From contig JACKFK010000005.1 in assembly GCA_020632515.1 (NCBI GenBank), positions 29,327-93,326 on the forward strand: a DNA stretch of 64,000 nt, given 5' to 3'. Made by a program: the position numbers and the translations under genes. Source of the stretch: Candidatus Omnitrophota bacterium (lineage in GTDB: Bacteria; Omnitrophota; Gorgyraeia; Zapsychrales; Zapsychraceae). This document shows, piece after piece, positions 1 through 64,000 of this stretch; position 1 is the first letter of the stretch; each line of letters opens with the position of its first letter. The notes under the pieces were generated by a model that worked only from the letters and a program-made list of their open reading frames with translations, had not been told where the DNA came from and did not search any database.

Positions 1-1716
<1,716 letters not shown>

Positions 1717-1767
1717 GGGAACGAAAGAATATCCAATATTTTTTTATTTTTCATCTATTTAAAATAA

Positions 1768-2856
1768 TTAAATTCTCATAGGTAATGCTAGATACAAATA
1801 ATCATCCATTCGCATAACAGCGGGTTTATCCGCCCCCATCAATTCAATAGCAATGCTTTCATCATTTATATTCTTTAAAAAATCAATTAGAAATTGAGGA
1901 TTAAAACCAACAACCATTTCTTCTCCCCCATACTCTACAATAATCTCCTCACGAGATTCGCCTATATCTGGTGTTGTTTTTGATACAACCATTTTATCGG
2001 AAAAAACTTCAAATTTAACAGCTTGAAAATCTGGAGTGGCTAATAAATTCGCTCGGCGAATGGAAGAGAGAAGTTCTTTCGTATTCATAGTAATTCTTTT
2101 TTTAACAGGTTTAGGGATAACCTGGTTATAATTTGGAAATTCCCCTTCGATGATGCGCGTAGCAATTAAGGTTCCGTCAATATCAAATAAAACTTGATTC
2201 ATCCCCAATAAAATCGAAACTTTTCCTTCCTCCTTTAAATTACGATATATTTCTTGGATGGCTTTTATTGGTATGATAACAGATATTTCCTTTTGAATAG
2301 GTTTTTCTAATTTTTTCTCGCTTTTTGCTAAACGCCTCCCATCGGTCGCGACTATTTTTATACTTTCGCTATTAATTTCAATAAGTAGTCCGTTTAGCAC
2401 ATATCTAGATTCTTCATGAGAAACAGCAAATTGAGTCATTCTTAACATTTCTTTTAGAATATTTTGCTCTATTTGAATAATCTCAGAGTCTTTGAATTCC
2501 GGAAAATTAGGATATTCATCTTTTGGTAAACCTATTAACTTAAATCGGCAATTTTTTCCTAATATATCGATTTGATTATTTTTTTTAGCGTGAACAGTAA
2601 CTTCCCCATCTGGTAATTCTTTAACGATATCACTAAATCTTTTTGCAGGAATAGTTATTGAACCTTCTTCAGTTATTTCCACAGGTATTTCACAAGTAAT
2701 ACCGATATCTAAATCTGTCGCACTTAATCTTAAAAAATTGTTTTTTGTTTCAACTAATATATTAGAGAGTATAGGAAGGGTTACTTTATTAGAAACAACA
2801 TTTTGAACTTTATGTATACCGGATAAAAGATCTTCTTTTGAGACTTTAAATTTCAT
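1768..2856 (-). CDS. dnaN: DNA polymerase III beta sliding clamp
   Basis: 362 aa, directly downstream of dnaA. Typical N-terminus MKF.V.KE.L......V...V......LPIL.NIL. Confidence 0.93.
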   Translation of the reverse strand: MKFKVSKEDLLSGIHKVQNVVSNKVTLPILSNILVETKNNFLRLSATDLDIGITCEIPVEITEEGSITIPAKRFSDIVKELPDGEVTVHAKKNNQIDILGKNCRFKLIGLPKDEYPNFPEFKDSEIIQIEQNILKEMLRMTQFAVSHEESRYVLNGLLIEINSESIKIVATDGRRLAKSEKKLEKPIQKEISVIIPIKAIQEIYRNLKEEGKVSILLGMNQVLFDIDGTLIATRIIEGEFPNYNQVIPKPVKKRITMNTKELLSSIRRANLLATPDFQAVKFEVFSDKMVVSKTTPDIGESREEIIVEYGGEEMVVGFNPQFLIDFLKNINDESIAIELMGADKPAVMRMDDYLYLALPMRI

Positions 2857-3005
2857 AAATCATTACCTCCTAATATATAATTAAAGTTTAAGAATAGTAA
2901 TCGTATAAGTAGGGCCTGTTAATAAGTCGCACAAAGACATAATATTTTAGAAATAAACAAGTTACAGAAAAAAAAGGGTGTTAATAAACTTTGGAAAAAA
3001 AGTGA

Positions 3006-4346
3006 TTATTGCTTTAAAGACCTGGATATCTGATCTAATGTATTTTTTAATTCCCTATTGGTTAATATTTCTTGTTCAATTTTTTTACATGAGTGTAAAA
3101 CGGTTGTATGATCCTTTCCTCCAAACGCGTGCCCAATCTCAGGATAAGACATATTTGACATTTGTCTGGCTAAATACATAGCAACCTGTCTTGCTAAAAC
3201 AATGTTTTTATTGCGGCGTTTGGCCCGTAAATCAGATAATGGCATTTGATAAAAATTAGCCACGGCTTTTTGGATCATTTCAATACTTATCGTTTTAATA
3301 GATTCTTTAACCATATCTTTTAAAATTATTTTTGCCATTTCCAATGTTAAGGGGCTATCTTCTAACATTGCATAAGCTGTGACACGGATAAGGGCGCCTT
3401 CAAGCTCTCGAATATTTGACTTAATTTCTTCAGCTATAAAAGAAATAATATCATCGGGAACTTTTACAGTTTCTAATTCAACTTTTTTTCTTAATATAGC
3501 CAAACGGGTTTCATAGTCAGGTGGTTGAATATCAGTAATCAAGCCCCAAGCAAAGCGTGAGCGCAACCGTTCTTCTAAATTTGCAATTTCTTTAGGCGGC
3601 CTATCAGAAGTTATAATAATTTGTTTTTTATTATTGTGAAGATTGTTAAAAGTGTGAAAAAATTCTTCTTGAGTAGATTCTTTACCAGCGATAAATTGTA
3701 TATCGTCGATTAATAAAACATCTATTTCCCGATATTTTTTTCTAAAATCAACTGTCGAGCGATGGCGGATAGCATCAATTAATTCGTTGGTAAATTTTTC
3801 CGACGACATGTAACTTAATTTAAGTTGGGGATTTATTTCATGAATTTTATGTGTGATGGCCTGTATTAAGTGGGTTTTTCCTAATCCCACCTGTCCATAA
3901 ATAAAAAGAGGATTATAAGCACGCGCAGGCGATTCAGCCACAGCTAATCCGGCGGCACAGGCAAAGCGATTCGATGGCCCGATAACAAAGTTTTCAAAAG
4001 TAAAGCGGGTATTGAGGTTTGAGGGTGTTTGAATTGTTTCCTTCTTAGACTCTTCAAATAAATTTGGCATTTGTTGAGGCGAAGATGAAAATATTGTTGA
4101 ATTCACGGAGAACTCTATGTTTATAGAAGTAGTAGAAAAAGAATTCAAAATATCTTTTAATTTTTCCTCATAATGATCAACAATCCAATTTTTAAAAAAA
4201 GCATCTGGTGTTTCTATAAGAATTGTTTGATGGTCTTTTTCTTTTATTTGAATTGCAGAGAACCATGTTTCATAGGATGTTGTTCCTATTTGTTCGCGAA
4301 TCGGCTCTTGAGCTTTTTGCCAAATTTCTAATAATTGTGTGGACAT
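3006..4346 (-). CDS. dnaA: Chromosomal replication initiator DnaA
   Basis: 446 aa. Walker A GQVGLGKTHL, Walker B LLIDDIQF, and a C-terminal DNA-binding signature GGKDHTTVLHSCKKI. Confidence 0.97.
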   Translation of the reverse strand: MSTQLLEIWQKAQEPIREQIGTTSYETWFSAIQIKEKDHQTILIETPDAFFKNWIVDHYEEKLKDILNSFSTTSINIEFSVNSTIFSSSPQQMPNLFEESKKETIQTPSNLNTRFTFENFVIGPSNRFACAAGLAVAESPARAYNPLFIYGQVGLGKTHLIQAITHKIHEINPQLKLSYMSSEKFTNELIDAIRHRSTVDFRKKYREIDVLLIDDIQFIAGKESTQEEFFHTFNNLHNNKKQIIITSDRPPKEIANLEERLRSRFAWGLITDIQPPDYETRLAILRKKVELETVKVPDDIISFIAEEIKSNIRELEGALIRVTAYAMLEDSPLTLEMAKIILKDMVKESIKTISIEMIQKAVANFYQMPLSDLRAKRRNKNIVLARQVAMYLARQMSNMSYPEIGHAFGGKDHTTVLHSCKKIEQEILTNRELKNTLDQISRSLKQ

Positions 4347-4780
4347 AAAAGAGGATATTTTATAGTTAATTAGTGACGGGTTGTAACTGTTTGTGAATTA
4401 ATAATATAAAGTCTTTTTAAAAATTTTTAAACAAGTTTTCCACAGGCTTGGAAAACTTAGCCTGATAAAACCAATACATACATATTTAAAAATGTTCATT
4501 TTTTAGTAAAAATTATAAAAGGTTCATTGATTGGCGTGAAAAGGTTGAAGCTTTTAGTGTATTGCTAGATTTAAAATTTTTCCTATTATATCAAATAAAA
4601 AACTGATTTCAATTTATATTTTTATCTAGAGCCCTTTTAGGTGATATATTGGCGAAAGATTGTTCGACGGAATTTAAAAAAGGAATTAAAAATATAACCT
4701 CTTGAGATACAATAAATTTTGTCTGTAATTTCATGGAAATCGCTTGACTAACAAAAGGCTTATGTTATAATTTACAAATT
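4347..4780. other. Candidate oriC (dnaA-rpmH intergenic region)
   Basis: Non-coding AT-rich spacer between divergent dnaA and rpmH, where gene orientation flips from minus to plus. One near-consensus DnaA box TTTTCCACA (4436-4444) sits inside a 10-bp inverted repeat AAGTTTTCCA/TGGAAAACTT (4433-4458). Weaker boxes: TGTGGACAT (4337-4345), TGTGAATTA (4392-4400), TTATCTAGA (4622-4630). A/T-only runs at 4411-4432 and 4480-4522 are possible unwinding elements. Confidence 0.5.
4744..4771 (+). promoter_or_regulatory. Sigma70-type promoter for rpmH
   Basis: TTGACT (4744-4749), 16-nt spacer, TATAAT (4766-4771), 9 nt upstream of the rpmH ATG. Confidence 0.5.
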
Positions 4781-4918
4781 ATGAAAAAGAATTTAAAAAC
4801 AGCGACAACACTAAAAGGTAAACGCTCCCATGGTTTTCGAAAGCGTATGAGTACTGCCGACGGGCAGAAAGTACTTCAACGAAGACGATCAAAAGGGCGA
4901 AAAAAACTTACAGTTTAA
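4781..4918 (+). CDS. rpmH: 50S ribosomal protein L34
   Basis: Too short for the ORF track. Hand translation: [45 protein letters not shown] (45 aa), the L34 signature. Confidence 0.93.
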
Positions 4919-5033
4919 CCTTTGCTTGCCCTTCTTGATATAATCTCTCTAAAAGATCAAGTAGAATCCCATAATCACAATTTGATATTGGATCATACCA
5001 CAAGCAAGCATAACTTATAGCAAGGGATACTTA

Positions 5034-6689
5034 ATGGAAAAACGAATGCTGCTGGCCCTTTTTTTATCTTTTTTTGTACTAACGCTTTGGTCAACTTTTA
5101 ATCCCCCTAAAAGGAATGGTGCCCCCGAGAGTAAAGAGTTGTCTCAAATACACAAAAACAGTGTGAGCGAGCCGAGTGAAGTTCAAAATGAAATTGTTGA
5201 AACAAATAATATAATTAATATTAATAATAATACTAATAATATTAAATATGAGTTAGATAATGGGTATTTTGTAGCAACTTTTACAAATATCGGCGCAAAA
5301 CTGGAATCTCTTTTTATTAAAGCAGAAAATGTCCACCCCCCTTTGGTTGACTTTTCTTCGTTCGATAAATTTACGTTAATCCCGTTCTCTTTGAAACGAC
5401 AAACAGCAAATGAAATTGTTTTTGTTGCCAGATTGGACAATATCGAAATTATTAAAACCTTTTCCGTAGAGGGGCAATATGTGATTAAAAGCGCCATCCA
5501 GGTTACTAATAATTCTGATAAACGAATTTCTTTTGGAGGAAACGTAAAAGCCTTTAGAATAGATGTTTCACATGAAACATTAAAGAAAAAGGGATATTTC
5601 GATAACGCAAACGCTTCTCGTAATGGTATGTTAAATGAATATGCTATAAAAATAGGTAATAAGATCATTCGAAAGAACAATGCAAACGTATTTAAGGATA
5701 AACATAATAAAAGCGAAATGCTGGAAAATGTTGAATGGATTGCCTTTCGGGATAGACATTTTTGTTCCATAGTTAAGCCTTTGGATCCTGTAAAAGGCTA
5801 CCAGACAAGCGTTAATAGCGAAAAGATGCTTGATTTGTATTTTTTAAATGACAACCCCTCTATTGATCCCGGCGCCGAACTTAGATTTGGTACTGAAATA
5901 TTTATTGGGCCACAAGAAGTCGATGTTTTGAAAAAATTTGGTTCTTTTAGGGATATTGTCAGTTATAAAATTGGTGGATTTTTTGACATTTTTGCGCTAG
6001 GGTTAGGGGATCCTGCGGCAAAAGGTATTTTAATTTTACTTAAAATTATTAAAAATCTTATTCATAGTTGGGGCTTTTCGATAATTATTGTCGCCCTTTT
6101 CATTTGTGGCATTACGTATCCACTCACATTGAAGAGCATGAGATCTATGAAAAAGGTTCAAGCCTTTCAGCCAGAAATGGCTAAAATAAAGGAGAAGCAT
6201 AAAAATAATCCACAAAAAATGAATCAGGAGATGATGGAATTTTATAAAAAGCATAAAATCAATCCATTGGGAGGTTGTTTACCAATGTTTTTTCAAATGC
6301 CTCTCTTTTATGGTGTAATCCAGCTTCTTTGGCGGTATGTGGGGTTTAGAGGAGAATCGTTTTTGTGGATTAAGGACTTATCAGAACCTGATCGGTTGTT
6401 TATTTTGTCAGTAAACCTGCCTGTTTTGGGTAATGAAATTAATATTTTACCCATTATTGTTTTTGTTTTGGCTATTTTTCAGCAAAAATTTTCAGGAAAA
6501 AATGTTAATGTCTCTGATCCTAACCAGGCCTTGCAAATGAAGATGATGAGAATAATGTTTCCAGCGATGATTATTTTGTTTTTTTACAGATTTGCTAGTG
6601 CAATGGCGCTCTATTTTACTATTTATTATAGTTTTTCGACGTTTACACAGTGGAAAATGTCGAAAGAGCAGAATGTGGTTGTTTCCTGA
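5034..6689 (+). CDS. yidC: Membrane protein insertase YidC
   Basis: 551 aa. N-terminal TM segment, large periplasmic domain, and a C-terminal 60-kDa-IMP core (NPLGGCLPMFFQMPLF). Sits in the conserved slot after rpmH. Confidence 0.92.
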   Translation: MEKRMLLALFLSFFVLTLWSTFNPPKRNGAPESKELSQIHKNSVSEPSEVQNEIVETNNIININNNTNNIKYELDNGYFVATFTNIGAKLESLFIKAENVHPPLVDFSSFDKFTLIPFSLKRQTANEIVFVARLDNIEIIKTFSVEGQYVIKSAIQVTNNSDKRISFGGNVKAFRIDVSHETLKKKGYFDNANASRNGMLNEYAIKIGNKIIRKNNANVFKDKHNKSEMLENVEWIAFRDRHFCSIVKPLDPVKGYQTSVNSEKMLDLYFLNDNPSIDPGAELRFGTEIFIGPQEVDVLKKFGSFRDIVSYKIGGFFDIFALGLGDPAAKGILILLKIIKNLIHSWGFSIIIVALFICGITYPLTLKSMRSMKKVQAFQPEMAKIKEKHKNNPQKMNQEMMEFYKKHKINPLGGCLPMFFQMPLFYGVIQLLWRYVGFRGESFLWIKDLSEPDRLFILSVNLPVLGNEINILPIIVFVLAIFQQKFSGKNVNVSDPNQALQMKMMRIMFPAMIILFFYRFASAMALYFTIYYSFSTFTQWKMSKEQNVVVS

Positions 6690-6724
6690 TGCAATTGTAG
6701 TATAATCCAAAATGAGGTGATAGA

Positions 6725-6919
6725 ATGGTGAATAAGAAAGTAAAAGGGATTGAGGTTGAGGGTAGCACTGTTGAGGAAGCTATTCAGAAGGCAATGGAGA
6801 TGTTAAATTTGTCTCGAGATGAAATAAATGTAAAAGTTGTTTGCGAAGAAAAAAAAGGGCTTTTTGGTATGGAGGGGGCGAAGCCTGCCAAAATTAAAGT
6901 GACGTTGAAGGAAAAGTAA
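6725..6919 (+). CDS. Jag_N-domain-only protein (N-terminal part of Jag/KhpB)
   Basis: 64 aa. IEVEGSTVEEAIQKAMEMLNL..DEINVKVV.E.KKGLFG...KPAKIKV resembles the Jag N-terminal domain. No KH or R3H part follows; only 41 nt separate it from parA. Confidence 0.65.
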   Translation: MVNKKVKGIEVEGSTVEEAIQKAMEMLNLSRDEINVKVVCEEKKGLFGMEGAKPAKIKVTLKEK

Positions 6920-6938
6920 TTTTTTGTTTAGGATATTG

Positions 6939-6954
6939 AGTTTCACGTGAAACT
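6939..6954. promoter_or_regulatory. parS centromere-like site
   Basis: AGTTTCACGTGAAACT is a perfect 16-bp palindrome. It matches the parS consensus tGTTtCACGTGAAACa at the 14 internal positions. It lies 12 nt upstream of parA. Confidence 0.8.
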
Positions 6955-6966
6955 TTAGGGATGTGT

Positions 6967-7812
6967 ATGGGAAAAATAATCAGCATTTGTAATCAGAAAG
7001 GTGGAACAGGAAAAACCACCACAACAGTTAATTTAGCCGCAGCCTTGGCAGAATTAGGGGCTCGTGTAGCTATTGTTGATTTGGATCCACAAGGAAATGC
7101 TACAAGCGGCGTCGGAGTAAATAAAAGCGAGCTCGAGTATTCCGTTTATGATTTACTATTAAATAGGGCGGAAATTAAGGATGTTTTAATTAAGAGCGTT
7201 GTTAAAGGTGTAGATATTATTCCTTGTAATATTAGCCTTACGGGCGCCGAGATTGAGTTGGTTGGAGCTTTATCTAGGGAATCTCGATTAAAGAAAGCTC
7301 TAGAAATGATAAGGCAAGAGTATCATTTTATTTTTATTGACTCTCCCCCCTCCTTAGGTCTCCTTACTCTAAATTCTTTGGTTGCAAGCGGTTCCATCAT
7401 TATACCAATTCAATGTGAGTTTTATGCCTTGGAAGGAGTCTCTCAGCTTTTAAATACCCTTAATTTGGTAAAGGAAAGTTTAAATACAGGATTAGTTGTT
7501 GAAGGTGTTTTAATGACAATGGCGGATTACCGAACAAATTTAACTTCAGAAGTTATTTCTGAAATTACAAAATACTTTAAAGATAAAGTTTTTAAGGCTG
7601 TTATTCCTCGCAATATAAAATTGAGCGAAGCTCCTAGTTTTGGGAAGCCGATTAATTTGTACGATCCTTGCTCGATTGGCGCGAAGAAGTATAAAGAATT
7701 AGCGGAAGAGTTGTTGGTTAGGAATCCAAATGTTTTGGACATTAATAAGAAGGGAAATGATAATTTTGAAAATGTCCAAAAAGAAAATATTGTCCAATCA
7801 GACAAAATTTAA
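6967..7812 (+). CDS. parA: Chromosome partitioning ATPase ParA/Soj
   Basis: Deviant Walker A NQKGGTGKTTT and MinD/ParA architecture. Start taken at the ATG giving MGKIISI; the ORF is open from 6961. Confidence 0.92.
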   Translation: MGKIISICNQKGGTGKTTTTVNLAAALAELGARVAIVDLDPQGNATSGVGVNKSELEYSVYDLLLNRAEIKDVLIKSVVKGVDIIPCNISLTGAEIELVGALSRESRLKKALEMIRQEYHFIFIDSPPSLGLLTLNSLVASGSIIIPIQCEFYALEGVSQLLNTLNLVKESLNTGLVVEGVLMTMADYRTNLTSEVISEITKYFKDKVFKAVIPRNIKLSEAPSFGKPINLYDPCSIGAKKYKELAEELLVRNPNVLDINKKGNDNFENVQKENIVQSDKI

Positions 7813-7871
7813 TTAGAAAATAAATAAGTTCAAAAAATGAACGTTTTTTTGTTTCAAATTTGGAGGTGGTC

Positions 7872-8720
7872 ATGGAAAAAAGAGCTTTAGGTAAAGGGTT
7901 GTCTGCTTTAATTCCTGAAAAAGAAGTTGAAATCCCAGAATCGGGGGTTTCCTATGTAAAAACAGAAATGGTTTCTGTTAGCAGTGTGCAACCGAGAAAG
8001 GATTATGATGAAGCGAAGTTGCTTGATTTAAAAAAATCCATTCAAGAAAAGGGTATCCTCCAGCCCATCTTAATAAGAAAAAAAGCAGAAGGCTTTGAAG
8101 TTATAGCCGGTGAAAGAAGATTAAGGGCCGCAACATCGTTGGGTTTGCCCGAAATTCCCGCAATTATTAAAGACGTCAGTGATAAAGAGGCTCTTGTTCT
8201 GGCTCTTATTGAAAATATACAAAGAGATGAATTAAATGCTGTTGAAGAAGCGGAAGCGTATAAACGGTTAATAGAAGAGTTTCAATATACACATGAAGAG
8301 GTCGCGAGATCGGTCAGTAAAGAGCGTTCTACTATTTCTAATTTATTGCGCTTGTTAAATTTACCCTTGATAATAAAAAAAGGGCTGGCTGAAGAAAAGA
8401 TTTCTATGGGACATGCGAGAAGTTTGTTAAGTTTAGGTTCTTTAGATGAGCAGACAAAAATGTACGATTTAATTTTAAAAAAAGGTTTGTCGGTTAGGGA
8501 GGTTGAAAATTTAGTAAAAAAAGAAACCGGAGGCGGAGCTCGTCGAGAAAAACTAAGCCCGGCCAAGGACCACGAATTAATTGCTTTGGAAGAAGAATTA
8601 CAAAAAAAATTAGGGACAAAGGTTCGTTTGCTCACAGCAAAAAAACGAGGCAAAATTGTCATAGAATATTATTCAATTGATGACTTAGATCGAATTTTAA
8701 AATTAATGGGAAAAAATTAA
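7872..8720 (+). CDS. parB: Chromosome partitioning protein ParB/Spo0J
   Basis: ParB box GERRLRAA plus an HTH region. ATG at 7872 is preceded by GGAGGTGG; the ORF is open from 7860. Confidence 0.92.
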   Translation: MEKRALGKGLSALIPEKEVEIPESGVSYVKTEMVSVSSVQPRKDYDEAKLLDLKKSIQEKGILQPILIRKKAEGFEVIAGERRLRAATSLGLPEIPAIIKDVSDKEALVLALIENIQRDELNAVEEAEAYKRLIEEFQYTHEEVARSVSKERSTISNLLRLLNLPLIIKKGLAEEKISMGHARSLLSLGSLDEQTKMYDLILKKGLSVREVENLVKKETGGGARREKLSPAKDHELIALEEELQKKLGTKVRLLTAKKRGKIVIEYYSIDDLDRILKLMGKN

Positions 8721-8751
8721 AAGGGGATTATTTTTATAGGACTAAATCGAT

Positions 8752-9261
8752 ATGAAACAGAAAGAAGCCGCATTAATAATAATAAAACCAGATGGTTTTC
8801 ACAAAGGTGTAATTGGGAACATTTTGTTAAAATTTTCTCAAGCGAATCTAGAAATCATAGCATTAAAAATTGCGAAATCTTCGCGAGAGCTCGCTGAACA
8901 ACACTATCAGCACATTAAGGACCAGCCCTTTTTTGAGGACGTAATGTCCTATTTTACTGGAAAGTATCATGGGATTAATAATTTGCTGGTAATTATTTAT
9001 TATGGTGAAAATGCCATTAAAAAGTGCCGAAAAATTGCTGGAGCGACTAACCCTGAAGAGGCGGATCCGAAAAGTATACGAGGATCTTATGGGCGTATTA
9101 CAACCAAAGGAACTTTTGAAAATGTGGTTCATGTCTCGTCAGACCCTTCAGAAGCAAAAAGAGAAATAAAAATATGGTTTAAGCCAGAAGATATTGTTAA
9201 AAATCTGTACGCCACAAAATGGGCGACAATTGCCGAACATAAAGAAAAGGTGTGGGCATGA
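8752..9261 (+). CDS. ndk: Nucleoside diphosphate kinase
   Basis: 169 aa. IIKPDG, and an active-site region NVVHVSSD (variant of N..HGSD). Confidence 0.85.
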   Translation: MKQKEAALIIIKPDGFHKGVIGNILLKFSQANLEIIALKIAKSSRELAEQHYQHIKDQPFFEDVMSYFTGKYHGINNLLVIIYYGENAIKKCRKIAGATNPEEADPKSIRGSYGRITTKGTFENVVHVSSDPSEAKREIKIWFKPEDIVKNLYATKWATIAEHKEKVWA

Positions 9262-10079
9262 TTAATGGCATGACAGGATTTGGCAGTGCACAAATTAATA
9301 CGGGGAAATTAAAAATATCTGTGGAAATAAAAAGCGTTAATCACAGATATTTTGATTTAAGCTCTTACTTACCCCCGGGGTTTGGTTCCTTAGAGAACAA
9401 AATTCGGCAAATGATTCAAAAGAGTATCACGAGAGGGAAAGTAACCTTATCGATAAAAATGATGCAGTTTACCTCGCAAAATTATCAAATTAATAAAGAT
9501 GTTGTTAAACAATATTTAAGCGCGGCAAGACAGTTAAAAAAAGAATTTGGTATTAGTGATGGTTTGTCTACTTTTGAGTTAATAAAATTACCTGGCGTTG
9601 TAGAATCCAAAGAAAAAAATATTAACGTAGAAGCTTTGTGGTCGGACATTGAAAAAAATATCGAAAAGGCTATGCTTGGACTGACGAAAATGAGACAGAG
9701 AGAAGGGCGCAGTTTGGCCGCAGATGTCAAAAATCTTTTATTGAAAATGTTATCTCATGTAAAGAAAATTGAGAAGCGTTCGGAAATGATCATAAAAGGT
9801 AAAAAAAAGGAATTAACAGACGACGAGCTAAAATCTTTTTTAAAGGGAATGGATGTAAGCGAAGAAGTATCGCGGTTAAAACACTATATTGGCGAAATGA
9901 GTTCTTTACTTAAAAGTGCTGTTTCTATAGGAAAAAAAATGGATTTTATTGCTCAGGAAATGCAAAGAGAAACAAACACGATAGGATCAAAGCTCCAAGA
10001 TAAAATTGTTTCAAACAGCGTTATTGCTTTAAAAAGTAAAATTGAAAAAATTCGCGAGCAATCTCAAAATATTGAATAG
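9258..10079 (+). CDS. yicC: YicC family protein (DUF1732)
   Basis: N-terminal MINGMTGFG is the typical YicC start. A conserved C-terminal region follows (FIAQEMQRETNTIGSK). The ATG overlaps the ndk stop (ATGA). Confidence 0.85.
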   Translation: MINGMTGFGSAQINTGKLKISVEIKSVNHRYFDLSSYLPPGFGSLENKIRQMIQKSITRGKVTLSIKMMQFTSQNYQINKDVVKQYLSAARQLKKEFGISDGLSTFELIKLPGVVESKEKNINVEALWSDIEKNIEKAMLGLTKMRQREGRSLAADVKNLLLKMLSHVKKIEKRSEMIIKGKKKELTDDELKSFLKGMDVSEEVSRLKHYIGEMSSLLKSAVSIGKKMDFIAQEMQRETNTIGSKLQDKIVSNSVIALKSKIEKIREQSQNIE

Positions 10080-10112
10080 CAACCGCCTTTTTAATTTAAA
10101 AATGACTATTGT

Positions 10113-10706
10113 ATGAAACGCGGAAAAATAATTATTATTTCAGGCCCGTCGGGTTCCGGAAAAACAACTTTATATAAAAAATTACTTAAAAGTTTAAAGT
10201 TTAAAAAGAAATTAGTAAAATCTGTTTCAGTGACTACGCGGGAGAAGCGAAAAGGAGAGATTGAAGGAAGAGATTATTTTTTTGTCAGTAAAAAGATGTT
10301 CTTTTATAAAAAAAAAGCCGGGCATTTTTTAGAGTCACAGCCGGTATTTGATAATTTTTACGGAACTCCAAAGAAGAATGTAAGAGATTTGCTAAAAAGA
10401 GGCAAAAACGTTCTTCTTTGTATTGATGTAAAAGGGGCAAAAGTTGTTGCACAACAATTTAAATCGGCAGTAAAGGTTTTTATTAAAACAGAAAATTGGG
10501 AAGAGCTCAAAAAAAGATTGCAGGCTAGAGGCTCCGATGATGAACGAAGCATGCGGTTACGCCTAAAAATAGCGAAAGATGAATTAAAGGAACAATCCAT
10601 GTATGATCATATTATTATTAATAGCAATTTAAATAAGGCCTTTTCTGAATTGACACAGATTATAAAGGAGGAGATATCTTTTGAGGATGAGAGTTGTAAC
10701 GCGTAG
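10113..10706 (+). CDS. gmk: Guanylate kinase
   Basis: P-loop GPSGSGKTT. Sits in the conserved yicC-gmk-rpoZ neighbourhood. Confidence 0.9.
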   Translation: MKRGKIIIISGPSGSGKTTLYKKLLKSLKFKKKLVKSVSVTTREKRKGEIEGRDYFFVSKKMFFYKKKAGHFLESQPVFDNFYGTPKKNVRDLLKRGKNVLLCIDVKGAKVVAQQFKSAVKVFIKTENWEELKKRLQARGSDDERSMRLRLKIAKDELKEQSMYDHIIINSNLNKAFSELTQIIKEEISFEDESCNA

Positions 10707-10768
10707 GAATTTCTTAAGTTGAGAAAATTTATCAAAAATTACCAAATAAGGGAAAATCGTTATTTTTT

Positions 10769-10797
10769 TTGACAAAAATAAGACGATATGATATATA
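10769..10797 (+). promoter_or_regulatory. Sigma70-type promoter candidate for rpoZ-coaC
   Basis: TTGACA (10769-10774), 17-nt spacer, TATATA (10792-10797). Confidence 0.4.
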
Positions 10798-10798
10798 T

Positions 10799-10837
10799 AC
10801 TCCCTATTATTAGAACCATAATATGGGAGTTTTTTAT
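10799..10837 (+). terminator. Intrinsic terminator candidate (after gmk)
   Basis: Stem ACTCCCTATTA / TAATA(T)GGGAGT with a one-nt bulge, 9-nt loop, followed by TTTTTATT. Confidence 0.5.
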
Positions 10838-10869
10838 TATAAGGCTACGAAAAAAGGAGATTAAAGATC

Positions 10870-11088
10870 ATGTCAGATTTACCAATTGAAGAACTATTAG
10901 AAAAATCGGATTTTAGTATATATCGATTAGTGAGAATGGCGGCCAAAAGAGCGTTGGAGATATCGGAAGGAAGAAAATGTTTGGTAGAAAACCCTTCATC
11001 AGATAAAGCGACATCTATGGCTTTGGAAGAAATTTTTCAAGGAAAAATAGAATATAAAAGAAAAAATGGGGCATCGCCCAAAAAGTAG
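10870..11088 (+). CDS. rpoZ: RNA polymerase omega subunit
   Basis: 72 aa. The YRLVRMAAKRA motif and the position after gmk. SD AAGGAG upstream. Confidence 0.88.
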   Translation: MSDLPIEELLEKSDFSIYRLVRMAAKRALEISEGRKCLVENPSSDKATSMALEEIFQGKIEYKRKNGASPKK

Positions 11089-11100
11089 GAACGTTTATTT

Positions 11101-11652
11101 GTGAACAAATCTTTACGGGTTATTTTAGGTGTGACAGGAAGTATTGCTGCTTATAAAGCCGCAGAACTTTGTCGACGATTAAAGGAAAAAGATATTCGCG
11201 TTTCTGTTGTAATGACTAAATGCGCGGAGAAGTTTATCACTCCTCTGACGATGGCAGGATTGTCGGGGGAAAAGACGTATAATTCGCTGTTTGGAAAAAA
11301 TCAAGAAAACTCAATAATGCCGCACATTGATCTAGCGCAAGAGACAAGTGCGGTGGTAATTGCTCCAGCAACAGCGAATATTATTGGAAAAATGGCGTGT
11401 GGATTAGCAGACGATTTGCTAACGTGTATTGCTTTAGGAACGAAAGCTCCTATTTTGATTGCCCCAGCCATGAATACAGAAATGTATAATAATAAAATTG
11501 TACAGGAAAATTGTGAGAAATTAAAAAAGGCAGGGATGATGTTTATTACACCTGTGAGCGGAAAATTAGCGTGTGGGGTTGTGGGGCAAGGACATATAGC
11601 GGCAGAAGAAGATATTATAAACGCTGTTTTAAAGGCTATTAAATATAATTAA
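11101..11652 (+). CDS. coaC: Phosphopantothenoylcysteine decarboxylase (flavoprotein, CoaC half only)
   Basis: 183 aa. ILGVTGSIAAYKA and PAMN motifs of the Dfp N-terminal domain. No CoaB (synthetase) half follows. Confidence 0.8.
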   Translation: MNKSLRVILGVTGSIAAYKAAELCRRLKEKDIRVSVVMTKCAEKFITPLTMAGLSGEKTYNSLFGKNQENSIMPHIDLAQETSAVVIAPATANIIGKMACGLADDLLTCIALGTKAPILIAPAMNTEMYNNKIVQENCEKLKKAGMMFITPVSGKLACGVVGQGHIAAEEDIINAVLKAIKYN

Positions 11653-11721
11653 CATAAACACAATAGGCTTAAAAAATATTTTTAAGACTAATAAAAGTGA
11701 TTTAAGGTTAATGAGATTTTT

Positions 11722-11793
<72 letters not shown>

Positions 11794-11841
11794 TTTTAGG
11801 CGTTGTATCTTTTGATAAGAGACCGGAAATTAAAATTTTTT

Positions 11842-11924
11842 GGGCAAGTGGTGGAATGGCATACACGCAGGACTTAAAATCCTGTGGCCGTAAGGCCGTG
11901 TGGGTTCGACTCCCACCTTGCCCA
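11842..11924 (+). tRNA. tRNA-Leu (TAA)
   Basis: Acceptor GGGCAAG/CTTGCCC, anticodon loop CTTAAAA, long variable arm (GGCCGTAAGGCC), T-loop GGTTCGACTCC. Confidence 0.9.
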
Positions 11925-11987
11925 TGTTTACATTTAAAGGTGAAGCTTTTAACTTTTAGATTGGGTTATTAGAACAAAAGAATTTTC

Positions 11988-12026
11988 GGCCCCCGTAAAA
12001 CATTTCCACGGGGCCATTTCTTTTTT
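11988..12026 (+). terminator. Intrinsic terminator after tRNA-Cys/Leu
   Basis: GC stem GGCCCC(C)GT / ACGGGGCC, followed by ATTTCTTTTTT. Confidence 0.7.
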
Positions 12027-12050
12027 AAACGTGATTTATAGAATAAAAAA

Positions 12051-12127
12051 GGACCCGTAGCTCAGTTGGTTAGAGTGTTTCCTTGACATGGAAAAGGTCA
12101 CAAGTTCGAATCTTGTCGGGTCCACCA
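12051..12127 (+). tRNA. tRNA-Val (GAC), CCA encoded
   Basis: Acceptor GGACCCG/CGGGTCC, D-arm GCTCAGTTGGTTAGAG, anticodon loop TTGACAT, T-arm ACAAG-TTCGAAT-CTTGT, 3' ACCA. Confidence 0.92.
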
Positions 12128-12145
12128 GTTTAATTGGTAATTTTT

Positions 12146-13876
12146 ATGCAATACAAAACAGATTTAGATAAACTTCGTCATAGTTGCTCTCATGTAATGG
12201 CGCAAGCTGTAAAAGAGATTTGGCCGGAGGCGAAAGTGACGATAGGCCCTGCGATAGACGACGGATTTTATTACGACTTTGATAAGGAAGAACCTTTTTC
12301 TGATGAAGATCTAAAAAAGATTGAAAAGAGAATGCAGAAAATTATTAACAAAAATCCCAATTTTACACACAGCACGATGAAAAGGGATGAAGCTATAAAA
12401 CTTTTTAAGGACATGAAGGAAGATTATAAAGTCGAATTAATTGAATCTATCGGCGAGGAAGAAGTTTCTATTTATAAAACAGGGGAAGACTTTTTAGATT
12501 TATGTAAAGGTCCCCATGTAGAAAATGCAGGCCAGATCAAAGCTTTTAAGCTTTTATCCGTGGCTGGTTCCTATTGGCGTGGGGATGAGAAAAACGCTAA
12601 GCTGCAAAGAATATATGGAACATGTTTTTTTTCAAAGGAAGAATTACAAGAATATTTAAAAATATTAGAAGAAGCCCAAAAGAGAGATCATCGGAAGCTT
12701 GGTGTACAACTCGACTTTTTTAATTTTTATCATGAGGCGGCTGGAGCGGGGCTAGTTTTTTATCATCCTCCCGGGGCGATGTTAAGAAAAATTATTGAAG
12801 ATTATGTTCGGGAAAAACATTTGCAACATGGATACGAATTAGTAATGACTCCACATATCCTCAAGGGAAAGCTCTGGGAACAGAGCGGACATGCTGAACA
12901 TTATCGGGAAAATATGTATTATTTTAATGTGGATGAAGAAGAATATGCGGTTAAACCAATGAATTGTCCCGGACACATGTTGATTTATAAGTCTAAAATA
13001 CGATCTTATCGTGATATGCCTGTTCGATTTTTTGAGCTAGGAACAGTATATCGACAAGAAAAGGCAGGGGTTTTGCATGGCTTGTTGAGGGTTCGGGGGT
13101 TTACGCAAGATGATGCGCATATTTTCTGCCGAGAAGATCAAATACAAGATGAAGTTATGGGTGTTATTGATTTTGTATTTGAGGTTATGAAAGATTTTGG
13201 TTTTGAAAATATGAATATTGAATTGAGTACCAGACCGGAAAACTATATTGGGAGCTTAGACGCCTGGGATACGGCAACGAAGGCTTTAGAAAGTTCTTTA
13301 AAAGATAAAAAATTAGATTATCAAATTAATGAAGGCGACGGTGCTTTTTATGGCCCGAAAATCGATATAAAATTAAAAGATGCATTAAAACGAGAGTGGC
13401 AGTGTGCGACTATTCAATGTGACTTTTCTCTGCCCGAAAGATTTCAGCTGAAATATATTAATGAAGAAGGAACCGAAACGCGTCCGATTATGATTCATCG
13501 GGCAATTTTAGGAAGTATCGAACGGTTTATCGGAACTCTAATCGAACATTATGCTGGGGCTTTTCCTGTTTGGTTAGCACCAACACAGGTTGTTCTTATT
13601 CCAATAAATTCCGATCAAAGTGAATTTACAATGAAAGTAAAAGAGGATTTACAAAATAATGGATTTAGAGCTATAATTGATGCCAGAAATGAGAGCCTAA
13701 ACAAACGTATCCGCGAGGCTACGGTTAAGAAAGTTCCTTATTTGTTGATCATTGGGAATAAAGAGATGGAAAACAAAACAGTATCCGTTCGAAAATACGG
13801 TGTCGGCGATCAGGGCTCGGAAGATGTTCAGGCGTTCATTAATCGTATAATTTTAGAAAATGAACGAAAATCTTAA
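12146..13876 (+). CDS. thrS: Threonyl-tRNA synthetase (no N-terminal TGS domain)
   Basis: RHSCSHVMAQA editing-domain motif near the N-terminus, then RDHRKLG and a class II core. Start taken at ATG 12146; the ORF is open from TTG 12134. Confidence 0.93.
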   Translation: MQYKTDLDKLRHSCSHVMAQAVKEIWPEAKVTIGPAIDDGFYYDFDKEEPFSDEDLKKIEKRMQKIINKNPNFTHSTMKRDEAIKLFKDMKEDYKVELIESIGEEEVSIYKTGEDFLDLCKGPHVENAGQIKAFKLLSVAGSYWRGDEKNAKLQRIYGTCFFSKEELQEYLKILEEAQKRDHRKLGVQLDFFNFYHEAAGAGLVFYHPPGAMLRKIIEDYVREKHLQHGYELVMTPHILKGKLWEQSGHAEHYRENMYYFNVDEEEYAVKPMNCPGHMLIYKSKIRSYRDMPVRFFELGTVYRQEKAGVLHGLLRVRGFTQDDAHIFCREDQIQDEVMGVIDFVFEVMKDFGFENMNIELSTRPENYIGSLDAWDTATKALESSLKDKKLDYQINEGDGAFYGPKIDIKLKDALKREWQCATIQCDFSLPERFQLKYINEEGTETRPIMIHRAILGSIERFIGTLIEHYAGAFPVWLAPTQVVLIPINSDQSEFTMKVKEDLQNNGFRAIIDARNESLNKRIREATVKKVPYLLIIGNKEMENKTVSVRKYGVGDQGSEDVQAFINRIILENERKS

Positions 13877-13900
13877 GATATTTTAACAGGAGGTGTTACT

Positions 13901-14428
13901 ATTCAAAAATTTATTCGCGTTAATGAGAGGATAAAAGCTTCGGAAGTTAGGGTTATTGGTCCGGAATCAGAGCAATTGGGGGTCGTTAATATAAAGAGAG
14001 CTTTAGAGTTAGCCAAGGAAAGTGAATTAGATCTTGTGGAAATTGCCCCGACGGCAAAACCTCCTGTTTGCCGGATAATGGACTACAGTAAGTTTAAGTA
14101 TGATCAAGAAAAAAAAGAGCGTCTTATTCGGAAAAATCAAAAGGTCACGCATTTAAAACAAATCCGTTTAAAGCCGCACATCGATGATAACGATTTTAAA
14201 ATCAAATTAAGACAAGCGATAGGGTTTTTAGAGAAAAAAGATAAAGTAAAAGTAAATATGTTTTTCCGTGGACGGGAAATGATGCATAAAGAAATGGGAC
14301 GAGAAATTTTGGAAAAAATTATAGCGGAAGCAGCTCCATATGGACAACCTGAAAAAGCCCCTTCTATGGAGGGCCGTGTAATGTATATAGTTTTAGCTCC
14401 GACATCTGAAAAAACAAAAAAAGCATAA
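13901..14428 (+). CDS. infC: Translation initiation factor IF-3 (ATT start)
   Basis: The frame is open from 13877. ATT at 13901 lies 5 nt after AGGAGGTG and gives IQKFIRVNERIKASEVRVIGPESEQLG..., the normal IF-3 N-terminus. An AUU start is the known autoregulatory feature of infC. The ORF track begins only at an internal TTG (13976). Confidence 0.88.
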   Translation: MQKFIRVNERIKASEVRVIGPESEQLGVVNIKRALELAKESELDLVEIAPTAKPPVCRIMDYSKFKYDQEKKERLIRKNQKVTHLKQIRLKPHIDDNDFKIKLRQAIGFLEKKDKVKVNMFFRGREMMHKEMGREILEKIIAEAAPYGQPEKAPSMEGRVMYIVLAPTSEKTKKA

Positions 14429-14489
14429 AAGCGTTAGCGCGTATAACAGCAGAGTATGGGAATGCTTTTTAAGAAAGGAAAAAATTGAA

Positions 14490-14687
14490 ATGCCAAAATT
14501 AAAAACAAATCGATCGGTAGCGAAACGATTGAAAACAACAAAAACAGGAAAGTTAAAAAAGAGAAGCGCAAATAGAGGACATATATTAGGAAAAATGTCG
14601 AGAAAAACTAAACGTAAGCTCCGTCAAGGTGGATATTTATCAGAGGCTGATGCTAAAAAAATAAGGAGGTTGTTGCCGTATGGTTAG
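14490..14687 (+). CDS. rpmI: 50S ribosomal protein L35
   Basis: MPKLKTNRSVAKR...; in the infC-rpmI-rplT order. Confidence 0.93.
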   Translation: MPKLKTNRSVAKRLKTTKTGKLKKRSANRGHILGKMSRKTKRKLRQGGYLSEADAKKIRRLLPYG

Positions 14688-15045
14688 GATTAAAAGCTGT
14701 GTTACAGCGCATAAAAGAAAAAAAAGAGTTTTAAAACAGGCCAAAGGGCACTTTGGTCATCGCAGTAAGCGATATAAACAGGCTAAAAAATCTGTTATAA
14801 AAGGGCTTCAATATCAATATCGAGATCGACGACTTATGAAAAGAGATTTTCGTAGTTTGTGGATTATTCGTATTAATGCTGCATGCCAAGAAGAAGGCAT
14901 TACATACAGCCGGTTTATTAGCGGTTTGTCAAATGCCGAAGTTGTTGTAAATCGAAAAGTAATTGCGGAATTAGCGGTTAGTTCGCCGGAAGCTTTTCGA
15001 CATCTCGTAAAAGTTGCTAATGAAGCGAATAAGAAAAATAATTAA
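14680..15045 (+). CDS. rplT: 50S ribosomal protein L20
   Basis: MVRIKSCVTAHKRKKRVLKQAKG...RINAA; overlaps the rpmI stop. Confidence 0.93.
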   Translation: MVRIKSCVTAHKRKKRVLKQAKGHFGHRSKRYKQAKKSVIKGLQYQYRDRRLMKRDFRSLWIIRINAACQEEGITYSRFISGLSNAEVVVNRKVIAELAVSSPEAFRHLVKVANEANKKNN

Positions 15046-15110
15046 AAATTACACTTTTTATGTAATTCGCTATAAAGTGTATTTATGAGTAAATTCTAAA
15101 TTGAAAAGTT

Positions 15111-15144
15111 ATAAACAAGGCCCTTATTATAGGGCCTTGTTTAT
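15111..15144 (+). terminator. Perfect 14-bp hairpin after rplT (terminator-like, weak U tract)
   Basis: ATAAACAAGGCCCT - TATTAT - AGGGCCTTGTTTAT. It ends 2 nt before the trkA SD GAGGAG. Confidence 0.45.
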
Positions 15145-15156
15145 GTGAGGAGCACG

Positions 15157-16503
15157 ATGAATATAATTATTGTTGGCGCAGGGAGAATAGGTACTAATCT
15201 TTCAAAATCTTTGGCGCTTGAAAATAATGAAGTGTATCTCATCGAAAGAAATGAAGAAAAAGGGCGAAAGATTGCCGAGAAGGTTGATGCTAAACTTATA
15301 ATTGGCAATGGGGCGGATCCAGAAACATTGTTAAAAGCCCAGGTTGGAAAAGCCGATTTAGTTTTAGCTGTGACAACTTCAGATGAAACAAATCTTGTTG
15401 TATGTTCTCTTGCGCATTCGTTTGGGGCGAAAAGAAAAATCGCGCGGGTGAGAAATACCTCGCTAAGCGATACTTTAGCAAACTTTGGATATACTCATTT
15501 TAAAATCGATAATATTATTAACCCGGAATTGGTTGCGGCACAAGAAATCGTTAAAACAGTTCAAACACCCGGGGCTAGTGAGGTTGCAGATTTTGCCGAC
15601 GGTAAAATTTTATTAAGAGGATTCGATATCCCTGAAAATTCTCCTTTGTGTGGCGCAAAGGTTTCTGATTTCAAGGATGAAGATTTCCCTTGGCCATTTT
15701 TAATTGTTTCAATAATAAGAAAAGATGAAGTTATTATTCCGCAAGGAGAAACAGAGCTTTGTTCGAAAGATCATATTTATGTATTGCTGCCGGTTCAATC
15801 ATTAGCGGAGTTTCTAACATATGTTAATCCGAGTATCAAAATGCCCAAAAAAGTAGTTATTTATGGCGCCACGCGAACAGGACGACATGTCGCGGAAAAA
15901 TTATCGGAAAAAATCAAAGATATTATGCTTATTGAAGAAGATGAAACAGCTGCCCAAAATGTTGCGGGTGAGTTAAAGGGAACGCGAATCATAAATGGGT
16001 CCGCGTCGGAACAAGATATTTTAAGTGAGTGTGGCATTGAAGCCGCGGACGCGTTTATTGCAACGTCGAATAATGACCACTCTAATTTGATAAGTTCTGT
16101 CTTGGCTAAAAAAATGGGGGCAAAAATAACGTTGATTATGACCCAGCAGCCTGATTATTTATCAATTGTCGATCAATTAGGAATTGATGCTATTATTAAT
16201 CCTCATTATTTAGCGGTTAAACAAATATTACATCTTGTAAGAGGGAAAGGCATTAGCTCTGTAACAAAGCTTCTTGAATCTGACATGGAAGTTTTAGAAT
16301 TTATTCCCGAAGCAGGAGCTTCTATTACAAAAGCGCCATTAAAAAAATTAAAATTTCCTAAAGATTCTATTATTGGCGCAGTGCATAATGGCGAAAACGT
16401 TGAACTTGCCAATGGAGATACCCATATCCAAGAGGGACAAAAAGTTATTGTTTTTTGTCATTCTTCAGCCGTTAAAAAATTCCAAGAACTAGTTACTCAT
16501 TAA
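15157..16503 (+). CDS. trkA: Trk potassium uptake system, NAD-binding subunit TrkA
   Basis: Two RCK/TrkA-N Rossmann units (IIIVGAGRIG; VVIYGATRTG), each followed by a TrkA-C domain. Confidence 0.88.
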   Translation: MNIIIVGAGRIGTNLSKSLALENNEVYLIERNEEKGRKIAEKVDAKLIIGNGADPETLLKAQVGKADLVLAVTTSDETNLVVCSLAHSFGAKRKIARVRNTSLSDTLANFGYTHFKIDNIINPELVAAQEIVKTVQTPGASEVADFADGKILLRGFDIPENSPLCGAKVSDFKDEDFPWPFLIVSIIRKDEVIIPQGETELCSKDHIYVLLPVQSLAEFLTYVNPSIKMPKKVVIYGATRTGRHVAEKLSEKIKDIMLIEEDETAAQNVAGELKGTRIINGSASEQDILSECGIEAADAFIATSNNDHSNLISSVLAKKMGAKITLIMTQQPDYLSIVDQLGIDAIINPHYLAVKQILHLVRGKGISSVTKLLESDMEVLEFIPEAGASITKAPLKKLKFPKDSIIGAVHNGENVELANGDTHIQEGQKVIVFCHSSAVKKFQELVTH

Positions 16504-16530
16504 TTTTTTATAAGACCCGTCTAGAATACG

Positions 16531-17985
16531 ATGCATAAAAAATTTGTTTTAAATATTATTTCACGGATAGTTCTAACAGTGTGTTTTTTTATGCTGCTGC
16601 CTCTTGGCTGGGCGGTCTATGACGACATTCATAGCCAAGAAAGCAAAGCCTTTATGTTTACAATCTTTCTTGGAATGATTGTTTCCAACACCCTCTTAAC
16701 CATTTTTAAAATTAAGAAAGATGAAACAAAAAAAGTTAATGCAAAAGATGGTTTAGCCATTGTTGGTCTTTCGTGGATTATTCTTTCAGCCATAGGAGCT
16801 TTGCCTTTATATCTTAGCGGAGTTGCGCATAATTTTACGGACGCGTATTTTGAGATCGTTAGTGGTTTTACGACAACGGGAGCAACTATTTTTAATGATA
16901 TAGAAATTTTACCTCGAGGAATTTTATTTTGGAGAAGCTTAACTCATTGGCTCGGGGGGATGGGAATCATTGTTTTATTTATAGCCCTTTTACCTGCGCT
17001 AGGAACAAACGCTTCCAAACTGTACAAAGCGGAAGCCCCGGGGATAACAGTGGAGCGAATAGAGCCAAGGATTAAAGAAACAGCCAAAGATTTATGGACC
17101 GTTTATTTTATATTATCATTTCTTCAAACTATTTTTTTGATGGGCGGAGGTATGTCTTTTTTTGATGCGTTATGCCATACTTTTGGTACCGTCGCGACAG
17201 GAGGTTTTTCCACAAAAAACGCGAGCATTGCCGCTTACGATTCGTATATTCAATGGATTATCATTGTGTTTATGCTGCTGGCGGGATCGAATTTTATTCT
17301 GCATTATTTGGCTATTATAGGAAAACCTAAGGCTTATTTTCGAGATGAGGAATTTAGAGCCTACTTTATAATTGTTATTGTTCTCATTATTTTATTTGCG
17401 GGAACTTTAGAAATTAATCATTTGTCATTTCATCCAATTAGAGATGCAGCTTTTCAAATAATTTCTTTGATAACAACAACAGGATATGTAACAGCAGACT
17501 ACGAAGTATGGCCGAATACGCTTAAGTTTGTTCTTGTTATGTTGATGTTTATTGGTGGTTGTGGAGGATCAACAGGTGGTGGAATGAAGTTTATTAGATT
17601 CTTTTTAACAATTAAGATTGCCTTAAGATCTATTGTCCAGGCGGTTTATCCAAATGCGGTAATTCCTATAAAATTTAATGCTAAGCCCTTGCCCGAAAAA
17701 TTAATTTTTTCTGTTTTGGCTTTTTTTATGATTTTTTTACATTTAATTTTTTTGGGAGGGATTTTGTTTTCCATAACAGAAAATTGTGATTTAATAACGG
17801 CTTTCACAGCTTCTGTATCCGCGATTAGTAACATTGGACCAGGGTTAGGAGAGATTGGGGCTACAAAGAATTTCGCTTGGATTTCCATTCCCGGGAAATG
17901 GCTGCTCATTTTTCTTATGTTAGCCGGACGTCTAGAACTTTATTCGATCTTAATTTTATTTGTTCCTGCGACATGGAAAAAATAA
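16531..17985 (+). CDS. trkH: Trk potassium uptake system, membrane subunit TrkH
   Basis: 484 aa polytopic protein with repeated selectivity-filter-like segments (TTTGAT, TGGFS, TTTGY, IGPGLG). Confidence 0.88.
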   Translation: MHKKFVLNIISRIVLTVCFFMLLPLGWAVYDDIHSQESKAFMFTIFLGMIVSNTLLTIFKIKKDETKKVNAKDGLAIVGLSWIILSAIGALPLYLSGVAHNFTDAYFEIVSGFTTTGATIFNDIEILPRGILFWRSLTHWLGGMGIIVLFIALLPALGTNASKLYKAEAPGITVERIEPRIKETAKDLWTVYFILSFLQTIFLMGGGMSFFDALCHTFGTVATGGFSTKNASIAAYDSYIQWIIIVFMLLAGSNFILHYLAIIGKPKAYFRDEEFRAYFIIVIVLIILFAGTLEINHLSFHPIRDAAFQIISLITTTGYVTADYEVWPNTLKFVLVMLMFIGGCGGSTGGGMKFIRFFLTIKIALRSIVQAVYPNAVIPIKFNAKPLPEKLIFSVLAFFMIFLHLIFLGGILFSITENCDLITAFTASVSAISNIGPGLGEIGATKNFAWISIPGKWLLIFLMLAGRLELYSILILFVPATWKK

Positions 17986-18051
17986 TCTTTTATGGATAAA
18001 AGAGGGATGTTATAATTCGAAACAATATTGAAATTAATTTAGGGTAATTTT

Positions 18052-19056
18052 ATGGACTGGAATTTAGAAGAAACGGAAAAAAAGGCTCTTATTGAAATCA
18101 AAAATGCCGTTGACGAAAAAGAGTTGGAAGTTTTCCGGATAAAATATTTAGGTAGAAAAGGGGTCGTTCAGGAAATTTTTTCTTACCTAGGAAAAGTACC
18201 TAAAGAGGATAAGCCTTTATTTGGGCAAAAGGCAAACTCCTTGAGAAACAATATTACAAAAGCCATTGAAACCAAAAAGCAATCTTTCATAGAAAAGACA
18301 AAAGATTTTTTAAATCTTGACGTCACCCTTCCGGGAGTTGCCGTTTCTTTAGGGCATAAACATTTAATTACTCAAACCATAGATGAAATTTGTTCGTTAT
18401 TTGAGACGTTAGGATTTGTTATTCAAGAAGGACCAGAAATCGAAACAGAGGCTCACAATTTTGAGGGATTAAATATTCCCGAAGATCATCCTTCAAGAGA
18501 TGGTTTTGATACTTTTTATTTAGAGGCTGAGGACCCTTATGAAAAAAATAAAAATTTGCTATTGCGCAGTCATACCTCTCCGGGCCAAATCAGAATTATG
18601 AAAGAACACAAACCTCCGTTGGCCGTGGTTATTCCAGGACGGGTTTATCGGCCTGATGCGGTTGATGCTAGCCATTCATTTATGTTTCATCAGATAGAGG
18701 GGCTTTTAGTTGATAAAGATATTAAATTTTCAGATTTAAAGGGTTTGTTAACAGATTTTTGTCAGAAATTTTTTGGTAAAAATATTAATATGAGGTTTCG
18801 TCCGCATTATTTTCCTTTTACAGAACCTTCGGCAGAAGTAGATATTTCATGGAAAGATGGGAAAAAAGAATGGCTTGAAATAATGGGGTGTGGGATGGTT
18901 CATCCTAAAGTGTTCGAGTTTGTTGGCTATAAAAAAGGCGCTTATACAGGTCTTGCCTTTGGGCTCGGGGTAGAACGTATTGCCATGCTAAAACACGGCG
19001 TTTCCGATATCCGGACGTTTTATGAAAACGATAATCGGTTTTTAAAACAATTTTAA
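18052..19056 (+). CDS. pheS: Phenylalanyl-tRNA synthetase alpha subunit
   Basis: RSHTSPGQIR, FRPHYFPFTEPSAEVD, GLGVERIAML. Confidence 0.95.
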   Translation: MDWNLEETEKKALIEIKNAVDEKELEVFRIKYLGRKGVVQEIFSYLGKVPKEDKPLFGQKANSLRNNITKAIETKKQSFIEKTKDFLNLDVTLPGVAVSLGHKHLITQTIDEICSLFETLGFVIQEGPEIETEAHNFEGLNIPEDHPSRDGFDTFYLEAEDPYEKNKNLLLRSHTSPGQIRIMKEHKPPLAVVIPGRVYRPDAVDASHSFMFHQIEGLLVDKDIKFSDLKGLLTDFCQKFFGKNINMRFRPHYFPFTEPSAEVDISWKDGKKEWLEIMGCGMVHPKVFEFVGYKKGAYTGLAFGLGVERIAMLKHGVSDIRTFYENDNRFLKQF

Positions 19057-19065
19057 TTTAAAGAA

Positions 19066-21096
19066 ATGAAAATAAGTTTAAATTGGTTAAAAGATTATGT
19101 GTCATGTGGGAATTCTGCAGAAAAGATCGGCCATAAATTAACAATGGCAGGGCTGGAGGTAGAGAAAATTTCTTCTTATCTCAATGACAAGATTTTAGAA
19201 TTAGAGATTACCCCTAATCGAGCTGATTGTCTTAGTATGACGGGGATAGCAAGAGAGCTTTCCGCGATCTTAGATAAAAATTTTGATAGTCCTAAAATTA
19301 GAAAGTTTAATTTTCCAGTCAAAAGGAGTGATATAAAAATACAAGATAAAACCGGTTGCGGGTGTTATATCGGAACAGTCATAGAGGATATAAAAATTGA
19401 TGAGGCCCCTTTATGGATTAGAAAAAGATTAGAATCTTTGGGTTTAAAGAGTATTAATAACGTGGTTGATGTGACAAATTTTTGTTTAATGGAATTAGGC
19501 CAACCGTTGCACGCCTTTGATTACGACAAAGTTGCTGGTGGAAAAATTGTTGTCAGGAAAGCTAAAGATGGAGAAAAAATTGTTACATTAGATAATATAG
19601 AAAGAGTATTAGATTCTTCCATATTAGTTATCGCCGATGACCAGAAGCCTTTAGCAATTGCTGGGATCATGGGGGGCGTAGATTCTCAAGTAACAGCTCA
19701 AACGAAAAATGTTCTTTTAGAAAGCGCGTACTTTGATCCGGTTTTAATACGAAGAACGTCTAGAAAGCTTGGTATTACTACAGATTCTTCTTATCGATTT
19801 GAAAGAAGAGTTGATTATGAAAGAATTTCTATAGGGGCTCATCGGGCATTGGCGTTAATCCTTACGTGCGCTGGTGGAGTTATTACAAAATATCGAAAAG
19901 TTTCAACGGGGAGTTATAAAAAGAAAAAAATAAAAGTCATGGTTTCTAAAAATGATATTAACTCCTATTTGGGGGCAGAAATAAGCTTTGCGCAGATTAA
20001 GAAAATTTTAAAAAGATTAGATTTTGGGATTAGTGTTGAAAATAAGGAGACATTAAAAGTTTCCCCCCCATCTTTCAGGCCAGATATTGTAAGCAAAGTA
20101 GATATTATAGAAGAAGTTTCAAGAGTTATTGGATACGATAAGCTGCCTTTAAGTCTACCAAAAATACAAAGAGTTAACATTGAACCAAATAAACAACGAC
20201 AGCGTCGAAAAGAAACAGAAAAAGCCCTCTTGGCCCAAGGATTTTCGGAAATCATTACCTTTTCTATGACAGATCAAAATAAGTTGGAGATGTCAGAGAT
20301 TAATGCAACAAGCGGGATAAAAATAAAAAATCCTTTATCTTTGGATCAAGAGGTTATGCGATCTTCTTTATTGCCGAGCACATTGTCTGTTGTACAAACA
20401 AATTTAAATCGGGGAGAAAAAAAATTAAAATTTTATGAATTTGGAAAAATTTATACAGAGAATAAAGAACAGGATGTTTTAAGCCTTTTTCTTTGCGGAG
20501 AAACTCTTTTTGATTGGCGTTCGAAAGACAGAAAAATAGCGGAATTTTATGACCTAAAGGGATCTGTGGAGAATCTTTATTCGTCGTTGGGGATCACGAA
20601 TTTAGTATTTCAAGCCAAAGAAGAGCCTTTTTTTGAAAAAGGCCAGTCATGTTTTATATATCAAAATAAAACGAAAATTGGTAGTTTGGGGTTGTTAAAA
20701 GAAAATGTTCTTGCTAAATGGAATATCAAGGAAAGACAATGCTACTTTGCTCAAATGGATTTAGAAGTTATTTATCGAATTGAAAAAAATATAAAAAAAT
20801 TTCAACCAATCATCGGGTATCCTTCCATTGTACGAGATGTTAGTTTAGCCGTTAAGCAGGATGTTTCTTTTCAGGATATCAAAAATATTATTTATGAAAA
20901 TTGCGGAAGTCTTCTTTCAGACGTTAGATTTACAGAAGAGTACCTGGGAGATAAAATTGAATTTGGTTATCGAGGATTAGTCTTTTCATTAATATATCAG
21001 TCAGAGGAAAGAACTCTGAAAGAAGAAGAAATTAATGATGTTCATGAAAAGATTGTCCAAGAGTTGATACAGAAATTAGCTGTTATCCGTAGATAG
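19066..21096 (+). CDS. pheT: Phenylalanyl-tRNA synthetase beta subunit (short form, no N-terminal tRNA-binding domain)
   Basis: MKISLNWLKDY...; B3/4, B5 and C-terminal FDX-ACB-like regions. 676 aa. Confidence 0.92.
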   Translation: MKISLNWLKDYVSCGNSAEKIGHKLTMAGLEVEKISSYLNDKILELEITPNRADCLSMTGIARELSAILDKNFDSPKIRKFNFPVKRSDIKIQDKTGCGCYIGTVIEDIKIDEAPLWIRKRLESLGLKSINNVVDVTNFCLMELGQPLHAFDYDKVAGGKIVVRKAKDGEKIVTLDNIERVLDSSILVIADDQKPLAIAGIMGGVDSQVTAQTKNVLLESAYFDPVLIRRTSRKLGITTDSSYRFERRVDYERISIGAHRALALILTCAGGVITKYRKVSTGSYKKKKIKVMVSKNDINSYLGAEISFAQIKKILKRLDFGISVENKETLKVSPPSFRPDIVSKVDIIEEVSRVIGYDKLPLSLPKIQRVNIEPNKQRQRRKETEKALLAQGFSEIITFSMTDQNKLEMSEINATSGIKIKNPLSLDQEVMRSSLLPSTLSVVQTNLNRGEKKLKFYEFGKIYTENKEQDVLSLFLCGETLFDWRSKDRKIAEFYDLKGSVENLYSSLGITNLVFQAKEEPFFEKGQSCFIYQNKTKIGSLGLLKENVLAKWNIKERQCYFAQMDLEVIYRIEKNIKKFQPIIGYPSIVRDVSLAVKQDVSFQDIKNIIYENCGSLLSDVRFTEEYLGDKIEFGYRGLVFSLIYQSEERTLKEEEINDVHEKIVQELIQKLAVIRR

Positions 21097-21099
21097 TTT

Positions 21100-21258
21100 T
21101 AATATCCCTGCGGTGTTTGTTAGAGAGTTATTTAAAAGAACCTAGACTTATTAAAGGGACGCTATACTTTCTAATTGTCTGAGGATGATTAGAAGTGGTA
21201 CCCACGTTGTGGAGCGGTTCACCTTTAAGTTCTCTCGACGGCATATGCGGGGATATTA
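21100..21258 (+). ncRNA. ssrS: Structured RNA, 6S RNA-like (candidate ssrS)
   Basis: A 198-nt non-coding gap that folds by hand into a long interrupted rod.
- 21101-21111 AATATCCCTGC pairs with 21247-21257 GCGGGGATATT.
- AGAGAG (21122-21127) pairs with TCTCT (21231-21235), continued by G-U pairs.
- GAACC (21138-21142) pairs with GGTTC (21216-21220).
- The enclosed open region has an apical hairpin TTCTAAT/ATTAGAA (21169-21194) and a small 3'-side hairpin CCAC-GTT-GTGG.
The 5' UCCCUGCGGUGUUUG and 3' UUCACCUU...CGGCAUAUGCGGGGAU resemble my recollection of enterobacterial 6S ends. A 5-formyl-THF cyclo-ligase gene lies nearby, as ygfA does next to E. coli ssrS. Confidence 0.5.
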
Positions 21259-21300
21259 TAAAAATATTAAACTCCATTAATTATCCGCAAGAATGTGATA

Positions 21301-22644
21301 ATGAAAATAGACTCATCCGCAGATCAGAACACCCTTTTTACAGCCGTCAATAAAGATATAGATTATAAAAATACACCATTAAGCGCGCGAATGCGTCCGC
21401 AATCATTTGAAGAATATGTTGGTCAATCTCATATATTAGGAGAAGGGTTGCTGCTAAAGCGGGCGGTTGAGGCTGATCGATTAAGTTCATTAATTTTATA
21501 TGGCCCCCCGGGCATCGGAAAAACAACGTTAGCAAATTGTATTAGTAAAAAAACGAAGGCGGTTTTCGAACAAGTCAATGCGGTTTCTTCTAATGTGGAG
21601 CAGTTAAGAAAAATTCTTTTAACAGCGAAAAATCGACGGGAGATGTCACAAAAGAAAACGATTTTATTTATTGATGAAATTCACCGTTTTAACAAGGCGC
21701 AGCAAGATGTTTTGATGCCGGATATTGAAAATGGGAACATTGTATTAATAGGCGCGACTGTTTTAAATCCGTTTTTTTCTCTAATTAGCCCATTGATTTC
21801 AAGATCGCTCATTTTTGAATTAAAACCTTTATTGAAAGAAGATATTTTTTGTATTTTAAAGAAGGCTGTTAATGATAAAGAAAGAGGTTTAGGGGGCCTT
21901 TCAATTAATGCACAGGAAGATGCCTTATATTTTTTGGCTGAAATTTCGGATGGCGACGCCCGACGGGCGTTAAATGCTTTAGAAATAGGATGTTTGACAA
22001 CTCCTAAAAACGCTCAAGGTGAAATTATTTTTGATTTAACAGTTGCTCAAGAATCTATTCAGAAACGACAGGTTGTTTATGACTCTGATGGCGACCAACA
22101 TTACGATACAATTTCTGCTTTTATTAAATCAATGCGAGGTTCTGATCCAGATGCTTCTTTATATTGGCTTGCCAAAATGATTTATGCGGGGGAAGATCCT
22201 CGTTTTATCGCGCGTAGAATTTGTATTTGCGCGGCAGAAGATGTTGGCAATGCTGATCCGCAGGCGTTGTTGTTGGCCAATGCAGCTTTACAAGTAGCAG
22301 AATTTGTTGGTTTTCCAGAGGCAAGAATACCATTAGCTCAGGCGGCTGTTTATATAGCGAGTTGCGAAAAGTCAAATGCTGTTTATTTAGGGATTGAAAA
22401 AGCACTAAAGGACGTAAAAGAAAAACGCGTACAGGCTGTTCCGGGGCATTTAAAAGACGCCTCCTATAAAGGTGCAAAACAATTGAATAGAGGAAAAGAA
22501 TATAAATACGCACATAATTATGAAAATCATTACGTTGATCAAGAATATTTGCCAATTAAAGCAAAATATTATATCCCTTCCTCGCAGGGCGTAGAAAAAC
22601 GGTTAAAAGAGCTGATGGAAAAAAGACAAAATAAAGGGGAATAA
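21301..22644 (+). CDS. rarA: Replication-associated recombination protein RarA/MgsA (AAA+ ATPase)
   Basis: Walker A GPPGIGKTTLA, Walker B FIDEIHRFNK, and a MgsA C-terminal domain (HYD.ISAF.KS.RGSDPDA..YWLA.M...GEDP.FI.RR). Confidence 0.92.
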   Translation: MKIDSSADQNTLFTAVNKDIDYKNTPLSARMRPQSFEEYVGQSHILGEGLLLKRAVEADRLSSLILYGPPGIGKTTLANCISKKTKAVFEQVNAVSSNVEQLRKILLTAKNRREMSQKKTILFIDEIHRFNKAQQDVLMPDIENGNIVLIGATVLNPFFSLISPLISRSLIFELKPLLKEDIFCILKKAVNDKERGLGGLSINAQEDALYFLAEISDGDARRALNALEIGCLTTPKNAQGEIIFDLTVAQESIQKRQVVYDSDGDQHYDTISAFIKSMRGSDPDASLYWLAKMIYAGEDPRFIARRICICAAEDVGNADPQALLLANAALQVAEFVGFPEARIPLAQAAVYIASCEKSNAVYLGIEKALKDVKEKRVQAVPGHLKDASYKGAKQLNRGKEYKYAHNYENHYVDQEYLPIKAKYYIPSSQGVEKRLKELMEKRQNKGE

Positions 22645-22772
22645 ATACATAACACAATGATATTATTAAAGATATGATTTTTTTTCAGAAACAATTTTGG
22701 AGTTGTATAATTTAGCTAAAGATGGTAATATATCTCCGTTTACAATATTAGAGAAAATGCAATTAATAATTT

Positions 22773-23351
22773 GTGGTTAATAAATTAGTGGATAATAACG
22801 CGAAAGAAGAATTAAGACAAAAGGTTTATAATTTACTTAGAAAGCAAAAGGAGGAAGAGCGATTAGCCAAAAGCTTGATAATTCAATCTAAGCTTTTTAA
22901 TATGCTTGAGTTTCAAAAAGCAAAAGTGATTTTATTTTATGTTTCTTTTGATGGAGAGGTTAATACATTAGAGATGATTAAGTTAGCACAAGAAATGGGG
23001 AAAAAAATTGGGGTTCCACGAATTGATCAGAAAAATAAAAGAATTATACCCACATTGTTAGAGCAATCCATAGAAAAACTGTCAAAAGGCTCTTATGGCA
23101 TTAAACAGCCTACGAAAGATCAAGGGGAACCCCTTGAACATCATGAGCTTTCGTTAGTTGTTGTTCCTGGGGTGGCCTTTGATAAAAAAAATAACCGCTT
23201 AGGGCGTGGCGGAGGTTATTATGACCGTTTTTTAAATGAATTGCCTTCTAATATTCCCACTTTTGGCTTGGCTTTTGATTTTCAACTAATGGAAAACCTT
23301 CCTAGTATTCAAAAACATGATAAACCTGTTTCAGCGGTAATCACAGACTAA
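22773..23351 (+). CDS. 5-formyltetrahydrofolate cyclo-ligase
   Basis: 192 aa. C-terminal motifs VVPGVAFDKKNNRLGRGGGYYDRFL are typical of the family. The start codon is uncertain (GTG 22773 or GTG 22788). Confidence 0.85.
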   Translation: MVNKLVDNNAKEELRQKVYNLLRKQKEEERLAKSLIIQSKLFNMLEFQKAKVILFYVSFDGEVNTLEMIKLAQEMGKKIGVPRIDQKNKRIIPTLLEQSIEKLSKGSYGIKQPTKDQGEPLEHHELSLVVVPGVAFDKKNNRLGRGGGYYDRFLNELPSNIPTFGLAFDFQLMENLPSIQKHDKPVSAVITD

Positions 23352-23498
23352 TCGTTTTTTTCTTACCAAGTAAGTTTTTCTTTTCGTTGTTCCTATCATC
23401 TAATTTAAATTGGAATGCATTTTTAAAAAATGTATTCAGAAAAATTTTTAGACAATTAATTATAGGAATAGTTTAATTTTTTAGAGAGGAGTACATCC

Positions 23499-25076
23499 AT
23501 GAATGAAGGTATGGATATATATGTTCAAAGCATTATTTTTTCTTTTTTTGCTATTTTATTAGTTTTGGCGGGATATCTTTTAAGATGGTTTTTTGCAGGT
23601 AAAAAACTGCGCGAAGCCGAGGAGCATGCTAAAAAGCTACTCAAAGATGCGAGTTCAGAGGCAGAAACAAGGAAAAAAGAAGTCGAATTATATGGAAAAG
23701 AACTTGTTATTAAAATGCGGCAAGATTTTGAAAAGGAGACTAAAGAACGCAGAGAAGAAGTCTCTGCTATTGAAAAAAGATTGGTTCAAAAAGAAGAAAA
23801 TTTAGATAAGAGGGTTGATTTATTAGAAAAAAAAGAAAAAGACATTAATAGCAGGCTAACCGCGTTGCAAGAAAATGAGAAAAAAATTGTCGATGCTTCT
23901 GAAGAATTGAAGAAGTTGATAGATGAAGAAAAAATTCGGTTACAAAAAATTTCTTCATTAACTCAGGAAGAAGCCAAAAATTTATTGTTAAAAAGATTAG
24001 ATGATGAATTGGTTCATGAAAAGGCTATTCGGATTAGAACCATGGAAGAGGAAATAAAAGATACTGCGGAGAAGAAGTCTAGAAATATAATTAGTGCCGC
24101 GATTCAACGATGTTCATCGGAACATACGGCAGCTACAACTGTGACGGTTGTTATGCTCCCTAATGATGAAATGAAAGGGCGTATTATTGGGAGAGAAGGT
24201 CGAAACATTAGAGCTTTGGAGGCGGCTGCAGGAGTTGATATTATTATTGATGATACTCCTGAGGCTGTAACAATTTCAGGTTTTGATATTTATCGTAGAG
24301 AAATTGCAAAAATAGCGTTACAGAAGTTAATTGAAGATGGAAGAATTCATCCTGGACGGATTGAAGAAGTTGTTGAAAAGGCTAAAAAAGAAATGGAAGT
24401 GATTATTAAAGAAGAAGGAGAAAAGGTTGCCTTTGATTTGGCTATTCATGGAATGCATCCGGAACTTTTGAAATTAGTTGGGAAATTAAAATTTCGGACA
24501 AGTTATGGACAAAACGGGCTTCAGCATACGAAGGAAGTTGCGATGCTTATCGGGTCTATGGCCTCGCAGTTAGGATTGGATCCAAAAGTTGCGATGAGAG
24601 CGGGTCTTCTTCATGATATTGGAAAGGTTGTTAGTCAGGACGTTGAAGAGGGAACCCATGCTATTGTCGGCGGGAATTTAGCGCGAAAGTATGGAGAATC
24701 AGAAGACGTTGCGAACGCCGTTGAGTCTCATCACGAAGAAGTTGAAAAAGCTTCTCTTTATGGCGCGTTAGTTTGTGCTGCGGATGCTATCAGTGCTGCC
24801 AGGCCAGGGGCCAGAGCAGAAACATTGGAAACATATGTCAAACGATTAGAAAACTTAGAACGCATAGCCAGTTCTTTTAAGGGAATTACAAAGTCTTATG
24901 CGTTACAAGCCGGACGAGAAATTAGGATTATCGTTGATCCGGACAAAATTAACGATGACGAAGCGGTTGTTTTGGCACGAGATATAAGAAAGAAAATAGA
25001 AGAAGAAATGGAATATCCCGGACAGATAAAAGTTATTGTTTTGAGGGAAAAAAGAGCTGTGGAGTATGCAAAATAA
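23499..25076 (+). CDS. rny: Ribonuclease Y
   Basis: N-terminal TM, long coiled coil, KH (GRIIGREGRNIRALE) and HD (LLHDIGK) domains. 525 aa. Confidence 0.95.
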   Translation: MNEGMDIYVQSIIFSFFAILLVLAGYLLRWFFAGKKLREAEEHAKKLLKDASSEAETRKKEVELYGKELVIKMRQDFEKETKERREEVSAIEKRLVQKEENLDKRVDLLEKKEKDINSRLTALQENEKKIVDASEELKKLIDEEKIRLQKISSLTQEEAKNLLLKRLDDELVHEKAIRIRTMEEEIKDTAEKKSRNIISAAIQRCSSEHTAATTVTVVMLPNDEMKGRIIGREGRNIRALEAAAGVDIIIDDTPEAVTISGFDIYRREIAKIALQKLIEDGRIHPGRIEEVVEKAKKEMEVIIKEEGEKVAFDLAIHGMHPELLKLVGKLKFRTSYGQNGLQHTKEVAMLIGSMASQLGLDPKVAMRAGLLHDIGKVVSQDVEEGTHAIVGGNLARKYGESEDVANAVESHHEEVEKASLYGALVCAADAISAARPGARAETLETYVKRLENLERIASSFKGITKSYALQAGREIRIIVDPDKINDDEAVVLARDIRKKIEEEMEYPGQIKVIVLREKRAVEYAK

Positions 25077-25078
25077 TA

Positions 25079-25885
25079 ATGAATATTTTGTGTATAGGAG
25101 ATATCGTTGGTAAGCCGGGTCGTCAGGCCATAGAAGGGGTATTAGGAAATATCAGAAAAGAATATGATATCGATTTCGTTATTGCCAATGGAGAAAATTC
25201 CGCCGGAGGATCAGGTTTAACTTCTAGAATGTCCAGGTTTCTATGGAAAATGGGATGCGATGTTATCACTTTGGGTGATCATGTCTGGGATCAAAAAGAA
25301 TTAGAGGGGTTTTTAGATAAAACAGATCGTGTTATAAGACCTGCTAATTTTCCTGAAGGGGCTCCTGGAAAAGGATGGGGTATTTATCAATGTTCAGGAG
25401 GTTTGAAAGTAGGTGTTATTAATTTGTTAGGCCGCGTATTTATGCGGTATCATGTTAATTGTCCGTTTCGAGAATTGCAGAAAATTGTGGATCAAATAAG
25501 AAAAGAGACGTCCGTTATTGTTGTTGATTTTCATGCTGAAACAACGAGTGAAAAGGTCGCCTTAGGGTATTTTGCTAATGGAAAAGTCTCTGCTGTTTTC
25601 GGTACCCATACGCATATTCCAACGGCAGATGAAAGAATTTTGTCTGAGGGGACAGCGTATATAACAGATGTAGGAATGACAGGGCCATATGATTCGGTGA
25701 TAGGTCAAAATAAAGAAAATATTATTGCACGTTTTTTAACAAGTATGCCTAAAAAATTTAGTGTTGCGGTGGGAGAAATTAGTGTAAATGGGATTATTGT
25801 AAAAATTGATGAAAAAACGGGAAAGGCTTTAACGATATCCCGATTGCGAAAAGAGTGGGTAGAAAATAAAAAACAAAAAGATTAA
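25079..25885 (+). CDS. ymdB: YmdB-family metallophosphoesterase
   Basis: GDIVGKPGR, NGENSAGG and DFHAETTSEK motifs. Immediately downstream of rny, as in Bacillus. Confidence 0.88.
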   Translation: MNILCIGDIVGKPGRQAIEGVLGNIRKEYDIDFVIANGENSAGGSGLTSRMSRFLWKMGCDVITLGDHVWDQKELEGFLDKTDRVIRPANFPEGAPGKGWGIYQCSGGLKVGVINLLGRVFMRYHVNCPFRELQKIVDQIRKETSVIVVDFHAETTSEKVALGYFANGKVSAVFGTHTHIPTADERILSEGTAYITDVGMTGPYDSVIGQNKENIIARFLTSMPKKFSVAVGEISVNGIIVKIDEKTGKALTISRLRKEWVENKKQKD

Positions 25886-25987
25886 TTTAGAAGTAGTTTT
25901 ATACAATTTGCCTTGTGAGGGGTAAACCCATATATTATAATCGTTGCAGAAATGAAGGCATCAAAGGTAAATTAAAAGGAGGCATGC

Positions 25988-26383
25988 ATGGGAAAATGGG
26001 ATGGTTTAGATAGAAGAAAATTTCCTAGAGTAAATTATCCTTGTTTAGTAGTGTTGCGAAACAATGATTCGATGGAAAAAGAGGTTCTTCTCACCCACAC
26101 GGAAAATGTTGGGATGGGAGGCATTTGTGTTACATTAAAAAAGAATTTAAAAATGTTCACGCCGGTAGAACTAGAAGTAGATTTGTTGGATTTAAGTGAT
26201 CACATAAAGTGTAATGGGAAGGTTGTTTGGAATGTTCAGAGAAAAATAAATGAGAGAAAAAAACCATTATTTTATGATATTGGCATTGAATTTGTTGATA
26301 TTGATAAAAAAGAGCTGAATAGGTTGGAAGATATTATTACCCGTCTTGTAAAAAATAAAGCGGAAATAGGAAATCCTCATTAA
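25988..26383 (+). CDS. PilZ domain protein (putative c-di-GMP receptor)
   Basis: 131 aa. RRKFPR (RxxxR) followed about 30 residues later by NVGMGG (variant of D/NxSxxG). Confidence 0.7.
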   Translation: MGKWDGLDRRKFPRVNYPCLVVLRNNDSMEKEVLLTHTENVGMGGICVTLKKNLKMFTPVELEVDLLDLSDHIKCNGKVVWNVQRKINERKKPLFYDIGIEFVDIDKKELNRLEDIITRLVKNKAEIGNPH

Positions 26384-26490
26384 AATCTTCGATTTAAAAA
26401 ACTATACTATCTTCTTTTTAAGATTATTTTAATTATACGGTTTTCCGGAGAGAGTAAATTCATAAAGAATAGAATGCAAACGGAGTTCAT

Positions 26491-27762
26491 ATGGTAAAAG
26501 TAAGATTTGCGCCAAGTCCAACGGGGTTTTTGCATATTGGAGGGGCGCGGACAGCGTTATTTAATTTAATGTATGCGAAGGCGCAAAAGGGAATCTTTGT
26601 TCTTCGTGTGGAAGATACAGATCTTCAACGATCTAAAAAAGAGTATGTTGATGAGATTTTGGATAGTATGAAATGGTTGGGTCTTGATTGGGATGAGCTT
26701 TATTATCAAAGCGAACGATTTGATATTTATCGTGAATACGCACAAAAGCTATTAGAAGAAGGAAAGGCCTATAAAGACGGCGAGGCGATTATTTTAAAAA
26801 TGTTGCCGCAACAAGTTAAAATCTTTGACCTCATCCGCGGAGAAATTCAATTCGATACGGAAACGATTAAAGACCAAGTGTTAATGAAATCTGACGGATC
26901 TCCAACTTATAGTTTTGCGTGTGTTGTGGACGATGCCGCTATGGAAATTAGCTGCGTTATCCGTGGAGAAGATCATATTTCTAATACGCCGAAACAGATT
27001 ATGATATATCAAGCGTTGGGACTAAAACCGCCTAAATATGCCCACTTGCCGTTAATTATGGGAGAAGATGGAACACGTCTTTCAAAACGAAATGGAGCTG
27101 TAGCTGTTAGTGATTATCGACAACAAGGATTTTTACCGGAAGCCTTGATTAATTATTTAATGTTGTTGGGATGGTCTCCCGGGAACAATAAAGAAATCGT
27201 TTCTTTTTCCACGGCGGTAAAGAATTTTTCTATTAAAAAAGTTAATAAAGCCGCGGCAATTTTTTCAATGAATAAATTAAAGTGGATTAATGGTCAATAT
27301 ATAAAACAAGCCGATGAGGAAACCTTGATTGATTTGTTGATCCCTTTTTTGCGGGCGAAGGGATATATAAAAGAGAATTTTGATAGGAACTATTTAAAAA
27401 ATGTTGTACACTTATTCAAAGGTCGGTTGTCAACGCTTTTAGACTTCTTGGAATGGACAGACTATATTTTTAAGGATCAAATAGATATTGATGCTGAGCT
27501 TAAAGAGAAATATCTATCGGAAGATCGAAAAGGTTCGTTGAAGGAGTTGGGGCAAAAATTTAAAAAAGTAGATGTCTTTAATGCTGTAAATATTGAAACA
27601 GCATTTAAAGAAGTTGTTGCGTTTTTAAATTTGCAATCGTCGGATTTGGTACATCCTTTGCGGGTAGCCGTTACGGGTCGGGCTGTAGGCCCGGGCCTTT
27701 TTGAAGCAATAGAAGTTTTGGGCAAGCAAAAAACATTGGAACGCCTCGAAAAAAACTTTTAA
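26491..27762 (+). CDS. gltX: Glutamyl-tRNA synthetase (short form)
   Basis: RFAPSPTGFLHIGGARTA (HIGH) and RLSKRNG (KMSKS). Confidence 0.93.
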   Translation: MVKVRFAPSPTGFLHIGGARTALFNLMYAKAQKGIFVLRVEDTDLQRSKKEYVDEILDSMKWLGLDWDELYYQSERFDIYREYAQKLLEEGKAYKDGEAIILKMLPQQVKIFDLIRGEIQFDTETIKDQVLMKSDGSPTYSFACVVDDAAMEISCVIRGEDHISNTPKQIMIYQALGLKPPKYAHLPLIMGEDGTRLSKRNGAVAVSDYRQQGFLPEALINYLMLLGWSPGNNKEIVSFSTAVKNFSIKKVNKAAAIFSMNKLKWINGQYIKQADEETLIDLLIPFLRAKGYIKENFDRNYLKNVVHLFKGRLSTLLDFLEWTDYIFKDQIDIDAELKEKYLSEDRKGSLKELGQKFKKVDVFNAVNIETAFKEVVAFLNLQSSDLVHPLRVAVTGRAVGPGLFEAIEVLGKQKTLERLEKNF

Positions 27763-27816
27763 AAGAAATCGATTTTTTACTGAAGATATCCTAGAATAAA
27801 TTCAGGAGGAATTTAA

Positions 27817-27966
27817 ATGAATCCAAAATGGCTTTTCGCTATTGTAATTATTCTAACAATCTTTTTACATGGATGTGAAACTGCCAAAGGAGCAGCCCAG
27901 GGTTTTCAAAAAGATTGGGAAGACGCGAAAGAGGCCGACAAGTGGATTCAAGAACATTTATGGTAA
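27817..27966 (+). CDS. Small lipoprotein (entericidin-like size and architecture)
   Basis: Not in the ORF track (49 aa). ATG follows the SD CAGGAGGA. Hand translation: MNPKWLFAIVIILTIFLHGCETAKGAAQGFQKDWEDAKEADKWIQEHLW. It has a signal peptide with lipobox LHGC. Confidence 0.6.
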   Translation: MNPKWLFAIVIILTIFLHGCETAKGAAQGFQKDWEDAKEADKWIQEHLW

Positions 27967-27989
27967 TCTTCCTGTGAAGTAATCTCGTT

Positions 27990-29966
27990 TTATTGTCGAT
28001 GATTTTGTATTTCAGCAAGCAACTCTTCAGATTCAATCACTCCCAAATTAAAAGCTGTTAAAGCATCTTGCGAAGCTTTATCAAAAATTTTCATTTCAAA
28101 ATACGTCTTTGCTCTGTAATAAAAAGCATTGGCGTTATTTGGAAATAAATAAATTGCGTGAGTAAAATCATTTAAAGCGTTTTGAAATATTTTTTTATGC
28201 AGAAAAGCAAGTCCCCTGTTGTTATAGGCCTTAAAGGAGTTAGGGTTTAGAGCGATAGAGATATTTAAATCTTGTATAGCGGAATCATAAGATCCAAGGG
28301 TATTATACACAAGAGCGCGATTATTATAAGTTATTGAATTTTTTGGATTTTGTAAAATATTTGAAGAATAGCTCTCGATAGCTTCGGAAAATTGTTTGGT
28401 CATAACAAAACAATCTCCAATAGCCATATTTATATTTGGAAATTTAGGATTTAAAAATTTTACTGTTTGAAATTTTCTTAAAGCTATTGAGTATTTGTGC
28501 AAGTTAAAAAAAATTCTTCCGAGATTGTAATGGGCTTTTTCATATTTTGGATAAAGGGTAACAGCTGTGTTAAAGTTTTTAAAAGCCGAAGGAAGATCCT
28601 TCATTTTTAGATATACGGTGCCACGATTATTATAAGCTTTATAAAAGGAAGGGTTGAGTTCGATAGATTTGTTTAAATCTTTTAATGCTAAAAGAGGCAG
28701 ATTTCTTTCACTGTAAGCGTATCCACGGTAATTGTAAGCTTCGAAGGTTTGTGGTGCATACTTAAGAACATTTGACCAAAGGGAAATAGTATCTTTCCAA
28801 ACGAACGTTTGATGAAAAGTTTTAATTCCGAGAAAAAGAACGATTAAAGGAAAAAAGATAAGGGTAAGTTTTTTTAAAAATAAGGAGTTTGATTTTATCG
28901 CTTTTTCAAAAAGGTGACTGATTAACAGGCAAAATCCTAAAGAAGGAAGATACATAAAACGATCAGCGACAATATCAAGTTCAGATAAATCAGAGGTTCG
29001 TAAAAGAAAGAAAATGGAAAAAAAATAAAAGGCCCAAGAAAAAAGAAAAAGACGGTATTTTCTAAAGAAAAATAGAAAAAAGGGAAGAGCCATAGAAAGA
29101 AAAAGTGAAAAGAAGTAGGATGGATTAAAGAAGGATACAGGTTTGGGCAATGTGTAGACCAGAGAAAAATTTAGAGGGATAAAGAATTTTTGTATATAGA
29201 AAGAAAAGGACCATATCCAAATAAGAAAAGTTTCTAAAAAAGACGGGGATATTACCAAAATATGCAGATTTCTTGAATAGGTTATCCAAACAATAGGGCC
29301 GATAAACAAAAGAAAAGGAATTTTCTCGAGAAAAGTTTTCTTTGACAATGTTCTGGGTGTAAACCAATCTATTAGAAGGAGAATCAACGGAAGACTTAAG
29401 GCCATGGCTTTTGACAAAATGCTTACGATTGCAAAAAAAAGAGAAAGAAGATAGAACTTTATTTCTTTTTTTTCAAGGTAATTTAAATAACATAAGATAG
29501 AAAGAAGATAGAAAAAGCCATATAACACATCTTTTCGTTCTGTAATCCAGGCGACAGATTCGACGTGAATAGGATGGATGCCGAAAATAAGAGCTGTGAA
29601 AAAAGCGCAAAAAGGAGAAAATCTTAATTTGAGAATTAAAAAAAATATTAAGAGACAACATCCGATATGTAGAAGGATGTTGTTTAAATGAAAAAAGAAA
29701 GGGTTCATTCCAAAAAGAGAATGTTCTAAATTGAAAGAAAAAATAGTTAATGGAATATAAGTAGAAATAACAGTGCTACGGAAGATGTTGACTGTGTTTG
29801 CCCAGGAAAATTCTTGAATATGAGGATTGTTTGCCAAGTGGGCTTCGTCATCCCAATTGAGAAAATCTCCTTTTAGGGTAGGGGCATAAGTAAAGAAAAG
29901 AATAATGCACAGAGAACTGATTAAGAAAGAAAATTTTGGAGATTTGGAAAAAAGAGAAGCACCCAT
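27990..29966 (-). CDS. Polytopic membrane protein with C-terminal TPR repeats (PMT/TMTC-like glycosyltransferase architecture)
   Basis: 658 aa. About 10 or more hydrophobic segments in the N-terminal 400 aa, then 7 or more TPR units (repeated AYNNRG..Y......A..D...AI.L.P). One of only two minus-strand genes right of the origin. Confidence 0.7.
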   Translation of the reverse strand: MGASLFSKSPKFSFLISSLCIILFFTYAPTLKGDFLNWDDEAHLANNPHIQEFSWANTVNIFRSTVISTYIPLTIFSFNLEHSLFGMNPFFFHLNNILLHIGCCLLIFFLILKLRFSPFCAFFTALIFGIHPIHVESVAWITERKDVLYGFFYLLSILCYLNYLEKKEIKFYLLSLFFAIVSILSKAMALSLPLILLLIDWFTPRTLSKKTFLEKIPFLLFIGPIVWITYSRNLHILVISPSFLETFLIWIWSFSFYIQKFFIPLNFSLVYTLPKPVSFFNPSYFFSLFLSMALPFFLFFFRKYRLFLFSWAFYFFSIFFLLRTSDLSELDIVADRFMYLPSLGFCLLISHLFEKAIKSNSLFLKKLTLIFFPLIVLFLGIKTFHQTFVWKDTISLWSNVLKYAPQTFEAYNYRGYAYSERNLPLLALKDLNKSIELNPSFYKAYNNRGTVYLKMKDLPSAFKNFNTAVTLYPKYEKAHYNLGRIFFNLHKYSIALRKFQTVKFLNPKFPNINMAIGDCFVMTKQFSEAIESYSSNILQNPKNSITYNNRALVYNTLGSYDSAIQDLNISIALNPNSFKAYNNRGLAFLHKKIFQNALNDFTHAIYLFPNNANAFYYRAKTYFEMKIFDKASQDALTAFNLGVIESEELLAEIQNHRQ

Positions 29967-30095
29967 ATTTATAGTAATAAGTTTATAATATTATTTATAA
30001 TAATACTATGGAAAAGAAACATTAAACAATAATTAACGCCCAAAAAACTGATTTTGTGTTATAAGTAGGGAAATTAGAGAAAGGAAACAAAGATT

Positions 30096-31739
30096 GTGGA
30101 TTTAGAAATTTTATTGCTTATCGGAAGTTCAATGTTTTTGGGGACACTATTTTCTAAAATATTTAGCCGGTTTAATATCCCTCAGGTTATTAGTTATGTT
30201 TTTATTGGTCTTATAATGGGAAATAGTTTTTTGCAATTATGGAGTGCCGAAAAAATAGAAGCTTTTACACCTTTTGTAAATCTCGCCTTGGGGATTATTG
30301 GATTTATGATAGGGGCCGAATTAAAGATGGAAATTTTTAAGAACAGAGGCCGGAGTATATATAGCATTTTATTTTGTGAAGTTTTTGTTACCTTTGCTGT
30401 GGTGTCATTTTTTATTATTTTAATTACTAAAAAAGTTTATTTAGGAGTGTTATTTGGGGCCCTTGCTTCAGCAACAGCGCCTGCAGCTACGGTAGATGTT
30501 TTATGGGAAAATAAAGCAAGGGGGCCATTAACAACAACGATTTTAGCTATTGTCGCGTTGGACGACGTTCTCGCTTTACTTTTATACGGCTTTGCAAGTG
30601 TTTTTGCGAAAACAATGATTACCCAAGAGCATGTTTCGTTTTTGCACGCATTAGAAATGCCTCTTATAGAAATAGGATCTTCAATTGGGTTAGGTGTTGC
30701 GGGAGCCTATCTTCTTTATTGGGTCATGCAAATTATAAAAGACAGGGAAAGAATACTTCCCTTTTCTTTAGGTATTTTATGTTTAATTGTTGGATTAGCA
30801 ACCCAATGGAAAATTGATTTGATTCTATCGTCTATGATAATGGGATTTATTTTAACTAACTTGTCTCCCAGCGAGAGTAAAGGTGTCTTTGAGGCAATTA
30901 AAAGGTTTAGTACCCCTATTTATGTTTTATTTTTTGTTTTGGTCGGTGCCAGGTTGGATGTTCGTTTAATGTTTGCTTCAGGGATTTCCGTTATTGCCTT
31001 TGTTTATGTTTTGAGTAGAAGTTTTGGAAAAATGTCAGGATCTATTTTGGGAGGTTTTATTGGAGGGGCACATGAATCTGTAACAAAATATTTAGGGCTG
31101 TGTCTTTTTTCGCAAGCAGGTGTTGCGATTGGAATGGCTATATCTATTCATCAAAATTTATCACACATGGGGGCTGAAGCAAGTCAGATTGGTTTGTTGA
31201 TTATTAATGTTATTGTCGGAACAACATTTATTGTTCAGCTAATTGGGCCCATATGCGTCCGTTTTGCCATTTTTAAAGCAAAGGAAGCTGGAAGAGATGT
31301 TAATGAAGATGATGTTATTGATTCATTAAAAGTTTCAGATGTCCTTGATGAAGATATCCCTTTGATAAAAGAAAGTGTTCATTTAGATGAAATGGTCGAT
31401 TTAGTAAAGAAAAGTGAATCAGCCGAATTTTGTGTTCTTAATGAAAAAGGAAGCTTATTAGGGATTATATCCATTGGTGATTTGAGGGAGGTTCTAAGAG
31501 AACAGGAATTAGAGTTAGATACATTAATATTAGCGAAAGATATTGCCGTTCCTCCAAGTCGGGTTATTTTAGGTCAAAAGATGTTAAGATCAGCCATTGA
31601 AATATTTCAACGAACAGGAATTGAATATTTGCCGGTTGTTAAAGATGAGGAAACCAAAGAATTTGTAGGGATGGTTCACTATAAAGTAATTATGGAGAAG
31701 GTTCAAAAAGAAGTTATCACCCGTCGAGGAACATCTTAA
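30096..31739 (+). CDS. Cation:proton antiporter (CPA family) with C-terminal CBS pair
   Basis: About 390 aa of TM helices resembling the Na+/H+ exchanger family, then two CBS-like segments (FCVLNEKGSLLGIISIGDL; LPVVKDEETKEFVGMV). Confidence 0.75.
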   Translation: MDLEILLLIGSSMFLGTLFSKIFSRFNIPQVISYVFIGLIMGNSFLQLWSAEKIEAFTPFVNLALGIIGFMIGAELKMEIFKNRGRSIYSILFCEVFVTFAVVSFFIILITKKVYLGVLFGALASATAPAATVDVLWENKARGPLTTTILAIVALDDVLALLLYGFASVFAKTMITQEHVSFLHALEMPLIEIGSSIGLGVAGAYLLYWVMQIIKDRERILPFSLGILCLIVGLATQWKIDLILSSMIMGFILTNLSPSESKGVFEAIKRFSTPIYVLFFVLVGARLDVRLMFASGISVIAFVYVLSRSFGKMSGSILGGFIGGAHESVTKYLGLCLFSQAGVAIGMAISIHQNLSHMGAEASQIGLLIINVIVGTTFIVQLIGPICVRFAIFKAKEAGRDVNEDDVIDSLKVSDVLDEDIPLIKESVHLDEMVDLVKKSESAEFCVLNEKGSLLGIISIGDLREVLREQELELDTLILAKDIAVPPSRVILGQKMLRSAIEIFQRTGIEYLPVVKDEETKEFVGMVHYKVIMEKVQKEVITRRGTS

Positions 31740-31740
31740 A

Positions 31741-32310
31741 GTGAATATGGAAAATAAATTAAGAAAAACTATTTTTCTTTTTTTTGTTTTGTTGAGTTTT
31801 TCGGGATGTGATGTTATTTACGGGGTTTTAGATAAAAAAGGGGCGGAAGAAAAAGAGCTTGTTGGTGAACTTATTCCGTTTGAAAAAAATCCAACAGTTG
31901 AAGAAATACAGAAATTATTAAAACTTTATGGTTATAACCCCGGAAAAATTGACGGGGTTTTGGGTTTGAAAACACGCAATGCGATTGAAAGATTTCAGAA
32001 GGACTATGATTTAGAGCCTACCAGATTTGTTGATCAATTAACGTGGGAAAAGTTAAAATATTTCAAAGATGTAGGATTAGTTCTTAATGATGAATTAAAC
32101 ATTAATCTTATTCAAACAATTTTGCATTATAATGGCTATCAACCAGGGAAAATAGATGGAAAGTTAGGAGGAAAAACGCAAGAGGCCATTATTTCTTTTC
32201 AAAAAGCTCACGGATTAAAGCCGGACGGTAAAATTGGTTTTAAAACATTGCTACAATTGTCCACATATCTTCAATTGGAAAGCTCCACAACACAAGCTTC
32301 CCCTCCTTAG
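31741..32310 (+). CDS. Lipoprotein with two peptidoglycan-binding (PG_binding_1) repeats
   Basis: Lipobox FSGC. Repeated L...GY.PGKIDG.LG.KT..AI..FQK...L...G. Confidence 0.75.
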   Translation: MNMENKLRKTIFLFFVLLSFSGCDVIYGVLDKKGAEEKELVGELIPFEKNPTVEEIQKLLKLYGYNPGKIDGVLGLKTRNAIERFQKDYDLEPTRFVDQLTWEKLKYFKDVGLVLNDELNINLIQTILHYNGYQPGKIDGKLGGKTQEAIISFQKAHGLKPDGKIGFKTLLQLSTYLQLESSTTQASPP

Positions 32311-32388
32311 GGATAAGCCGGTTGCAATTTCGAGCTATAACCCGTATAATAAAATTCAATTTTAATGTAGTATCACGAAAGAGATAAA

Positions 32389-33153
32389 ATGAATTCTTTT
32401 GAAGCTGTCATCTTTGATCTAGACGGAGTTATTACAAAAACAGCGAAGGTTCACGCTGCTGCATGGAAAGCGATGTTTGACGAATATTTGCAAGAACGGG
32501 CAAAGCAAGGCAAAGAGGCTTTTAGAGAGTTTTCTTATGAGCAAGATTACTTAACATATGTGGACGGTAAACCCCGATATAAAGGTGTCGAAAGTTTTTT
32601 AAAGTCACGTAATATCAGCATTCCTTTTGGAAATCCGACAGATTTATCAAAAAAAGAAACCATCTGTGGTTTGGGGAATCGAAAAAATGAAAAATTTGTG
32701 GAAACTATTGAAAAGGAAGGGGTGGATATATATATCCCCATGGTGAAGTTAATCAAAGAATTAAAGGAAAAAGGAATTCATATTGGTGTAGCTTCTTCGA
32801 GTAAGAATTGCGAATTGGTTTTGCAAACAACAGAATTAGATCAATTTTTTGAAACAAGAGTTGATGGAATTGTTTCAGCTAAATTAGGATTAAAAGGAAA
32901 GCCCGAAGGAGATATCTTTGTTAAAGCCGCAGAAAATATGGGAGTTTCTCCCGATAAGGCTATTGTCATTGAGGACGCTGTTTCGGGTGTTCAGGCTGGA
33001 AAAAACGGAGGCTTTGGATTAGTCATTGGAATGGCGAGGGAAAATAACGAAGAAGATCTTTTAAGAAACGGCGCAGATATTGTTAAGAAAAATTTTGAAG
33101 GAATCACTATTGAAACGTTGGAGCAATGGTTCAAAAAAAAGAACAAACTTTAG
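32389..33153 (+). CDS. pgmB: Beta-phosphoglucomutase family HAD hydrolase
   Basis: HAD motif I VIFDLDGVIT, ASSSKN, GKPEGDIF, EDAVSGVQAG. Length and motif order as in beta-PGM. Confidence 0.8.
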   Translation: MNSFEAVIFDLDGVITKTAKVHAAAWKAMFDEYLQERAKQGKEAFREFSYEQDYLTYVDGKPRYKGVESFLKSRNISIPFGNPTDLSKKETICGLGNRKNEKFVETIEKEGVDIYIPMVKLIKELKEKGIHIGVASSSKNCELVLQTTELDQFFETRVDGIVSAKLGLKGKPEGDIFVKAAENMGVSPDKAIVIEDAVSGVQAGKNGGFGLVIGMARENNEEDLLRNGADIVKKNFEGITIETLEQWFKKKNKL

Positions 33154-33920
33154 ATTTTTTTAAAAACTTAGATGAAATAAAAAAAAGATTATCCTTAAAA
33201 GAGATTTTTGTGTTTCTGGATTATGATGGAACTCTTACCCCGATTGTCGCTACTCCGGATTTAGCGATCCTTTCTAAAGAAATGCACGACAAGATAAAAA
33301 TACTTTCACAGAAAAGAAATGTGGCCATTGTTAGCGGCCGAGCTACGGATGATGTTAAAGATAAGGTAAAAATCGACGGTATTTTTTATGCCGGCAGTCA
33401 TGGATTCGAGATTGTGACTCCGCACGGTGATGTTAAAATTAATCAGCAAGCTAAAAATATTAAAAATGACATCGATAGTGTTTATAAAGAACTTTTAGAA
33501 AAATTAAAAGAAGTCTCTGGCTCATTAGTCGAGCATGTTAAGTATACTATTTCTGTTCATTATCGTCTGGTTGAGGAAAAAGATTTTTCTAAAGTTGAAA
33601 TAGCGGTAAATGACATTATTAAAAGATACCCAAATTTGCGAAAAACAAAAGGAAAAAAGGTTTTTGAAATTAGACCTGATATTGATTGGGACAAGGGGAA
33701 GGCTGTTGAATGGATTTTAGGGGCGCTAAAATTTGATGCGAAAAAACAAATAGCTATTTATATCGGGGATGATACGACGGACGAAGATGCTTTTAAAGTT
33801 CTAAAAGATAAAGGTTTTGGAATATTAGTCTCCGAAAATGCGAGAGAAACAAAAGCCGAATATCGAATTAACGATACAGAAGAGGTTAAAAAAGCGTTAG
33901 ATTTTTTAATAGAAAATTGA
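33126..33920 (+). CDS. otsB: Trehalose-6-phosphate phosphatase family protein
   Basis: FLDYDGTLTPIV, SGR, and GDDTTDEDAF, the motifs of the T6PP HAD subfamily. Overlaps pgmB by 28 nt. Confidence 0.8.
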   Translation: MVQKKEQTLDFFKNLDEIKKRLSLKEIFVFLDYDGTLTPIVATPDLAILSKEMHDKIKILSQKRNVAIVSGRATDDVKDKVKIDGIFYAGSHGFEIVTPHGDVKINQQAKNIKNDIDSVYKELLEKLKEVSGSLVEHVKYTISVHYRLVEEKDFSKVEIAVNDIIKRYPNLRKTKGKKVFEIRPDIDWDKGKAVEWILGALKFDAKKQIAIYIGDDTTDEDAFKVLKDKGFGILVSENARETKAEYRINDTEEVKKALDFLIEN

Positions 33921-33927
33921 GTAAATA

Positions 33928-36363
33928 ATGAAAAAATGGAAACTTACTTACAATAAATTTATTCCCGAAGAGGAGAGCTTGAGAGAATCCTTGTGCACGT
34001 TAGGAAATGGTTATTTTGGAACTCGAGGAGCAATTCCCGAATCTTCAGCGAATAAAGTCCACTATCCCGGAACGTATATCGCAGGTGTTTATAATACTTT
34101 AACTACGGAAATTGCCAATCGGTTAATTGCCAATGAAGATTTTGTAAATTGTCCTAATTGGTTGATGTTAACTTATCGTATTGACAACGGTCCGTGGATT
34201 AATAGGCAAAAAGTTAAGATCCTTTCTTGGAAAGTCGAACTTAATATGCGTAAAGGTATTCTTTCTCGAAGAATCCGTTGGCAAGATGATAAAGGAAGAA
34301 GAACTTTGGTAGAGAGTCATTGCCTGGTTAGTATGGCTCATCCGCATTGCGGGGGATTGCGGATAACTATTACACCGGAAAACTATAGCGGAACTATTAC
34401 GGTTCGCAGCGGGATCGACGGGTTAATTATTAATGCAGGTGTTGACCGGTATAAGCAGCTAAGATCCAAGCATTTGGAGCCTTATTTATTAGGAGCGTTT
34501 GGTGAGCAAGGAATATTTTTACAAATGCAGACAAATCAGTCTAATATTCAAATCACGGAAGCGTTACGTAATTTGTTTTATTTAAATAATGAAGCCATTC
34601 ATCCAGAATTGAAGATTATTTCTCATGGAAAACAACGGATTATGCACGAAACTCAAGTTAATGTCAAAAAGGGGGAAAAGTTTTCGATTGAGAAATTAGT
34701 TAGCCTTTACACATCGAGGGATCATGGCGTGGCAGATAATTGTGCCATTGCCCAAGATACGGTAAATAAAATCGAAAATTTCGAAATATTATTTAAAGCT
34801 CATCAAGCCCGATGGAAAGCTTTATGGAAGAGATATGATGTTGAAGTCGAGGGGGATTCTTTTGTTCAATTAGCTTTACGTTTGCATATATTTCATTTGC
34901 TTCAGTCGGCATCTACGTATAACGATGATATTGACGCTGGAATGCCAGTTAGAGGGCTTCATGGCGAGGCTTACCGAGGGCATATTTTTTGGGACGAATT
35001 ATATGTCTTTCCTTTTTATAATTTACATTCGCCCGAGATAACGCGAGCTTTGTTAATGTATCGCTATCGACGGCTAGGTGCCGCTAAAGAAAATGCGAAG
35101 CAACAAGGATTTAAAGGTGCGATGTATCCATGGCAGACAGCCTCAACGGGAGAAGAAGTTACACAAATAATCCATCTTAACCCTTTGTCCGGCGTTTGGG
35201 GGCCGGATTATAGTTCTTTGCAGAGGCATGTTTCAATAGCCATTGCGTATAATGTTTGGAATTATCATTACACGACGGGAGATCGAGATTTTTTAGATCG
35301 TTGCGGGGCAGAAATGATTTTAGAAATTGCTCATTTTTGGTCAAGCTCGGCGACGTTTAATAAAAAAAGTGGGAAATTTGAAATTGAAGGTGTTATGGGG
35401 CCGGATGAATTTCATGAAAAATATCCTGGGGCGAATAAAGGTGGTTTGAAAAATAACGCCTACACAAATATCATGGTGGTATGGATCTTAGAAAAAGCTT
35501 TATATATCATTGATAAAATATTAACAGAAGAAGAACGGAATGCTCTTTTATTGAAGGTCGAGGTTTCACAGGAAGAGGTTGCTCGCTGGCGAGAAATGAT
35601 TTTGAAAATGGCCATTCCAATGGACAAGCAAGGGTTGATTCATCAGTTTGAAGGATATATGGATTTAGAAGAGTTGGACTGGGAGGAGTATCGAAATAAA
35701 TATGATAATATTCATCGAATCGATCGTATTTTAAAAGCGGAAGGGTTATCCCCGGACAGTTATAAGGTATCTAAACAAGCCGATGTGTTGATGTTGTTTT
35801 ATGTTCTTAATATACACGAATTAAAAGATATTTTTAAACGATTGGGGTATCCTTTTTCTAAGGAAATCATGCGAAAGAATTTTCGTTATTATTTCGATAG
35901 AACGTCACACGGATCAACTTTAAGTATGGTTGTACATGCTTACGTGGCGGATTTATTGGATATAAAAGAAAATTCATATGAATATTTTATTGAATCATTG
36001 AAAAGCGACATTTATGATTCTCAAGGAGGAACAACTCAAGAAGGAATTCATGCAGGCGTAATGGGGGGGACGATTGATTTATTTTTGCGCAATTACGGGG
36101 GGTTGAATATATTAGAAGATCGTATCTGCCTGGATCCTAAATTGCCGAAGCATTGGAAAAAAATAAAATTTAGTGTCCGTTATAAAAATATTTGGTTTTA
36201 TGTTGTAGTTTTTAAAGATGCTGTAACGATTACAGCGGAACCATTAAAAGAAATATCTCTTCTTCCAACAACAAAAATTCCTATTGAGGTTAGAAAAGAG
36301 ACCTATCAGCTTCTTCCAGGAAAACCGCACACAATTTCTACTAGAGATTTGTTCCAGAAGTAA
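33928..36363 (+). CDS. Glycoside hydrolase family 65 phosphorylase (trehalose/trehalose-6-P/kojibiose phosphorylase type)
   Basis: 811 aa. N-terminal LGNGYFGTRG and a central catalytic-domain region YRGHIFWDELYVFPFY, both typical of GH65. Substrate cannot be assigned from sequence alone. Confidence 0.85.
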   Translation: MKKWKLTYNKFIPEEESLRESLCTLGNGYFGTRGAIPESSANKVHYPGTYIAGVYNTLTTEIANRLIANEDFVNCPNWLMLTYRIDNGPWINRQKVKILSWKVELNMRKGILSRRIRWQDDKGRRTLVESHCLVSMAHPHCGGLRITITPENYSGTITVRSGIDGLIINAGVDRYKQLRSKHLEPYLLGAFGEQGIFLQMQTNQSNIQITEALRNLFYLNNEAIHPELKIISHGKQRIMHETQVNVKKGEKFSIEKLVSLYTSRDHGVADNCAIAQDTVNKIENFEILFKAHQARWKALWKRYDVEVEGDSFVQLALRLHIFHLLQSASTYNDDIDAGMPVRGLHGEAYRGHIFWDELYVFPFYNLHSPEITRALLMYRYRRLGAAKENAKQQGFKGAMYPWQTASTGEEVTQIIHLNPLSGVWGPDYSSLQRHVSIAIAYNVWNYHYTTGDRDFLDRCGAEMILEIAHFWSSSATFNKKSGKFEIEGVMGPDEFHEKYPGANKGGLKNNAYTNIMVVWILEKALYIIDKILTEEERNALLLKVEVSQEEVARWREMILKMAIPMDKQGLIHQFEGYMDLEELDWEEYRNKYDNIHRIDRILKAEGLSPDSYKVSKQADVLMLFYVLNIHELKDIFKRLGYPFSKEIMRKNFRYYFDRTSHGSTLSMVVHAYVADLLDIKENSYEYFIESLKSDIYDSQGGTTQEGIHAGVMGGTIDLFLRNYGGLNILEDRICLDPKLPKHWKKIKFSVRYKNIWFYVVVFKDAVTITAEPLKEISLLPTTKIPIEVRKETYQLLPGKPHTISTRDLFQK

Positions 36364-36467
36364 CTTTATTTTTGTATTAAAAAAAAAGAATTTATCTCGA
36401 AAGTGAAAAGCAGGTGTGTTATGATTTTAAAATTACTTAACTATTTTAAAATGGAATATTTGCATAA

Positions 36468-37598
36468 ATGAAAATACACGAATATCAAGCTTGTGAAATG
36501 TTTAAAAAGGCAGGGATGCCTGTGCCTAAAGGTCGGGTAGCTACTGAAGTTTATGAAGCTGTTTTAATTGCCGAAGAGATTGGATTTCCTGTTGTTTTGA
36601 AGTCGCAAGTGCTTGTCGGCGGCCGCGGTAAAGCCGGAGGAATTAAAGTTGTAAAAAATAAAGCAGAGTTGGAAAAAGTTTTTGGAGAACTGAGAAAGCT
36701 TGTTATTAAAGGGTATCCTGTTGAGAAAATATTTGTCGTTGGCGCGTTAGATATTAAGAAAGAATATTATTTGGCTGTGACGATAGACGGAGCGAATAAC
36801 GATGTTGTTTTGATTGCCAGCGCGGAAGGCGGCGTAGAAATAGAGGAAGTAGCAAAGACTAATCCAAGCGCGATTAAAAAATATTATTTAAAGGGTAGTC
36901 GACAATTAGACCAATCCAGATGGGCAGGTTTTATTAATGAAGTTTTTCCTTCGGAAGATTTAAGAGAAGAAGGAACAAAGATTTTTGAAAAATTGCTAGA
37001 AGTGTTTTTTCAAAATGATTGTTCTTTAGCGGAAATCAATCCATTTGTTGTTGACGGACAGGAAAAAGTTTATGCGGCAGATGCTAAGATTAATTTAGAT
37101 GATAATGCTTTGTTTAGACACGAGGAATTCGAAAAATTAAGGGATTTAAAGTATGAAGATCCAGATGAATTGGAAGCCAAAGAAAAAAATTTAAGTTTTG
37201 TAAAATTAGAAGGGAACGTTGGTTGTATCGTTAATGGAGCTGGCCTAGCAATGGCAACGATGGATATTGTTAACCTTTGCGGCGGTAAGCCGGCAAACTT
37301 TCTTGATGTTGGAGGCAGCTCAAATCCAGAGAAAGTTTTAAATGCTTTAAAAATCATTTTACGGAATAAAGATGTAAAAGCGATATTGATTAATATTTTT
37401 GGCGGCATTACACGGTGTGATGATATTGCTAACGGAATTATAAAAGCTAAAGAACAAATTGAATTGCCGGTTCCTTTGGTTGTTCGTCTGACGGGAACAA
37501 ACGAAAAAGAAGCTAAAGAAATCTTGGCGAAAAAAGGGATTACAACATTTTCAACAATGCGCGACGCTGTTAATAAAGTTGTTGAATTAGCGAAATAA
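36468..37598 (+). CDS. sucC: Succinyl-CoA synthetase beta subunit
   Basis: MKIHEYQA..., an ATP-grasp domain, then a ligase-CoA domain (GCIVNGAGLAMATMD). Confidence 0.93.
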   Translation: MKIHEYQACEMFKKAGMPVPKGRVATEVYEAVLIAEEIGFPVVLKSQVLVGGRGKAGGIKVVKNKAELEKVFGELRKLVIKGYPVEKIFVVGALDIKKEYYLAVTIDGANNDVVLIASAEGGVEIEEVAKTNPSAIKKYYLKGSRQLDQSRWAGFINEVFPSEDLREEGTKIFEKLLEVFFQNDCSLAEINPFVVDGQEKVYAADAKINLDDNALFRHEEFEKLRDLKYEDPDELEAKEKNLSFVKLEGNVGCIVNGAGLAMATMDIVNLCGGKPANFLDVGGSSNPEKVLNALKIILRNKDVKAILINIFGGITRCDDIANGIIKAKEQIELPVPLVVRLTGTNEKEAKEILAKKGITTFSTMRDAVNKVVELAK

Positions 37599-37617
37599 AA
37601 GAAAGTTATAGTAATTT

Positions 37618-38484
37618 ATGAGTATTATTCTTAATGAAAATTCAAAAGTCATTGTTCAAGGCATAACCGGCCGGGACGGATCTTTTCATACTAAACAGAT
37701 GGTAGAGTATGGGACCAAGGTTGTTGGAGGCGTTACACCGGGAAAAGGCGGACAAGAAGTTCATGGTGTTCCTGTTTATAATTCTGTCGCAGAGGCAAAA
37801 AAGCAAACACAGGCGAATGTCGCAGTTATTTATGTGCCTGCCAAATTTGCTAAAGCCGCAATTTTAGAAGATATTGACGCAGGAATAGAACTGATCATTT
37901 GCATTACTGAAGGTGTGCCGGTTATTGATATGGTTGATGTCCAATCGGTGATGAAAGGAAAGAACATTCGAATTGTTGGGCCAAATTGTCCAGGGGTCAT
38001 TTCCCCCGGGAAATGCAAGGTCGGAATCATGCCAGGACATATTCATAAGCCAGGACCTATTGGCGTTGTTTCCCGCAGTGGTACACTTACCTATGAAGTT
38101 GTTTATAATCTTACCTTAAATAATATCGGCCAGTCTAGTTGTGTTGGATTAGGCGGCGATCCTATCATTGGAACGCGGTTTATAGACGTTTTGGAAATGT
38201 TTATGAAAGATGATGAAACTAAAGGGATAGTGATGGTTGGAGAAATTGGCGGAGAAGATGAACAGCGTGCAGCGGAATATATTAAAAAAGAAGTTACTAA
38301 ACCTATTGTGGGATTTATTGCTGGAAGAACTGCTCCACCAGGAAAACGAATGGGGCATGCCGGGGCTATCATTTCATCCGGAGATAGCACGGCAGAGGCC
38401 AAACGAGAGATTCTTAAATCTTCCGGCGTGCAGGTTGTTGATATTCCAGATGAAATACCAGCGATTTTTAAAAATAAATTGTAA
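37618..38484 (+). CDS. sucD: Succinyl-CoA synthetase alpha subunit
   Basis: [13 protein letters not shown] and the phosphohistidine loop RMGHAGAI. Confidence 0.94.
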
Positions 38485-38531
38485 ACGACGTTCGTCCTAT
38501 TTCCCTACATAACATAATTTTTAAAAATAAA

Positions 38532-39641
38532 ATGAAAAAGAAAAAAGAATTAAAAAATATTTTTTTGTCGTCTATTCATCAAGATGCTGGAAAAACGACA
38601 ATGTCTTTAGGTTTGTTTAAAGCTTTAAAGGATCGACGGTTGAGAACGTCGTTTATGAAACCAATAGGACAACAGTTTGTTAATGTTAACAATCTCACAA
38701 TAGATAAAGATTCATATTTAATAGGACAGGTTTTTCAAAAAGGGAAAACAATAAAAGAAATGAGTCCTATAACAATTGGACGAGGATATACAGAAAAATA
38801 TATATTTAATCCGCATAAAGATAAATTAAGCGCGACTATAGTTAAATCTTTTAAAAGCCTAACAAAAAGTAAAGACGCTATAATCGTTGAAGGCACAGGG
38901 CATGCCGGGGTCGGCGCCGTCATAGATTATTCGAATGCTGATGTCGCTGCTTTGTTGGGATCCAAAACGATTATTATTAGCGGTGGGGGGATAGGCCGAA
39001 GCATTGATGAAATTGTTTTAAATAAGGCTCTATTTGATCTAAAAGGTGTAGAAATTATCGGGGTTATTGTAAATAAAGTTTTGCCGGAAAAATACGATAA
39101 GATCAAAAGAGTTATTGGCCAAGGATTAAAAAATAAAGGAATTTCATTGTTAGGTGTTATACCTGTTCAGCCTTTGTTAAGCGCTCCGACAATTGAACAA
39201 GTTAAACAACGATTGAATTTGCAAATTTTGTGTGGAGAGAATAGCACGAATAGGCGTATTAAACATACAATTGTCGCCGCAATGGAACCTCATAATATGA
39301 TTCATTATCTTAAAGATGGCACATTGGTTTTAACGTCGGGAGACCGTGTCGATAATATTTTAGTTGCAGTAAGCTCTCATTTAGTTCGTGACGGCAGGAG
39401 TTTTCAAGTTTCCGGAATCATTTTAACAGGGGGATTGATGCCGAATCCAAAAATAGTGGAATTACTTAAAAGCAGTCAGATTCCTGTCCTTATTACGGAA
39501 GAAGATACCTATACTGTTGCCGCTAAAGTTGAACATTTGATTTGTAAAATTCAAAAAACAGATAAGGATAAAATTCAAGAGGCGACGAGATTAGTAGAAA
39601 AACATGTTGATGTTGATAAAATTTTAAAAGCATTCGATTAG
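38532..39641 (+). CDS. Stand-alone Pta-N-like protein (BioD/CobQ-like P-loop domain plus DRTGG domain)
   Basis: 369 aa. N-terminal DAGKTT P-loop and VEGTGHAGVG, with a C-terminal DRTGG-like motif (LVLTSGDR). Resembles the N-terminal regulatory half of long phosphotransacetylases but has no PTA_PTB catalytic domain. Confidence 0.6.
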   Translation: MKKKKELKNIFLSSIHQDAGKTTMSLGLFKALKDRRLRTSFMKPIGQQFVNVNNLTIDKDSYLIGQVFQKGKTIKEMSPITIGRGYTEKYIFNPHKDKLSATIVKSFKSLTKSKDAIIVEGTGHAGVGAVIDYSNADVAALLGSKTIIISGGGIGRSIDEIVLNKALFDLKGVEIIGVIVNKVLPEKYDKIKRVIGQGLKNKGISLLGVIPVQPLLSAPTIEQVKQRLNLQILCGENSTNRRIKHTIVAAMEPHNMIHYLKDGTLVLTSGDRVDNILVAVSSHLVRDGRSFQVSGIILTGGLMPNPKIVELLKSSQIPVLITEEDTYTVAAKVEHLICKIQKTDKDKIQEATRLVEKHVDVDKILKAFD

Positions 39642-39684
39642 TTTTTTTAATCTTTAGTAACAATAAAATATTTTTTATTTTTTA

Positions 39685-39713
39685 TTGAGTTCTTGACATA
39701 ACAATGGTATTAT
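39685..39713 (+). promoter_or_regulatory. Promoter candidate for the nqr operon
   Basis: TTGAGT (39685-39690), 17-nt spacer, TATTAT (39708-39713). Confidence 0.3.
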
Positions 39714-39757
39714 GCCAATTTATTCTTAACACCACTTATGGGATTATTACAAAATTA

Positions 39758-39790
39758 AACTGACTTATTGATTGAAGTCAGTTCTTTTTT
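39758..39790 (+). terminator. Terminator-like hairpin 7 nt upstream of the nqrA start
   Basis: AACTGACTT - ATTGATTG - AAGTCAGTT followed by CTTTTTT. No SD lies between it and ATG 39798. Confidence 0.45.
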
Positions 39791-39797
39791 AAATATT

Positions 39798-41147
39798 ATG
39801 GCAACATATAATTTAAGAAAAGGTAGAGATATTAATTTAAAGGGCAAAGCGGCAAAGGAGTTTGTCAAGTTGCCCTTACCGAAACAGATTGCCATTCAAC
39901 CAACCGACTTTCGCGGTCTAAAACCCCGGTTGCTAGTCAAGATTGGCGATGTTGTTAAGGTCGGTACCCCACTGATCGTCGACAAAAAACACCCAGAAAT
40001 TAAATTTGTTTCTTCAGCCAGCGGAAAGGTTTGTGCGATTAATCGCGGAGAAAAAAGGCTTTTATTGGAAGTTGTTATTGAAACGGATGGGAAGCAGGAT
40101 GCTGAAAAATTTGAAACAGTTGGTGAGCAAAAATTAAAAACGTTGACGAAGAAAAAAGTCACGGAATTGATGCTCAACAGCGGTTTGTGGCCAATCATTC
40201 GCCAACGACCATTCTCAAAAGTGGCTAATCCGGAAGATAATCCGAAGTCTATTTTTGTTCGTGCTCTTAATACAGATCCTTTAGGCCCAGATGTTGATTT
40301 TATTTTGCAAGGCAAAGAAAAGGATTTTCAGTTAGGCGTAGAAGCGTTGACTCATTTAACAGAAGGAAAAGTTTTTGTTTGTACGAAAAAAGATACACAG
40401 ATAAAGTTTTCTGCTACAACAAAGAATATAGAAACCCACCAATTTTCCGGCCCTCATCCAACAGGGAATGTTAGTACACATATCCATTTATTGGATCCAA
40501 TAAATAAAGGGGATATTGTTTGGTATGTGGAAGCCCAAGATGTTGTTCGGTTAGGACGATTCTTTACAAATGGCGAGTATCCAGCGGAACGTGTAGTTGC
40601 GATCACAGGAGATATAGTAAAAAATCGTGTTTATGCGCAAACAATAATAGGGACCCCGGTATCAGCTTTATTACAAGGAACAGCCTTACAAAATACACGA
40701 TGTATTTCTGGAAGTATTTTATCCGGCAAGAATGTTGGGAAAAATGGATTTCTAGGGTTTTATGACGCCCAAGTTACTGTTATTCCCGAAGGTGGTCGAA
40801 GAGAGTTTTTAGGATGGTTGGTTCCCGGCTTTGGTAAATATACTTTTTCGCACACGTATGCATCGGCTTTTTTACCAGAGAAAGAAGTTTCCTTAGATAC
40901 AGATGAAAATGGCGGACATCGAGCGATTGTTCTAAATCATCTCTATGATGAATACGTGAGTTTAGATATTGTTACTTATTTTTTATTAAAAGCTATTATA
41001 GCAGGTGATATTGAGGAAGCGGAAAAACTAGGAATATTGGAATGTGATGAAGAGGATTTTTCCTTATGTACGTTTGCTTGTCCTTCTAAAGTTGATGTTG
41101 GAGCAATCATTCGAAAAGGATTAGATTTAATTGAAAAGGAAAGTTAA
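39798..41147 (+). CDS. nqrA: Na+-translocating NADH:quinone oxidoreductase subunit A
   Basis: MATYNLRKGRDINLKG parallels the NqrA N-terminus. About 449 aa and first gene of the nqrA-F order. The ORF is open from TTG 39768. Confidence 0.9.
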   Translation: MATYNLRKGRDINLKGKAAKEFVKLPLPKQIAIQPTDFRGLKPRLLVKIGDVVKVGTPLIVDKKHPEIKFVSSASGKVCAINRGEKRLLLEVVIETDGKQDAEKFETVGEQKLKTLTKKKVTELMLNSGLWPIIRQRPFSKVANPEDNPKSIFVRALNTDPLGPDVDFILQGKEKDFQLGVEALTHLTEGKVFVCTKKDTQIKFSATTKNIETHQFSGPHPTGNVSTHIHLLDPINKGDIVWYVEAQDVVRLGRFFTNGEYPAERVVAITGDIVKNRVYAQTIIGTPVSALLQGTALQNTRCISGSILSGKNVGKNGFLGFYDAQVTVIPEGGRREFLGWLVPGFGKYTFSHTYASAFLPEKEVSLDTDENGGHRAIVLNHLYDEYVSLDIVTYFLLKAIIAGDIEEAEKLGILECDEEDFSLCTFACPSKVDVGAIIRKGLDLIEKES

Positions 41148-41150
41148 TTT

Positions 41151-42332
41151 ATGTCATTTTTAAAAGAAAAATCAAAGGAAATTGAAGAAAAGTTTTTTTC
41201 TAAAGGAAAGCCTTTAGAAAAACTTTATCCACTCTTTGATGCTTTAGATACTTTTTTACTAACACCAGGAAAAATTACAAGAAAAGCGCCTCATGTTCGT
41301 GATTCGGTTGATATTAAGCGTGTTATGATTTTTGTTGTTGTTGCGTTGCTGCCATGCATTATGCTGGGGATTTATAATGTTGGTTTTCAAATTTTAAAAG
41401 CTCAGGGAAGTGTAGGCTCTCTACCTGAAATAATGTTAAAAGGATCCGTCAAGGTTCTCCCTATTATTATAGTAACCTACATGGTGGGAGGCTTATGGGA
41501 GGGGATTTTTGCCATCATCCGCAAGCATGAAATCAATGAAGGGTTTTTAGTAACAGGAATTCTCTTCGCGCTAACACTTCCTCCATCAATACCTTTATGG
41601 CAGGTTGCTGTGGGGATTTCATTTGGAGTTGTCTTTGGGAAAGAAATTTTTGGTGGAACGGGATATAATTTTTTGAATCCTGCTTTAACAGCTCGCGCGT
41701 TCATATTTTTTGCGTATCCGGCACAAATGTCGGGAGATGCTGTTTGGGCTGCTGTTGATGGTTTTTCTCAAGCCACCCCCTTAGCTGTTGTTGCCGCTTC
41801 TCCTAAAGGCGCAAGCGCTGTGGCGGCCTTAGCTGATGCAGGGTATTCTTTAAAGCAAGTGTTTCTTGGTTTTATTCCAGGTTCCATAGGGGAAACTTCT
41901 ACAGCCGCATGTTTAGCAGGGTTGATCTTTTTACTTATAACGCGCGTAGCCAGCTGGAGAATTATTGCCGGCTGTGTTGTTGGGATGTTTTCAATGAGTT
42001 CTTTGTTTCTGTTATTTAAAGGTCCGGAATCATTAGCCTTTTTTTCATTACCACCTTACTGGCATATGGTGATGGGAGGCTTTGCTTTTGGAGCGATATT
42101 CATGGCAACGGATCCGGTTTCTTCCAGTGCCACAAATGTGGGTAGATGGATTTATGGATTTTTGATCGGAGGGTTGGTGGTTTTAATTCGCATGGTTAAT
42201 CCTGCTTATCCAGAAGGCGTGATGTTGGCCATTTTGTTTATGAATATTTTTGCGCCGACGATTGATCATTTTGTTGTTCAGGCCAACGTTAATAAACGAT
42301 TAAAAAGAGTGAAAGCTGTAAAAGAAAGTTAA
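41151..42332 (+). CDS. nqrB: Na+-NQR subunit B
   Basis: 393 aa polytopic protein of the NqrB/RnfD family, with an FMN-attachment-like FSQATPL. Confidence 0.92.
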   Translation: MSFLKEKSKEIEEKFFSKGKPLEKLYPLFDALDTFLLTPGKITRKAPHVRDSVDIKRVMIFVVVALLPCIMLGIYNVGFQILKAQGSVGSLPEIMLKGSVKVLPIIIVTYMVGGLWEGIFAIIRKHEINEGFLVTGILFALTLPPSIPLWQVAVGISFGVVFGKEIFGGTGYNFLNPALTARAFIFFAYPAQMSGDAVWAAVDGFSQATPLAVVAASPKGASAVAALADAGYSLKQVFLGFIPGSIGETSTAACLAGLIFLLITRVASWRIIAGCVVGMFSMSSLFLLFKGPESLAFFSLPPYWHMVMGGFAFGAIFMATDPVSSSATNVGRWIYGFLIGGLVVLIRMVNPAYPEGVMLAILFMNIFAPTIDHFVVQANVNKRLKRVKAVKES

Positions 42333-42356
42333 ACAAACTTTTTAAGGAATTATTCC

Positions 42357-43082
42357 GTGGGAAAAGATTTTAATAAAGAATCAAGTTCATACATATTTAC
42401 CTTTGCCATGATTATTTGCGTTGTTTGCAGTTTTTCTTTGGCCTTGGTTTCGCAAGGATTAAAAGCAAAAAAAGAAACTAATATCGCGTTAGATATTAAG
42501 AAAAATATTTTAAAAGCCGTGAATTTAGAAGAGCATTTAGCTCTGAAAGCTTCAGCCACAGAAATTGAGGCGGCCTATGAAAACAAAATAGAAGAACTTG
42601 TTATTGATCCGTCAGGCAATATTGTTGAAGGAAAGTCACCGAAAGATATTGTTGAAGGAGAATCTTTGTATCCTGTTTATGTTTATAAAGAAGGATCCCA
42701 AAAGAAAGCCTATTGTTTTCCTATTGTTGGGAAAGGTCTGTGGTCGACTCTTTATGGATATTTGGCTTTAGAGCCGGATGCGATGACTGTAAGAGGTATT
42801 ACTTATTATGACCACGGCGAAACTCCTGGATTGGGAGCCGAAATTGAAAAAGATTGGTTTCAAAATAATTTTAAAGGGAAAAAAATTTGGGATTTAAAAG
42901 AAAACAAATTGCATCCGGTTGCTGTTGTTAAAGGAAAAGTTGCCGATAAGTATAGCGGCGAAAATGCGCAGTTTTACGTCGATGGTATTAGCGGAGCAAC
43001 AATGACTTCTAAAGGTGTTACTGAAATGATTGCACGCGAGTTGAACAAATATGAACCGTTTTTTCAGAAGATAAGAAAATAG
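42357..43082 (+). CDS. nqrC: Na+-NQR subunit C
   Basis: One N-terminal TM and the covalent-FMN motif ISGATMTS. Confidence 0.92.
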   Translation: MGKDFNKESSSYIFTFAMIICVVCSFSLALVSQGLKAKKETNIALDIKKNILKAVNLEEHLALKASATEIEAAYENKIEELVIDPSGNIVEGKSPKDIVEGESLYPVYVYKEGSQKKAYCFPIVGKGLWSTLYGYLALEPDAMTVRGITYYDHGETPGLGAEIEKDWFQNNFKGKKIWDLKENKLHPVAVVKGKVADKYSGENAQFYVDGISGATMTSKGVTEMIARELNKYEPFFQKIRK

Positions 43083-43094
43083 AGGAGATGGAAT

Positions 43095-43730
43095 ATGGCA
43101 ACAACAATCCTATCCAAAAAAGAGCGTAAACAAATAAAAGATGCTTTGTGGGATAATAATCCTGTTACATTTCAAATTTTAGGAATTTGTTCCGCATTAG
43201 CGGTAACAGTTCAATTAAAAACAGCTTTAGTAATGGCTATTTCATTAACATTTGTCGTCTCGATGTCGAATGTTGTGATTTCGATATTACGAAATAAGAT
43301 ACCCTCTAAGATACGAATTATTGTGCAGTTGTCGGTTATTTCATCGTTAGTTATATTGGCGGATCAGTTTTTAAAAGCGTATATGTATGATGTAAGTAAG
43401 CAATTAAGTGTTTTCGTTGGGTTAATTATTACTAATTGTATTGTTATGGGCCGTGCAGAGGCTTATGCTATGGCCAATCCTCCGTGGAAATCATTTATTG
43501 ATGGTCTCGGAAATGGTTTGGGCTATAGTTCAGTATTAATTTTAGTTGCGACAGCCAGAGAAATTTTAGGTTCTGGAACATTATTAGGCTTTCCAGTGGT
43601 TCCGCAATTTCTTTATGATATTGGATATGTCAATTGTGGAATGATGGTTCTGGCGCCAGGAGCTTTTTTTCTTTTAGGAATAATTATTTGGGTGCAGAGA
43701 GCGATAAGCGGATACACCGAATCGAATTAG
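43095..43730 (+). CDS. nqrD: Na+-NQR subunit D
   Basis: 211 aa, NqrD/RnfE family (NP...[12 protein letters not shown]). Confidence 0.92.
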
Positions 43731-43754
43731 TGATTCGAAAAAAAGGATATAAAG

Positions 43755-44363
43755 ATGGAACATTATTTAAGTTTAGCTGTTAAAAGTATTTTCATTGAAA
43801 ATATTTTGTTAGCCTATTTTTTAGGGATGTGTTCTTTTTTAGCTTGTTCAAAAAAAATTGAAACAGCGATAGGTTTGGGGATCGCGGTCACATTTGTTTT
43901 AACAGTTACCTGTCCGGCCAACTGGGCGATTAATCATTATCTTTTAGACAAAGGAGCTTTGGCGTGGGCGGGGTTACCAGAAATTGATTTAAGTTTTTTA
44001 AGTTTTATAGCCTTTATAGCTGTTATTGCCGCGATGGTGCAAATTGTCGAGATGGTTTTAGATCGATTTAGTCCTAAATTATATTCAGCCTTAGGAATTT
44101 TTCTTCCTTTAATTGCGGTCAACTGTGCGATTTTAGGAGGGTCTCTTTTTATGGCTGAACGTGGATACAATTTTCCTGAATCTGTGGTTTTTGGATTTGG
44201 GTCTGGAGCTGGCTGGTTTTTAGCGATTGTGGCGATGGCCGCTATTCGGGCAAAATTACAATATTCCCATATACCAAATTCTTTAAAAGGCCTAGGAATT
44301 ACCATGATTATTACAGGTCTTATGGCTATGGGATTTATGTGTTTTGCAGGAATTCAGTTATAG
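43755..44363 (+). CDS. nqrE: Na+-NQR subunit E
   Basis: 202 aa, NqrE/RnfA family (FLGMCSFLA; NCAILGG). Confidence 0.92.
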
Positions 44364-44452
44364 AGATAAGAAAAACGTAGCCCGTTCTTATTAAGAAATC
44401 GAAGATCAAAAATGATTTTATAAGTAATAACGGGAAGCGGAAGGAATAAAAC

Positions 44453-45685
44453 GTGCCTTTATATCAATATGTTTTAATTAGCACTACAGTAATGTCGGGC
44501 ATTATTTTGCTTTTAATTATTATTCTATCAATTGTTAAAGCAAAGATTGCCAGCGGTGGAGATTGTAAAATATTTATTAATGATGAAAAAGAGCCGATCG
44601 TTGTCCCAAGCGGAGGAACGCTATTAACGTCATTATCAAATCAAAAAATATTTCTTCCTTCGGCTTGCGGAGGTGGTGGAACTTGTGCCATGTGTAAATG
44701 TCAGGTTGTTGAGGGCGGTGGTGATATACTTCCTACAGAAACAGGGTTGATTCCTCGGCGGGAACAAAAAGAACATTACCGATTGTCTTGTCAGGTGAAA
44801 ATTAGGCAGGATATGAAGATACGTATACCGGAAGAGGTTTTCAACATTCAAAAGTTTGATTGTACAGTTAAGTCTAATAATAATGTTGCGACCTTTATTA
44901 AAGAATTAGTAATTCAATTGCCTAAGGATAAAAAGTTAGATTTTCAGGCTGGCGGATATATTCAGATTGATATCCCGCCATATAATGTAAATTTTAAAGA
45001 TTTTCAAATTGAGAAAAAATATCATCCAGATTGGGATAAATATAATCTTTGGGATTTAAAGGCATCTAACGATGAGGAAATTTTCCGCGCGTATTCTATG
45101 GCCTGTCATCCAGCTGAAGAGGGCATTGTTATGTTAAATGTGCGGATCGCGACTCCTCCGCCCCGAGATATGTCCTTACCACCAGGAAAAGCCTCCTCCT
45201 ATATTTTTAATTTAACGCCAGGTGATAAAGTCACCATCAGCGGACCATATGGCGAATTTTTTATTAAGGATACAAAACGTGAGATGATTTACATTGGAGG
45301 TGGCGCGGGGATGGCTCCAATGAGAAGTCATCTGTTTCATTTGTTTCACACCCTTAAGACGAGAGACCGTAAAGTTAGTTTTTGGTATGGAGCGAGGTCG
45401 GTGCGTGAAATGTTTTACACGGAAGATTTTCGGGATATTGAAAAGAATTTTTCAAATTTTCAATATAATGTGGCGTTGTCAGAACCTTTACCCGAGGATA
45501 ATTGGAAGGGGTATACGGGGTTCATTCATAACGTTGTTTATGAGCAGTATTTAAAAAATCATGAAGAGCCCGAAGAGATTGAATATTATTTGTGTGGACC
45601 TCCGATGATGATTGATGCGGTACAAAAAATGCTCGACTCACTGGGCGTACCGCCGGAGATGATCGCCTTTGATTCCTTCGGTTAA
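44453..45685 (+). CDS. nqrF: Na+-NQR subunit F
   Basis: N-terminal TM, a 2Fe-2S ferredoxin domain ([12 protein letters not shown]) and an FAD/NADH-binding reductase domain ([14 protein letters not shown]). Confidence 0.94.
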
Positions 45686-45690
45686 GATAT

Positions 45691-45720
45691 AAAAAGGGAC
45701 ACAAAAATGTGTCCCTTTTT
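45691..45720. terminator. Bidirectional intrinsic terminator between convergent nqrF and nqrM
   Basis: AAAAAGGGACAC - AAAAAT - GTGTCCCTTTTT. A- and T-runs flank a GC-containing stem. Confidence 0.8.
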
Positions 45721-45881
45721 TATTTATCACAATCTAAAGGGTTTTTGCCTTCGGCCCGGCAGGCACAAGAGTGAGGATCTACAGAACAGCCTTTTTTTAA
45801 GGTCTTCTTCGCAAAAATTAGGCCAATGGCCATAGCAGCAAAACAAATTCCAAAAATAAGAAGGGTGATTAAAAAATTCAT
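45720..45881 (-). CDS. nqrM: NqrM-like (DUF539) Na+-NQR maturation protein
   Basis: Taken from the internal Met: MNFLITLLIFGICFAAMAIGLIFAKKTLKKGCSVDPHSCACRAEGKNPLDCDK. It has one TM plus a Cys-rich tail, like NqrM, and is adjacent to nqrF. TTGTGT-17-TATAAT lies just upstream, with TATAAT ending 6 nt before this ATG. The ORF is open to 45947. Confidence 0.6.
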   Translation of the reverse strand: MNFLITLLIFGICFAAMAIGLIFAKKTLKKGCSVDPHSCACRAEGKNPLDCDK

Positions 45882-45996
45882 AGGAACATTATAGAAGAAT
45901 CGTTTTAATAACACAAGAAACTTTGTAAAAGTGTAATATTTGATCATTTCGGATCTGGCGAAGTAACGTTTAGAAAAAGGAATATGGGAGAAGTCA

Positions 45997-47235
45997 ATGC
46001 CTAAAAAAGTAACACAAAGTAAAAAATTAAATGTTAATCAAAGTCAGGAATTAAGCGTTTTACGTAAGGTTGTTGATATAACGAATTCAGAACTTGATCT
46101 ATCTTTTATATTAAGCGAAGTTGTAAAGATTGTTACTGAAATGACAAAAGCGGATTCAGTTTTTATTTATTTATTCGACGAGAAAAAAAGACATTTGGTT
46201 TTAATGGCTTCAAAAACACCGCATAAAAAAGAATTAGGCAGTATTATTTTAAAATCTGGAGAAGGGATTACTGGATGGGTTGCGCGCGAAAACAGACCTG
46301 TTGCTATTTCTGAAAACGCGTATGCGGATAAACGTTTTAAAAATTTCGATGTTCTGCCAGAAGATAGATATGAAGCCTTTTTATCTGTGCCGATTGTTCA
46401 TAAAAATAAGGCTATCGGCGTTATTAATGTTCAGCATAAAAAGTCACATGAACATGCGGAGAGCACGATTAGTTTAATGTCAACGATTGCTAAGCAAATC
46501 AGCGGTGTTATTGAGCACGCGCGTTTATATGAGGAAACAAAGAAAAAAGCTTTACAGTTTGACAGCCTGCAAAAAGTAAGCGAATCAATAACGTCCAAAG
46601 CTTATTTAGATGAAATTTTAAATCTAATAGTTGTGGTTACCGCGGAAATGTTAAATTCAAAAATTTGTTCAATTATGTTATTAGATAAAAAAGGAAAAGA
46701 ATTGGAAATCTGTGCGACGCAAAGTTTAAGCACAGAGTATAAAAAGAAACCAAATTTAAAAGTTGATGAAAGTTTAAGCGGCGAGGTTATCAAAATAAAG
46801 AAGCCGATTGCTATTTACGATGTGCGGGAAGATAAAAAATATCGTTTTAAAGATTTGGCTATTAAAGAGAATTTGACTTCCATGGTTGCGATTCCAATGG
46901 TGCTTAAGGATAAAGCTATTGGTGTTATCAATGTTTATACAAAAGAGCATCATATTTTTTCTGAAGAAGAAATTAATGTTTTGCAAATTGTTGCTAACCA
47001 AGCTGCTGTTGCCGTCGAGAATACGAAGTTAATGGAAGAGGCTATTAAATCGAAAGAGGCTCTAGAGGCGAGGAAAGTTATTGAGCGGGCTAAAGGTATT
47101 TTGATGGAAATGAATAATTTGAATGAAGCGGCAGCGCATCGGCTTATTCATAAAAAAGCTATGGATTCGTGTAAATCGATGAAAGAAATTGCGGAATCCA
47201 TTATATTGATGGATGAATTTCAAAAAGGAAAATAA
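45997..47235 (+). CDS. GAF-GAF-ANTAR RNA-binding antiterminator-type regulator
   Basis: 412 aa. Two GAF-like units, each ending in IGVINV (..AIGVINVQHK.., ..AIGVINVYTK..). C-terminal ANTAR domain: LEARKVIERAKGILMEMNNLNEAAAHRLIHKKAMDSCKSMKEIAESII. Confidence 0.85.
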   Translation: MPKKVTQSKKLNVNQSQELSVLRKVVDITNSELDLSFILSEVVKIVTEMTKADSVFIYLFDEKKRHLVLMASKTPHKKELGSIILKSGEGITGWVARENRPVAISENAYADKRFKNFDVLPEDRYEAFLSVPIVHKNKAIGVINVQHKKSHEHAESTISLMSTIAKQISGVIEHARLYEETKKKALQFDSLQKVSESITSKAYLDEILNLIVVVTAEMLNSKICSIMLLDKKGKELEICATQSLSTEYKKKPNLKVDESLSGEVIKIKKPIAIYDVREDKKYRFKDLAIKENLTSMVAIPMVLKDKAIGVINVYTKEHHIFSEEEINVLQIVANQAAVAVENTKLMEEAIKSKEALEARKVIERAKGILMEMNNLNEAAAHRLIHKKAMDSCKSMKEIAESIILMDEFQKGK

Positions 47236-47250
47236 TTTTTATCCCCCCCC

Positions 47251-47279
47251 TTGACAAAATAAACAAGGGGTTGTATACT
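47251..47279 (+). promoter_or_regulatory. Sigma70-type promoter for the amtB-glnK leader
   Basis: TTGACA (47251-47256), 17-nt spacer, TATACT (47274-47279). Confidence 0.6.
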
Positions 47280-47286
47280 TCGAGCA

Positions 47287-47331
47287 TTAAGACAAAGATG
47301 TCTTAAATTGATTTGCAGGACAAAGAAGTCC
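47287..47331 (+). promoter_or_regulatory. Tandem hexaloop hairpins (ANTAR-target type), unit 1
   Basis: P1 is TTAAGAC-AAAGAT-GTCTTAA (47287-47306). P2 is GGAC-AAAGAA-GTCC (47318-47331). Both loops have 6 nt with A at position 1 and G at position 4. The P2 3' arm is part of the 5' arm of terminator T1. Confidence 0.7.
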
Positions 47332-47367
47332 GGATCCAATAGTGAAATTGGCCGGGCTTATTTTTTT
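47326..47367 (+). terminator. Leader terminator T1
   Basis: Base stem AAGTCCGG/CCGGGCTT (one G-U), 2-nt bulge, tip CCAAT-AGTGAA-ATTGG, then ATTTTTTT. Confidence 0.75.
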
Positions 47368-47383
47368 GAGACAATGATGTCTC
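47368..47383 (+). promoter_or_regulatory. Hexaloop hairpin (ANTAR-target type), unit 2
   Basis: GAGAC-AATGAT-GTCTC. The loop has A at position 1 and G at position 4. The 3' arm overlaps the 5' arm of T2. Confidence 0.6.
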
Positions 47384-47415
47384 CTTTTAAAGGTTTATTT
47401 GAAAGGAGATTTTTT
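47380..47415 (+). terminator. Leader terminator T2
   Basis: TCTCCTTT / AAAGGAGA (8 bp, 14-nt loop) followed by TTTTTTATTT. Confidence 0.7.
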
Positions 47416-47452
47416 ATTTATATCTATTTGGCCAAGGAGGTTAAATAGATTA

Positions 47453-47468
47453 AGGACACAGAGGTCCT
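47453..47468 (+). promoter_or_regulatory. Hexaloop hairpin (ANTAR-target type), unit 3
   Basis: AGGAC-ACAGAG-GTCCT. The loop has A at position 1 and G at position 4. The 3' arm overlaps the 5' arm of T3. An upstream hairpin ATCTATTT/AAATAGAT (47422-47450) presents AAGGAG in its loop. Confidence 0.65.
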
Positions 47469-47506
47469 CTTATTCAACCAAAGCTGGTTGAGAGAGGGCC
47501 TTTTTT
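47462..47506 (+). terminator. Leader terminator T3
   Basis: Base stem AGGTCCTCT/AGAGGGCCT (one G-U), 2-nt bulge, tip TTCAACC-AAAGCT-GGTTGAG, then TTTTTT. Same architecture as T1. Confidence 0.8.
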
Positions 47507-47551
47507 ATTGGCAATAAGATAATTTTCATATTGAAGGAGAAGGAGAGAAAA

Positions 47552-48880
47552 ATGATCAAACGGTTATGGAGAAAAGGAATCATGAAGGTGACAATGGGCT
47601 TGGGAGGAATGCTGTTTTTATCTGGATCAGCGTTCGCTCAAGAAGGTGTTAGTCAAGAGATGTTCACGGTTAATAACACTTGGATGTTGGTGGCTACTTT
47701 TTTGGTATTTGTGATGCATTTAGGTTTTGCAACATTAGAATCCGGTTTAACCAGAGCTAAGAATACAGTAAATATTCTTTTTAAAAATGTGGCAATCCTT
47801 TCAATTGGGTTGTTGACTTACGCAGTCGTAGGATTCAATCTAATGTATCCCAGTGAATGGGCTGCTGGATTATGGCTTCCGAAATTAGCTTTTGGTATTG
47901 GACTACCAGCCGATTATATTTCCGGACAATATGCAGATGGAGGGTATACTTACTGGACTGATTTTATTTTTCAGGCTATGTTTGCGGCAACTTGTGCGAC
48001 AATTGTTTCCGGAGCGGTTGCCGAACGGATTAAGCTGCACAGTTTTTTACTTTTCTCGACAATTTATGTAGCCTTTGTTTATCCATTTTTAGGAAGCTGG
48101 AAATGGGGCGGCGGTTGGTTAGATAACATGGGTTTTTATGATTTTGCTGGGTCTACATTAGTTCATTCTGTTGGAGGTTGGGCAGCATTGGCTTGTGTTT
48201 TAATCTTGGGGCCACGTTATGGAAAATATAATGGTTCTGCCAAGGCTATTCCTGGACACAGCATGCCTTTAGCCACTATTGGAGTTTTTCTTTTATGGTT
48301 AGGGTGGTTTGGTTTTAATGGCGGGTCTGTTCTTTCCGCTGATCCAGAATTAGTTTCTTTTGTCTTTGTTACAACTACATTAGCTGCAGCTGCGGGTGTT
48401 ATAGGAGCGATGTTTACTTCAGAATTACTTTTGAAAAAACCGGATTTGTCGATGGTGTTAAACGGGTCTTTGGCTGGTTTGGTTGGGATAACAGCAGGAG
48501 CAGATACTGTTAGTGTACTTTCCTCGATTATAATAGGATTAATCGCAGGGGCTTTGGTTGTGGTCTCGGTAATATTTATCGATTCGAAATTAAAAATAGA
48601 TGATCCTGTTGGGGCCTTATCTGTTCATTTGGTTTGCGGTATTTGGGGAACCCTTGCGGTAGGGATCTTCAGTACAAATCCTGAGCATAGCTTTATGACG
48701 CAATTAATAGGTGTTTTAGCCTATGGAAGCGTTTCTTTTATTGCCGCCTATGGTATCTTTTCAGTTATAAAATCTTTTATGGGCGTACGTGTAACGGAAA
48801 GAGAAGAGATAAGAGGTTTGGATATCGACGAACATGGTATGGAGGCTTATGCAGGATTCCAAATATTTACAACGGAATAG
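47552..48880 (+). CDS. amtB: Ammonium transporter AmtB
   Basis: Signal peptide (..SGSAFAQEG) and Amt family motifs (DFAGSTLVHSVGGWAAL; GWFGFNGG). SD GGAGAAGGAGAG lies before ATG 47552; the ORF is open from TTG 47531. Confidence 0.94.
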   Translation: MIKRLWRKGIMKVTMGLGGMLFLSGSAFAQEGVSQEMFTVNNTWMLVATFLVFVMHLGFATLESGLTRAKNTVNILFKNVAILSIGLLTYAVVGFNLMYPSEWAAGLWLPKLAFGIGLPADYISGQYADGGYTYWTDFIFQAMFAATCATIVSGAVAERIKLHSFLLFSTIYVAFVYPFLGSWKWGGGWLDNMGFYDFAGSTLVHSVGGWAALACVLILGPRYGKYNGSAKAIPGHSMPLATIGVFLLWLGWFGFNGGSVLSADPELVSFVFVTTTLAAAAGVIGAMFTSELLLKKPDLSMVLNGSLAGLVGITAGADTVSVLSSIIIGLIAGALVVVSVIFIDSKLKIDDPVGALSVHLVCGIWGTLAVGIFSTNPEHSFMTQLIGVLAYGSVSFIAAYGIFSVIKSFMGVRVTEREEIRGLDIDEHGMEAYAGFQIFTTE

Positions 48881-48922
48881 AAATTTTTAAAGTAATTTTA
48901 AATTAAATTTAGGAGGATATAC

Positions 48923-49264
48923 ATGAAATTAATAATAGCTATGATAAAGCCGCATCAATTGCCAGCGACAAAAAAAGCGCTTTTTGATGCAGGAATTACT
49001 AAAATGACTGTTACAAACGTATTGGGTTGTGGACAGCAAGGAGGTTATAGTGAAACCTATCGCGGGGTAAAGCAAGAAATCAATTTGTTAAAAAAGATTC
49101 GAATTGAAATCGCGGTCAATGACGCTTTTGAAGAACCTACGATCAAAGCAATTGTAAAGGGAGCAAAGACAGGGCGAATTGGTGATGGGAAAATATTTGT
49201 GCTTGATTTGCCGAGATGTATTCGTATCCGCACAGAGGAGGAAGGATCAGAAGCTATTGGGTAG
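48923..49264 (+). CDS. glnK: Nitrogen regulatory protein P-II (GlnK/GlnB)
   Basis: 113 aa. [13 protein letters not shown]..., a T-loop with YRG, and the C-terminal GDGKIFV..L...IRIRT.E.G. Directly downstream of amtB. Confidence 0.93.
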
Positions 49265-49342
49265 GCTTTGAAGAAGGGTATAACAAGGTTATTAAATGTG
49301 TAACTTATGACAGTGTAATGACTTTGGGGTTAAGAAAAAAAC

Positions 49343-49371
49343 TTGACAAAAACAAATCTAAATTGTATATT
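49343..49371 (+). promoter_or_regulatory. Sigma70-type promoter for the type III GS leader
   Basis: TTGACA (49343-49348), 17-nt spacer, TATATT (49366-49371). Confidence 0.55.
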
Positions 49372-49455
49372 TATGAATCTTCTTTAATATATTTATTTTA
49401 AAGAAGGGCTGAATTAAAAAATAAGAAAGCACTATAATGTGTGACTCAAAATATT

Positions 49456-49471
49456 AGGGCAACGAAGTCCT
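49456..49471 (+). promoter_or_regulatory. Hexaloop hairpin (ANTAR-target type) in the glnN leader
   Basis: AGGGC-AACGAA-GTCCT. The loop has A at position 1 and G at position 4. The 3' arm is the start of the terminator 5' arm. Confidence 0.65.
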
Positions 49472-49511
49472 TCTTAAAAGTTAGACAATTTTTAAGAAGG
49501 ACTTTTCTTTT
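49466..49511 (+). terminator. glnN leader terminator
   Basis: 14-bp stem AGTCCTTCTTAAAA / TTTTAAGAAGGACT, 10-nt loop, followed by TTTCTTTTC. Lies 47 nt upstream of the glnN ATG. Confidence 0.8.
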
Positions 49512-49557
49512 CATATCTTTGTGAAGAAATATTATCAAATTTAATAGGAGGGGAAAG

Positions 49558-51705
49558 ATGGCTTCAAGATCTAGATTAAAAGAAATAGTTAATAAAGGAG
49601 AGTTAGACATGGCGGAATTAACACAGATCAGGACCGTTCCAGAATATTTTGGCGAGAATGTTTTTAATTTAAAAACTATGCGCAATTATCTTTCTGCGAA
49701 GGCCTATAAATCATTAAGTGAAACTATTAAGAATAACGGAAAATTAGATCCTACCATTGCTGATGAGGTTGCGGATGCGATGAAAACCTGGGCTGTTTCA
49801 AAAGGGGCGACACATTATACTCATTGGTTTCAGCCGTTAACAGGAACAACGGCAGAAAAACACGATTCCTTTATTCAGCCCGACGGAGAAGGTGGTGTTT
49901 TATTGACATTTTCCGGTGAAGAATTAATCCAAGGAGAACCAGATGCGTCGAGTTTTCCGTCAGGGGGGTTGCGGCCAACTTTTGAAGCTCGAGGGTATAC
50001 TGGATGGGATCCAACAAGTCCTGCTTTTATTAAAGAAGGACCTCAAGGAGCTACTTTGTGTATTCCTACTTATTTCGTCGGATGGAAAGGAGAAGCGTTA
50101 GATAAGAAAACTCCTTTGCTTCGTTCGATGAAAGCTTTATCTAAGCAAGTTGGACGTTTAGCTGATTTGTTAGGCATTAAAGCAAAGCAAAACGCCTATG
50201 CAACATTAGGTGGGGAGCAGGAATATTTTCTAATTGATAGAGATTTTTATTATCAGCGGATTGATCTTGTTCAAACAGGAAGAACTTTATTTGGAAAAGA
50301 ACCAGCAAAACATCAACAAATGGCAGACCATTATTTTGGCGCCATTAAATCACGTGTTATCGCTTTTATGGAAGATTTGGATCGTGAAATGTGGAAATTA
50401 GGGGCTCCGATCAAAACACGACACAATGAAGTTTCTCCAGGGCAGTTTGAAATAGCTCCAATATTTGAAAATCAAAATTTAGGAGTCGATCATAATATGT
50501 TGTGCATGGAAGTTATGCAAAAAGTCGCGGAAAAACATGGTCTGGCCTGTTTACTTCATGAGAAACCGTTTAAAGGTGTCAATGGATCGGGAAAACATAA
50601 TAATTGGTCTGTGACGGGGCCTGATGGAAAAAATTGGTTATCCCCAGGTGAAAATCCTCATGAAAATGAACGTTTTTTGGTTATGGTTGCCGCAATTATT
50701 AAAGCTGTTGATAATTATTCTGATTTGTTAAGAGCAGGTATTGCCTCGGCAGGAAATGATCATCGATTAGGTTCTCATGAAGCTCCACCAGCAATTGTTT
50801 CAATATATTTAGGAGAACAATTAACTGATATTTTTGAACAAATAGAAAAAGGTTCGGCAACAAAAAGTTCGAAACAAGGCGGGACGCTTGAAGTTGGTGT
50901 TGATTCATTACCTCCTTTGCCTCGTCATGCTTCAGATCGAAATAGAACTTCGCCATTTGCTTTTACTGGGTCAAAGTTTGAATTTCGAGCTGTTGGATCA
51001 GCTCATAGTTTAGCAGGTCCAAATATCATTATTAATACGATAGTAGCAGATGCTATTTCAGACATTTGTGAAGAATTAGAGGATGCTAAAAAAGGAAAAA
51101 AAGATATTAATAAAACTGCGCAAAAAATTGTACAGGAAATTATTAAAAAACATAAAAGGATCATATTTAACGGTGATAATTATACCGAAGATTGGGTTAA
51201 AGAAGCAAAGAAGCGTGGATTACCAAATATGAAAACCACGCCGGAAGCCTTAGAGGTAATGAAGGATAAGAGAATTGCCGAGCTTTTTGAAAGGCATAAA
51301 GTTCTTTCGAAGAAAGAATTAGATTCTCGATATGGTGTTTATACGGAAACATATGAAACCATTGTTAGATATGAGGGGGCATTAGCCGCCGATATGGTAA
51401 AGACATTAATTGTTCCAGCAGCATTGGAATACACTGCCAATTTAGCGGAAACAATTAAATCAATAGAAAGTATTAATAAAACAAAAGCAACAGCTGTCAG
51501 AAATATTCTTAAAGATGTTGCTAGTAATATGGAAAAAGCAGCTGATGAAACAACTAAGTTAGAAACAGCATTGAAGGGGGCTTCGACGGATAAAATTCGA
51601 AAAATAATGGCTGATTTACGTGAGGCTGTTGACGCTCTTGAGGGTTTGGTTCCAGCAGAAATTTGGCCATTACCTTCATATGCAGAAATGCTGTTTATTT
51701 CATAA
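49558..51705 (+). CDS. glnN: Glutamine synthetase type III
   Basis: 715 aa, the GSIII size class. N-terminal FGENVFN..MR..L; catalytic region [39 protein letters not shown]. Confidence 0.92.
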
Positions 51706-51751
51706 GCATTGAATTGTTTTAAAAAAATAATATTAGAATGCGCAGTTTGGG

Positions 51752-51786
51752 GGGGTAGGTTTATAACCTGCCCCTTACGTTTTTTA
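51752..51786 (+). terminator. Intrinsic terminator candidate after glnN
   Basis: GGGGTAGGTT - TAT - AACCTGCCCC (one G-U), then TTACGTTTTTT. It ends 5 nt before the next ATG. Confidence 0.55.
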
Positions 51787-51791
51787 GCTTT

Positions 51792-52496
51792 ATGATTCTT
51801 TTAATTAAACATATTGATGTTGAAGGTCCTGGTACGATAGGATTTTATTTAAAGAAAAATAACATAAAATTTAAAGTAGTTGATATGAGCTTAGAAGATT
51901 CTCTGCCACGAGATGTCGAAAGTTATGAAGCTGTGATAAGTCTAGGTGGGCCGATGAATGTTTATGAAGAGGATAAATATCCTTTTTTAATACAAGAAGA
52001 TTTGTTTATTAAAGAAATTTTAAAAAGAGAAATTCCGTTTTTAGGGATTTGTTTGGGATCTCAACTTTTGGCGAAAGCTGCTGGAGCGGAAGTTGTTAAA
52101 TCTCCATCAAAGGAAATAGGTTTTTATGATATCAAGGTTGTTCATGGAGGGGGAAAAGATTGTTTGTTTAATGGATTACCTGATAAGATAAACGTTTTTC
52201 ACTGGCACGAAGATATGTTCATTATTCCGAAAAATGGTGTGCTGTTGGCGGAATCTAAAGGATGCCCTAATCAAGCATTTAAAATAGGAAAAAATGCATA
52301 TGGTCTGCAGTTTCATGTTGAGATTACAGATGGGAGTATTTGTGAATGGACTGACAAATATATCGAAAATCCTACAATGAAAGCAGAAATGAAAGCATCT
52401 TTACTAAAAGAATACCAGCGTCGGAAAAAAATGTTTACTCAGATTTCAGAAAATTTTTGTCATAACTTTTTTGAAAAGGTTTGTCAATGCGGATAG
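51792..52496 (+). CDS. Class I glutamine amidotransferase domain protein
   Basis: 234 aa. Nucleophile elbow GICLGSQLL and the GLQFHVE His/Glu motif. Confidence 0.82.
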   Translation: MILLIKHIDVEGPGTIGFYLKKNNIKFKVVDMSLEDSLPRDVESYEAVISLGGPMNVYEEDKYPFLIQEDLFIKEILKREIPFLGICLGSQLLAKAAGAEVVKSPSKEIGFYDIKVVHGGGKDCLFNGLPDKINVFHWHEDMFIIPKNGVLLAESKGCPNQAFKIGKNAYGLQFHVEITDGSICEWTDKYIENPTMKAEMKASLLKEYQRRKKMFTQISENFCHNFFEKVCQCG

Positions 52497-54118
52497 CGAT
52501 AGCTCAAATCAATCCTGTCGTAGGAGATTTAAAAGGAAACGCACAAAAAATTGCGGATTTTATTAGTAAAGCAAAGAAGTTTGATTCAGATGTTGTTGTT
52601 TTTCCTGAATTGTGTCTGTGCGGATATCCGCCGGAAGATTTGTTGTTAAAAGAACATTTTGTGAAAGATAATATTAAAGTCTTAAAAAGTTTAGCAAAAA
52701 AAGTTGTAGGACTTACGGCAATTATTGGATTTGTTGATTATGATAAAAGAAAAAGATTGTTTAACGCAGCCGCAGTTATCGAAAATAAAAAAATTAAGGG
52801 CGTATATCATAAACATCAATTGCCTAATTATGGAGTTTTTGATGAAAAGAGATATTTTTGTGAGGGAAAAAATGGAAAGTGTTTTTCTATAAACGGAAAT
52901 ATCGTTGGTATTAATATTTGTGAAGATATTTGGATAGATAAGGGGATTTTTCAAGAGCAAGTTAAGAAAGGCGCAAAAATTCTTTTTAATATTTCTTCGT
53001 CTCCGTATAACGTGGGGAAATTACTTTCCAGAGAAAGTCTTATTACAAAACGTGCGCAACAAACAAAAAGAATGATTGTTTATGTAAATATGGTCGGAGG
53101 ACAGGATGAACTAGTATTTGATGGAGGGAGTCTTGTTGTTGATAAAGATGGAAAAATATTTGCCAGAGGAAAAGAATTTGAAGAAGATTTGTTAGTGGTA
53201 GATATTCCTTTAGAAAGTAAAGAAAAACAAAAAAAATGTTCCTTACCTTTACGTATAAATAAGCGAGGGCAGAGGCTTGAGAGAATTTATAAAGCATTAG
53301 TTTTAGGCGTTCGGGATTATATTCAAAAAAATGGATTTAAAAAAGTTGTCATTGGATTAAGCGGGGGGATTGATTCTGCAGTTGTTGCGGCAGTTGCTGT
53401 TGCCTCTTTGGGGAAAGAAAATGTTGTGGGGGTATCTATGCCGACTAGGTTTAGTTCCCAGGGCACAAAAACAGATGCGAAGAAAATAGCGGAAAATATG
53501 GGAATAGAATTTAAGGAAATTCATATCGAAGGAATTTTTAAGACATATACAGACGTATTGGCCGGGGAATTCGAGGGGTTAGCATCAAATATCGCGGAAG
53601 AAAACATTCAAGCCCGCATTCGAGGAAATATATTGATGGCTTTATCAAATAAATTTGGTTGGTTAGTTTTAACAACAGGAAATAAAAGTGAATACGCTGT
53701 TGGGTACTGTACTTTGTATGGAGATATGTCTGGGGGATTTGCTGTGATTAAAGATGTTCCTAAAACACGTGTATATGAATTGGCAGAATATATTAATAGC
53801 CGACAAGAAAGCGAAGCAATTCCTAAAAGTGTTATTGAACGTCCGCCAACCGCAGAATTACGAGAAAATCAAAAAGATCAGGATTCTTTGCCTTCATATG
53901 ATCTTTTGGATCAGATTCTTACCCAATATGTTGAAGAACATAAATCTTTAAAAGTTATGGGTAAAAAATTTTCAAAGGATGTTGTTATGGATATTATTAA
54001 AAAGGTTGATTTAAATGAATATAAACGCCGTCAAGCCCCTCCGGGAATAAAAATAACGCCAAGGGCCTTTGGAAAAGATTGGCGTTTGCCAATTACAAAT
54101 AAATATAAAGAATTTTGA
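52487..54118 (+). CDS. nadE: Glutamine-dependent NAD+ synthetase
   Basis: N-terminal CN-hydrolase domain (MRIAIAQINP.., FPEL, ICED) plus a C-terminal PP-loop synthetase domain (GLSGGIDSAV). Overlaps the GATase stop by 10 nt; the ORF is open from TTG 52481. Confidence 0.92.
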   Translation: MRIAIAQINPVVGDLKGNAQKIADFISKAKKFDSDVVVFPELCLCGYPPEDLLLKEHFVKDNIKVLKSLAKKVVGLTAIIGFVDYDKRKRLFNAAAVIENKKIKGVYHKHQLPNYGVFDEKRYFCEGKNGKCFSINGNIVGINICEDIWIDKGIFQEQVKKGAKILFNISSSPYNVGKLLSRESLITKRAQQTKRMIVYVNMVGGQDELVFDGGSLVVDKDGKIFARGKEFEEDLLVVDIPLESKEKQKKCSLPLRINKRGQRLERIYKALVLGVRDYIQKNGFKKVVIGLSGGIDSAVVAAVAVASLGKENVVGVSMPTRFSSQGTKTDAKKIAENMGIEFKEIHIEGIFKTYTDVLAGEFEGLASNIAEENIQARIRGNILMALSNKFGWLVLTTGNKSEYAVGYCTLYGDMSGGFAVIKDVPKTRVYELAEYINSRQESEAIPKSVIERPPTAELRENQKDQDSLPSYDLLDQILTQYVEEHKSLKVMGKKFSKDVVMDIIKKVDLNEYKRRQAPPGIKITPRAFGKDWRLPITNKYKEF

Positions 54119-54273
54119 TAAAGCTGTAACTATTAGAGATTTATCGGGTTTGAGGTTAAAAAGGCATTTAGTGGTTGCATTATCAAGAAAAATGTGTAAA
54201 ATGGATAAAATTGAATCGTAGCCTATAATTGCTAAAATTTTGTGTAACCTATTAAAATAATATTAAAATAACT

Positions 54274-57200
54274 ATGATAAACAACGGATTTTTCTTACCC
54301 AAAAAGCAAGCCTTATATGATCCTTCATTTGAACATGAAAGTTGTGGAGTTGGTTTTGTTGTTAATATAAAAGGGAAAAAATCACACGAAATTGTCCGCA
54401 ATGGTGTTCAAATCCTTGAAAATTTGACCCATCGCGGGGCTTGTGGTTGTGACCCTGAAACCGGAGATGGCGCAGGAATACTTCTACAAATTCCAGATGC
54501 TTTTTTTAGAAAAGAGTGTAGTAAGCTGAATATTGAACTGCCAGCAGAAGGAGACTATGGGGCGGGGATTGTTTTCTTGCCGCAAAATTTAGAGGAGCGA
54601 AATAAAATTGAGCAATGGTTTGAGCATATCATCCATGAAGAGGAACAAATCTTTTTGGGATGGCGGAGCGTTCCTCACGACAGCACAAAAATAGGAAAAG
54701 TTGCAAGATCCGTAGAGCCTGAATTTAAGCAAGTTTTTGTTGGCCGGGGAAAAGATACCTCTCCTGAAGATTTTGAACGAAAATTATATGTTATTCGTAA
54801 GCGATTGTTTAATACAGTTCAAGAGTCGATATTAAATCAAAAAAGTTTTTATTATTTCTGTAGTCTTTCCAGTAAAACAATTGTCTATAAAGGACAATTG
54901 ATGGCGGAGCAGTTGGATAAATTTTTCTTGGATTTAAATGATCCGGATATGGTTTCTGCTTTGGCCATGGTTCATTCACGCTATAGTACAAACACATTTC
55001 CTACCTGGGCTTTAGCCCATCCTTACCGTATGATCGCGCATAATGGAGAAATTAACACGTTACGTGGAAATAAGAATTGGATGTATGCTCGGGAAAAGCA
55101 ATTTATTTCTGATGTATTCGGCGAAAAAGATTTGAAAAAAACATTATCTGTTATTGTTCCTCATGGAAGTGATTCTGCAACGTTTGATAATGTTTTTGAG
55201 ATGTTGGTATTAGCTGGGAGGTCATTGCCTCATGTGGCAATGATGATGATCCCCGAGGCTTGGAATGGCCACGAAAATATGGATAAAAACAAAAAAAGTT
55301 TTTATGAATATCATTCATGTTTAATGGAACCATGGGATGGCCCGGCATCAATAGGTTTTACTGACGGACGATATATCGGCGCAGTTTTAGATCGGAATGG
55401 TTTGCGACCGTCACGTTATTGGTTGACTACGGATGATAAGATTATCATGGCTTCTGAAACAGGGGTGTTAGATATTCCTGAGGAAAATATTTTAAAAAAA
55501 GGACGATTACAACCAGGAAAAATGTTTTTGGTAGACACTAAAGAAGGTCGCATAATCGACGACGAGGAATTAAAGAAAGAAATAGCGACACAAAATCCGT
55601 ATGAACAATGGTTAAAAGAAAATATTCTTGATCTGGAAGATTTGCCGTTGCCTAAGAAGGTTCAAGGATTAAATGAAAAAACTTTAATTGAGCGGCAAAA
55701 GGCCTTTGGATACACTTTAGAAGATTTGAAAATTATTTTACAGCCTATGGCTATGACAGGGATTGAAGCCACAGGTTCAATGGGGGCAGACACGCCGCTA
55801 TCTGTTTTATCTACGCGACCAACGCTTCTTTTTACTTACTTTAAACAACTGTTTGCGCAGGTTACTAACCCTCCGATTGACCCTATTCGAGAAGAAATTG
55901 TTATGGCCGAAGATGTTATGTTAGGGGCTGAAGGGAATTTGTTAGAGGAATCCCCATATCATTGCCGTCGGATACGATTGAAAAAACCTATATTAACAAA
56001 TGAAGAATTAGAAAAAATTAGAGCTGTTAAACAGGCGGGGCTTAAATCAAAAACATTCTCTATGGTTTTTAATGCTAGTGATGGCAAGGCAGGTTTAGAA
56101 AAATCTTTAGAAGAATTATTTAATCAAGTCGATGAAGCTATTCAAAAAGGTTTAAATATAATTGTTTTGTCTGATCGAGCTGTCAATAAAGAAAATGTTC
56201 CGATGCCGTCATTGCTTGCTTGTTCGGGGCTGCACCATCATTTGATTCGTCAAGGAACACGGACGAAGGTTAGTATTGTTTTAGAAACCGGAGAAGCTCG
56301 GGAGATGCATCATTTTGCTGTCTTGATCGGTTATGGAGCAAATGCGATTAATCCTTATTTGGCTTTTGAAACTATTGAAAGTGAAATCAAAAATAAAATT
56401 TATCCAAGCGACATTACTTTTTATGAAGCTCAAAAAAATTATATTAAATCAACTCGCAAAGGATTGTTTAAAATCATTTCAAAAATGGGAATTTCAACGA
56501 TTCAATCTTATTGTGGGGCCCAAATTTTTGAAGCCGTGGGATTAGAGCTTGCTTTTATTAAAAAGTATTTTACTGCCACCCCTTCTCGAATAGGAGGGAT
56601 TGGTATTGAAACAGTGGCTGAAGAAATGATACGACGACATAAAGCAGCATATCCTCAAGAAAATACGTATGACAATATGCTTGATATCGGGGGAGATTAT
56701 CATTGGAGACAAGAAGGGGAGCATCATCAACTGAATCCAAAGACGATTGCGTTGCTACAGCACTCTGTTAGATCAGGAGATTATAGGATATTTAAGCAAT
56801 ACGCGAAACTTGTCAACGAACAACAAACTAATTTGGCGAATATCCGTGGGTTATTAAAATTTAAAAAGGGAAAATCTATCCCTATTGAAGAGGTCGAACC
56901 TGTTTCGGAAATTGTTAAACGATTCGCGACCGGGGCCATGAGTTATGGTTCCATTTCAAAAGAAGCCCATGAAACATTGGCGATTGCGATGAATCGATTA
57001 GGAGGTTTTTCAAATACAGGGGAAGGCGGGGAAGATCCAGATCGTTTTAAAAAAGATGCTAACGGAGATTGGCGTCGGAGTCGTATTAAGCAGGTAGCCC
57101 AAGGACGTTTTGGTGTTACCATAGAATATTTAGTTAATTCTGATCAGATGCAGATTAAAATGGCGCAAGGGGCAAAGCCGGGAGAAGGTGGTCAATTACC

Positions 57201-58839
57201 AGGCCATAAGGTTAGTAAAGAAATTGCGGCAACTCGATATACGACGCCTGGTGTAGGATTAATTTCTCCACCGCCTCACCATGATATATATTCCATCGAA
57301 GATCTCGCGCAGCTAATTCACGATTTGAAAAATGCTAATCCAAAAGGAGATGTGAGTGTTAAGTTGGTTTCTGAAATTGGTGTTGGAACAATTGCTGCAG
57401 GGGTTTCTAAGGGAAAAGCGGATCACCTTTTAATTAGTGGGTATGAAGGCGGAACAGGCGCATCGCCGCAAACCTCAATTAAAAATGCCGGGCTTCCCAT
57501 GGAATTGGGGATAGCCGAAACGCAACAGGTTTTAGTTATGAATGATTTAAGAGGCCGTATAAGGGTTCAGACCGACGGACAGTTAAAGACTGGAAGAGAC
57601 GTTGCCATTGCAGCGATGTTGGGTGCGGATGAATTTGGTTTCTCAACGATTGCTTTAGTTACCATGGGGTGTATTTTATTAAGAAAATGCCATTTAAATA
57701 CATGTTCGGTGGGGATTGCCACGCAAGATAAAGATTTAAGGAAAAAGTTTTCAGGCAAGGCAGACTATGTTGTCAATTTTTTTAGTTTCGTTGCGCAAGA
57801 AGTTCGGGAAATTATGGCAGAATTAGGATTTCGAAAATTTGAAGATATGATCGGGCGAGTAGATATGTTAGAAACTCAAGAAGTCGTAAATCATTGGAAG
57901 GCCAAAGGACTTGATTTAATTAATATTTTACATAAGGCGGATGTTCCCGAGCAAGTTGCTATTCGTCATGTTGCACAACAAGATCACGGTTTAGAAAAAG
58001 CTTTGGATAATCGCTTAATTGAAAGCTGTCAGGAAGCTATCGAGCATAAAAGGCCTGTTCATTTTGATTGCAAAATTAAAAATACAAATCGAACTGTTGG
58101 GACAATGTTAAGCAGTGTTATAGCGAAGAAATATGGCTTAACAGGACTTCCGGAAAATACGATTAAAGTAAAATTTCAAGGGTCTGCCGGACAAAGTTTT
58201 GGGGCGTTTTTATCACAAGGGGTTTCTTTTACATTAGAAGGAGACGCTAATGATTATGTAGGAAAAGGATTGTCTGGCGGCAGGATTATTGTTCATCCTT
58301 CAAAGAAATCTAAACTTGTCCCCGAGGATAATATTATTGTTGGGAATGTTGTTTTATATGGAGCGATAAAAGGAGAGGCTTATTTTAGAGGTTTAGCGGG
58401 CGAGCGTTTTTGTGTTCGTAATAGCGGGGCTTTAACCGTTGTTGAAGGTGTAGGAGATCATTGTTGTGAATATATGACAGGTGGGCGAGTTGTAATATTG
58501 GGTGAGACAGGACGCAATTTTGCCGCAGGAATGAGCGGGGGGGTTGCTTATGTATGGGATCAAAAAGGAGATTTTCGAGATCATTGTAATATGGGAATGG
58601 TTGAATTGTTTTCAGTCGAAGATAAAGACGATATTCAAGAATTAAAAGCGTTGATAGAAAACCATTATACTTATACGGAAAGTACGGTTGCAAAGAAGAT
58701 ATTAGATAATTGGAATCAATCAATAAAACAATTTGTAAAAGTTTATCCAACTGATTATCGTCGAGTTATTGAAGAAAATAAATTAGCGCAATTAGAGATA
58801 AGCGAAGCCGAACGTGAAGAAGCAGTAGAACAGAATTAA
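54274..58839 (+). CDS. gltB: Glutamate synthase large subunit
   Basis: 1521 aa. Ntn amidotransferase start at ..HESCGVGF, followed by central, FMN and C-terminal GXGXG beta-helix domains. Confidence 0.96.
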   Translation: MINNGFFLPKKQALYDPSFEHESCGVGFVVNIKGKKSHEIVRNGVQILENLTHRGACGCDPETGDGAGILLQIPDAFFRKECSKLNIELPAEGDYGAGIVFLPQNLEERNKIEQWFEHIIHEEEQIFLGWRSVPHDSTKIGKVARSVEPEFKQVFVGRGKDTSPEDFERKLYVIRKRLFNTVQESILNQKSFYYFCSLSSKTIVYKGQLMAEQLDKFFLDLNDPDMVSALAMVHSRYSTNTFPTWALAHPYRMIAHNGEINTLRGNKNWMYAREKQFISDVFGEKDLKKTLSVIVPHGSDSATFDNVFEMLVLAGRSLPHVAMMMIPEAWNGHENMDKNKKSFYEYHSCLMEPWDGPASIGFTDGRYIGAVLDRNGLRPSRYWLTTDDKIIMASETGVLDIPEENILKKGRLQPGKMFLVDTKEGRIIDDEELKKEIATQNPYEQWLKENILDLEDLPLPKKVQGLNEKTLIERQKAFGYTLEDLKIILQPMAMTGIEATGSMGADTPLSVLSTRPTLLFTYFKQLFAQVTNPPIDPIREEIVMAEDVMLGAEGNLLEESPYHCRRIRLKKPILTNEELEKIRAVKQAGLKSKTFSMVFNASDGKAGLEKSLEELFNQVDEAIQKGLNIIVLSDRAVNKENVPMPSLLACSGLHHHLIRQGTRTKVSIVLETGEAREMHHFAVLIGYGANAINPYLAFETIESEIKNKIYPSDITFYEAQKNYIKSTRKGLFKIISKMGISTIQSYCGAQIFEAVGLELAFIKKYFTATPSRIGGIGIETVAEEMIRRHKAAYPQENTYDNMLDIGGDYHWRQEGEHHQLNPKTIALLQHSVRSGDYRIFKQYAKLVNEQQTNLANIRGLLKFKKGKSIPIEEVEPVSEIVKRFATGAMSYGSISKEAHETLAIAMNRLGGFSNTGEGGEDPDRFKKDANGDWRRSRIKQVAQGRFGVTIEYLVNSDQMQIKMAQGAKPGEGGQLPGHKVSKEIAATRYTTPGVGLISPPPHHDIYSIEDLAQLIHDLKNANPKGDVSVKLVSEIGVGTIAAGVSKGKADHLLISGYEGGTGASPQTSIKNAGLPMELGIAETQQVLVMNDLRGRIRVQTDGQLKTGRDVAIAAMLGADEFGFSTIALVTMGCILLRKCHLNTCSVGIATQDKDLRKKFSGKADYVVNFFSFVAQEVREIMAELGFRKFEDMIGRVDMLETQEVVNHWKAKGLDLINILHKADVPEQVAIRHVAQQDHGLEKALDNRLIESCQEAIEHKRPVHFDCKIKNTNRTVGTMLSSVIAKKYGLTGLPENTIKVKFQGSAGQSFGAFLSQGVSFTLEGDANDYVGKGLSGGRIIVHPSKKSKLVPEDNIIVGNVVLYGAIKGEAYFRGLAGERFCVRNSGALTVVEGVGDHCCEYMTGGRVVILGETGRNFAAGMSGGVAYVWDQKGDFRDHCNMGMVELFSVEDKDDIQELKALIENHYTYTESTVAKKILDNWNQSIKQFVKVYPTDYRRVIEENKLAQLEISEAEREEAVEQN

Positions 58840-58854
58840 GAGGTTAATAACACT

Positions 58855-60288
58855 ATGGGTGAAATTACAGGATTTATGAAGTATGACAGGAAAGATTTTG
58901 AAAAACAACCTGTCGATGAACGATTAAAACACTGGAAAGAATTTAATAAAGAAATGTCTGTCGAAGACATTCGAACTCAGGGAGCTCGGTGCATGGATTG
59001 TGGGGTTCCTTTTTGTCAATCCGGATGTCCCATAAATAATATTATACCTGATTGGAACGATCTTATTTATCGCGATCATTGGAAAGAAGCGATAGAACGG
59101 CTTCATAAAACAAATAATTTTCCTGAATTTACTGGCCGGGTTTGTCCTGCTCCTTGTGAAAATTCTTGTGTTCTTTCGATTAATGAACCTGCTGTTACAA
59201 TTAAAAACATTGAAGTATCTATTATAGAGAAAGCTTATCAAGAAGGATGGATAAAACCGACAGCTCCTAAAAATCGCTCAGGAAAAAAAATAGCTGTTGT
59301 TGGTTCAGGGCCTGCAGGATTAGCTTGCGCAGATCAGCTTAATAAAGCCGGACATGCCGTTACTGTGTATGAAAAAAATGAAGTTCCAGGGGGATTATTA
59401 ACACTCGGTATTCCAGATTTCAAGATGGAAAAATGGGTTGTTGAACGTCGACTGAAAATAATGGAAAAAGAAGGTGTAAAGTTTAAAACAAAAACACATA
59501 TCGGTGTTGATATTCCAGTAAAGAAGTTGGTTGATGAATACGATGCTGTAGTTTTATGTGGTGGGGCTGAACAGCCGAGAGATTTAGAGGTTCCTGGGCG
59601 TGAATTAGAAGGCGTCTATTTTGCGATGGAGTTTTTAACGCAGCAGAATCGTGTGTTGTTGGGGCAAAAGATTGATCCAAAAAATAGGATTAATGTCGAA
59701 GGAAAAAATGTTGTTGTTTTAGGCGGAGGCGATACAGGTTCTGATTGTATTGGGACGTCTAATCGACAAAAAGCCGCGTCTGTTAGAAATTTTGAATTAT
59801 TACCCAGACCGCCAAAAGAAAGAGCAGCGGATAATCCTTGGCCTAATTGGGCTTTTATTGAAAGAAATTCAACGTCACATGAAGAAGGTGTTGAGAGAGA
59901 ATTTGCGGTATTAACTAAAAAGCTTAGCGGAGAAGATGGGAAGTTAAAAAAGCTTCACGGGGTTCGTTTAGAATTCGGGCTCAAAGATCCTGAAACAGGA
60001 CGAAGCCCGATGAAAGAAATTCCCGGTTCAGAATTTGAGATTGATGTGGATGTTGTTTTGCTGGCCATGGGATTTTTAGGGCCTGTTAAAAATGGAATGT
60101 TAACTGAATTGGGTGTTGAATTGGATGCGCGGGGAAATGTTAAGGCGGACAACAATAAGATGACCAGCATTCCAGGTGTTTTTACTGCCGGGGATATGAC
60201 TCGAGGACAATCATTGGTTGTTTGGGCTATTCAAGAAGGTAGGGCTGCTGCTCGAGGTGTTCATCAATATCTAACTACTGAAAAATAG
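58855..60288 (+). CDS. gltD: Glutamate synthase small subunit (NADPH)
   Basis: 477 aa. Fe-S Cys clusters (CMDCGVPFCQSGCP), and the dinucleotide folds VVGSGPAGLA and VLGGGDTGSDC. Confidence 0.95.
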   Translation: MGEITGFMKYDRKDFEKQPVDERLKHWKEFNKEMSVEDIRTQGARCMDCGVPFCQSGCPINNIIPDWNDLIYRDHWKEAIERLHKTNNFPEFTGRVCPAPCENSCVLSINEPAVTIKNIEVSIIEKAYQEGWIKPTAPKNRSGKKIAVVGSGPAGLACADQLNKAGHAVTVYEKNEVPGGLLTLGIPDFKMEKWVVERRLKIMEKEGVKFKTKTHIGVDIPVKKLVDEYDAVVLCGGAEQPRDLEVPGRELEGVYFAMEFLTQQNRVLLGQKIDPKNRINVEGKNVVVLGGGDTGSDCIGTSNRQKAASVRNFELLPRPPKERAADNPWPNWAFIERNSTSHEEGVEREFAVLTKKLSGEDGKLKKLHGVRLEFGLKDPETGRSPMKEIPGSEFEIDVDVVLLAMGFLGPVKNGMLTELGVELDARGNVKADNNKMTSIPGVFTAGDMTRGQSLVVWAIQEGRAAARGVHQYLTTEK

Positions 60289-60347
60289 GACGGTTTTATT
60301 AAATTCAAAATTATGATAATGATGATCAATCCATTTGGAGGTGTATT

Positions 60348-60902
60348 ATGAAAAAACATTTTGTCTGGCTATTTTTAGGACTATTTATTATTAACGGATG
60401 TGGTCAAAAGAAAGAAGAAACGAAATTTCAAGGGGTCACAGCTAAAAAAGATTTTATTGCGGAAGGAATGGAGCATTTGAAAAGAGGAGATATTCCTCGC
60501 TCAATTTATAGTTTTGATATGGCGATAAAAAATGAGCCTACTAACATCAATAATTATATTATTCTTGGCCAGGTATATATGCGGTTAAATAATTTTGACC
60601 GGGCTGTAGACACTCTTTCAGCTGCTACAAGGGTAGATCAAAACAACGGCGAAATCTATTATCTTTTGGCAACGAGTAAAGCACTTCAAGGAAAAAGAGA
60701 AGACGCCATTAAAATTGCTCAGCGCAGTGTGGATATTTTTATGAGTCAACGAGATGAAGAACATTTTAAAGCTGCGGTCGCTTTATTAAAAAGTTTAACA
60801 GAAGCTCCACCTCCAGAGTCGGTTTCTCAAGATGTGTCTGATGAAGAGAACGCACAAATGATAGATAACATCGCAGAAGATATTAAAAAGCGTTATCAAT
60901 AA
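60348..60902 (+). CDS. TPR-repeat lipoprotein
   Basis: Lipobox IINGCG, followed by 3-4 TPR-like units and an acidic tail. Confidence 0.65.
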   Translation: MKKHFVWLFLGLFIINGCGQKKEETKFQGVTAKKDFIAEGMEHLKRGDIPRSIYSFDMAIKNEPTNINNYIILGQVYMRLNNFDRAVDTLSAATRVDQNNGEIYYLLATSKALQGKREDAIKIAQRSVDIFMSQRDEEHFKAAVALLKSLTEAPPPESVSQDVSDEENAQMIDNIAEDIKKRYQ

Positions 60903-60952
60903 GGTATCTTTCCTTAATTTACTCTGTAAACCAGATTTTTTTAGTATATAAT

Positions 60953-60994
60953 AAAAAAGACTAACTTAAGAAAATTAAGCTAGTCTTTTTTATT
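60953..60994 (+). terminator. Intrinsic terminator
   Basis: AAAAAAGACTAACTTAA - GAAAA - TTAAGCTAGTCTTTTTT (one mismatch), with a T-run following. Confidence 0.75.
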
Positions 60995-61047
60995 TTATAA
61001 GACTCTTTCCATAATTTTAGTTAAAAATTTATAATGTCGTGTTTATT

Positions 61048-61893
61048 ATGTTTTGGATTGGTCGAGCAACATCCTTTATTTTAACTATTTCTATTTTAGC
61101 CTCTCCTTCTATGGTTTTTGCAGGAGGTTTAGTTGCTGTGCAGCAACAAGCTGTGCAACGACAACAACAGGCCTACCAACAAGCGCTAATTCAACAACAA
61201 CAAGCCGCGTATCAGCAAGCTGTGCAGCAACAACAATCGGCAGTGCAACAGCAATATCTTCAACAACAACGGCAGGCGCAATTGCAATCTTATAATCAAG
61301 CGGTCCAACAACAAGTTTATGAACAAATGATCAAACAAAGGCAGGCTCAGCAGCAGCAAGTTTATCAACAGGCTTACGCGCAGGCTGTGCAGCAAAAAAC
61401 TTATCAGGCAGCGGCGCAGGCACGGGCTGTTGGGGAACAACAAGTTTTACAGCAACAAATTTATAATAAAGCGATAGAGAGAAAAATTCAGGAAGAAAGA
61501 TTTCAGCAAGCAAAAGTTTTAACTAATCAAATTTATGATGAAACCGAAGAGATTGTCGGTTTGAAAAAAATTTGGGAAGAATTAGAAATTACAAGTGAAG
61601 TCTGGCCGCAAATTATAGATCGAGAGCCTAAAAGACTAAGTATTCAACGCCAGATAGATTTATATAAAGAACAAGGGATTAATATTTATAAAAGTGCGGA
61701 TCATTATATTGGGATGATTGATAGCTTATCAATAAATAATCCTAGTTTACTGAAAAATCCATTTGAGAAGGTTGTAATGTTGGTCGCTGTTCTTGAGTAT
61801 GATTTTGATAATGGACAAGATAGAGATTCCTTAGCAAGACAAATTTTAGGTGGAAAATTGTATGAAGAAAATAAGAGGCGATTAGGACGATAG
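61048..61893 (+). CDS. Secreted Gln/Ala/Tyr-rich repeat protein with an unassigned C-terminal domain
   Basis: Signal peptide MFWIGRATSFILTISILASPSMVFAGG. Then about 130 residues of quasi-repeats ([AVY][VY]QQQ...), then a non-repetitive domain of about 120 aa. The ORF is open from GTG 61039. Confidence 0.6.
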   Translation: MFWIGRATSFILTISILASPSMVFAGGLVAVQQQAVQRQQQAYQQALIQQQQAAYQQAVQQQQSAVQQQYLQQQRQAQLQSYNQAVQQQVYEQMIKQRQAQQQQVYQQAYAQAVQQKTYQAAAQARAVGEQQVLQQQIYNKAIERKIQEERFQQAKVLTNQIYDETEEIVGLKKIWEELEITSEVWPQIIDREPKRLSIQRQIDLYKEQGINIYKSADHYIGMIDSLSINNPSLLKNPFEKVVMLVAVLEYDFDNGQDRDSLARQILGGKLYEENKRRLGR

Positions 61894-61902
61894 TCTAAAA
61901 GA

Positions 61903-63399
61903 ATGAAAAAAAAATATATTTTAGCAATAGATCAGGGGACAACAGGAACAAGAGCCTTTATTTTCAACAATAAAGGAATAACGGTTGCTAGTGCCTATAA
62001 GGAATTTAAACAATATTATCCTTATCCTGGATGGGTTGAGCATGATGCCCAAGAGATATGGAAATCTTGCAAAGATGTAATTAATGCCTCGATACGAAAA
62101 GCGAATATTTCTTCCACGCAAATCGCAGGCATTGGAATTACGAATCAACGAGAAACTACAGTATTGTGGGATAGAAAAACATCTAAGCCAGTGGCTAGAG
62201 CAATTGTTTGGCAGTGCCGAAGAACGGCTCAAATATGTCAATCATTAAAGAGATATGAAAACATCTTTCGTCGGAAAACCGGGCTTGTTTTGGATCCTTA
62301 TTTTTCCGGAACAAAGATCAAATGGTTGTTGGATCAGTATAAAGGGTTGCGAACAAAGGCGGAGAAAGGAAGTCTCTGTTTTGGGACGATCGATAGTTGG
62401 ATTATTTGGAATCTTACCGGAGGCAAGGCGCATGTTACAGATTATACAAATGCGTCGAGAACATTAATTTTTAATATAAAAACTAAAAGCTGGGATGCAG
62501 AGTTATTGAAAATATTAAAAATACCAAAAAGAATTTTACCGAAGGTTCAGAAATCTGGATCAATTTTTGGGCATACAAATAAAAATGCGCGAAATCGTGA
62601 TTTAAAAATTTTAGATGGTGTCGCGATATCGTCTGTTCTTGGAGATCAACAGGCTGCTTTATATGGTCAAGGATGTCATCAGCCAGGCACGATTAAAAAT
62701 ACTTATGGAACAGGATGTTTTATGGTTCTTAATACAGGACAAAAAAGGGTGCTGTCCAAAAAAGGATTGCTCACGACGCTGGCAAGCGATGAAAAAGGAA
62801 ATCCTGTTTATGCGTTGGAAGGATCTGTTTTTATTGCCGGAGCCGTTGTTCAATGGTTAAGGGATGAATTAGGCGTTATCAAGATTTCGAAGGAAACTGA
62901 ATTGTTGATCAAAGATGTTGCGGATACACAAGGGGTTTATTTTGTTCCGGCGTTTTCTGGGTTGGGAGCTCCTTATTGGGATAGTAAAGCCAGGGGGGTG
63001 ATCAGCGGTTTAACGCGGGGAGCAAATGCAAAACATATTATTCGCGCTTCTTTAGAAGCTATTGCTTATCAAACCAAAGATGTTTTTGATGTTATGAAGA
63101 AAGAATTAAATAAAAAGTTGAATGATTTAAAGGTCGACGGAGGAGCTAGCTCAAATGGTTTTTTAATGCAGTTTCAAGCGGATATTCTAAATTGTAGAAT
63201 AATACGTCCCAAAAATGTTGATACTACAGTATTAGGTGCCGCGTTATTAGCAGGCGTAACAGTTGGTTTATGGGAAGGGAAAAAAGATTTGGACAAGATT
63301 AATAAAACAGAACGTATTTTCTATCCAAAAATGACTACGAAACGACGGACAGAATTATATTCTGGCTGGGTAAAAGCTGTTAATAAAGCCAGAGCCTAA
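61903..63399 (+). CDS. glpK: Glycerol kinase
   Basis: ILAIDQGTTGTRAF, GITNQRETT, and FGGY-family C-terminal motifs. Confidence 0.95.
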   Translation: MKKKYILAIDQGTTGTRAFIFNNKGITVASAYKEFKQYYPYPGWVEHDAQEIWKSCKDVINASIRKANISSTQIAGIGITNQRETTVLWDRKTSKPVARAIVWQCRRTAQICQSLKRYENIFRRKTGLVLDPYFSGTKIKWLLDQYKGLRTKAEKGSLCFGTIDSWIIWNLTGGKAHVTDYTNASRTLIFNIKTKSWDAELLKILKIPKRILPKVQKSGSIFGHTNKNARNRDLKILDGVAISSVLGDQQAALYGQGCHQPGTIKNTYGTGCFMVLNTGQKRVLSKKGLLTTLASDEKGNPVYALEGSVFIAGAVVQWLRDELGVIKISKETELLIKDVADTQGVYFVPAFSGLGAPYWDSKARGVISGLTRGANAKHIIRASLEAIAYQTKDVFDVMKKELNKKLNDLKVDGGASSNGFLMQFQADILNCRIIRPKNVDTTVLGAALLAGVTVGLWEGKKDLDKINKTERIFYPKMTTKRRTELYSGWVKAVNKARA

Positions 63400-63429
63400 T
63401 TAAAAAAATCTGCCACAATCCACTAAGAG

Positions 63430-64000
63430 ATGATTCGAGATATTCAAAAATTAAAAGAAGGCCCTTTTGATTTGCTTGTTATAGGCGGGGGGATTAACGG
63501 CAGCGCTATCGCGAATTTAGCGGCAGACGCAGGGTTGCGCACGGCTTTATTAGAAAAAGGAGATTTTGCCAGCGGGACATCGAGTAAATCAACCAAACTT
63601 TTGCATGGGGGGTTGCGTTATTTAGAAAGTTTTGAATTTGGACTTGTTCATGAGTCTTTAAAAGAAAGAACAATTCATTTTAAAAGTTCTCCGCATTTGA
63701 CAAAGCATTTAAGGTTTCTGATACCGATTTATAAGACGGATAAGCGCCCGTTTTGGATGTTAAAGATTGGAATGTTTTTGTATGATTTTTTAAGCGGAAA
63801 ACATTTAATACAAAAACATGAAATTTTAACCGCGGAAGAGGTTTTACTCAAGGAACCCTCTTTGGCTAGTAAAGATTTAATTGGTGGGGTTATTTATTCG
63901 GATGTTCAAATGAATGATGCTAGGTTTTGTTTAGAAAATGTTTTAAGCGCACAGGAAAAAGGAGCGTGTGTTGCTAATTACGTGGAAGTAAAGTCTATCA
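63430..64000 (+). CDS. glpD: Glycerol-3-phosphate dehydrogenase/oxidase (FAD), N-terminal part; runs off the window
   Basis: Hand translation MIRDIQKLKEGPFDLLVIGGGINGSAIANLAADAGLRTALLEKGDFASGTSSKSTKLLHGGLRYLE, which is the GlpD N-terminus. Confidence 0.88.
   Translation, partial: MIRDIQKLKEGPFDLLVIGGGINGSAIANLAADAGLRTALLEKGDFASGTSSKSTKLLHGGLRYLESFEFGLVHESLKERTIHFKSSPHLTKHLRFLIPIYKTDKRPFWMLKIGMFLYDFLSGKHLIQKHEILTAEEVLLKEPSLASKDLIGGVIYSDVQMNDARFCLENVLSAQEKGACVANYVEVKSI

What the first reader, a model, noticed from the sequence alone, without database searches (positions are those of the whole stretch)
32389..36363. pgmB-otsB-GH65 cluster: possible nucleotide-sugar-independent route to trehalose via beta-glucose-1-phosphate
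Seen: three tightly packed genes. The first two overlap by 28 nt and the third starts 8 nt after the second. They encode a beta-phosphoglucomutase-type HAD, a trehalose-6-phosphate phosphatase-type HAD (FLDYDGTLTPIV, GDDTTDEDAF) and an 811-aa GH65 phosphorylase.

Established knowledge:
- GH65 includes trehalose-6-phosphate phosphorylase (Tre6P + Pi <-> beta-G1P + G6P) and trehalose phosphorylase.
- Beta-PGM interconverts beta-G1P and G6P.
- In Lactococcus the phosphorylase-pgmB pair is catabolic.

Inference:
- An OtsB-type phosphatase translationally coupled into the same unit makes little sense for catabolism.
- It would pull the reverse reaction: G6P -> beta-G1P; beta-G1P + G6P -> Tre6P; Tre6P -> trehalose.
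- That would make the compatible solute without OtsA or UDP/ADP-glucose.
- Alternatively, the phosphatase and GH65 may act on another glucoside phosphate, of the kojibiose, nigerose or glucosylglycerol type.

I cannot tell from sequence whether this has been described.
Basis: partly seen in the sequence, partly recalled or inferred. Interest (0 to 1): 0.55.

Follow-up and report, generated by a model that had tools for sequence, protein, structure and literature searches.

The report
Three-gene trehalose-6-phosphate module (split OtsB1)

Summary
In detail: three co-oriented genes at 32389-36363, with a 28-nt overlap and a 7-nt gap.

**Enzyme assignments**
- The GH65 protein belongs to the trehalose-6-phosphate phosphorylase (TrePP) clade. 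It is 48% identical to the biochemically characterised Caldithrix abyssi enzyme. It has the same specificity motif (DQAQDE vs DQGQDE), the same loop pattern and intact phosphate-site residues.
- The phosphatase keeps every catalytic and cap motif of the validated M. tuberculosis OtsB2.
- The mutase is 47% identical to the validated beta-PGM Rv3400.

**Functional coupling**
- In 84 related loci from more than 12 phyla the genes are adjacent or fused: pgmB-otsB 25, pgmB-GH65 32, triple fusion 4.
- The triple fusion is the mycobacterial OtsB1 (Rv2006) architecture, whose function is unknown.
- Phosphatase-bearing modules never carry the kinase or transporter genes that accompany the phosphatase-less version (0/37 vs 22/32).

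**Reading and limits**
- Best reading (about 0.6): G6P -> beta-G1P; beta-G1P + G6P -> Tre6P; Tre6P -> trehalose.
- The in vivo direction and the absence of otsA from this genome are not shown.
- Reviews treat TrePP only as degradative.
- Verdict: a new wiring of known enzymes, widespread and testable.

The parts
32322..32350 (+). Promoter-like site (TTGCAA-17 nt-TATAAT) in the 78-nt gap upstream of pgmB
   Evidence: It matches 10 of 12 positions and is the best + strand match in 29900-38600. The total number of matches in that region is not above the shuffle expectation, so this is weak evidence.
32389..33153 (+). pgmB: beta-phosphoglucomutase of the Rv3400 type (HAD-IA with an enlarged cap)
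   Evidence: TIGR02009 scores 172 bits against a cut-off of 153. It is 47% identical over 230 aa to PDB 8h5s, whose numbering fits Rv3400 (DxD with D29). Rv3400 is shown to be a beta-PGM in vitro and in vivo. D10/D12, the SSSKN motif, the K of GKP and the ED motif align with L. lactis beta-PGM catalytic residues.
33126..33920 (+). otsB: trehalose-6-phosphate phosphatase (HAD-IIB). It overlaps pgmB by 28 nt, which suggests translational coupling.
   Evidence: TIGR00685 scores 167 bits against a cut-off of 68. It is 39% identical to M. tuberculosis OtsB2 (PDB 5gvx). HAD motifs I-IV (DYDGT, SGR, WDKG, GDDTTDED) and the cap motifs AGSHGFE, VEHxxxxxxxHYR and EIRP are identical or near-identical to OtsB2.
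33928..36363 (+). GH65 trehalose-6-phosphate phosphorylase (TrePP, EC 2.4.1.216 clade)
   Evidence: It is 48% identical over 783 aa to Caldithrix abyssi APF18594.1 (CaGP), which was shown to make Tre6P from beta-G1P and G6P. The specificity motif is DQAQDE against DQGQDE. Loop 3 is long, loop 7 long and loop 11 short. The catalytic acid is E494. The phosphate site is R342, Y349, S663/T664 and H708. The best PDB hit is 9lb6 (E 1.6e-156), deposited under a Tre6P name.

Best explanation
The three genes form one operon-like module that makes trehalose from glucose-6-phosphate alone.

**Proposed steps.**
1. PgmB converts G6P to beta-glucose-1-phosphate.
2. The GH65 enzyme, a trehalose-6-phosphate phosphorylase working in its thermodynamically favoured reverse direction, condenses beta-G1P with a second G6P. 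This gives trehalose-6-phosphate plus Pi.
3. OtsB hydrolyses Tre6P irreversibly to trehalose and so pulls the two reversible steps.

The net reaction is 2 G6P -> trehalose + 2 Pi, with no UDP- or ADP-glucose and no OtsA.

**What sets the direction.** The reversible TrePP/beta-PGM core appears to be steered by its accessory enzyme. A Tre6P phosphatase, as here, gives the anabolic version. A small kinase plus transporters gives the catabolic version.

**Shown and inferred.** Family membership of each enzyme and their evolutionary coupling are shown. The direction in vivo, the physiological trigger and independence from OtsA are inferred.
For: **(1) Enzyme identities.**
- The GH65 protein is 48% identical to the characterised TrePP CaGP (APF18594.1).
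- My column mapping reproduces the published motifs for CaGP (DQGQDE) and for the kojibiose phosphorylase CsKP (EEAPxx). It gives DQAQDE for the window.
- Loop lengths fit the T6PP class and not the trehalose phosphorylase class.
- The phosphorylase residues are intact.
- OtsB keeps all OtsB2 motifs.
- PgmB is of the Rv3400 type.

**(2) Coupling.**
- Of 84 related loci from many phyla, 37 carry the OtsB-type phosphatase between or fused to pgmB and GH65: 25 pgmB-otsB fusions, 4 triple fusions and 7 unfused.
- In an independent sample taken from the OtsB side, 59 of the 150 best cluster representatives carry a beta-PGM domain.

**(3) Non-orthologous replacement.** Four pgmB-GH65 fusion loci, plus two loci cut at the upstream contig end, instead have a different Tre6P phosphatase family (PF21141/PF18572) directly upstream.

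**(4) Contrast in context.**

| Gene near the module | Triads | pgmB-GH65 fusions | Fisher p |
|---|---|---|---|
| PRK-like kinase | 0/37 | 22/32 | 1e-10 |
| MFS transporter | 0/37 | 10/32 | 2e-4 |

- Among 123 immediate neighbours of triads, no Pfam family recurs more than 3 times, and no transporter or sugar regulator is among the 25 commonest families.
- In the window the flanks are housekeeping genes.

**(5) Logic.** TrePP acts on Tre6P, not on trehalose. The only linear pathway that uses all three activities is therefore the synthetic one.

**(6) Feasibility.** The Tre6P-forming direction runs to 93% yield in vitro.
Against: - No expression, metabolite or enzyme data exist for this organism.
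- OtsA could not be excluded from the genome. Only the 64-kb window plus about 10 kb to its left were inspected; the look-up from the right end returned only a 3-kb contig.
- OtsA lies within 6 kb of 3 of 37 related triads (L051, L056, L059) and of 5 pgmB-GH65 loci. The module therefore coexists with the canonical pathway in some genomes, where the phosphatase could simply serve OtsA.
- The beta-PGM equilibrium lies far towards G6P (established knowledge), so beta-G1P would be scarce.
- An M. tuberculosis otsB1 deletion has no obvious phenotype.
- From memory, not checked here: an M. smegmatis mutant lacking OtsA, TreS and TreYZ needs trehalose.
- The window motif differs from DQGQDE at one position (A for G), and the window protein is only 37% identical to the solved 9lb6 structure.
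Confidence: 0.6

Rival explanations
1. Tre6P disposal or catabolic module. Tre6P made by an OtsA encoded elsewhere, or imported, is the input. TrePP plus beta-PGM return it to G6P, and the phosphatase is a parallel overflow valve against toxic Tre6P accumulation.
For: - The characterised physiological role of TrePP/PgmB in Lactococcus is catabolic (reference titles; the review).
- OtsA is adjacent in 8 of 84 loci.
- Rv3400 is needed for growth on trehalose.
- OtsB1 is induced in starved or hypoxic M. tuberculosis.
Against: - Two enzymes would compete for one substrate while being fused or translationally coupled, which is wasteful.
- There is no PTS, transporter or kinase near any of the 37 triads. 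The version of the module that does look catabolic lacks the module's OtsB-type phosphatase and has a kinase instead.
- Trehalose, once dephosphorylated, cannot re-enter the pathway without a kinase.
Confidence: 0.2
2. Bidirectional Tre6P/trehalose homeostat. The reversible TrePP/beta-PGM pair buffers Tre6P against the G6P pool in either direction, while OtsB sets the trehalose output. It would work alongside OtsA rather than replacing it.
For: - TrePP and beta-PGM are freely reversible.
- The module coexists with OtsA or the OtsA-OtsB fusion (TPSP) in some loci, for example L056, where everything lies on one strand.
- Mycobacteria have OtsA, OtsB2 and OtsB1 together.
Against: - It does not explain the strict absence of the kinase from triads, nor the self-contained spread of the triad into unrelated contexts.
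- It overlaps with the best explanation whenever net flux is towards trehalose.
Confidence: 0.12
3. The GH65 enzyme and the phosphatase act on another glucoside phosphate, of the kojibiose, nigerose or glucosylglycerol-phosphate type.
For: - GH65 specificities are diverse, and some subgroups are uncharacterised.
- There is one substitution in the six-position motif, and only 37-48% identity to characterised or solved TrePP-clade members.
Against: - The motif, the loop pattern, and the WQ and QRH signatures are shared with CaGP and 9lb6. They differ from the KP (WE...T), TP (WR...A, short loops), MP and GGP signatures.
- The phosphatase cap motifs are those of bona fide Tre6P phosphatases.
- A second, unrelated Tre6P phosphatase family replaces OtsB in some loci.
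Confidence: 0.05

Closest known systems
Lactococcus lactis trePP-pgmB trehalose utilisation pathway (Andersson et al. 2001)
   Same: The same two core enzymes, a GH65 Tre6P phosphorylase and a beta-phosphoglucomutase, encoded together, with the same chemistry (Tre6P + Pi <-> beta-G1P + G6P; beta-G1P <-> G6P).
   Different: - In Lactococcus, Tre6P comes from PTS uptake and the pathway is catabolic (established knowledge).
- Here there is no transporter or regulator, and a Tre6P phosphatase is inserted between the two genes.
- The window's mutase is much closer to Rv3400 (E 2e-60) than to the lactococcal enzyme (about 1e-25).
Caldithrix abyssi CaGP (APF18594.1, Cabys_1845), a characterised TrePP
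   Same: It lies in the same GH65 clade, at 48% identity. It has the same specificity motif class and the same Rv3400-type beta-PGM partner.
   Different: - CaGP is a single 1049-aa pgmB-GH65 fusion without a phosphatase.
- Its neighbours are a sodium:solute symporter, TonB-dependent receptors and a PRK-like kinase, which looks catabolic.
Mycobacterial OtsB1 (Rv2006): 1327 aa, DosR/KstR-regulated, function unknown
   Same: - The same three domains occur in the same order, HAD (beta-PGM type), Trehalose_PPase and GH65.
- Identity to the three window proteins is 34-46%, 36-42% and 43-45%.
- The HAD and Tre6P phosphatase motifs are intact.
   Different: - It is one polypeptide rather than three genes.
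- Its GH65 domain has S instead of D at the first motif position, and ARAHH instead of LQRH.
- Mycobacteria also possess OtsA/OtsB2, TreS and TreYZ.
OtsA/OtsB (TPS/TPP) trehalose pathway
   Same: Tre6P is the intermediate, and an OtsB-family phosphatase carries out the committed last step.
   Different: Tre6P would be formed by a phosphorylase from beta-G1P, not by a GT20 synthase from UDP- or ADP-glucose. No nucleotide sugar is needed.
Engineered in vitro Tre6P cascades using TrePP (Taguchi 2020; Bioresour Bioprocess 2026)
   Same: They use TrePP in the synthetic direction, optionally with beta-PGM supplying G6P or beta-G1P.
   Different: They are described as new-to-nature, start from maltose, and stop at Tre6P. 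The module described here would be a natural equivalent, completed by a phosphatase.

Membership tests
GH65 trehalose-6-phosphate phosphorylase (EC 2.4.1.216; De Beul subgroup 22) | GH65 N-terminal, catalytic (alpha/alpha)6 and C-terminal domains | tested here: met
   PF03636, PF03632 and PF03633 at 9e-69, 2e-128 and 3e-10.
GH65 trehalose-6-phosphate phosphorylase (EC 2.4.1.216; De Beul subgroup 22) | Phosphorylase rather than hydrolase: a catalytic acid Glu plus the phosphate site (CsKP K330, Y337, S631/S632, H675), and no catalytic-base Glu | tested here: met
   E494 lies in GPDEFHE. The phosphate site is R342, Y349, S663/T664 and H708. PDB 9lb6 has the same R and S-T variants.
GH65 trehalose-6-phosphate phosphorylase (EC 2.4.1.216; De Beul subgroup 22) | Six correlated specificity positions (CsKP 64, 392, 394, 402, 416, 585) read DQGQDE | tested here: met
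   The window reads DQAQDE, 5 of 6 with a conservative G to A change. Of the 90 sequences in that alignment, 55 read DQGQDE and 16 DQAQDE. The mapping was validated by recovering DQGQDE for CaGP and EEAP.. for CsKP.
GH65 trehalose-6-phosphate phosphorylase (EC 2.4.1.216; De Beul subgroup 22) | Loop pattern: loop 3 long, loop 7 long, loop 11 short (trehalose phosphorylases have all three short) | tested here: met
   Alignment with CsKP, CaGP and 9lb6, read against Table 3 of the review.
GH65 trehalose-6-phosphate phosphorylase (EC 2.4.1.216; De Beul subgroup 22) | Catalyses beta-G1P + G6P <-> Tre6P + Pi | not testable with these tools
   Inferred from 48% identity to CaGP, for which this activity was measured.
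Trehalose-6-phosphate phosphatase (OtsB, HAD-IIB, TIGR00685/PF02358) | Scores above the curated family cut-off | tested here: met
   TIGR00685 scores 167 bits against a cut-off of 68. PF02358 scores 181.5 bits against 27.
Trehalose-6-phosphate phosphatase (OtsB, HAD-IIB, TIGR00685/PF02358) | HAD motifs I-IV, and cap motifs shared with a validated Tre6P phosphatase | tested here: met
   FLDYDGTL, VSGR, YAGSHGFE, VEHxxxxxxxHYR, EIRPxxDWDKG and GDDTTDEDAF compared with M. tuberculosis OtsB2.
Trehalose-6-phosphate phosphatase (OtsB, HAD-IIB, TIGR00685/PF02358) | Hydrolyses Tre6P | not testable with these tools
   Requires an enzyme assay.
beta-Phosphoglucomutase | Passes the NCBIfam beta-PGM equivalog model TIGR01990 | tested here: not met
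   126 bits against a cut-off of 189. The broader TIGR02009 family model is passed (172 against 153). The shortfall coincides with a cap insertion of about 30 aa.
beta-Phosphoglucomutase | Catalytic DxD, the distal phosphate site (SxSKN), Lys, the ED pair, and close similarity to a validated beta-PGM | tested here: met
   Residues align with L. lactis beta-PGM. It is 47% identical to PDB 8h5s/Rv3400 and shares the same cap insertion. Rv3400 is validated as a beta-PGM.
Mycobacterial OtsB1 (Rv2006)-type module | beta-PGM-type HAD, then Tre6P phosphatase, then GH65, in that order | tested here: met
   The gene order matches. All three parts are homologous to Mycolicibacterium/Mycobacterium 1301-1340-aa proteins.
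Mycobacterial OtsB1 (Rv2006)-type module | A single fused polypeptide | tested here: not met
   There are three separate ORFs in two reading frames. The overlap is conserved in relatives, so the split is not an assembly artefact.
Lactococcus-type catabolic trePP-pgmB locus | Linked to a sugar uptake system (PTS) and a sugar regulator | tested here: not met
   There is none in the inspected parts of the window. The flanks are a Na+/H+ exchanger, a PG-binding protein, sucCD and Na+-NQR. Among 123 neighbours of 37 related triads, none ranks among the 25 commonest Pfam families.

The most novel reading that the evidence does not exclude
The pgmB-otsB-GH65 module, including mycobacterial OtsB1, is a self-contained route from glucose-6-phosphate to trehalose. 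That would make it a sixth natural route of trehalose biosynthesis, needing no nucleotide sugar. The same reversible TrePP/beta-PGM core is switched between synthesis and breakdown by swapping a Tre6P phosphatase for a small kinase of the uridine-kinase/PRK family, a candidate trehalose kinase.
Probability: 0.5. Interest if true: 0.8.

Novelty: new variant of a known kind. Interest (0 to 1): 0.66.

Why it matters
**A possible new route.** Trehalose is a major stress protectant, and in mycobacteria an essential metabolite and drug-target pathway. Current reviews list five biosynthetic routes and treat TrePP only as a way to degrade Tre6P. A 2026 paper calls TrePP-based Tre6P synthesis new-to-nature.

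**What follows if the module works as proposed.**
- There is a cheaper route: 2 ATP equivalents per trehalose against about 3 for OtsAB, and no NTP-activated sugar. It is spread over many phyla, including autotroph lineages and energy-limited uncultured ones.
- It gives a concrete, testable function to M. tuberculosis OtsB1 (Rv2006), a dormancy- and starvation-induced protein that has never been characterised.
- It corrects a systematic annotation gap. These proteins are variously named trehalose-phosphatase, alpha,alpha-trehalase, HAD hydrolase or 'Not trehalose-6-phosphate phosphatase'.

Tried and rejected
- **Assembly or frameshift artefact.** I asked whether an error at the A8 run (33133-33140) had split a fused pgmB-otsB gene. 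Rejected: L003, L004 and L006 have the same out-of-frame overlap, and L006 lacks the A run.
- **Trehalose phosphorylase (TreP), giving Tre6P -> trehalose -> beta-G1P + glucose.** Rejected on the motif (WQ rather than WR; DQAQDE rather than TRIGPP), on the long loops 3 and 7, and on the clade containing CaGP.
- **Kojibiose, nigerose, maltose or glucosylglycerol specificity.** Rejected on the same grounds.
- **Different active sites in different architectures.** The signature is essentially constant across the NJ tree, so one specificity is assumed for all.
- **otsA/treS/treYZ/treT in the genome.** None was found among the window ORFs scanned against Pfam, nor in about 10 kb beyond its left end. 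The look-up from the right end returned only a 3-kb contig. ORFs in 1-26400 were identified only by reading their translations.
- **Prior description of the pathway.** Ten literature searches found none. The library lacks most subscription journals, so absence is not proof. Andersson 2001 could not be opened.
- **DnaA-box clustering near dnaA.** Not convincing.
- **Structure prediction and fold search.** Not run. The tools return no coordinates, so they could not test binding of the 6-phosphate.

Full report
**1. Observation**

The window holds three co-oriented ORFs at 32389-33153 (254 aa), 33126-33920 (264 aa) and 33928-36363 (811 aa).
- The first two overlap by 28 nt. The third starts after a 7-nt gap.
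- The otsB ATG lies inside the codons for a conserved (E/Q)-W pair near the end of pgmB. Relatives L003, L004 and L006 have the same out-of-frame overlap. The split is therefore genuine and suggests translational coupling. It is not a homopolymer error at the A8 run, which is not conserved.
- A sigma-70-like site (TTGCAA-17-TATAAT, 32322-32350) lies in the 78-nt gap upstream. This is weak evidence.
- The organism is an uncultured Candidatus Omnitrophota bacterium. The GH65 protein is identical to MCA9407793.1/MCB9747126.1, on a 240,910-bp contig.

**2. The three enzymes**

*GH65.* It has all three GH65 domains.
- Its best solved relative is PDB 9lb6 (E 1.6e-156, 37% identity), deposited under a trehalose-6-phosphate name. 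Kojibiose phosphorylase follows at 1e-114.
- The catalytic acid (E494) and the phosphate-site residues (R342, Y349, S663/T664, H708) are present, so it is a phosphorylase rather than a hydrolase.
- De Beul et al. 2021 defined six correlated specificity positions. They showed experimentally that Caldithrix abyssi CaGP (APF18594.1, motif DQGQDE) makes Tre6P from beta-G1P and G6P.
- That exact protein is P0270, a 1049-aa pgmB-GH65 fusion. It is 48% identical to the window GH65 over 783 aa.
- My alignment recovers DQGQDE for CaGP and 9lb6, and EEAP.. for CsKP. It gives DQAQDE for the window. Of the 90 sequences aligned, 55 read DQGQDE and 16 DQAQDE.
- Loops 3 and 7 are long and loop 11 is short. 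This is the T6PP pattern; trehalose phosphorylases have three short loops.

*OtsB.* It passes TIGR00685 (167 bits against 68). It shares every HAD motif and cap motif with the validated M. tuberculosis OtsB2, at 39% identity.

*PgmB.* It passes the beta-PGM family model TIGR02009 but not the narrow equivalog TIGR01990, because of a cap insertion.
- It shares that insertion with PDB 8h5s, to which it is 47% identical. The numbering of 8h5s fits Rv3400.
- Rv3400 is a beta-PGM in vitro, and its deletion raises beta-G1P 30-fold in M. tuberculosis.

**3. Are the three functionally coupled?**

A scan of one genome per GTDB species with a GH65 alignment found at least 598 relatives. The best 80 loci, plus 4 from metagenome contigs, come from many groups: Omnitrophota, Planctomycetota, Nitrospirota, Atribacterota, Actinomycetota, Binatia, Gemmatimonadota, Desulfobacterota, Bacteroidota, Chlorobiota, Chloroflexota, and Alpha- and Gammaproteobacteria.

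| Architecture | Loci |
|---|---|
| pgmB-GH65 fused | 32 |
| pgmB-otsB fused, with separate GH65 | 25 |
| All three genes separate | 7 (the window is an eighth) |
| Triple fusion | 4 |
| pgmB + GH65, unfused | 6 |
| GH65 alone | 5 |
| otsB + GH65, pgmB not scored | 1 |
| Cut by a contig end | 4 |

- The triple fusion's best matches are Mycolicibacterium/Mycobacterium proteins of 1301-1340 aa annotated 'trehalose-phosphatase', with HAD + PF02358 + GH65 domains. This fits the size and Tre6P-phosphatase homology reported for M. tuberculosis OtsB1/Rv2006 (1327 aa); that Rv2006 itself carries the GH65 domain is from memory, since its sequence was not retrieved.
- OtsB1 is in the DosR regulon, is seen only in carbon-starved cells, and has never been characterised biochemically.
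- Sampling from the OtsB side gives the same picture. Among the 150 best 50%-identity cluster representatives in 1.84 billion proteins, 59 carry a beta-PGM domain in the same chain.
- In four pgmB-GH65 fusion loci, plus two loci cut at the upstream end, OtsB is replaced by a different Tre6P phosphatase family (PF21141/PF18572) directly upstream.

The coupling of beta-PGM, TrePP and a Tre6P phosphatase is therefore ancient, widespread and repeatedly reinforced.

**4. Direction**

The active-site signature is essentially constant across architectures, so the accessory genes are the informative feature.

| Gene within 6 kb | pgmB-GH65 fusions | Triads (37) | Fisher p |
|---|---|---|---|
| PRK/uridine-kinase-like kinase (about 212 aa) | 22/32 | 0 | 1e-10 |
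| MFS transporter | 10/32 | 0 | 2e-4 |
| GH13 | 9/32 | 1 | 0.004 |

- In C. abyssi, the fusion is flanked by a sodium:solute symporter, TonB-dependent receptors and the kinase. That looks like uptake, then phosphorylation to Tre6P, then phosphorolysis.
- These statistics ignore phylogenetic non-independence.
- Of 123 immediate neighbours of triads, no Pfam family recurs more than 3 times. No transporter or sugar regulator is among the 25 commonest families.
- In the window the flanks are a CBS-Na+/H+ exchanger, a PG-binding protein, sucCD, a DRTGG protein, Na+-NQR and nitrogen-assimilation genes.
- TrePP acts on Tre6P, not on trehalose. The only linear pathway that uses all three activities is G6P -> beta-G1P; beta-G1P + G6P -> Tre6P; Tre6P -> trehalose.
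- The Tre6P-forming direction is favourable in vitro, with 93% yield.

I therefore favour the anabolic reading, at about 0.6.

**5. Caveats**

- OtsA (GT20) lies within 6 kb in 8 of 84 loci, including 3 triads. In L056 an OtsA-OtsB fusion follows the triad on the same strand. The module can therefore coexist with the canonical route.
- I could not test whether this Omnitrophota genome lacks otsA. Only the window and about 10 kb beyond its left end were visible.
- The otsB1 deletion in M. tuberculosis has no obvious phenotype.
- From memory, an M. smegmatis triple-pathway mutant is a trehalose auxotroph. That would argue against a strongly active fourth route there under laboratory conditions.
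- Mycobacterial OtsB1 GH65 domains also diverge at two signature sites: S for D, and ARAHH for LQRH.

**6. Comparison with what is known**

- The chemistry is that of the Lactococcus TrePP/PgmB pathway, and of engineered Tre6P cascades that their authors call new-to-nature.
- The architecture is that of OtsB1.
- Recent reviews list TrePP only as a Tre6P degradation pathway.
- The GH65 review does not mention the phosphatase association or the fusions.
- Ten full-text searches found no description of a TrePP-plus-phosphatase biosynthetic route. The library omits most subscription journals.
- I class this as a new variant of a known kind: known enzyme families in a previously undescribed, widely distributed wiring.

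**7. Verdict**

Enzyme identities and coupling are well supported. The direction and independence from OtsA remain inferences.
- Interest is 0.66.

Noticed in passing
L085:12165-12803 (Caldithrix abyssi), and directly downstream of pgmB-GH65 in 22 loci, e.g. L024:8571-9206: A small P-loop kinase of about 212 aa from the uridine-kinase/PRK family follows the pgmB-GH65 fusion, sometimes in two tandem copies. All its curated-model hits are far below cut-off. It is never found with the phosphatase-bearing triad. It is a candidate trehalose kinase for a PTS-independent catabolic route.
   Followed up: partly
L016, L017:3994-5211, L023, L029, L035, L055: A different Tre6P phosphatase family (PF21141 T6PP_C + PF18572 T6PP_N) sits immediately upstream of pgmB-GH65 fusions in place of OtsB. 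In L017 a divergent OtsA (GT20) lies next to it.
   Followed up: partly
L030, L037:2866-5106(-), L039, L053, L056: In Bacteroidales loci a bifunctional OtsA-OtsB (GT20 + Trehalose_PPase, about 740 aa) lies next to the pgmB-GH65 fusion, divergently transcribed. In L056 it follows a full triad on the same strand, and the L056 GH65 has QYH instead of QRH.
   Followed up: partly
window 1-5000: This is the replication origin region. dnaN (1768-2856, -) and dnaA (3006-4346, -) are followed by yidC, parA and parB. GC skew changes sign at about 3-4 kb, and 45 of the 50 ORFs of at least 90 aa are on the + strand. gyrB and gyrA lie beyond the left end (L087). DnaA boxes are not clearly clustered.
   Followed up: partly
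window 31741-32310 and L001:5676-6236: A small protein with two PG_binding_1 domains lies directly upstream of the triad both in the window and in a 67%-identical relative, although the remaining flanks differ.
   Followed up: no
window 33133-33140: An A8 run lies inside the 28-nt pgmB/otsB overlap. A one-base slip there would fuse the two ORFs into the pgmB-otsB protein that is common elsewhere. The run is not conserved in L006, so programmed slippage is unlikely.
   Followed up: yes
mycobacterial OtsB1-type proteins (P0365, P0135) and L077: Their GH65 domains carry S instead of D at the first specificity position, and ARAHH instead of the otherwise invariant LQRH. Their acceptor site may therefore have drifted from the rest of the family.
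   Followed up: no
window 39768-45685; 45997-60288: A complete Na+-translocating NADH:quinone reductase operon (nqrA-F) is followed by a nitrogen block: a GAF-ANTAR regulator, amtB, P-II, a type III glutamine synthetase, a glutamine amidotransferase, NAD synthase and the large and small GOGAT subunits.
   Followed up: no
L002 and L069 (GH65 alone): In the 56-57% identical relatives the GH65 gene lacks an adjacent pgmB or otsB. It follows a GH13 alpha-amylase-family gene, a GH57 gene and an M48 peptidase gene.
   Followed up: no

Follow-up and report, generated by a model that had tools for sequence, protein, structure and literature searches.

The ammonium transporter gene amtB of this uncultured Omnitrophota bacterium lies behind a leader that carries three predicted intrinsic terminators in a row, which raises the question of how transcription reaches the gene and what might let it pass. 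An initial annotation of the window (the whole 64,000-nucleotide stretch of DNA analysed here) had proposed that a receiver-less GAF-GAF-ANTAR protein, encoded by the adjacent gene, antiterminates these three serial terminators. We computed the anatomy of the locus, its non-randomness, its match to the ANTAR consensus, its conservation and synteny in Omnitrophota and the conservation of the RNA-contacting residues of the regulator; the comparison set comprised 80 related Omnitrophota loci, at species level, plus the window. The core of the proposal is supported by a covariance model of published ANTAR targets, by synteny and by the recurrence of the elements on the sense strand, and we regard ANTAR-type transcription attenuation of nitrogen assimilation as the highly probable, though predicted, function of this switch.

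Architecture of the amtB-glnK and glnN leaders

All features described here lie on the + strand. A sigma-70-type promoter (TTGACA-17-TATACT, 47251–47279) starts 16 nt after the end of the regulator gene; annotated earlier as near-consensus, it is present and agrees with the consensus at 11 of 12 positions, a score that a consensus scan gave to just one other site between 45500 and 50000. Unit 1 of the leader opens with a P1 hexaloop hairpin (TTAAGAC-AAAGAT-GTCTTAA, 47287–47306, −6.2 kcal/mol), followed after an 11-nt linker by antiterminator hairpin 1 (P2; GGAC-AAAGAA-GTCC, 47318–47331, −4.0 kcal/mol), the 3′ arm of which is the beginning of the 5′ arm of terminator T1. T1 (47326–47367, −15.2 kcal/mol) is built of a base stem, a 2-nt bulge and a tip hairpin and continues into TTATTTTTTT; within its stem (47328–47357), the tip hairpin CCAAT-AGTGAA-ATTGG (47336–47351) again has a hexaloop with A at position 1 and G at position 4 (A1/G4).

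Antiterminator hairpin 2 (GAGAC-AATGAT-GTCTC, 47368–47383, −5.9 kcal/mol) follows the T1 tip hairpin at a distance of 16 nt and leads into T2 (47379–47419, −14.9 kcal/mol), which has a 13-bp stem (47380–47409), a tip loop GGUUUA without ANTAR-like signature, and then TTTTTTATTT. Antiterminator hairpin 3 (AGGAC-ACAGAG-GTCCT, 47453–47468, −5.5 kcal/mol) precedes T3 (47462–47509, −24.2 kcal/mol), which repeats the base stem, 2-nt bulge and tip hairpin of T1 and ends in TTTTTTATT; its stem spans 47463–47500, and its tip hairpin TTCAACC-AAAGCT-GGTTGAG (47473–47492) also carries A1/G4. The fold of the leader with minimum free energy contains an additional 12-bp hairpin (47422–47450) that closes a 5-nt loop, AAGGA, and has no U-tract. 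It was missed in the first reading, sits 2 nt before hairpin 3, and has no counterpart in the orthologous leader L058.

Each leader element was thus found where the initial annotation had placed it, including the three stem-plus-U-tract terminators, the A1/G4 hexaloop hairpin before each of them and the overlap, with every terminator 5′ arm starting inside the 3′ arm of the hexaloop hairpin that comes before it. Because that arm is common to both, hairpin and terminator are mutually exclusive. In free-RNA folds (ViennaRNA), loops such as AAAGAU and AAUGAU close an additional A-U pair, and the program therefore gives tetraloops for two of the loops.

The leader ends at amtB (47552–48880; Pfam Ammonium_transp, E 3.5e-115), which has GGAG ribosome-binding sites at 47536–47545 and forms an operon (47552–49264) with the P-II gene glnK (48923–49264; Pfam P-II, E 6.6e-26). 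A second sigma-70-type promoter (TTGACA-17-TATATT, 49343–49371, 11/12 consensus) lies upstream of glnN, encoding a type III glutamine synthetase (49558–51705; Pfam GSIII_N, E 5.2e-78), which is the second gene predicted to be regulated and is followed by a predicted terminator at 51750–51776. The glnN leader holds a fourth attenuator unit (49428–49511), overlooked in the first reading. It consists of a P1-like hairpin (GCAC-UAUAAU-GUGU) with a loop that is not A1/G4, an antiterminator hairpin AGGGC-AACGAA-GTCCT at 49456–49471, and an overlapping terminator (stem 49467–49502, then TTTTCTTTT, −21.7 kcal/mol). T1, T2, T3 and the glnN terminator all have a stable stem-loop with a U-tract directly after it, of 6–7 U in 9–10 nt, that of T1 being interrupted (UUAUUUUUUU). 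The A1/G4 signature occurs in all four antiterminator hairpins, in P1 and in two terminator tips.

Match to published ANTAR targets

ANTAR targets are defined as two adjacent hexaloop stem-loops with a short linker and with A1 and G4 (Ramesh et al. 2012, PMC3369931), the terminator-proximal hairpin having its 3′ arm in common with the terminator 5′ arm (PMC3369931); an ANTAR protein is encoded in the same genome, frequently beside the target. The window contains a dual hexaloop (unit 1), the A1/G4 signature, the shared arm (four units) and an adjacent ANTAR gene. We searched with a covariance model, R1, of 31 published Firmicute and proteobacterial ANTAR targets from which Omnitrophota were excluded. 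Its top match in a search space of 128 kb was unit 1 (47289–47331, 27.2 bits, E 1.4e-4), a full-length match that bears out both the two-hairpin layout claimed for this unit and the covariance-model check suggested with it. The runner-up in the window was the glnN leader (49428–49470, 15.8 bits). Unit 2 (47368–47407, 11.7 bits) and unit 3 (47453–47489, 11.8 bits) matched weakly (E ~0.6 each), the latter with hairpin 3 and the T3 tip as the dual hexaloop. By R1 score, a clear canonical dual hexaloop is therefore confined to unit 1, the only second hairpin of units 2 and 3 being a terminator tip, and the 64-kb window holds no other strong R1 match. The best Rfam match in the region, RF01483 rli56 (49436–49536, 32.1 bits against a gathering threshold of 47), points to a similar kind of element without placing it in that family; the rli56 consensus includes the Listeria eutV-leader ANTAR element (Ramesh et al. 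2012, Fig. S1, PMC3369931).

The leader stands out from its surroundings. It contains 7 A1/G4 hexaloop hairpins in 300 nt, whereas the + strand of the window has ~0.7 over the same length, and no other spot in the 64 kb is as dense in such hairpins. Folding the entire leader gives −88.4 kcal/mol (z = −6.7), a value that no shuffle out of 200 reaches.

The regulator and its candidate signal

The regulator gene (45997–47235) encodes a protein of 412 aa, in which Pfam recognises GAF_2, GAF and ANTAR domains. The claimed GAF-GAF-ANTAR architecture is borne out, with the ANTAR domain (PF03861) scoring 69.5 bits (cut-off 27.3) and with no receiver domain detected by Pfam in the 412 aa. GAF1 covers ~aa 14–176, GAF2 ~aa 204–341 and the ANTAR three-helix bundle aa 353–403; a Candidatus Omnitrophica protein is 100% identical to the whole. 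The ANTAR part matches EutV (6wsh), Rv1626 (1s8n) and NasR (4akk) in the PDB. In the AlphaFold monomer model (mean pLDDT 77.5), one continuous helix (aa 323–373) runs into the ANTAR domain, resembling the long helix before the three-helix domain of EutV. The G4-contacting residues of EutV are conserved as well: R359, K366 and E377, equivalent to EutV Arg142, Lys149 and Glu160, are invariant among 16 orthologs. The Omnitrophota regulators are less uniform at position 381, equivalent to EutV Tyr164, which stacks on G4; this residue is His in nine and Tyr in seven of the 16 orthologs, and His, not Tyr, Phe or Trp, in the window.

GAF1 aligns over its whole length with the PtsP GAF structures 3ci6 (E 5e-25, TM 0.87–0.90) and 3trc (E 5e-19) at 28–32% Foldseek identity, and it matches the NCBIfam models PRK11061 (PtsP; positions 2–162, E 2.6e-45) and TIGR01817 (NifA, N-terminal GAF; positions 2–168, E 2.9e-26). 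The two models match at the domain level only, and their whole-protein cut-offs are far from reached, as expected from the different architecture of the regulator. The outputs of EI-Ntr and NifA are a phosphotransferase and an AAA+ activator, whereas the regulator has an RNA-binding ANTAR domain in this role and a second, inserted GAF. The GAF domain of NifA reports nitrogen status via glutamine or 2-oxoglutarate. Glutamine is bound by EI-Ntr's GAF domain, which likewise reports nitrogen status (PMC4848567). Since GAF1 is nearest to the EI-Ntr (PtsP) and NifA GAFs, the signal could plausibly be glutamine or 2-oxoglutarate, and going by this kinship we put forward one or both of them, read by GAF1, as a tentative assignment. 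The regulator would then sense a small molecule, as the initial annotation had suggested.

Control of the regulator by protein contact, for example with GlnK, in place of a small molecule in the GAFs would leave the ANTAR attenuator as it is, and we consider it unlikely. AmiC controls AmiR and NasS controls NasT by protein contact, some NifA GAF domains are acted on by P-II proteins, and the GAF of NifA also resembles GAF1. In nearly all loci glnK lies within the regulated operon, so that GlnK contact would give a feedback loop, and known pseudo-receiver ANTAR proteins are described as governed by partner proteins (PMC7496416; PMC3795266). Small-molecule sensing is nevertheless favoured by the closer kinship of GAF1 to the EI-Ntr GAF, a direct glutamine binder, and by a tandem-GAF fold that resembles the ligand-binding tandem GAFs of PDE2, PDE5 and CyaB2 (Foldseek), and the sequence data hold no specific pointer to a P-II interface.

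Conservation in related Omnitrophota

The gene order regulator, amtB, glnK, glnN is conserved among the related loci, and at 40 of the 80 the regulator gene is the immediate 5′ neighbour of an amtB or glnN leader with an attenuator. This arrangement makes it quite improbable that the hairpins are targets of another ANTAR protein elsewhere, such as a response regulator, while the adjacent one acts on other RNAs. Nitrogen-gene ANTAR regulators in Firmicutes and Geobacter are indeed response regulators, and our search for ANTAR genes covered 64 kb of this genome; that stretch holds neither a second ANTAR gene nor a further strong R1 match, and in three loci the regulator's own leader carries a unit. 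Control by the adjacent GAF-GAF-ANTAR protein is also in keeping with the distribution of the units. In the window and the 80 loci, 89 hairpin-overlapping-terminator units lie in the sense direction and one in the antisense direction, and they stand upstream of amt (49), glnN (18) and the regulator itself (3), as well as of nirB, glnA-I and porin-like genes. At least two terminators are present in 32 of the 36 amtB leaders that adjoin the regulator. In Omnitrophota an amtB leader usually has two or three units in tandem, and such an array is no peculiarity of this genome. A CTTGACA-N17-TATAnT promoter precedes the first unit in orthologous leaders; across all loci there are 134 such sites, and 60 of them are followed by a unit at a distance of up to 150 nt.

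The loop is conserved along with the stem. A search for GGRC-N(L)-GTCC peaks at L = 6, with 140 matches compared with 20–35 for other values of L, and the hexaloops of GGRC/GTCC hairpins, with no signature imposed, have A1 in 74%, G1 in 19%, G4 in 94% and A5 in 69%. A predicted terminator adjoins 90 of the 126 GGRC/GTCC hairpins with an RxxG hexaloop (71%), but none of the 14 with other hexaloops and none of the 63 with loops of 3–5 nt (0/77 together). That the terminators are constitutive (the regulator's own, or insulators) and the hairpins incidental to GC-rich bases, or that a riboswitch- or PyrR-like readout operates, is very improbable. In its favour, no terminator lies between the regulator stop codon (47235) and the promoter, so that read-through transcripts of the regulator would end at T1–T3; against it, all three stand between the conserved consensus promoter and the amtB ribosome-binding site, the loop signature (R at position 1, G4, A5) is needless for a terminator although G4 is 94% conserved, and terminator coupling depends on the loop (90/126 versus 0/14). 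Rfam does report a PyrR binding site (RF00515) over T2–T3, a match that rests on two terminator stems and reaches 30.7 bits against a gathering score of 54, and a sub-threshold PyrG leader over the same stretch, far below 65; we rejected both, and no riboswitch family matched in the region.

Conservation and covariation of the hairpins had been proposed as a check on ANTAR-type attenuation. The hairpin, the loop signature and the terminator do recur in relatives, but covariation of the core could not be demonstrated. Among 133 core-anchored hairpins, covariation beyond the GGRC/GTCC core did not exceed shuffle controls, and the stem extends past the core only by a fifth A-U pair, in 56%. The nearly invariant core is therefore conserved in sequence but not demonstrably covarying. 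Where the shared arm differs between leaders, both of its pairing partners vary along with it, in sets selected for pairing. The shared arm of unit 2 forms GAGAC/GUCUC and UCUCC...GGAGA in the window, compared with GGAC/GUCC and GUCCCC...GGGGA in L058, and that of unit 3 forms AGGAC/GUCCU and ...AGAGGGCC in the window, compared with GGAAGAC/GUCUUUC and ...GGAAAGGCC in L058. Upstream P1 stems average 7.4 bp, compared with 4.7 bp in the background, and across 21 cases their inner 4-mer takes 17 different forms. A second canonical hexaloop is absent from 62% of the relatives' units. The A1/G4 tips claimed for T1 and T3 belong to a real trend, as 19% of unit terminators have such tips, compared with ~3% of controls.

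Comparison with known ANTAR systems

A close mechanistic parallel is EutV/EutW of the E. faecalis and Listeria eut genes (PMC3369931, PMC8934654), which shares the paired short A1/G4 hexaloop hairpins, the short linker and the proximal hairpin whose 3′ arm is common to an intrinsic terminator. The sensor of EutV/EutW is a phosphorylated receiver with a kinase, whereas here two GAFs are part of one polypeptide, and the targets here are nitrogen-assimilation genes. Furthermore, the four eut leaders have a single terminator apiece, in contrast to three units in series in one leader, and many Omnitrophota units have a single canonical hexaloop or a terminator tip as the second hexaloop.

ANTAR control of nitrogen genes has precedents. 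GnfK/GnfR of Geobacter sulfurreducens control the nifH, glnK and amtB leaders (Ueki and Lovley 2010, PMC2995071), and GnfR likewise acts by antitermination at terminators in nitrogen-gene leaders, including glnK-amtB, where a conserved sequence CAGGCAANGGCGCC, comparable to AGGGCANNGANGUCC here, overlaps the terminators. GnfR belongs to the response regulators and is subject to a kinase and a sigma-54 cascade, unlike the one-component GAF protein, plain sigma-70 promoters and tandem terminators of our locus. Nitrogen ANTAR regulons have also been predicted (Ramesh et al. 2012, Table S2, PMC3369931) for bacteria that include Desulfotomaculum, Desulfitobacterium and Carboxydothermus, with elements upstream of genes for ammonium transporters, P-II, glutamine synthetase and glutamate synthase, a regulator gene that adjoins glnA and, for instance in D. 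acetoxidans, two matches in one leader (34402–34448 and 34596–34642) upstream of amt/P-II. The regulators in that table are annotated as ANTAR response regulators; Omnitrophota and GAF-ANTAR proteins are not covered, and triple arrays and the nested layout are not described. Among one-component ANTAR proteins, only NasR and PAL had been characterised as of 2020 (PMC7496416), and our literature search found no later characterisation of any GAF-ANTAR protein. In NasR (NIT-ANTAR, Klebsiella oxytoca) and PAL (PAS-LOV-ANTAR), a sensor domain is likewise fused via a helix to ANTAR, and NasR also antiterminates a nitrogen-assimilation leader. Their sensors are NIT or LOV domains that respond to nitrate or light, in contrast to a GAF-GAF sensor with an EI-Ntr/NifA-type GAF1 and general nitrogen status as the presumed signal.

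The novelty first claimed for the locus is hence smaller than thought, as ANTAR control of nitrogen leaders and tandem matches are published, but the one-component GAF sensor does set it apart. Also different from published ANTAR systems are the many units with a single canonical hexaloop and the nested layout, with the second hexaloop on the tip of the terminator.

Proposed mechanism and implications

In the mechanism that we propose, the strong sigma-70 promoter would start a leader of ~270 nt with three intrinsic terminators in series, which would prevail by default (−15 to −24 kcal/mol, compared with −4 to −6 for the alternative hairpins). Right 5′ of each terminator, the nascent RNA could first fold a 4–5-bp hairpin of consensus (A)GGRC-ANNGAN-GUCC(U), whose 3′ arm doubles as the start of the terminator 5′ arm. 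The regulator, presumably as a dimer, would bind these particular hairpins at their hexaloops, with G4 flipped out, and keep them closed, which would stop the terminator stem from forming at its base beside the U-tract, and RNA polymerase would read through. AmtB and GlnK would be made only from transcripts that pass all three checkpoints, and the fourth unit would gate glnN. Read-through would be expected to increase under nitrogen limitation, and serial terminators would reduce leakiness and sharpen the response, possibly into the steep or multi-threshold form suggested by the initial annotation.

A broader reading, which we offer as tentative and rather doubtful, is that a single GAF-ANTAR polypeptide replaces a multi-protein nitrogen cascade and does so with a variant ANTAR RNA grammar. 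The EI-Ntr/NifA-type GAF may directly sense either glutamine or 2-oxoglutarate, thereby driving the ANTAR domain. On the RNA side, the sole universal element may be one hexaloop hairpin, (A)GGRC-ANNGAN-GUCC(U), over the terminator base, and a second hexaloop, if any, may lie upstream (canonical) or be the apical loop of the terminator itself (nested). Where units stand in tandem, terminator n may lend its tip to unit n+1 as the upstream hairpin; in the window the T1 tip precedes unit 2, and the same layout is found in L024, L033 and L058. If true, the variant grammar would be a natural example in favour of the single-hexaloop, successive-binding model drawn from the EutV structure. The locus appears to be a known kind of switch with a hitherto unstudied sensor, predicted to govern both the uptake of ammonium and the synthesis of glutamine.

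Attenuator units of the amtB-glnK and glnN leaders

In the window, the gene for the GAF-GAF-ANTAR regulator (45997-47235, + strand; Pfam) is followed after a gap of 316 nt by amtB (47552-48880, +) and glnK (P-II; 48923-49264, +), and after a further gap of 293 nt by glnN, which encodes a type III glutamine synthetase (49558-51705, +). Genes for a class-I amidotransferase and NAD+ synthase, then gltB and gltD, lie 3' of glnN, all on the + strand. Every gene surrounding the attenuator is on the + strand, and so are nearly all long ORFs of the 64-kb window. The regulator is 100% identical to an NCBI protein named Candidatus Omnitrophica and has thousands of relatives in the same phylum at ~70% identity.

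The region 5' of the regulator holds nqrC-F (+, ending at 45685) and a small convergent ORF on the minus strand (45720-45947). A strong stem-loop with A-runs and T-runs at its flanks (45691-45720) sits between nqrF and this ORF and could terminate transcription in both directions. The ORF encodes 75 aa, which comprise a single hydrophobic helix and a tail rich in Cys (GCSVDPHSCACRAEGKNPLDCDK). Neither the full ORF nor a 53-aa version of it had a match in Pfam; the product may resemble NqrM-type maturation factors.

The initial annotation read the regulator and the amtB leader as an antitermination system, and our analysis supports that reading at the computational level. Every element of the leader lies where it was placed there. 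The near-consensus promoter TTGACA-17-TATACT (47251-47279) agrees with the consensus at 11 of 12 positions, a hairpin search recovered the hexaloop hairpins with A and G at loop positions 1 and 4 (A1/G4) exactly as described, and the three terminators T1, T2 and T3 fold as stated, with a U-tract directly 3' of each. The 5' arm of each terminator starts within the 3' arm of the hairpin before it, so that the two structures of each unit are mutually exclusive as had been claimed. Folding of the leader, a check that had been proposed, found it far more stable than its shuffles (z = -6.7), and no other part of the window is as dense in A1/G4 hexaloop hairpins (7 per 300 nt, compared with a background of ~0.7). 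The small hairpins have folding energies of -4 to -6 kcal/mol, whereas the terminators reach -15 to -24 kcal/mol, which makes termination the default state. Free-energy folding pairs A with U within loops such as AAAGAU, so that tetraloops are predicted in the unbound RNA. The tip loop of T2 is not ANTAR-like. Between T2 and the third hairpin lies a hairpin of 12 bp with a 5-nt loop and no U-tract that was absent from the initial annotation (47422-47450; AUCUAUUUGGCC-AAGGA-GGUUAAAUAGAU). This hairpin might serve unit 3 as a non-canonical upstream partner; the leader of the related locus L058 holds no counterpart of it.

A fourth unit, missed in the initial annotation, precedes glnN. Here a second consensus promoter, TTGACA-17-TATATT (49343-49371), is followed by the hairpin AGGGC-AACGAA-GUCCU (49456-49471), which overlaps a terminator of -21.7 kcal/mol; a P1-like hairpin, in the position of the upstream hairpin of dual-hexaloop targets, has the loop UAUAAU without A1/G4. 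With this promoter and fourth unit (49343-49511) before glnN, the regulon in the window comprises amtB-glnK and glnN. No hexaloop-terminator unit was found in the gltB leader (54119-54273) or in the GATase/amidotransferase leader (51706-51791), and a plain terminator lies 3' of glnN (51750-51776). Amidotransferase-nadE and gltB-gltD, though nitrogen-related, are probably outside attenuation control in this genome, to judge from these leader sequences.

Comparison with published ANTAR targets

A permissive Rfam search of 45000-50000 returned no ANTAR-target family, no riboswitch and nothing above threshold. Since Rfam is without an ANTAR-target family, we built our own covariance model, R1, by aligning 31 published targets (Ramesh et al. 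2012, Figure S2) under the published structure of upstream (P1) and terminator-proximal (P2) hairpins; these targets are leaders, those of eut among them, from Firmicutes and some proteobacteria, none from Omnitrophota. The entire window was scanned with filters off. The top match (47289-47331, 27.2 bits, E 1.4e-4) consists of exactly P1 and P2 of unit 1, and the second falls in the glnN leader (49428-49470, 15.8 bits). The covariance-model check thus confirms unit 1 as the best match in the window; units 3 and 2 matched weakly (11.8 and 11.7 bits), the antiterminator hairpin taking the place of P1 in the model and the terminator tip that of P2. Matches at 63071, 30609 and 52547 were dismissed because they lie in coding sequence and have broken pairs.

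Among the sub-threshold Rfam matches in 45000-50000, PyrR and the PyrG leader were rejected as terminator look-alikes, and rli56 and assorted sRNAs made up the others. The best was rli56 (RF01483), a Listeria cis-regulatory sRNA, in the glnN leader (49436-49536; 32 bits, below the cut-off of 47). The rli56 consensus holds the ANTAR element of the L. monocytogenes eutV leader (GAGCAACGGGGCUC), whose sequence is given in Fig. S1 of Ramesh et al. (PMC3369931), followed by a terminator-like stem. By its sequence, rli56 is in effect an ANTAR attenuator.

Conservation across Omnitrophota

Scanning of species-representative genomes yielded 80 Omnitrophota loci with orthologs of the regulator at 68-78% identity, some of them in records labelled 'uncultured Planctomycetales'. 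The gene order regulator, amtB, glnK, glnN, amidotransferase, nadE, gltB recurs in these loci, and in 40 of them amtB or glnN lies within 1.3 kb 3' of the regulator. The + strand of the window has three times as many A1/G4 hexaloop hairpins as the minus strand (155 and 49) because the coding strand is purine-rich, and strand-matched controls are needed for this reason. We counted as a unit any A1/G4 hexaloop hairpin with a 3' arm that reaches into the 5' arm of a predicted terminator, and detected 89 units on the sense strand versus 1 on the reverse strand. Conserved CTTGACA-N17-TATAnT promoters lie 5' of the first unit.

The genes 3' of the units are amt (49), glnN (18) and the regulator itself (3), the others being nirB, type I glnA, amt paralogs and porin-like genes. 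Units before other genes (for example L020 9912, L034 9558, L064 3032, L006 9338, L053 7421, L063 1589 and L065 7816, in positions local to each locus) precede what look like, from the N-terminal sequences, a nirB-type nitrite reductase, a glutamine synthetase of type I and a protein resembling porins with the motif SKYIWRGF. Units 5' of the regulator gene were found in L063 (82) and L066 (632). Together these placements suggest that some species have a wider regulon and autoregulation. Five relatives have another, shorter ORF with GAF sequence right after the regulator in the place of amtB (L008 7240-7731, L014 1650-2141, L022 7324-7752, L062 7320-7826 and L011 7533-7958), with 27-34% identity to both GAF domains of the regulator.

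A search on the stem alone, GGRC-N(L)-GTCC with the loop unconstrained, gave a sharp maximum at L = 6 (140 matches, against 20-35 at other lengths). The 6-nt loops carry A at position 1 in 74% (G in 19%), G at position 4 in 94% and A at position 5 in 69%. A predicted terminator abuts 90 of 126 RxxG hexaloop hairpins, compared with 0 of 14 other hexaloops and 0 of 63 loops of 3-5 nt. Stems of this type with longer loops in the related loci overlapped a terminator in 12 of 30 cases with 7-nt loops and in 6 of 35 with 8-nt loops; some units thus seem to have heptaloops or octaloops that the hexaloop definition misses.

The triple array of the window is not special among relatives. At least two terminators are present in 32 of the 36 amtB leaders adjoining a regulator, strict detection giving 0, 1, 2 and 3 units in 5, 15, 11 and 5 leaders, and three units are also found in L058, L004, L051, L053 and L065 by eye or regex. 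The L058 leader parallels that of the window unit by unit with differing sequences, and where the common arm is altered, the 5' arm of the hairpin and the 3' arm of the terminator both change along with it. In unit 2, the window has GAGAC/GUCUC with UCUCC...GGAGA and L058 has GGAC/GUCC with GUCCCC...GGGGA; for unit 3, the window shows AGGAC/GUCCU with ...AGAGGGCC, and L058 shows GGAAGAC/GUCUUUC with ...GGAAAGGCC. The covariation proposed as a check on the hexaloop hairpins did not appear: a pair count over 133 core-anchored hairpins found none outside the invariant core of 4 bp and a fifth pair, A-U, and we accordingly call the core sequence-conserved, not covarying. The upstream P1 stems average 7.4 bp, compared with a background of 4.7 bp (p = 2e-8), and their sequences vary from one species to another.

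Layouts of the second hexaloop

Only 22% of units were preceded, at 2-20 nt, by a hexaloop hairpin in the canonical upstream position (control 3.8%), and in 19% the tip of the terminator itself formed an A1/G4 hexaloop hairpin (control 3.2%); 62% of units had neither. Direct hairpin search found terminator-tip hexaloops in 16/89 units versus 22/1125 controls. Reading the tip loops from MFE structures gave 6/89 only, because the MFE often closes or shifts the loop, and was set aside for the direct search. The enrichment of tip hexaloops is real, yet it concerns a minority of units. The top R1 match across 860 kb of related loci is of this nested kind (L056 7387-7424, 32 bits), with AGGGC-AAAGAC-GUCC in the role of P1 and AAGC-AAAGGU-GCUU, at the tip of the terminator, in that of P2. 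Seventeen units begin 12-17 nt after the -10 box, leaving no room for an upstream hairpin. In tandem arrays the hexaloop tip of one terminator is often separated by 8-17 nt from the hairpin that follows; examples are L024, L033, L058 and the window, where the T1 tip precedes unit 2. Walshe et al. 2022 (PMC8934654) proposed that the minimal ANTAR site is a single hexaloop and that the dimer binds loops successively, and the layouts seen here would fit that proposal. These ~90 natural variants, with single, dual, nested and tandem hexaloop attenuators, bear on whether one hexaloop suffices for antitermination.

The regulator and its candidate signal

Pfam identified two GAF domains and an ANTAR domain in the regulator and no receiver domain, as the initial annotation had it. 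The ANTAR part can be aligned with EutV, Rv1626 and NasR. The residues that correspond to EutV Arg142, Lys149 and Glu160 do not vary across 16 orthologs, and the position of the G4-stacking Tyr164 is His in 9 of them, including this protein, and Tyr in 7. The AlphaFold model (pLDDT 77.5, pTM 0.46) has two GAF folds with long helices between them, in a relative domain arrangement that is not reliable, and a continuous helix (aa 323-373) running into the ANTAR bundle. By Foldseek, the tandem-GAF part resembles the regulatory modules of PDE5, PDE2 and CyaB2. These structural analyses contributed the domain layout and confirmed a PtsP-like GAF1, nothing more.

GAF1 comes closest to the EI-Ntr (PtsP) GAF domain, matching 3ci6 (E 5e-25, TM 0.87-0.90, 32% identity) and positions 2-162 of NCBIfam PRK11061 (E 2.6e-45), and it also matches the N-terminal GAF domain of NifA (E 2.9e-26). 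The NifA GAF domain binds 2-oxoglutarate. EI-Ntr's GAF domain binds glutamine (PMC4848567), and in its passage citing Lee et al. 2013 the same paper describes a reciprocal response of the E. coli domain to glutamine and 2-oxoglutarate. This kinship of GAF1 makes glutamine or 2-oxoglutarate a plausible signal for the regulator. Control of the regulator through GlnK instead is a live alternative.

Discussion

By every testable criterion, unit 1 places this system in the ANTAR attenuation class. We propose that a constitutive sigma-70 promoter fires and that transcription would, by default, halt at one of T1, T2 and T3. When nitrogen is limiting, the GAF-GAF-ANTAR dimer would bind the nascent hexaloops and keep the GGRC/GUCC hairpins closed, so that the basal terminator pairs beside the U-tract could not form and the polymerase would continue into amtB-glnK. 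The same control would act on glnN through one further unit. Because serial terminators multiply read-through probabilities, the arrays should, if other tandem attenuators are a guide, be less leaky and respond more sharply.

Antitermination of nitrogen genes by ANTAR proteins is already known as a general principle, and the case is not surprising in that respect. GAF-ANTAR is among the commonest ANTAR architectures. Ramesh et al. 2012 (PMC3369931) catalogued ANTAR elements 5' of genes for ammonium transporters, P-II and glutamine synthetase, with regulator genes beside glnA and two matches in one amt leader, and antitermination of glnK-amtB by GnfR has been studied in Geobacter (PMC2995071). 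The former study states that ANTAR proteins linked to PAS or GAF domains were all uncharacterised at that time, and NasR and PAL were the only characterised one-component ANTAR proteins as of 2020 (PMC7496416). The initial annotation knew of no characterised GAF-ANTAR protein with a triple tandem terminator leader. The first part of this stands, in that we found no characterised GAF-ANTAR protein and no work on ANTAR in Omnitrophota, which is weak evidence as most subscription journals were outside our coverage; the triple array is not special among relatives. Within the class, the system stands out by its GAF-GAF sensor, whose GAF1 is of the EI-Ntr/NifA type, by its use across the phylum behind sigma-70 promoters, by tandem arrays as a routine feature, and by its single and nested hexaloop layouts.

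The locus joins a GAF-ANTAR protein to unambiguous, conserved RNA targets and an obvious regulon (amtB-glnK and glnN, with nirB and glnA in relatives). With these targets, this regulon and a ligand suggested by the relatives of GAF1, GAF-ANTAR function becomes directly testable in vitro. The system offers a clean, testable entry point to that function and an initial view of nitrogen control in an uncultured phylum that is abundant.

Follow-up and report, generated by a model that had tools for sequence, protein, structure and literature searches.

The 64,000-nt stretch of Candidatus Omnitrophota DNA analyzed here (the window) carries, on its forward (+) strand, the gene for a predicted RNA-binding antiterminator with a GAF-GAF-ANTAR architecture (45997..47235, 412 aa), followed by the amtB-glnK operon (47531..49264) and glnA (49558..51705). 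The amtB ORF opens at 47531 and ends at 48880, with an ATG at 47552 behind GGAGAAGGAGAG as the likelier start, and glnK, encoding a PII protein, occupies 48923-49264; their Pfam matches are Ammonium_transp (3.7e-115) and P-II (6.6e-26), respectively. glnA encodes a type III glutamine synthetase (Pfam GSIII_N at 5.2e-78, Gln-synt_C, and Gln-synt_C-ter). A near-consensus promoter precedes each leader. The one for amtB-glnK is of the sigma-70 type (47251..47279, +, TTGACA-17-TATACT, 11/12 consensus matches) and should start transcription at about 47285-47287, and the one for glnA lies at 49343..49371 (+, TTGACA-17-TATATT).

Hairpins and terminators in the two leaders

Downstream of these promoters are five hairpins, H1 to H5, that an earlier note on this DNA had picked out as one repeated word; we found all five, each on the + strand. 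H1 (47287-47306, TTAAGAC-AAAGAT-GTCTTAA) has a 7-bp stem of -6.2 kcal/mol, has its foot at the predicted transcript start, and begins 52 nt past the end of the antiterminator gene. It is followed in the amtB-glnK leader by H2 (47318-47331, GGAC-AAAGAA-GTCC), H3 (47368-47383, GAGAC-AATGAT-GTCTC), and H4 (47453-47468, AGGAC-ACAGAG-GTCCT), and in the glnA leader by H5 (49456-49471, AGGGC-AACGAA-GTCCT), whose stem includes a G-U pair. Every loop is a hexanucleotide that starts with A and has G as its fourth base (A1/G4), closed in 5/5 cases by a C-G pair. The published definition of ANTAR sites calls for such hexanucleotide A1/G4 loops with conservation of the closing pair, together with terminator overlap by the P2 hairpin (Ramesh et al. 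2012, PMC3369931).

Overlap with a terminator was found for H2 through H5 as well. Three tandem intrinsic terminators (T1, T2, and T3) precede amtB and one (T4) precedes glnA, and the 3′ arm of each of these hairpins runs into the 5′ arm of a terminator, with 4-5 nt in common per pair (H2/T1, H3/T2, H4/T3, and H5/T4). For instance, T1 opens with the 4 nt (47328-47331) that form the 3′ arm of H2. T1 (47328..47367, +) consists of a stem-loop at 47328-47357 (GTCCGG..CCGGGC, -12.7 kcal/mol) and TTATTTTTTT; T2 (47380..47419, +) of a stem-loop at 47380-47409 (-13.5 kcal/mol) and TTTTTTATTT; T3 (47463..47509, +) of a stem-loop at 47463-47500 (-22.6 kcal/mol) and TTTTTTATT; and T4 (49464..49511, +) of a stem-loop at 49464/49467-49502/49505 (-18 to -22 kcal/mol) and TTTTCTTTT. 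A U tract follows every terminator. The five copies are not equivalent and fall into two classes: H1, which overlaps no terminator and lies 11 nt 5′ of H2, is a P1 hairpin, and H2, H3, H4, and H5 are the P2 antiterminators of attenuators 1, 2, and 3 and of the glnA attenuator.

Stabilities of T1 to T4 ranged from -12.7 to -22.6 kcal/mol in the terminator scan and from -10.2 to -23.8 kcal/mol as fixed segments, and the hexaloop hairpins alone reached just -4 to -6 kcal/mol. The free MFE fold contained all four terminators together with H1. Enforcing the hexaloop hairpins cost 3.7-9.4 kcal/mol and left residual stems that stopped 4-8 nt short of the U tract.

The 11-nt linker between H1 and H2 lies within the 5-12 nt range of the eut system. 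For H3, H4, and H5 no canonical P1 was present at a linker of 5-12 nt, which leaves attenuator 1 as the one attenuator of the four that has such a P1. The nearest candidate upstream of H3, which has no canonical P1 within 12 nt, is the apex of T1 (47336..47351, +, CCAAT-AGTGAA-ATTGG), an A..G.. hexaloop that sits 4 nt past H2 and 16 nt ahead of H3, persists when H1 and H2 are enforced, and is possibly an extra ANTAR site. The apex of T3 (47473-47492, +, TTCAACC-AAAGCT-GGTTGAG) is a C-G-closed A..G.. hexaloop 4 nt past H4, which scored 14.2 bits with the covariance model described below, being itself a seed member. Two nucleotides before H4, at the P1 position of relatives (compare TTATAATC-ACAGAA-GATTATAG in locus L001), we located a hairpin with a 12-bp stem (47422..47450, +) and the loop AAGGA, or C-AAGGAG-G with a mismatch; this may be a degenerate P1, although its pentaloop breaks the hexaloop rule. 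A search for the P1 of H5 returned just GCAC-UAUAAU-GUGU, with the wrong loop, and a decaloop hairpin at 49379-49407. The glnA-leader P1 appears to have been lost or replaced in this genome.

Distribution and conservation of the hairpin motif

Scanning both strands of the 64-kb window for GRCANNGANGTC gave five matches, every one of them in the amtB-glnK or glnA leader and on the + strand. Dinucleotide shuffles gave a mean of 0.21 matches and a maximum of 2, and 0/100 shuffles reached 5; with one mismatch allowed, the 40 matches against 27 expected were uninformative. We also built a 16-nt covariance model from a seed of 54 hairpins, taken from the window plus relatives and including H1-H5. 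Run across the whole window with filters off, it ranked H1-H5, as seed members, 1-4 and 6, at 17.7-20.6 bits. The other matches of at least 14.8 bits (52568, 32657, 50107, and 32507; the seed member at the T3 apex aside) all lay within ORFs (4/4), and none had a terminator after it (0/4). No sites were found before gltB (54119-54273), in the glnA-GATase gap (51706-51791), or in the region of the window before the regulator gene (45686-45996). The earlier note's statement that the word occurs five times and is confined to the two nitrogen leaders is borne out for this window.

To compare loops, we counted hexaloop hairpins with a C-G closing pair and a stem of 4 bp or more in 16 loop classes, in the window plus 24 related loci; this control is the fairer test since the C-G closing pair was a selection criterion in the alignment. 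On the intergenic + strand, A..G.. loops numbered 54 and G..G.. loops 25, with 0-10 for each of the remaining 14 classes; on this strand of the same intergenic DNA, the A/G..G.. classes exceed the other 14 by 5- to 50-fold. A..G.. hairpins on the intergenic - strand numbered 6, and the coding + strand gave 84 in ~300 kb. The pair beside the closing pair was G-U in 22/52 copies and U-G in 1, and such frequent G-U pairs at one stem position point to an RNA rather than a DNA element. Across the 54 hairpins, 93.5% of stem pairs were kept and no shuffle matched the observed covariation score; because the hairpins were chosen for having stems, this covariation is circular and no independent proof.

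Orthologs of the regulator (67-78% identity) are encoded in 24 Candidatus Omnitrophota MAG loci, most of which keep the order nqrF, regulator, amtB, glnK, GS-III, GATase, nadE. The leader could be delimited in 16 of the 24, and in all 16 it bears GGRC-RNNGNN-GTCC hairpins over terminators and adjoins the regulator gene, with a cttgaca...tatact promoter preceding most. The dominant loop class in these leaders is A..G.., with variation at position 5 and an occasional G at position 1. The A-N-N-G-A-N loop proposed from the five window copies is too strict in these respects. In 10/10 aligned P2 hairpins before glutamine-synthetase genes, the GGGC/GTCC stem was identical. We counted 40 hairpin-terminator units, of which 4 lie in the window. 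A strong P1 accompanies ~16 of the 40, as a rule at a distance of 7-11 nt on the 5′ side, and the others have a single hairpin or long linkers, the P1-P2 linkers of glnA-type leaders in relatives spanning 33-45 nt. A strict hairpin-plus-terminator scan of the window and the 24 loci returned 37 composites on the regulator's strand, mostly before amt, GS-III, and GS-I genes and in a few cases before unannotated ORFs, and 3 dubious ones on the opposite strand. The association with terminators before nitrogen genes that had been put forward as a check on the motif was found in this way both in the relatives and, for H2-H5 over T1-T4, in the window.

The GAF-GAF-ANTAR regulator and its likely signal

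Pfam analysis of the regulator yielded two GAF domains (E 1e-35 to 1e-38) and an ANTAR domain (PF03861, residues 353-403, E 2e-19), and the ANTAR region matches the solved structures of EutV, Rv1626, and NasR. The earlier note had drawn no connection between the hairpins and this adjacent gene. The closest sequence relatives of GAF1 are the N-terminal GAF domains of PtsP (EI-Ntr) and NifA. It matched the PtsP GAF (PDB 3ci6) at E 2.7e-24 and, in NCBIfam, PtsP at 2.6e-45 and NifA at 2.9e-26, scores that are far under the equivalog cut-offs and involve the GAF part alone. The outputs differ: PtsP is a phosphotransferase and NifA a sigma-54 activator, whereas the window regulator ends in a predicted RNA-binding ANTAR domain. 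The EI-Ntr GAF binds glutamine (PMC4848567). Because GAF1 resembles this glutamine-binding domain and the NifA GAF, the input of the regulator is likely nitrogen status, and we infer that nitrogen limitation, as low glutamine and/or high 2-oxoglutarate, would activate antitermination. Many ligands bind GAF domains, and likeness to PtsP and NifA does not establish binding of glutamine or 2-oxoglutarate.

A predicted antitermination switch and its alternatives

Taking the leaders and the regulator together, we hold with high confidence that H1-H5 are sites for the upstream-encoded GAF-GAF-ANTAR protein and form four protein-dependent transcription attenuators. From the sequence we infer binding and read-through by the regulator, and antitermination of the four terminators is most likely what turns amtB-glnK and glnA on. 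Two strong, probably constitutive promoters would start the transcripts. Without active protein, the amtB-glnK transcript would fold into the successive terminators T1, T2, and T3 and the glnA transcript into T4, and transcription would stop. Active protein would contact the hexaloops at A1, G4, and the C-G closing pair and stabilize the weak H2, H3, H4, and H5, whose 3′ arm GTCY is the base of the terminator 5′ arm. What remained of the terminator stem would then be parted from its U tract, permitting RNA polymerase to read through. H1, the P1 of attenuator 1, may serve as a recruitment hairpin by analogy with EutV.

Such a switch is of a known kind, ANTAR antitermination, here in the uncultured phylum Omnitrophota. 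In the eut system of Enterococcus faecalis (EutV/EutW), as in the window, a single protein reads several attenuators through A1/G4 hexaloops whose closing pair is conserved, the 3′ arm of P2 runs into the 5′ arm of the terminator, and P1 lies about 5-12 nt upstream (11 nt for H1-H2, mostly 7-11 nt in relatives). EutV carries a phosphorylated receiver domain and acts on eut targets, whereas the window regulator has two GAF domains and amtB-glnK and glnA as targets; because GAF domains replace the receiver, it would be a one-component sensor without a kinase. The leaders also differ: one of them has three serial attenuators, just one attenuator of the four has a canonical P1, and the P1-P2 linkers of relatives' glnA-type leaders span 33-45 nt. 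EutV antitermination needs a 5-12 nt P1-P2 linker and is abolished by P1 deletion (PMC3369931), and linkers of 14 nt or 20 nt longer impair or abolish it (PMC3369931, PMC8934654). Walshaw et al. (2022, PMC8934654) describe a lone hexaloop as the minimal ANTAR site, in a model where P1 hands over to P2.

Closer in its targets is GnfK/GnfR of Geobacter sulfurreducens, where ANTAR-dependent antitermination likewise governs nitrogen genes, including glnK-amtB; the GnfR consensus, CAGGCAANGGCGCC, was found ahead of nifH as well as glnK-amtB (Ueki and Lovley 2010, PMC2995071). This word (GGC-AANGGC-GCC) overlaps terminators and has the loop pattern and C-G closing pair of the window hairpins, with a GGC/GCC stem in place of GGRC/GTCC. 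Earlier work also placed ANTAR sites before genes for PII, ammonium transporters, and glutamine synthase (PMC3369931). The word is not a new one, being nearly the same as the GnfR consensus; the regulon that the earlier note proposed stands as a small nitrogen regulon of amtB-glnK and glnA, built on the published ANTAR element rather than an unrecognized motif. GnfR belongs to the response regulators and is controlled through a sigma-54/GnfLM cascade, whereas the window has a GAF-GAF sensor and constitutive-looking sigma-70 promoters, in the phylum Omnitrophota. NasR (NIT-ANTAR, acting on nasF) and AmiR (ami) share with the window regulator a one-component ANTAR design, nitrogen-source genes, A1/G4 hexaloops, and a gene that adjoins the target leader. 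They differ in the sensor, which is NIT or a pseudo-receiver plus AmiC, in having one leader with one terminator each, and in the signal, nitrate or amide as against a putative glutamine or 2-oxoglutarate.

The alternative that survives best keeps the ANTAR sites and changes their use: in place of a small-molecule ligand, GlnK or another partner would contact the GAF domains and gate RNA binding, or the short terminated leader RNAs would act mainly as decoys that titrate the protein, like EutX/Rli55. Some NifA proteins are gated by PII proteins, GAF1 is NifA-GAF-like as well, and glnK within the regulated operon would provide feedback; the closest GAF relatives, those of EI-Ntr, bind glutamine directly. 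As for decoys, the amtB leader would yield three terminated species with 2-6 hexaloops, and lone hexaloops can sequester EutV in the EutX/Rli55 sRNA (PMC8934654). A decoy role adds to antitermination in cis and does not replace it, and we give this alternative a small chance overall.

Far less probable is a reading of the leaders as riboswitches that sense a metabolite, or as attenuators of another kind that need no protein, such as a glutamine-binding RNA with the hexaloops as part of the aptamer. The leaders have strong secondary structure (z = -7.8 and -3.8), and they precede nitrogen genes in the manner of glutamine riboswitches. However, Rfam 15 searched over the whole window at gathering thresholds returned tRNAs and 6S RNA only, and over the leaders with E up to 10 only sub-threshold rli56 (32.1 bits vs 47 gathering), PyrR (30.7 vs 54), and PyrG leader hits, all explained by terminator stems; a literature search on rli56 added nothing useful. 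No family, glutamine riboswitches included, matched at gathering or at a convincing E-value, so the ANTAR reading likewise has no curated RNA family model behind it. What is conserved is a hairpin of just 14-20 nt that recurs many times at varying distances, and an aptamer would have to be larger. Each hairpin falls 4-9 kcal/mol short of the stability of the terminator it competes with and so needs an external stabilizer, and a protein with a matching RNA-binding domain is encoded in 24/24 relatives' loci. On these grounds we rejected the riboswitch reading.

We give slightly less credence still to the GAC-N6-GTC palindromes being DNA operators for a dimeric nitrogen repressor or activator, with the terminators incidental. 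The stems are short inverted repeats near strong promoters, and palindromic DNA shows compensatory changes too; the earlier note's argument from compensatory stem changes to RNA is correct, yet five copies give it little weight, since the same changes are expected of an operator. Its conclusion of an RNA-level element is upheld on other evidence. Every copy lies downstream of the -10 element in the transcribed leader and none overlaps a promoter, the A..G.. intergenic hairpins favor one strand 54 vs 6, the G-U pairs in 22/52 copies would be mismatches in DNA, conservation falls on loop bases (A1, G4) rather than on the arms, and the 3′ arm consistently lies over a terminator; together these observations largely refute an operator. 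Chance, or generic terminator-associated sequence with no specific recognition, is the least credible account: short hairpins are common in AT-rich intergenic DNA and weaker A..G.. hexaloops are many in coding DNA, but the shuffles and the loop-class control refute it, and the motif is kept in 16 relatives' leaders while stems vary.

Returning to antitermination by the GAF-GAF-ANTAR protein, its unusual details here are chained single-hairpin attenuators and terminator tips that are ANTAR-like hexaloops. Candidatus Omnitrophota is described as a phylum without isolates (PMC10066038), and our literature search found no paper joining ANTAR and Omnitrophota; the locus offers a testable nitrogen-control circuit in this phylum, with sensor, RNA sites, terminators, and target genes. 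GAF-ANTAR is a common protein architecture, described in 2012 as uncharacterized (PMC3369931), and the GAF passages of a 2025 review describe no characterized example. Here such a protein is paired with obvious targets and a plausible ligand. Because they do not fit the strict EutV P1-linker-P2 rule, the serial single-hairpin attenuators and long-linker glnA leaders could help define what ANTAR proteins truly need. For annotation, the word is best treated as an ANTAR site and searched jointly with its overlapping terminator.

More tentatively, and in our judgment with the odds against the combination, Omnitrophota may have a one-component GAF-GAF-ANTAR master nitrogen regulator together with chained leader arrays. 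The regulator would sense glutamine or 2-oxoglutarate directly, and amtB-glnK, glnA, ptsP, and the regulator itself would be controlled purely by antitermination from constitutive promoters. In the chained array, the hexaloop at a terminator tip would survive antitermination, and the single-hairpin attenuator that follows 10-17 nt further on could use it for recruitment, with a protein dimer passing along H1, H2, the T1 apex, H3, and onward. If true, such arrays would add a new architecture to ANTAR control and offer a natural way to test the handover model (Walshaw et al.). Among the relatives, a hairpin-terminator composite precedes ptsP in locus L019 and the regulator gene in loci L016 and L017.

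Hairpins and terminators in the two nitrogen leaders

Pfam annotation of the region placed nqr genes up to 45685, followed by a gene (45997-47235) whose 412-aa product has two GAF domains and, at its C terminus, an ANTAR domain (PF03861, E 2e-19), then by amtB (47531-48880), glnK (48923-49264), a type III glutamine synthetase gene (49558-51705) and, downstream of it, a GATase gene and nadE. The earlier note had located five copies of one hairpin word in the two nitrogen leaders, and all five positions proved exact and on the + strand: H1 (47287-47306), H2 (47318-47331), H3 (47368-47383) and H4 (47453-47468) in the amtB-glnK leader, and H5 (49456-49471) in the glnA leader. When both strands of the 64-kb window were searched for the word GRCANNGANGTC, we found five matches; dinucleotide shuffles gave a mean of 0.21, and 0 of 100 reached five. 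The stop codon of the ANTAR gene lies 52 nt ahead of H1. Near-consensus sigma-70 promoters are present at 47251-47279 and 49343-49371, so all five hairpins fall within transcribed leader.

Free-energy folding found both leaders far more stable than shuffled sequences (z = -7.8 and -3.8), and the folds consisted of H1 and four intrinsic terminators, each followed by a U tract. Three stand ahead of amtB, namely T1 (47328-47357, -12.7 kcal/mol), T2 (47380-47409, -13.5 kcal/mol) and T3 (47463-47500, -22.6 kcal/mol), and T4 (49467-49502, about -18 to -22 kcal/mol) stands ahead of glnA. The 5′ arms of T1, T2, T3 and T4 begin with 4-5 nt that are also the 3′ arm (GTCY) of H2, H3, H4 and H5, respectively, so that hairpin and terminator compete for the same bases. 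By computation, the isolated hairpins are weak (-4 to -6 kcal/mol) and enforcing them costs 3.7-9.4 kcal/mol, upon which the leftover terminator stem ends 4-8 nt ahead of the U tract. An antiterminator stabilised by a protein has just this anatomy. Against Rfam 15, the leaders gave no match, only sub-threshold ones that were all driven by the terminators.

Elsewhere in the window, Rfam identified a 6S RNA (21102-21257, 50.6 bits), and three tRNA genes are clustered at 11722-12124. Between nqrF and the regulator gene, the - strand carries a 75-aa ORF (45720-45947) that had no Pfam match. Directly 3′ of glnA, a G/C-rich hairpin is followed by TTTTTT (51750-51786), and because of it the GATase-nadE pair may be transcribed separately or by read-through.

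Specificity and conservation of the motif

A search with the regulator protein yielded 24 orthologous loci at 67-78% identity, most labelled Candidatus Omnitrophota and a few carrying other labels; the order nqrF, regulator, amtB, glnK, GS-III, GATase, nadE is kept in most of them. In the 16 loci with a leader that could be delimited, GGRC-RNNGNN-GTCC hairpins recur with the 3′ arm starting the terminator (TCC...). Upstream there is often a second hairpin, whose stem is longer and variable and whose loop is an A..G.. hexaloop (A and G at loop positions 1 and 4); where this hairpin is strong, the gap is mostly 7-11 nt.

We built a covariance model (16 nt; seed of 54 hairpins from the window and relatives) and scanned the whole window with filters off. 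The five hairpins, all members of the seed, took ranks 1-4 and 6 at 17.7-20.6 bits. Besides the T3 apex, also a seed member, the other matches of at least 14.8 bits (52568, 32657, 50107 and 32507) all lie within ORFs, and none of the four is followed by a terminator. No copies were found ahead of gltB, the GATase-nadE pair or the regulator gene (45686-45996). As a control independent of sequence choice, we counted C-G-closed hexaloop hairpins of at least 4 bp in the window together with the 24 loci. On the intergenic + strand there were 54 of class A..G.. and 25 of class G..G.., and the remaining 14 loop classes had 0-10 each; on the intergenic - strand, A..G.. occurred 6 times, and the coding + strand count was 84 in about 300 kb. 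G is also allowed at loop position 1, G..G.. with a C-G closing pair being the second most enriched class (for instance GGAC-GAAGAT-GTCC in locus L020 and AGGGC-GACGGC-GTCCT in L023).

In the same sequences, a strict scan for a hairpin plus terminator returned 37 composites on the regulator's strand and 3 doubtful ones on the opposite strand. The former are mostly ahead of amt, GS-III and GS-I genes; others stand ahead of ptsP (one, in L019) or of the regulator gene (L016, L017), and a few ahead of unannotated ORFs. A DNA palindrome is ruled out by the G-U pairs found at the stem position adjoining the closing pair in 22 of 52 copies (U-G in 1). Overall pairing and covariation figures were given no weight, since they are circular for hairpins that had been picked for having stems. 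The motif is real and specific in strand, loop and location, and the earlier reading of it as acting at the RNA level, linked to terminators and related to nitrogen was right.

Attenuators of the same type stand ahead of ptsP in L019 (10677-12998; GAF and PEP-utilising domains, 751 aa) and of a type I glutamine synthetase gene in L003 (9338-10884), so that the phylum's regulon extends beyond the genes it covers in the window. Hairpin-plus-terminator units also precede the GAF-GAF-ANTAR gene in L016 (1757-1892), L017 (5895-5939) and the further metagenome locus L043 (4395-4439), which suggests that this gene is autoregulated in some relatives. In several relatives, a short ORF encoding a hydrophobic peptide separates the attenuators from a divergent-type amt gene (L003, about 7500-7582, e.g. 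MIRQMEIMALLIGLSQIALAIGLFYAL; L009, about 7440-7600; L010, about 7560-7700; L024, about 7480-7600); it is absent from the window.

Probable ANTAR recognition and the predicted signal

The hairpins fit the ANTAR recognition element as it has been defined: the loop is a hexanucleotide whose first base is A and whose fourth is G, the pair that closes it is conserved, and an antiterminator hairpin (P2) overlaps the terminator, with a partner hairpin (P1) 5-12 nt upstream (Ramesh et al. 2012, PMC3369931). Such elements were already reported from several phyla, ahead of genes for PII, ammonium transporters and glutamine synthase (PMC3369931). The consensus CAGGCAANGGCGCC of the nifH and glnK-amtB leaders under Geobacter GnfR is essentially the word of the window (PMC2995071). 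The mechanism is a known one with its regulator encoded next door, and the phylum is new for it. The minimal ANTAR site is a single hexaloop, and in a proposed model a dimer first binds at P1 and is then handed to P2 (Walshaw et al. 2022, PMC8934654). In the window, the GAF-GAF-ANTAR protein would bind the hexaloops of H2-H5 and keep these hairpins closed, letting polymerase past T1-T4. For the first attenuator, H1 would be P1 and, by analogy with EutV, may serve as the recruitment hairpin.

The GAF-GAF sensor of the regulator appears to be uncharacterised so far. The nearest matches to its first GAF domain (GAF1) are the N-terminal GAF domains of PtsP/EI-Ntr (PDB 3ci6, E 2.7e-24; 2.6e-45 with the NCBIfam PtsP model) and of NifA (NCBIfam, 2.9e-26). 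Since the EI-Ntr N-terminal GAF binds glutamine (PMC4848567), we infer from these likenesses that antitermination would be activated when nitrogen is limiting (low glutamine and/or high 2-oxoglutarate). A possible rival to this nitrogen-metabolite signal is that PII (GlnK) provides the input. Three Acidobacteriota loci (L025-L027) encode single-GAF ANTAR proteins whose GAF is 50-52% identical to GAF1, so a GAF of this type is joined to ANTAR outside Omnitrophota too.

Unusual leader architecture

The leaders have architectural oddities that deserve specialist attention. The amtB leader carries three attenuators (each a P2 and its terminator) in series, with a canonical P1 at the first only; H3 starts directly after the T1 U tract, and a pentaloop hairpin (47422-47450) stands ahead of H4. 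Single-P2 units following a first dual-hairpin unit also occur in L002, L013 and L020. In the glnA leader of the window, no P1 was found for H5. Relatives' glnA-type leaders carry P1 33-45 nt ahead of P2; antitermination by EutV was impaired or abolished by linker extensions shorter than this. In place of this P1, the window leader (49378-49442) has two hairpins, one with 9-10 bp and an AU loop of 10 nt (49379-49407), the other small, GCAC-UAUAAU-GUGU (49429-49442).

Two terminator tips in the window are themselves A..G.. hexaloops: that of T1, CCAAT-AGTGAA-ATTGG (47336-47351), and that of T3, TTCAACC-AAAGCT-GGTTGAG (47473-47492). Further ANTAR-like tips were found in L002 (7377-7392) and L013 (7487-7500), and they are frequently C-G closed. 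The terminators of 40 units, 4 of them in the window, contained 30 hexaloop hairpins, and 12 of these belonged to the R..G.. classes (2 of 16 classes). ANTAR-like tips were seen again in three new loci from metagenomes, L037, L038 and L043. As the tip lies 10-17 nt ahead of the next P2 in tandem arrays, it might act as the recruitment hairpin for the next unit. Given the small counts and the phylogenetic relatedness of the units, both the pattern and this role are no more than suggestive.
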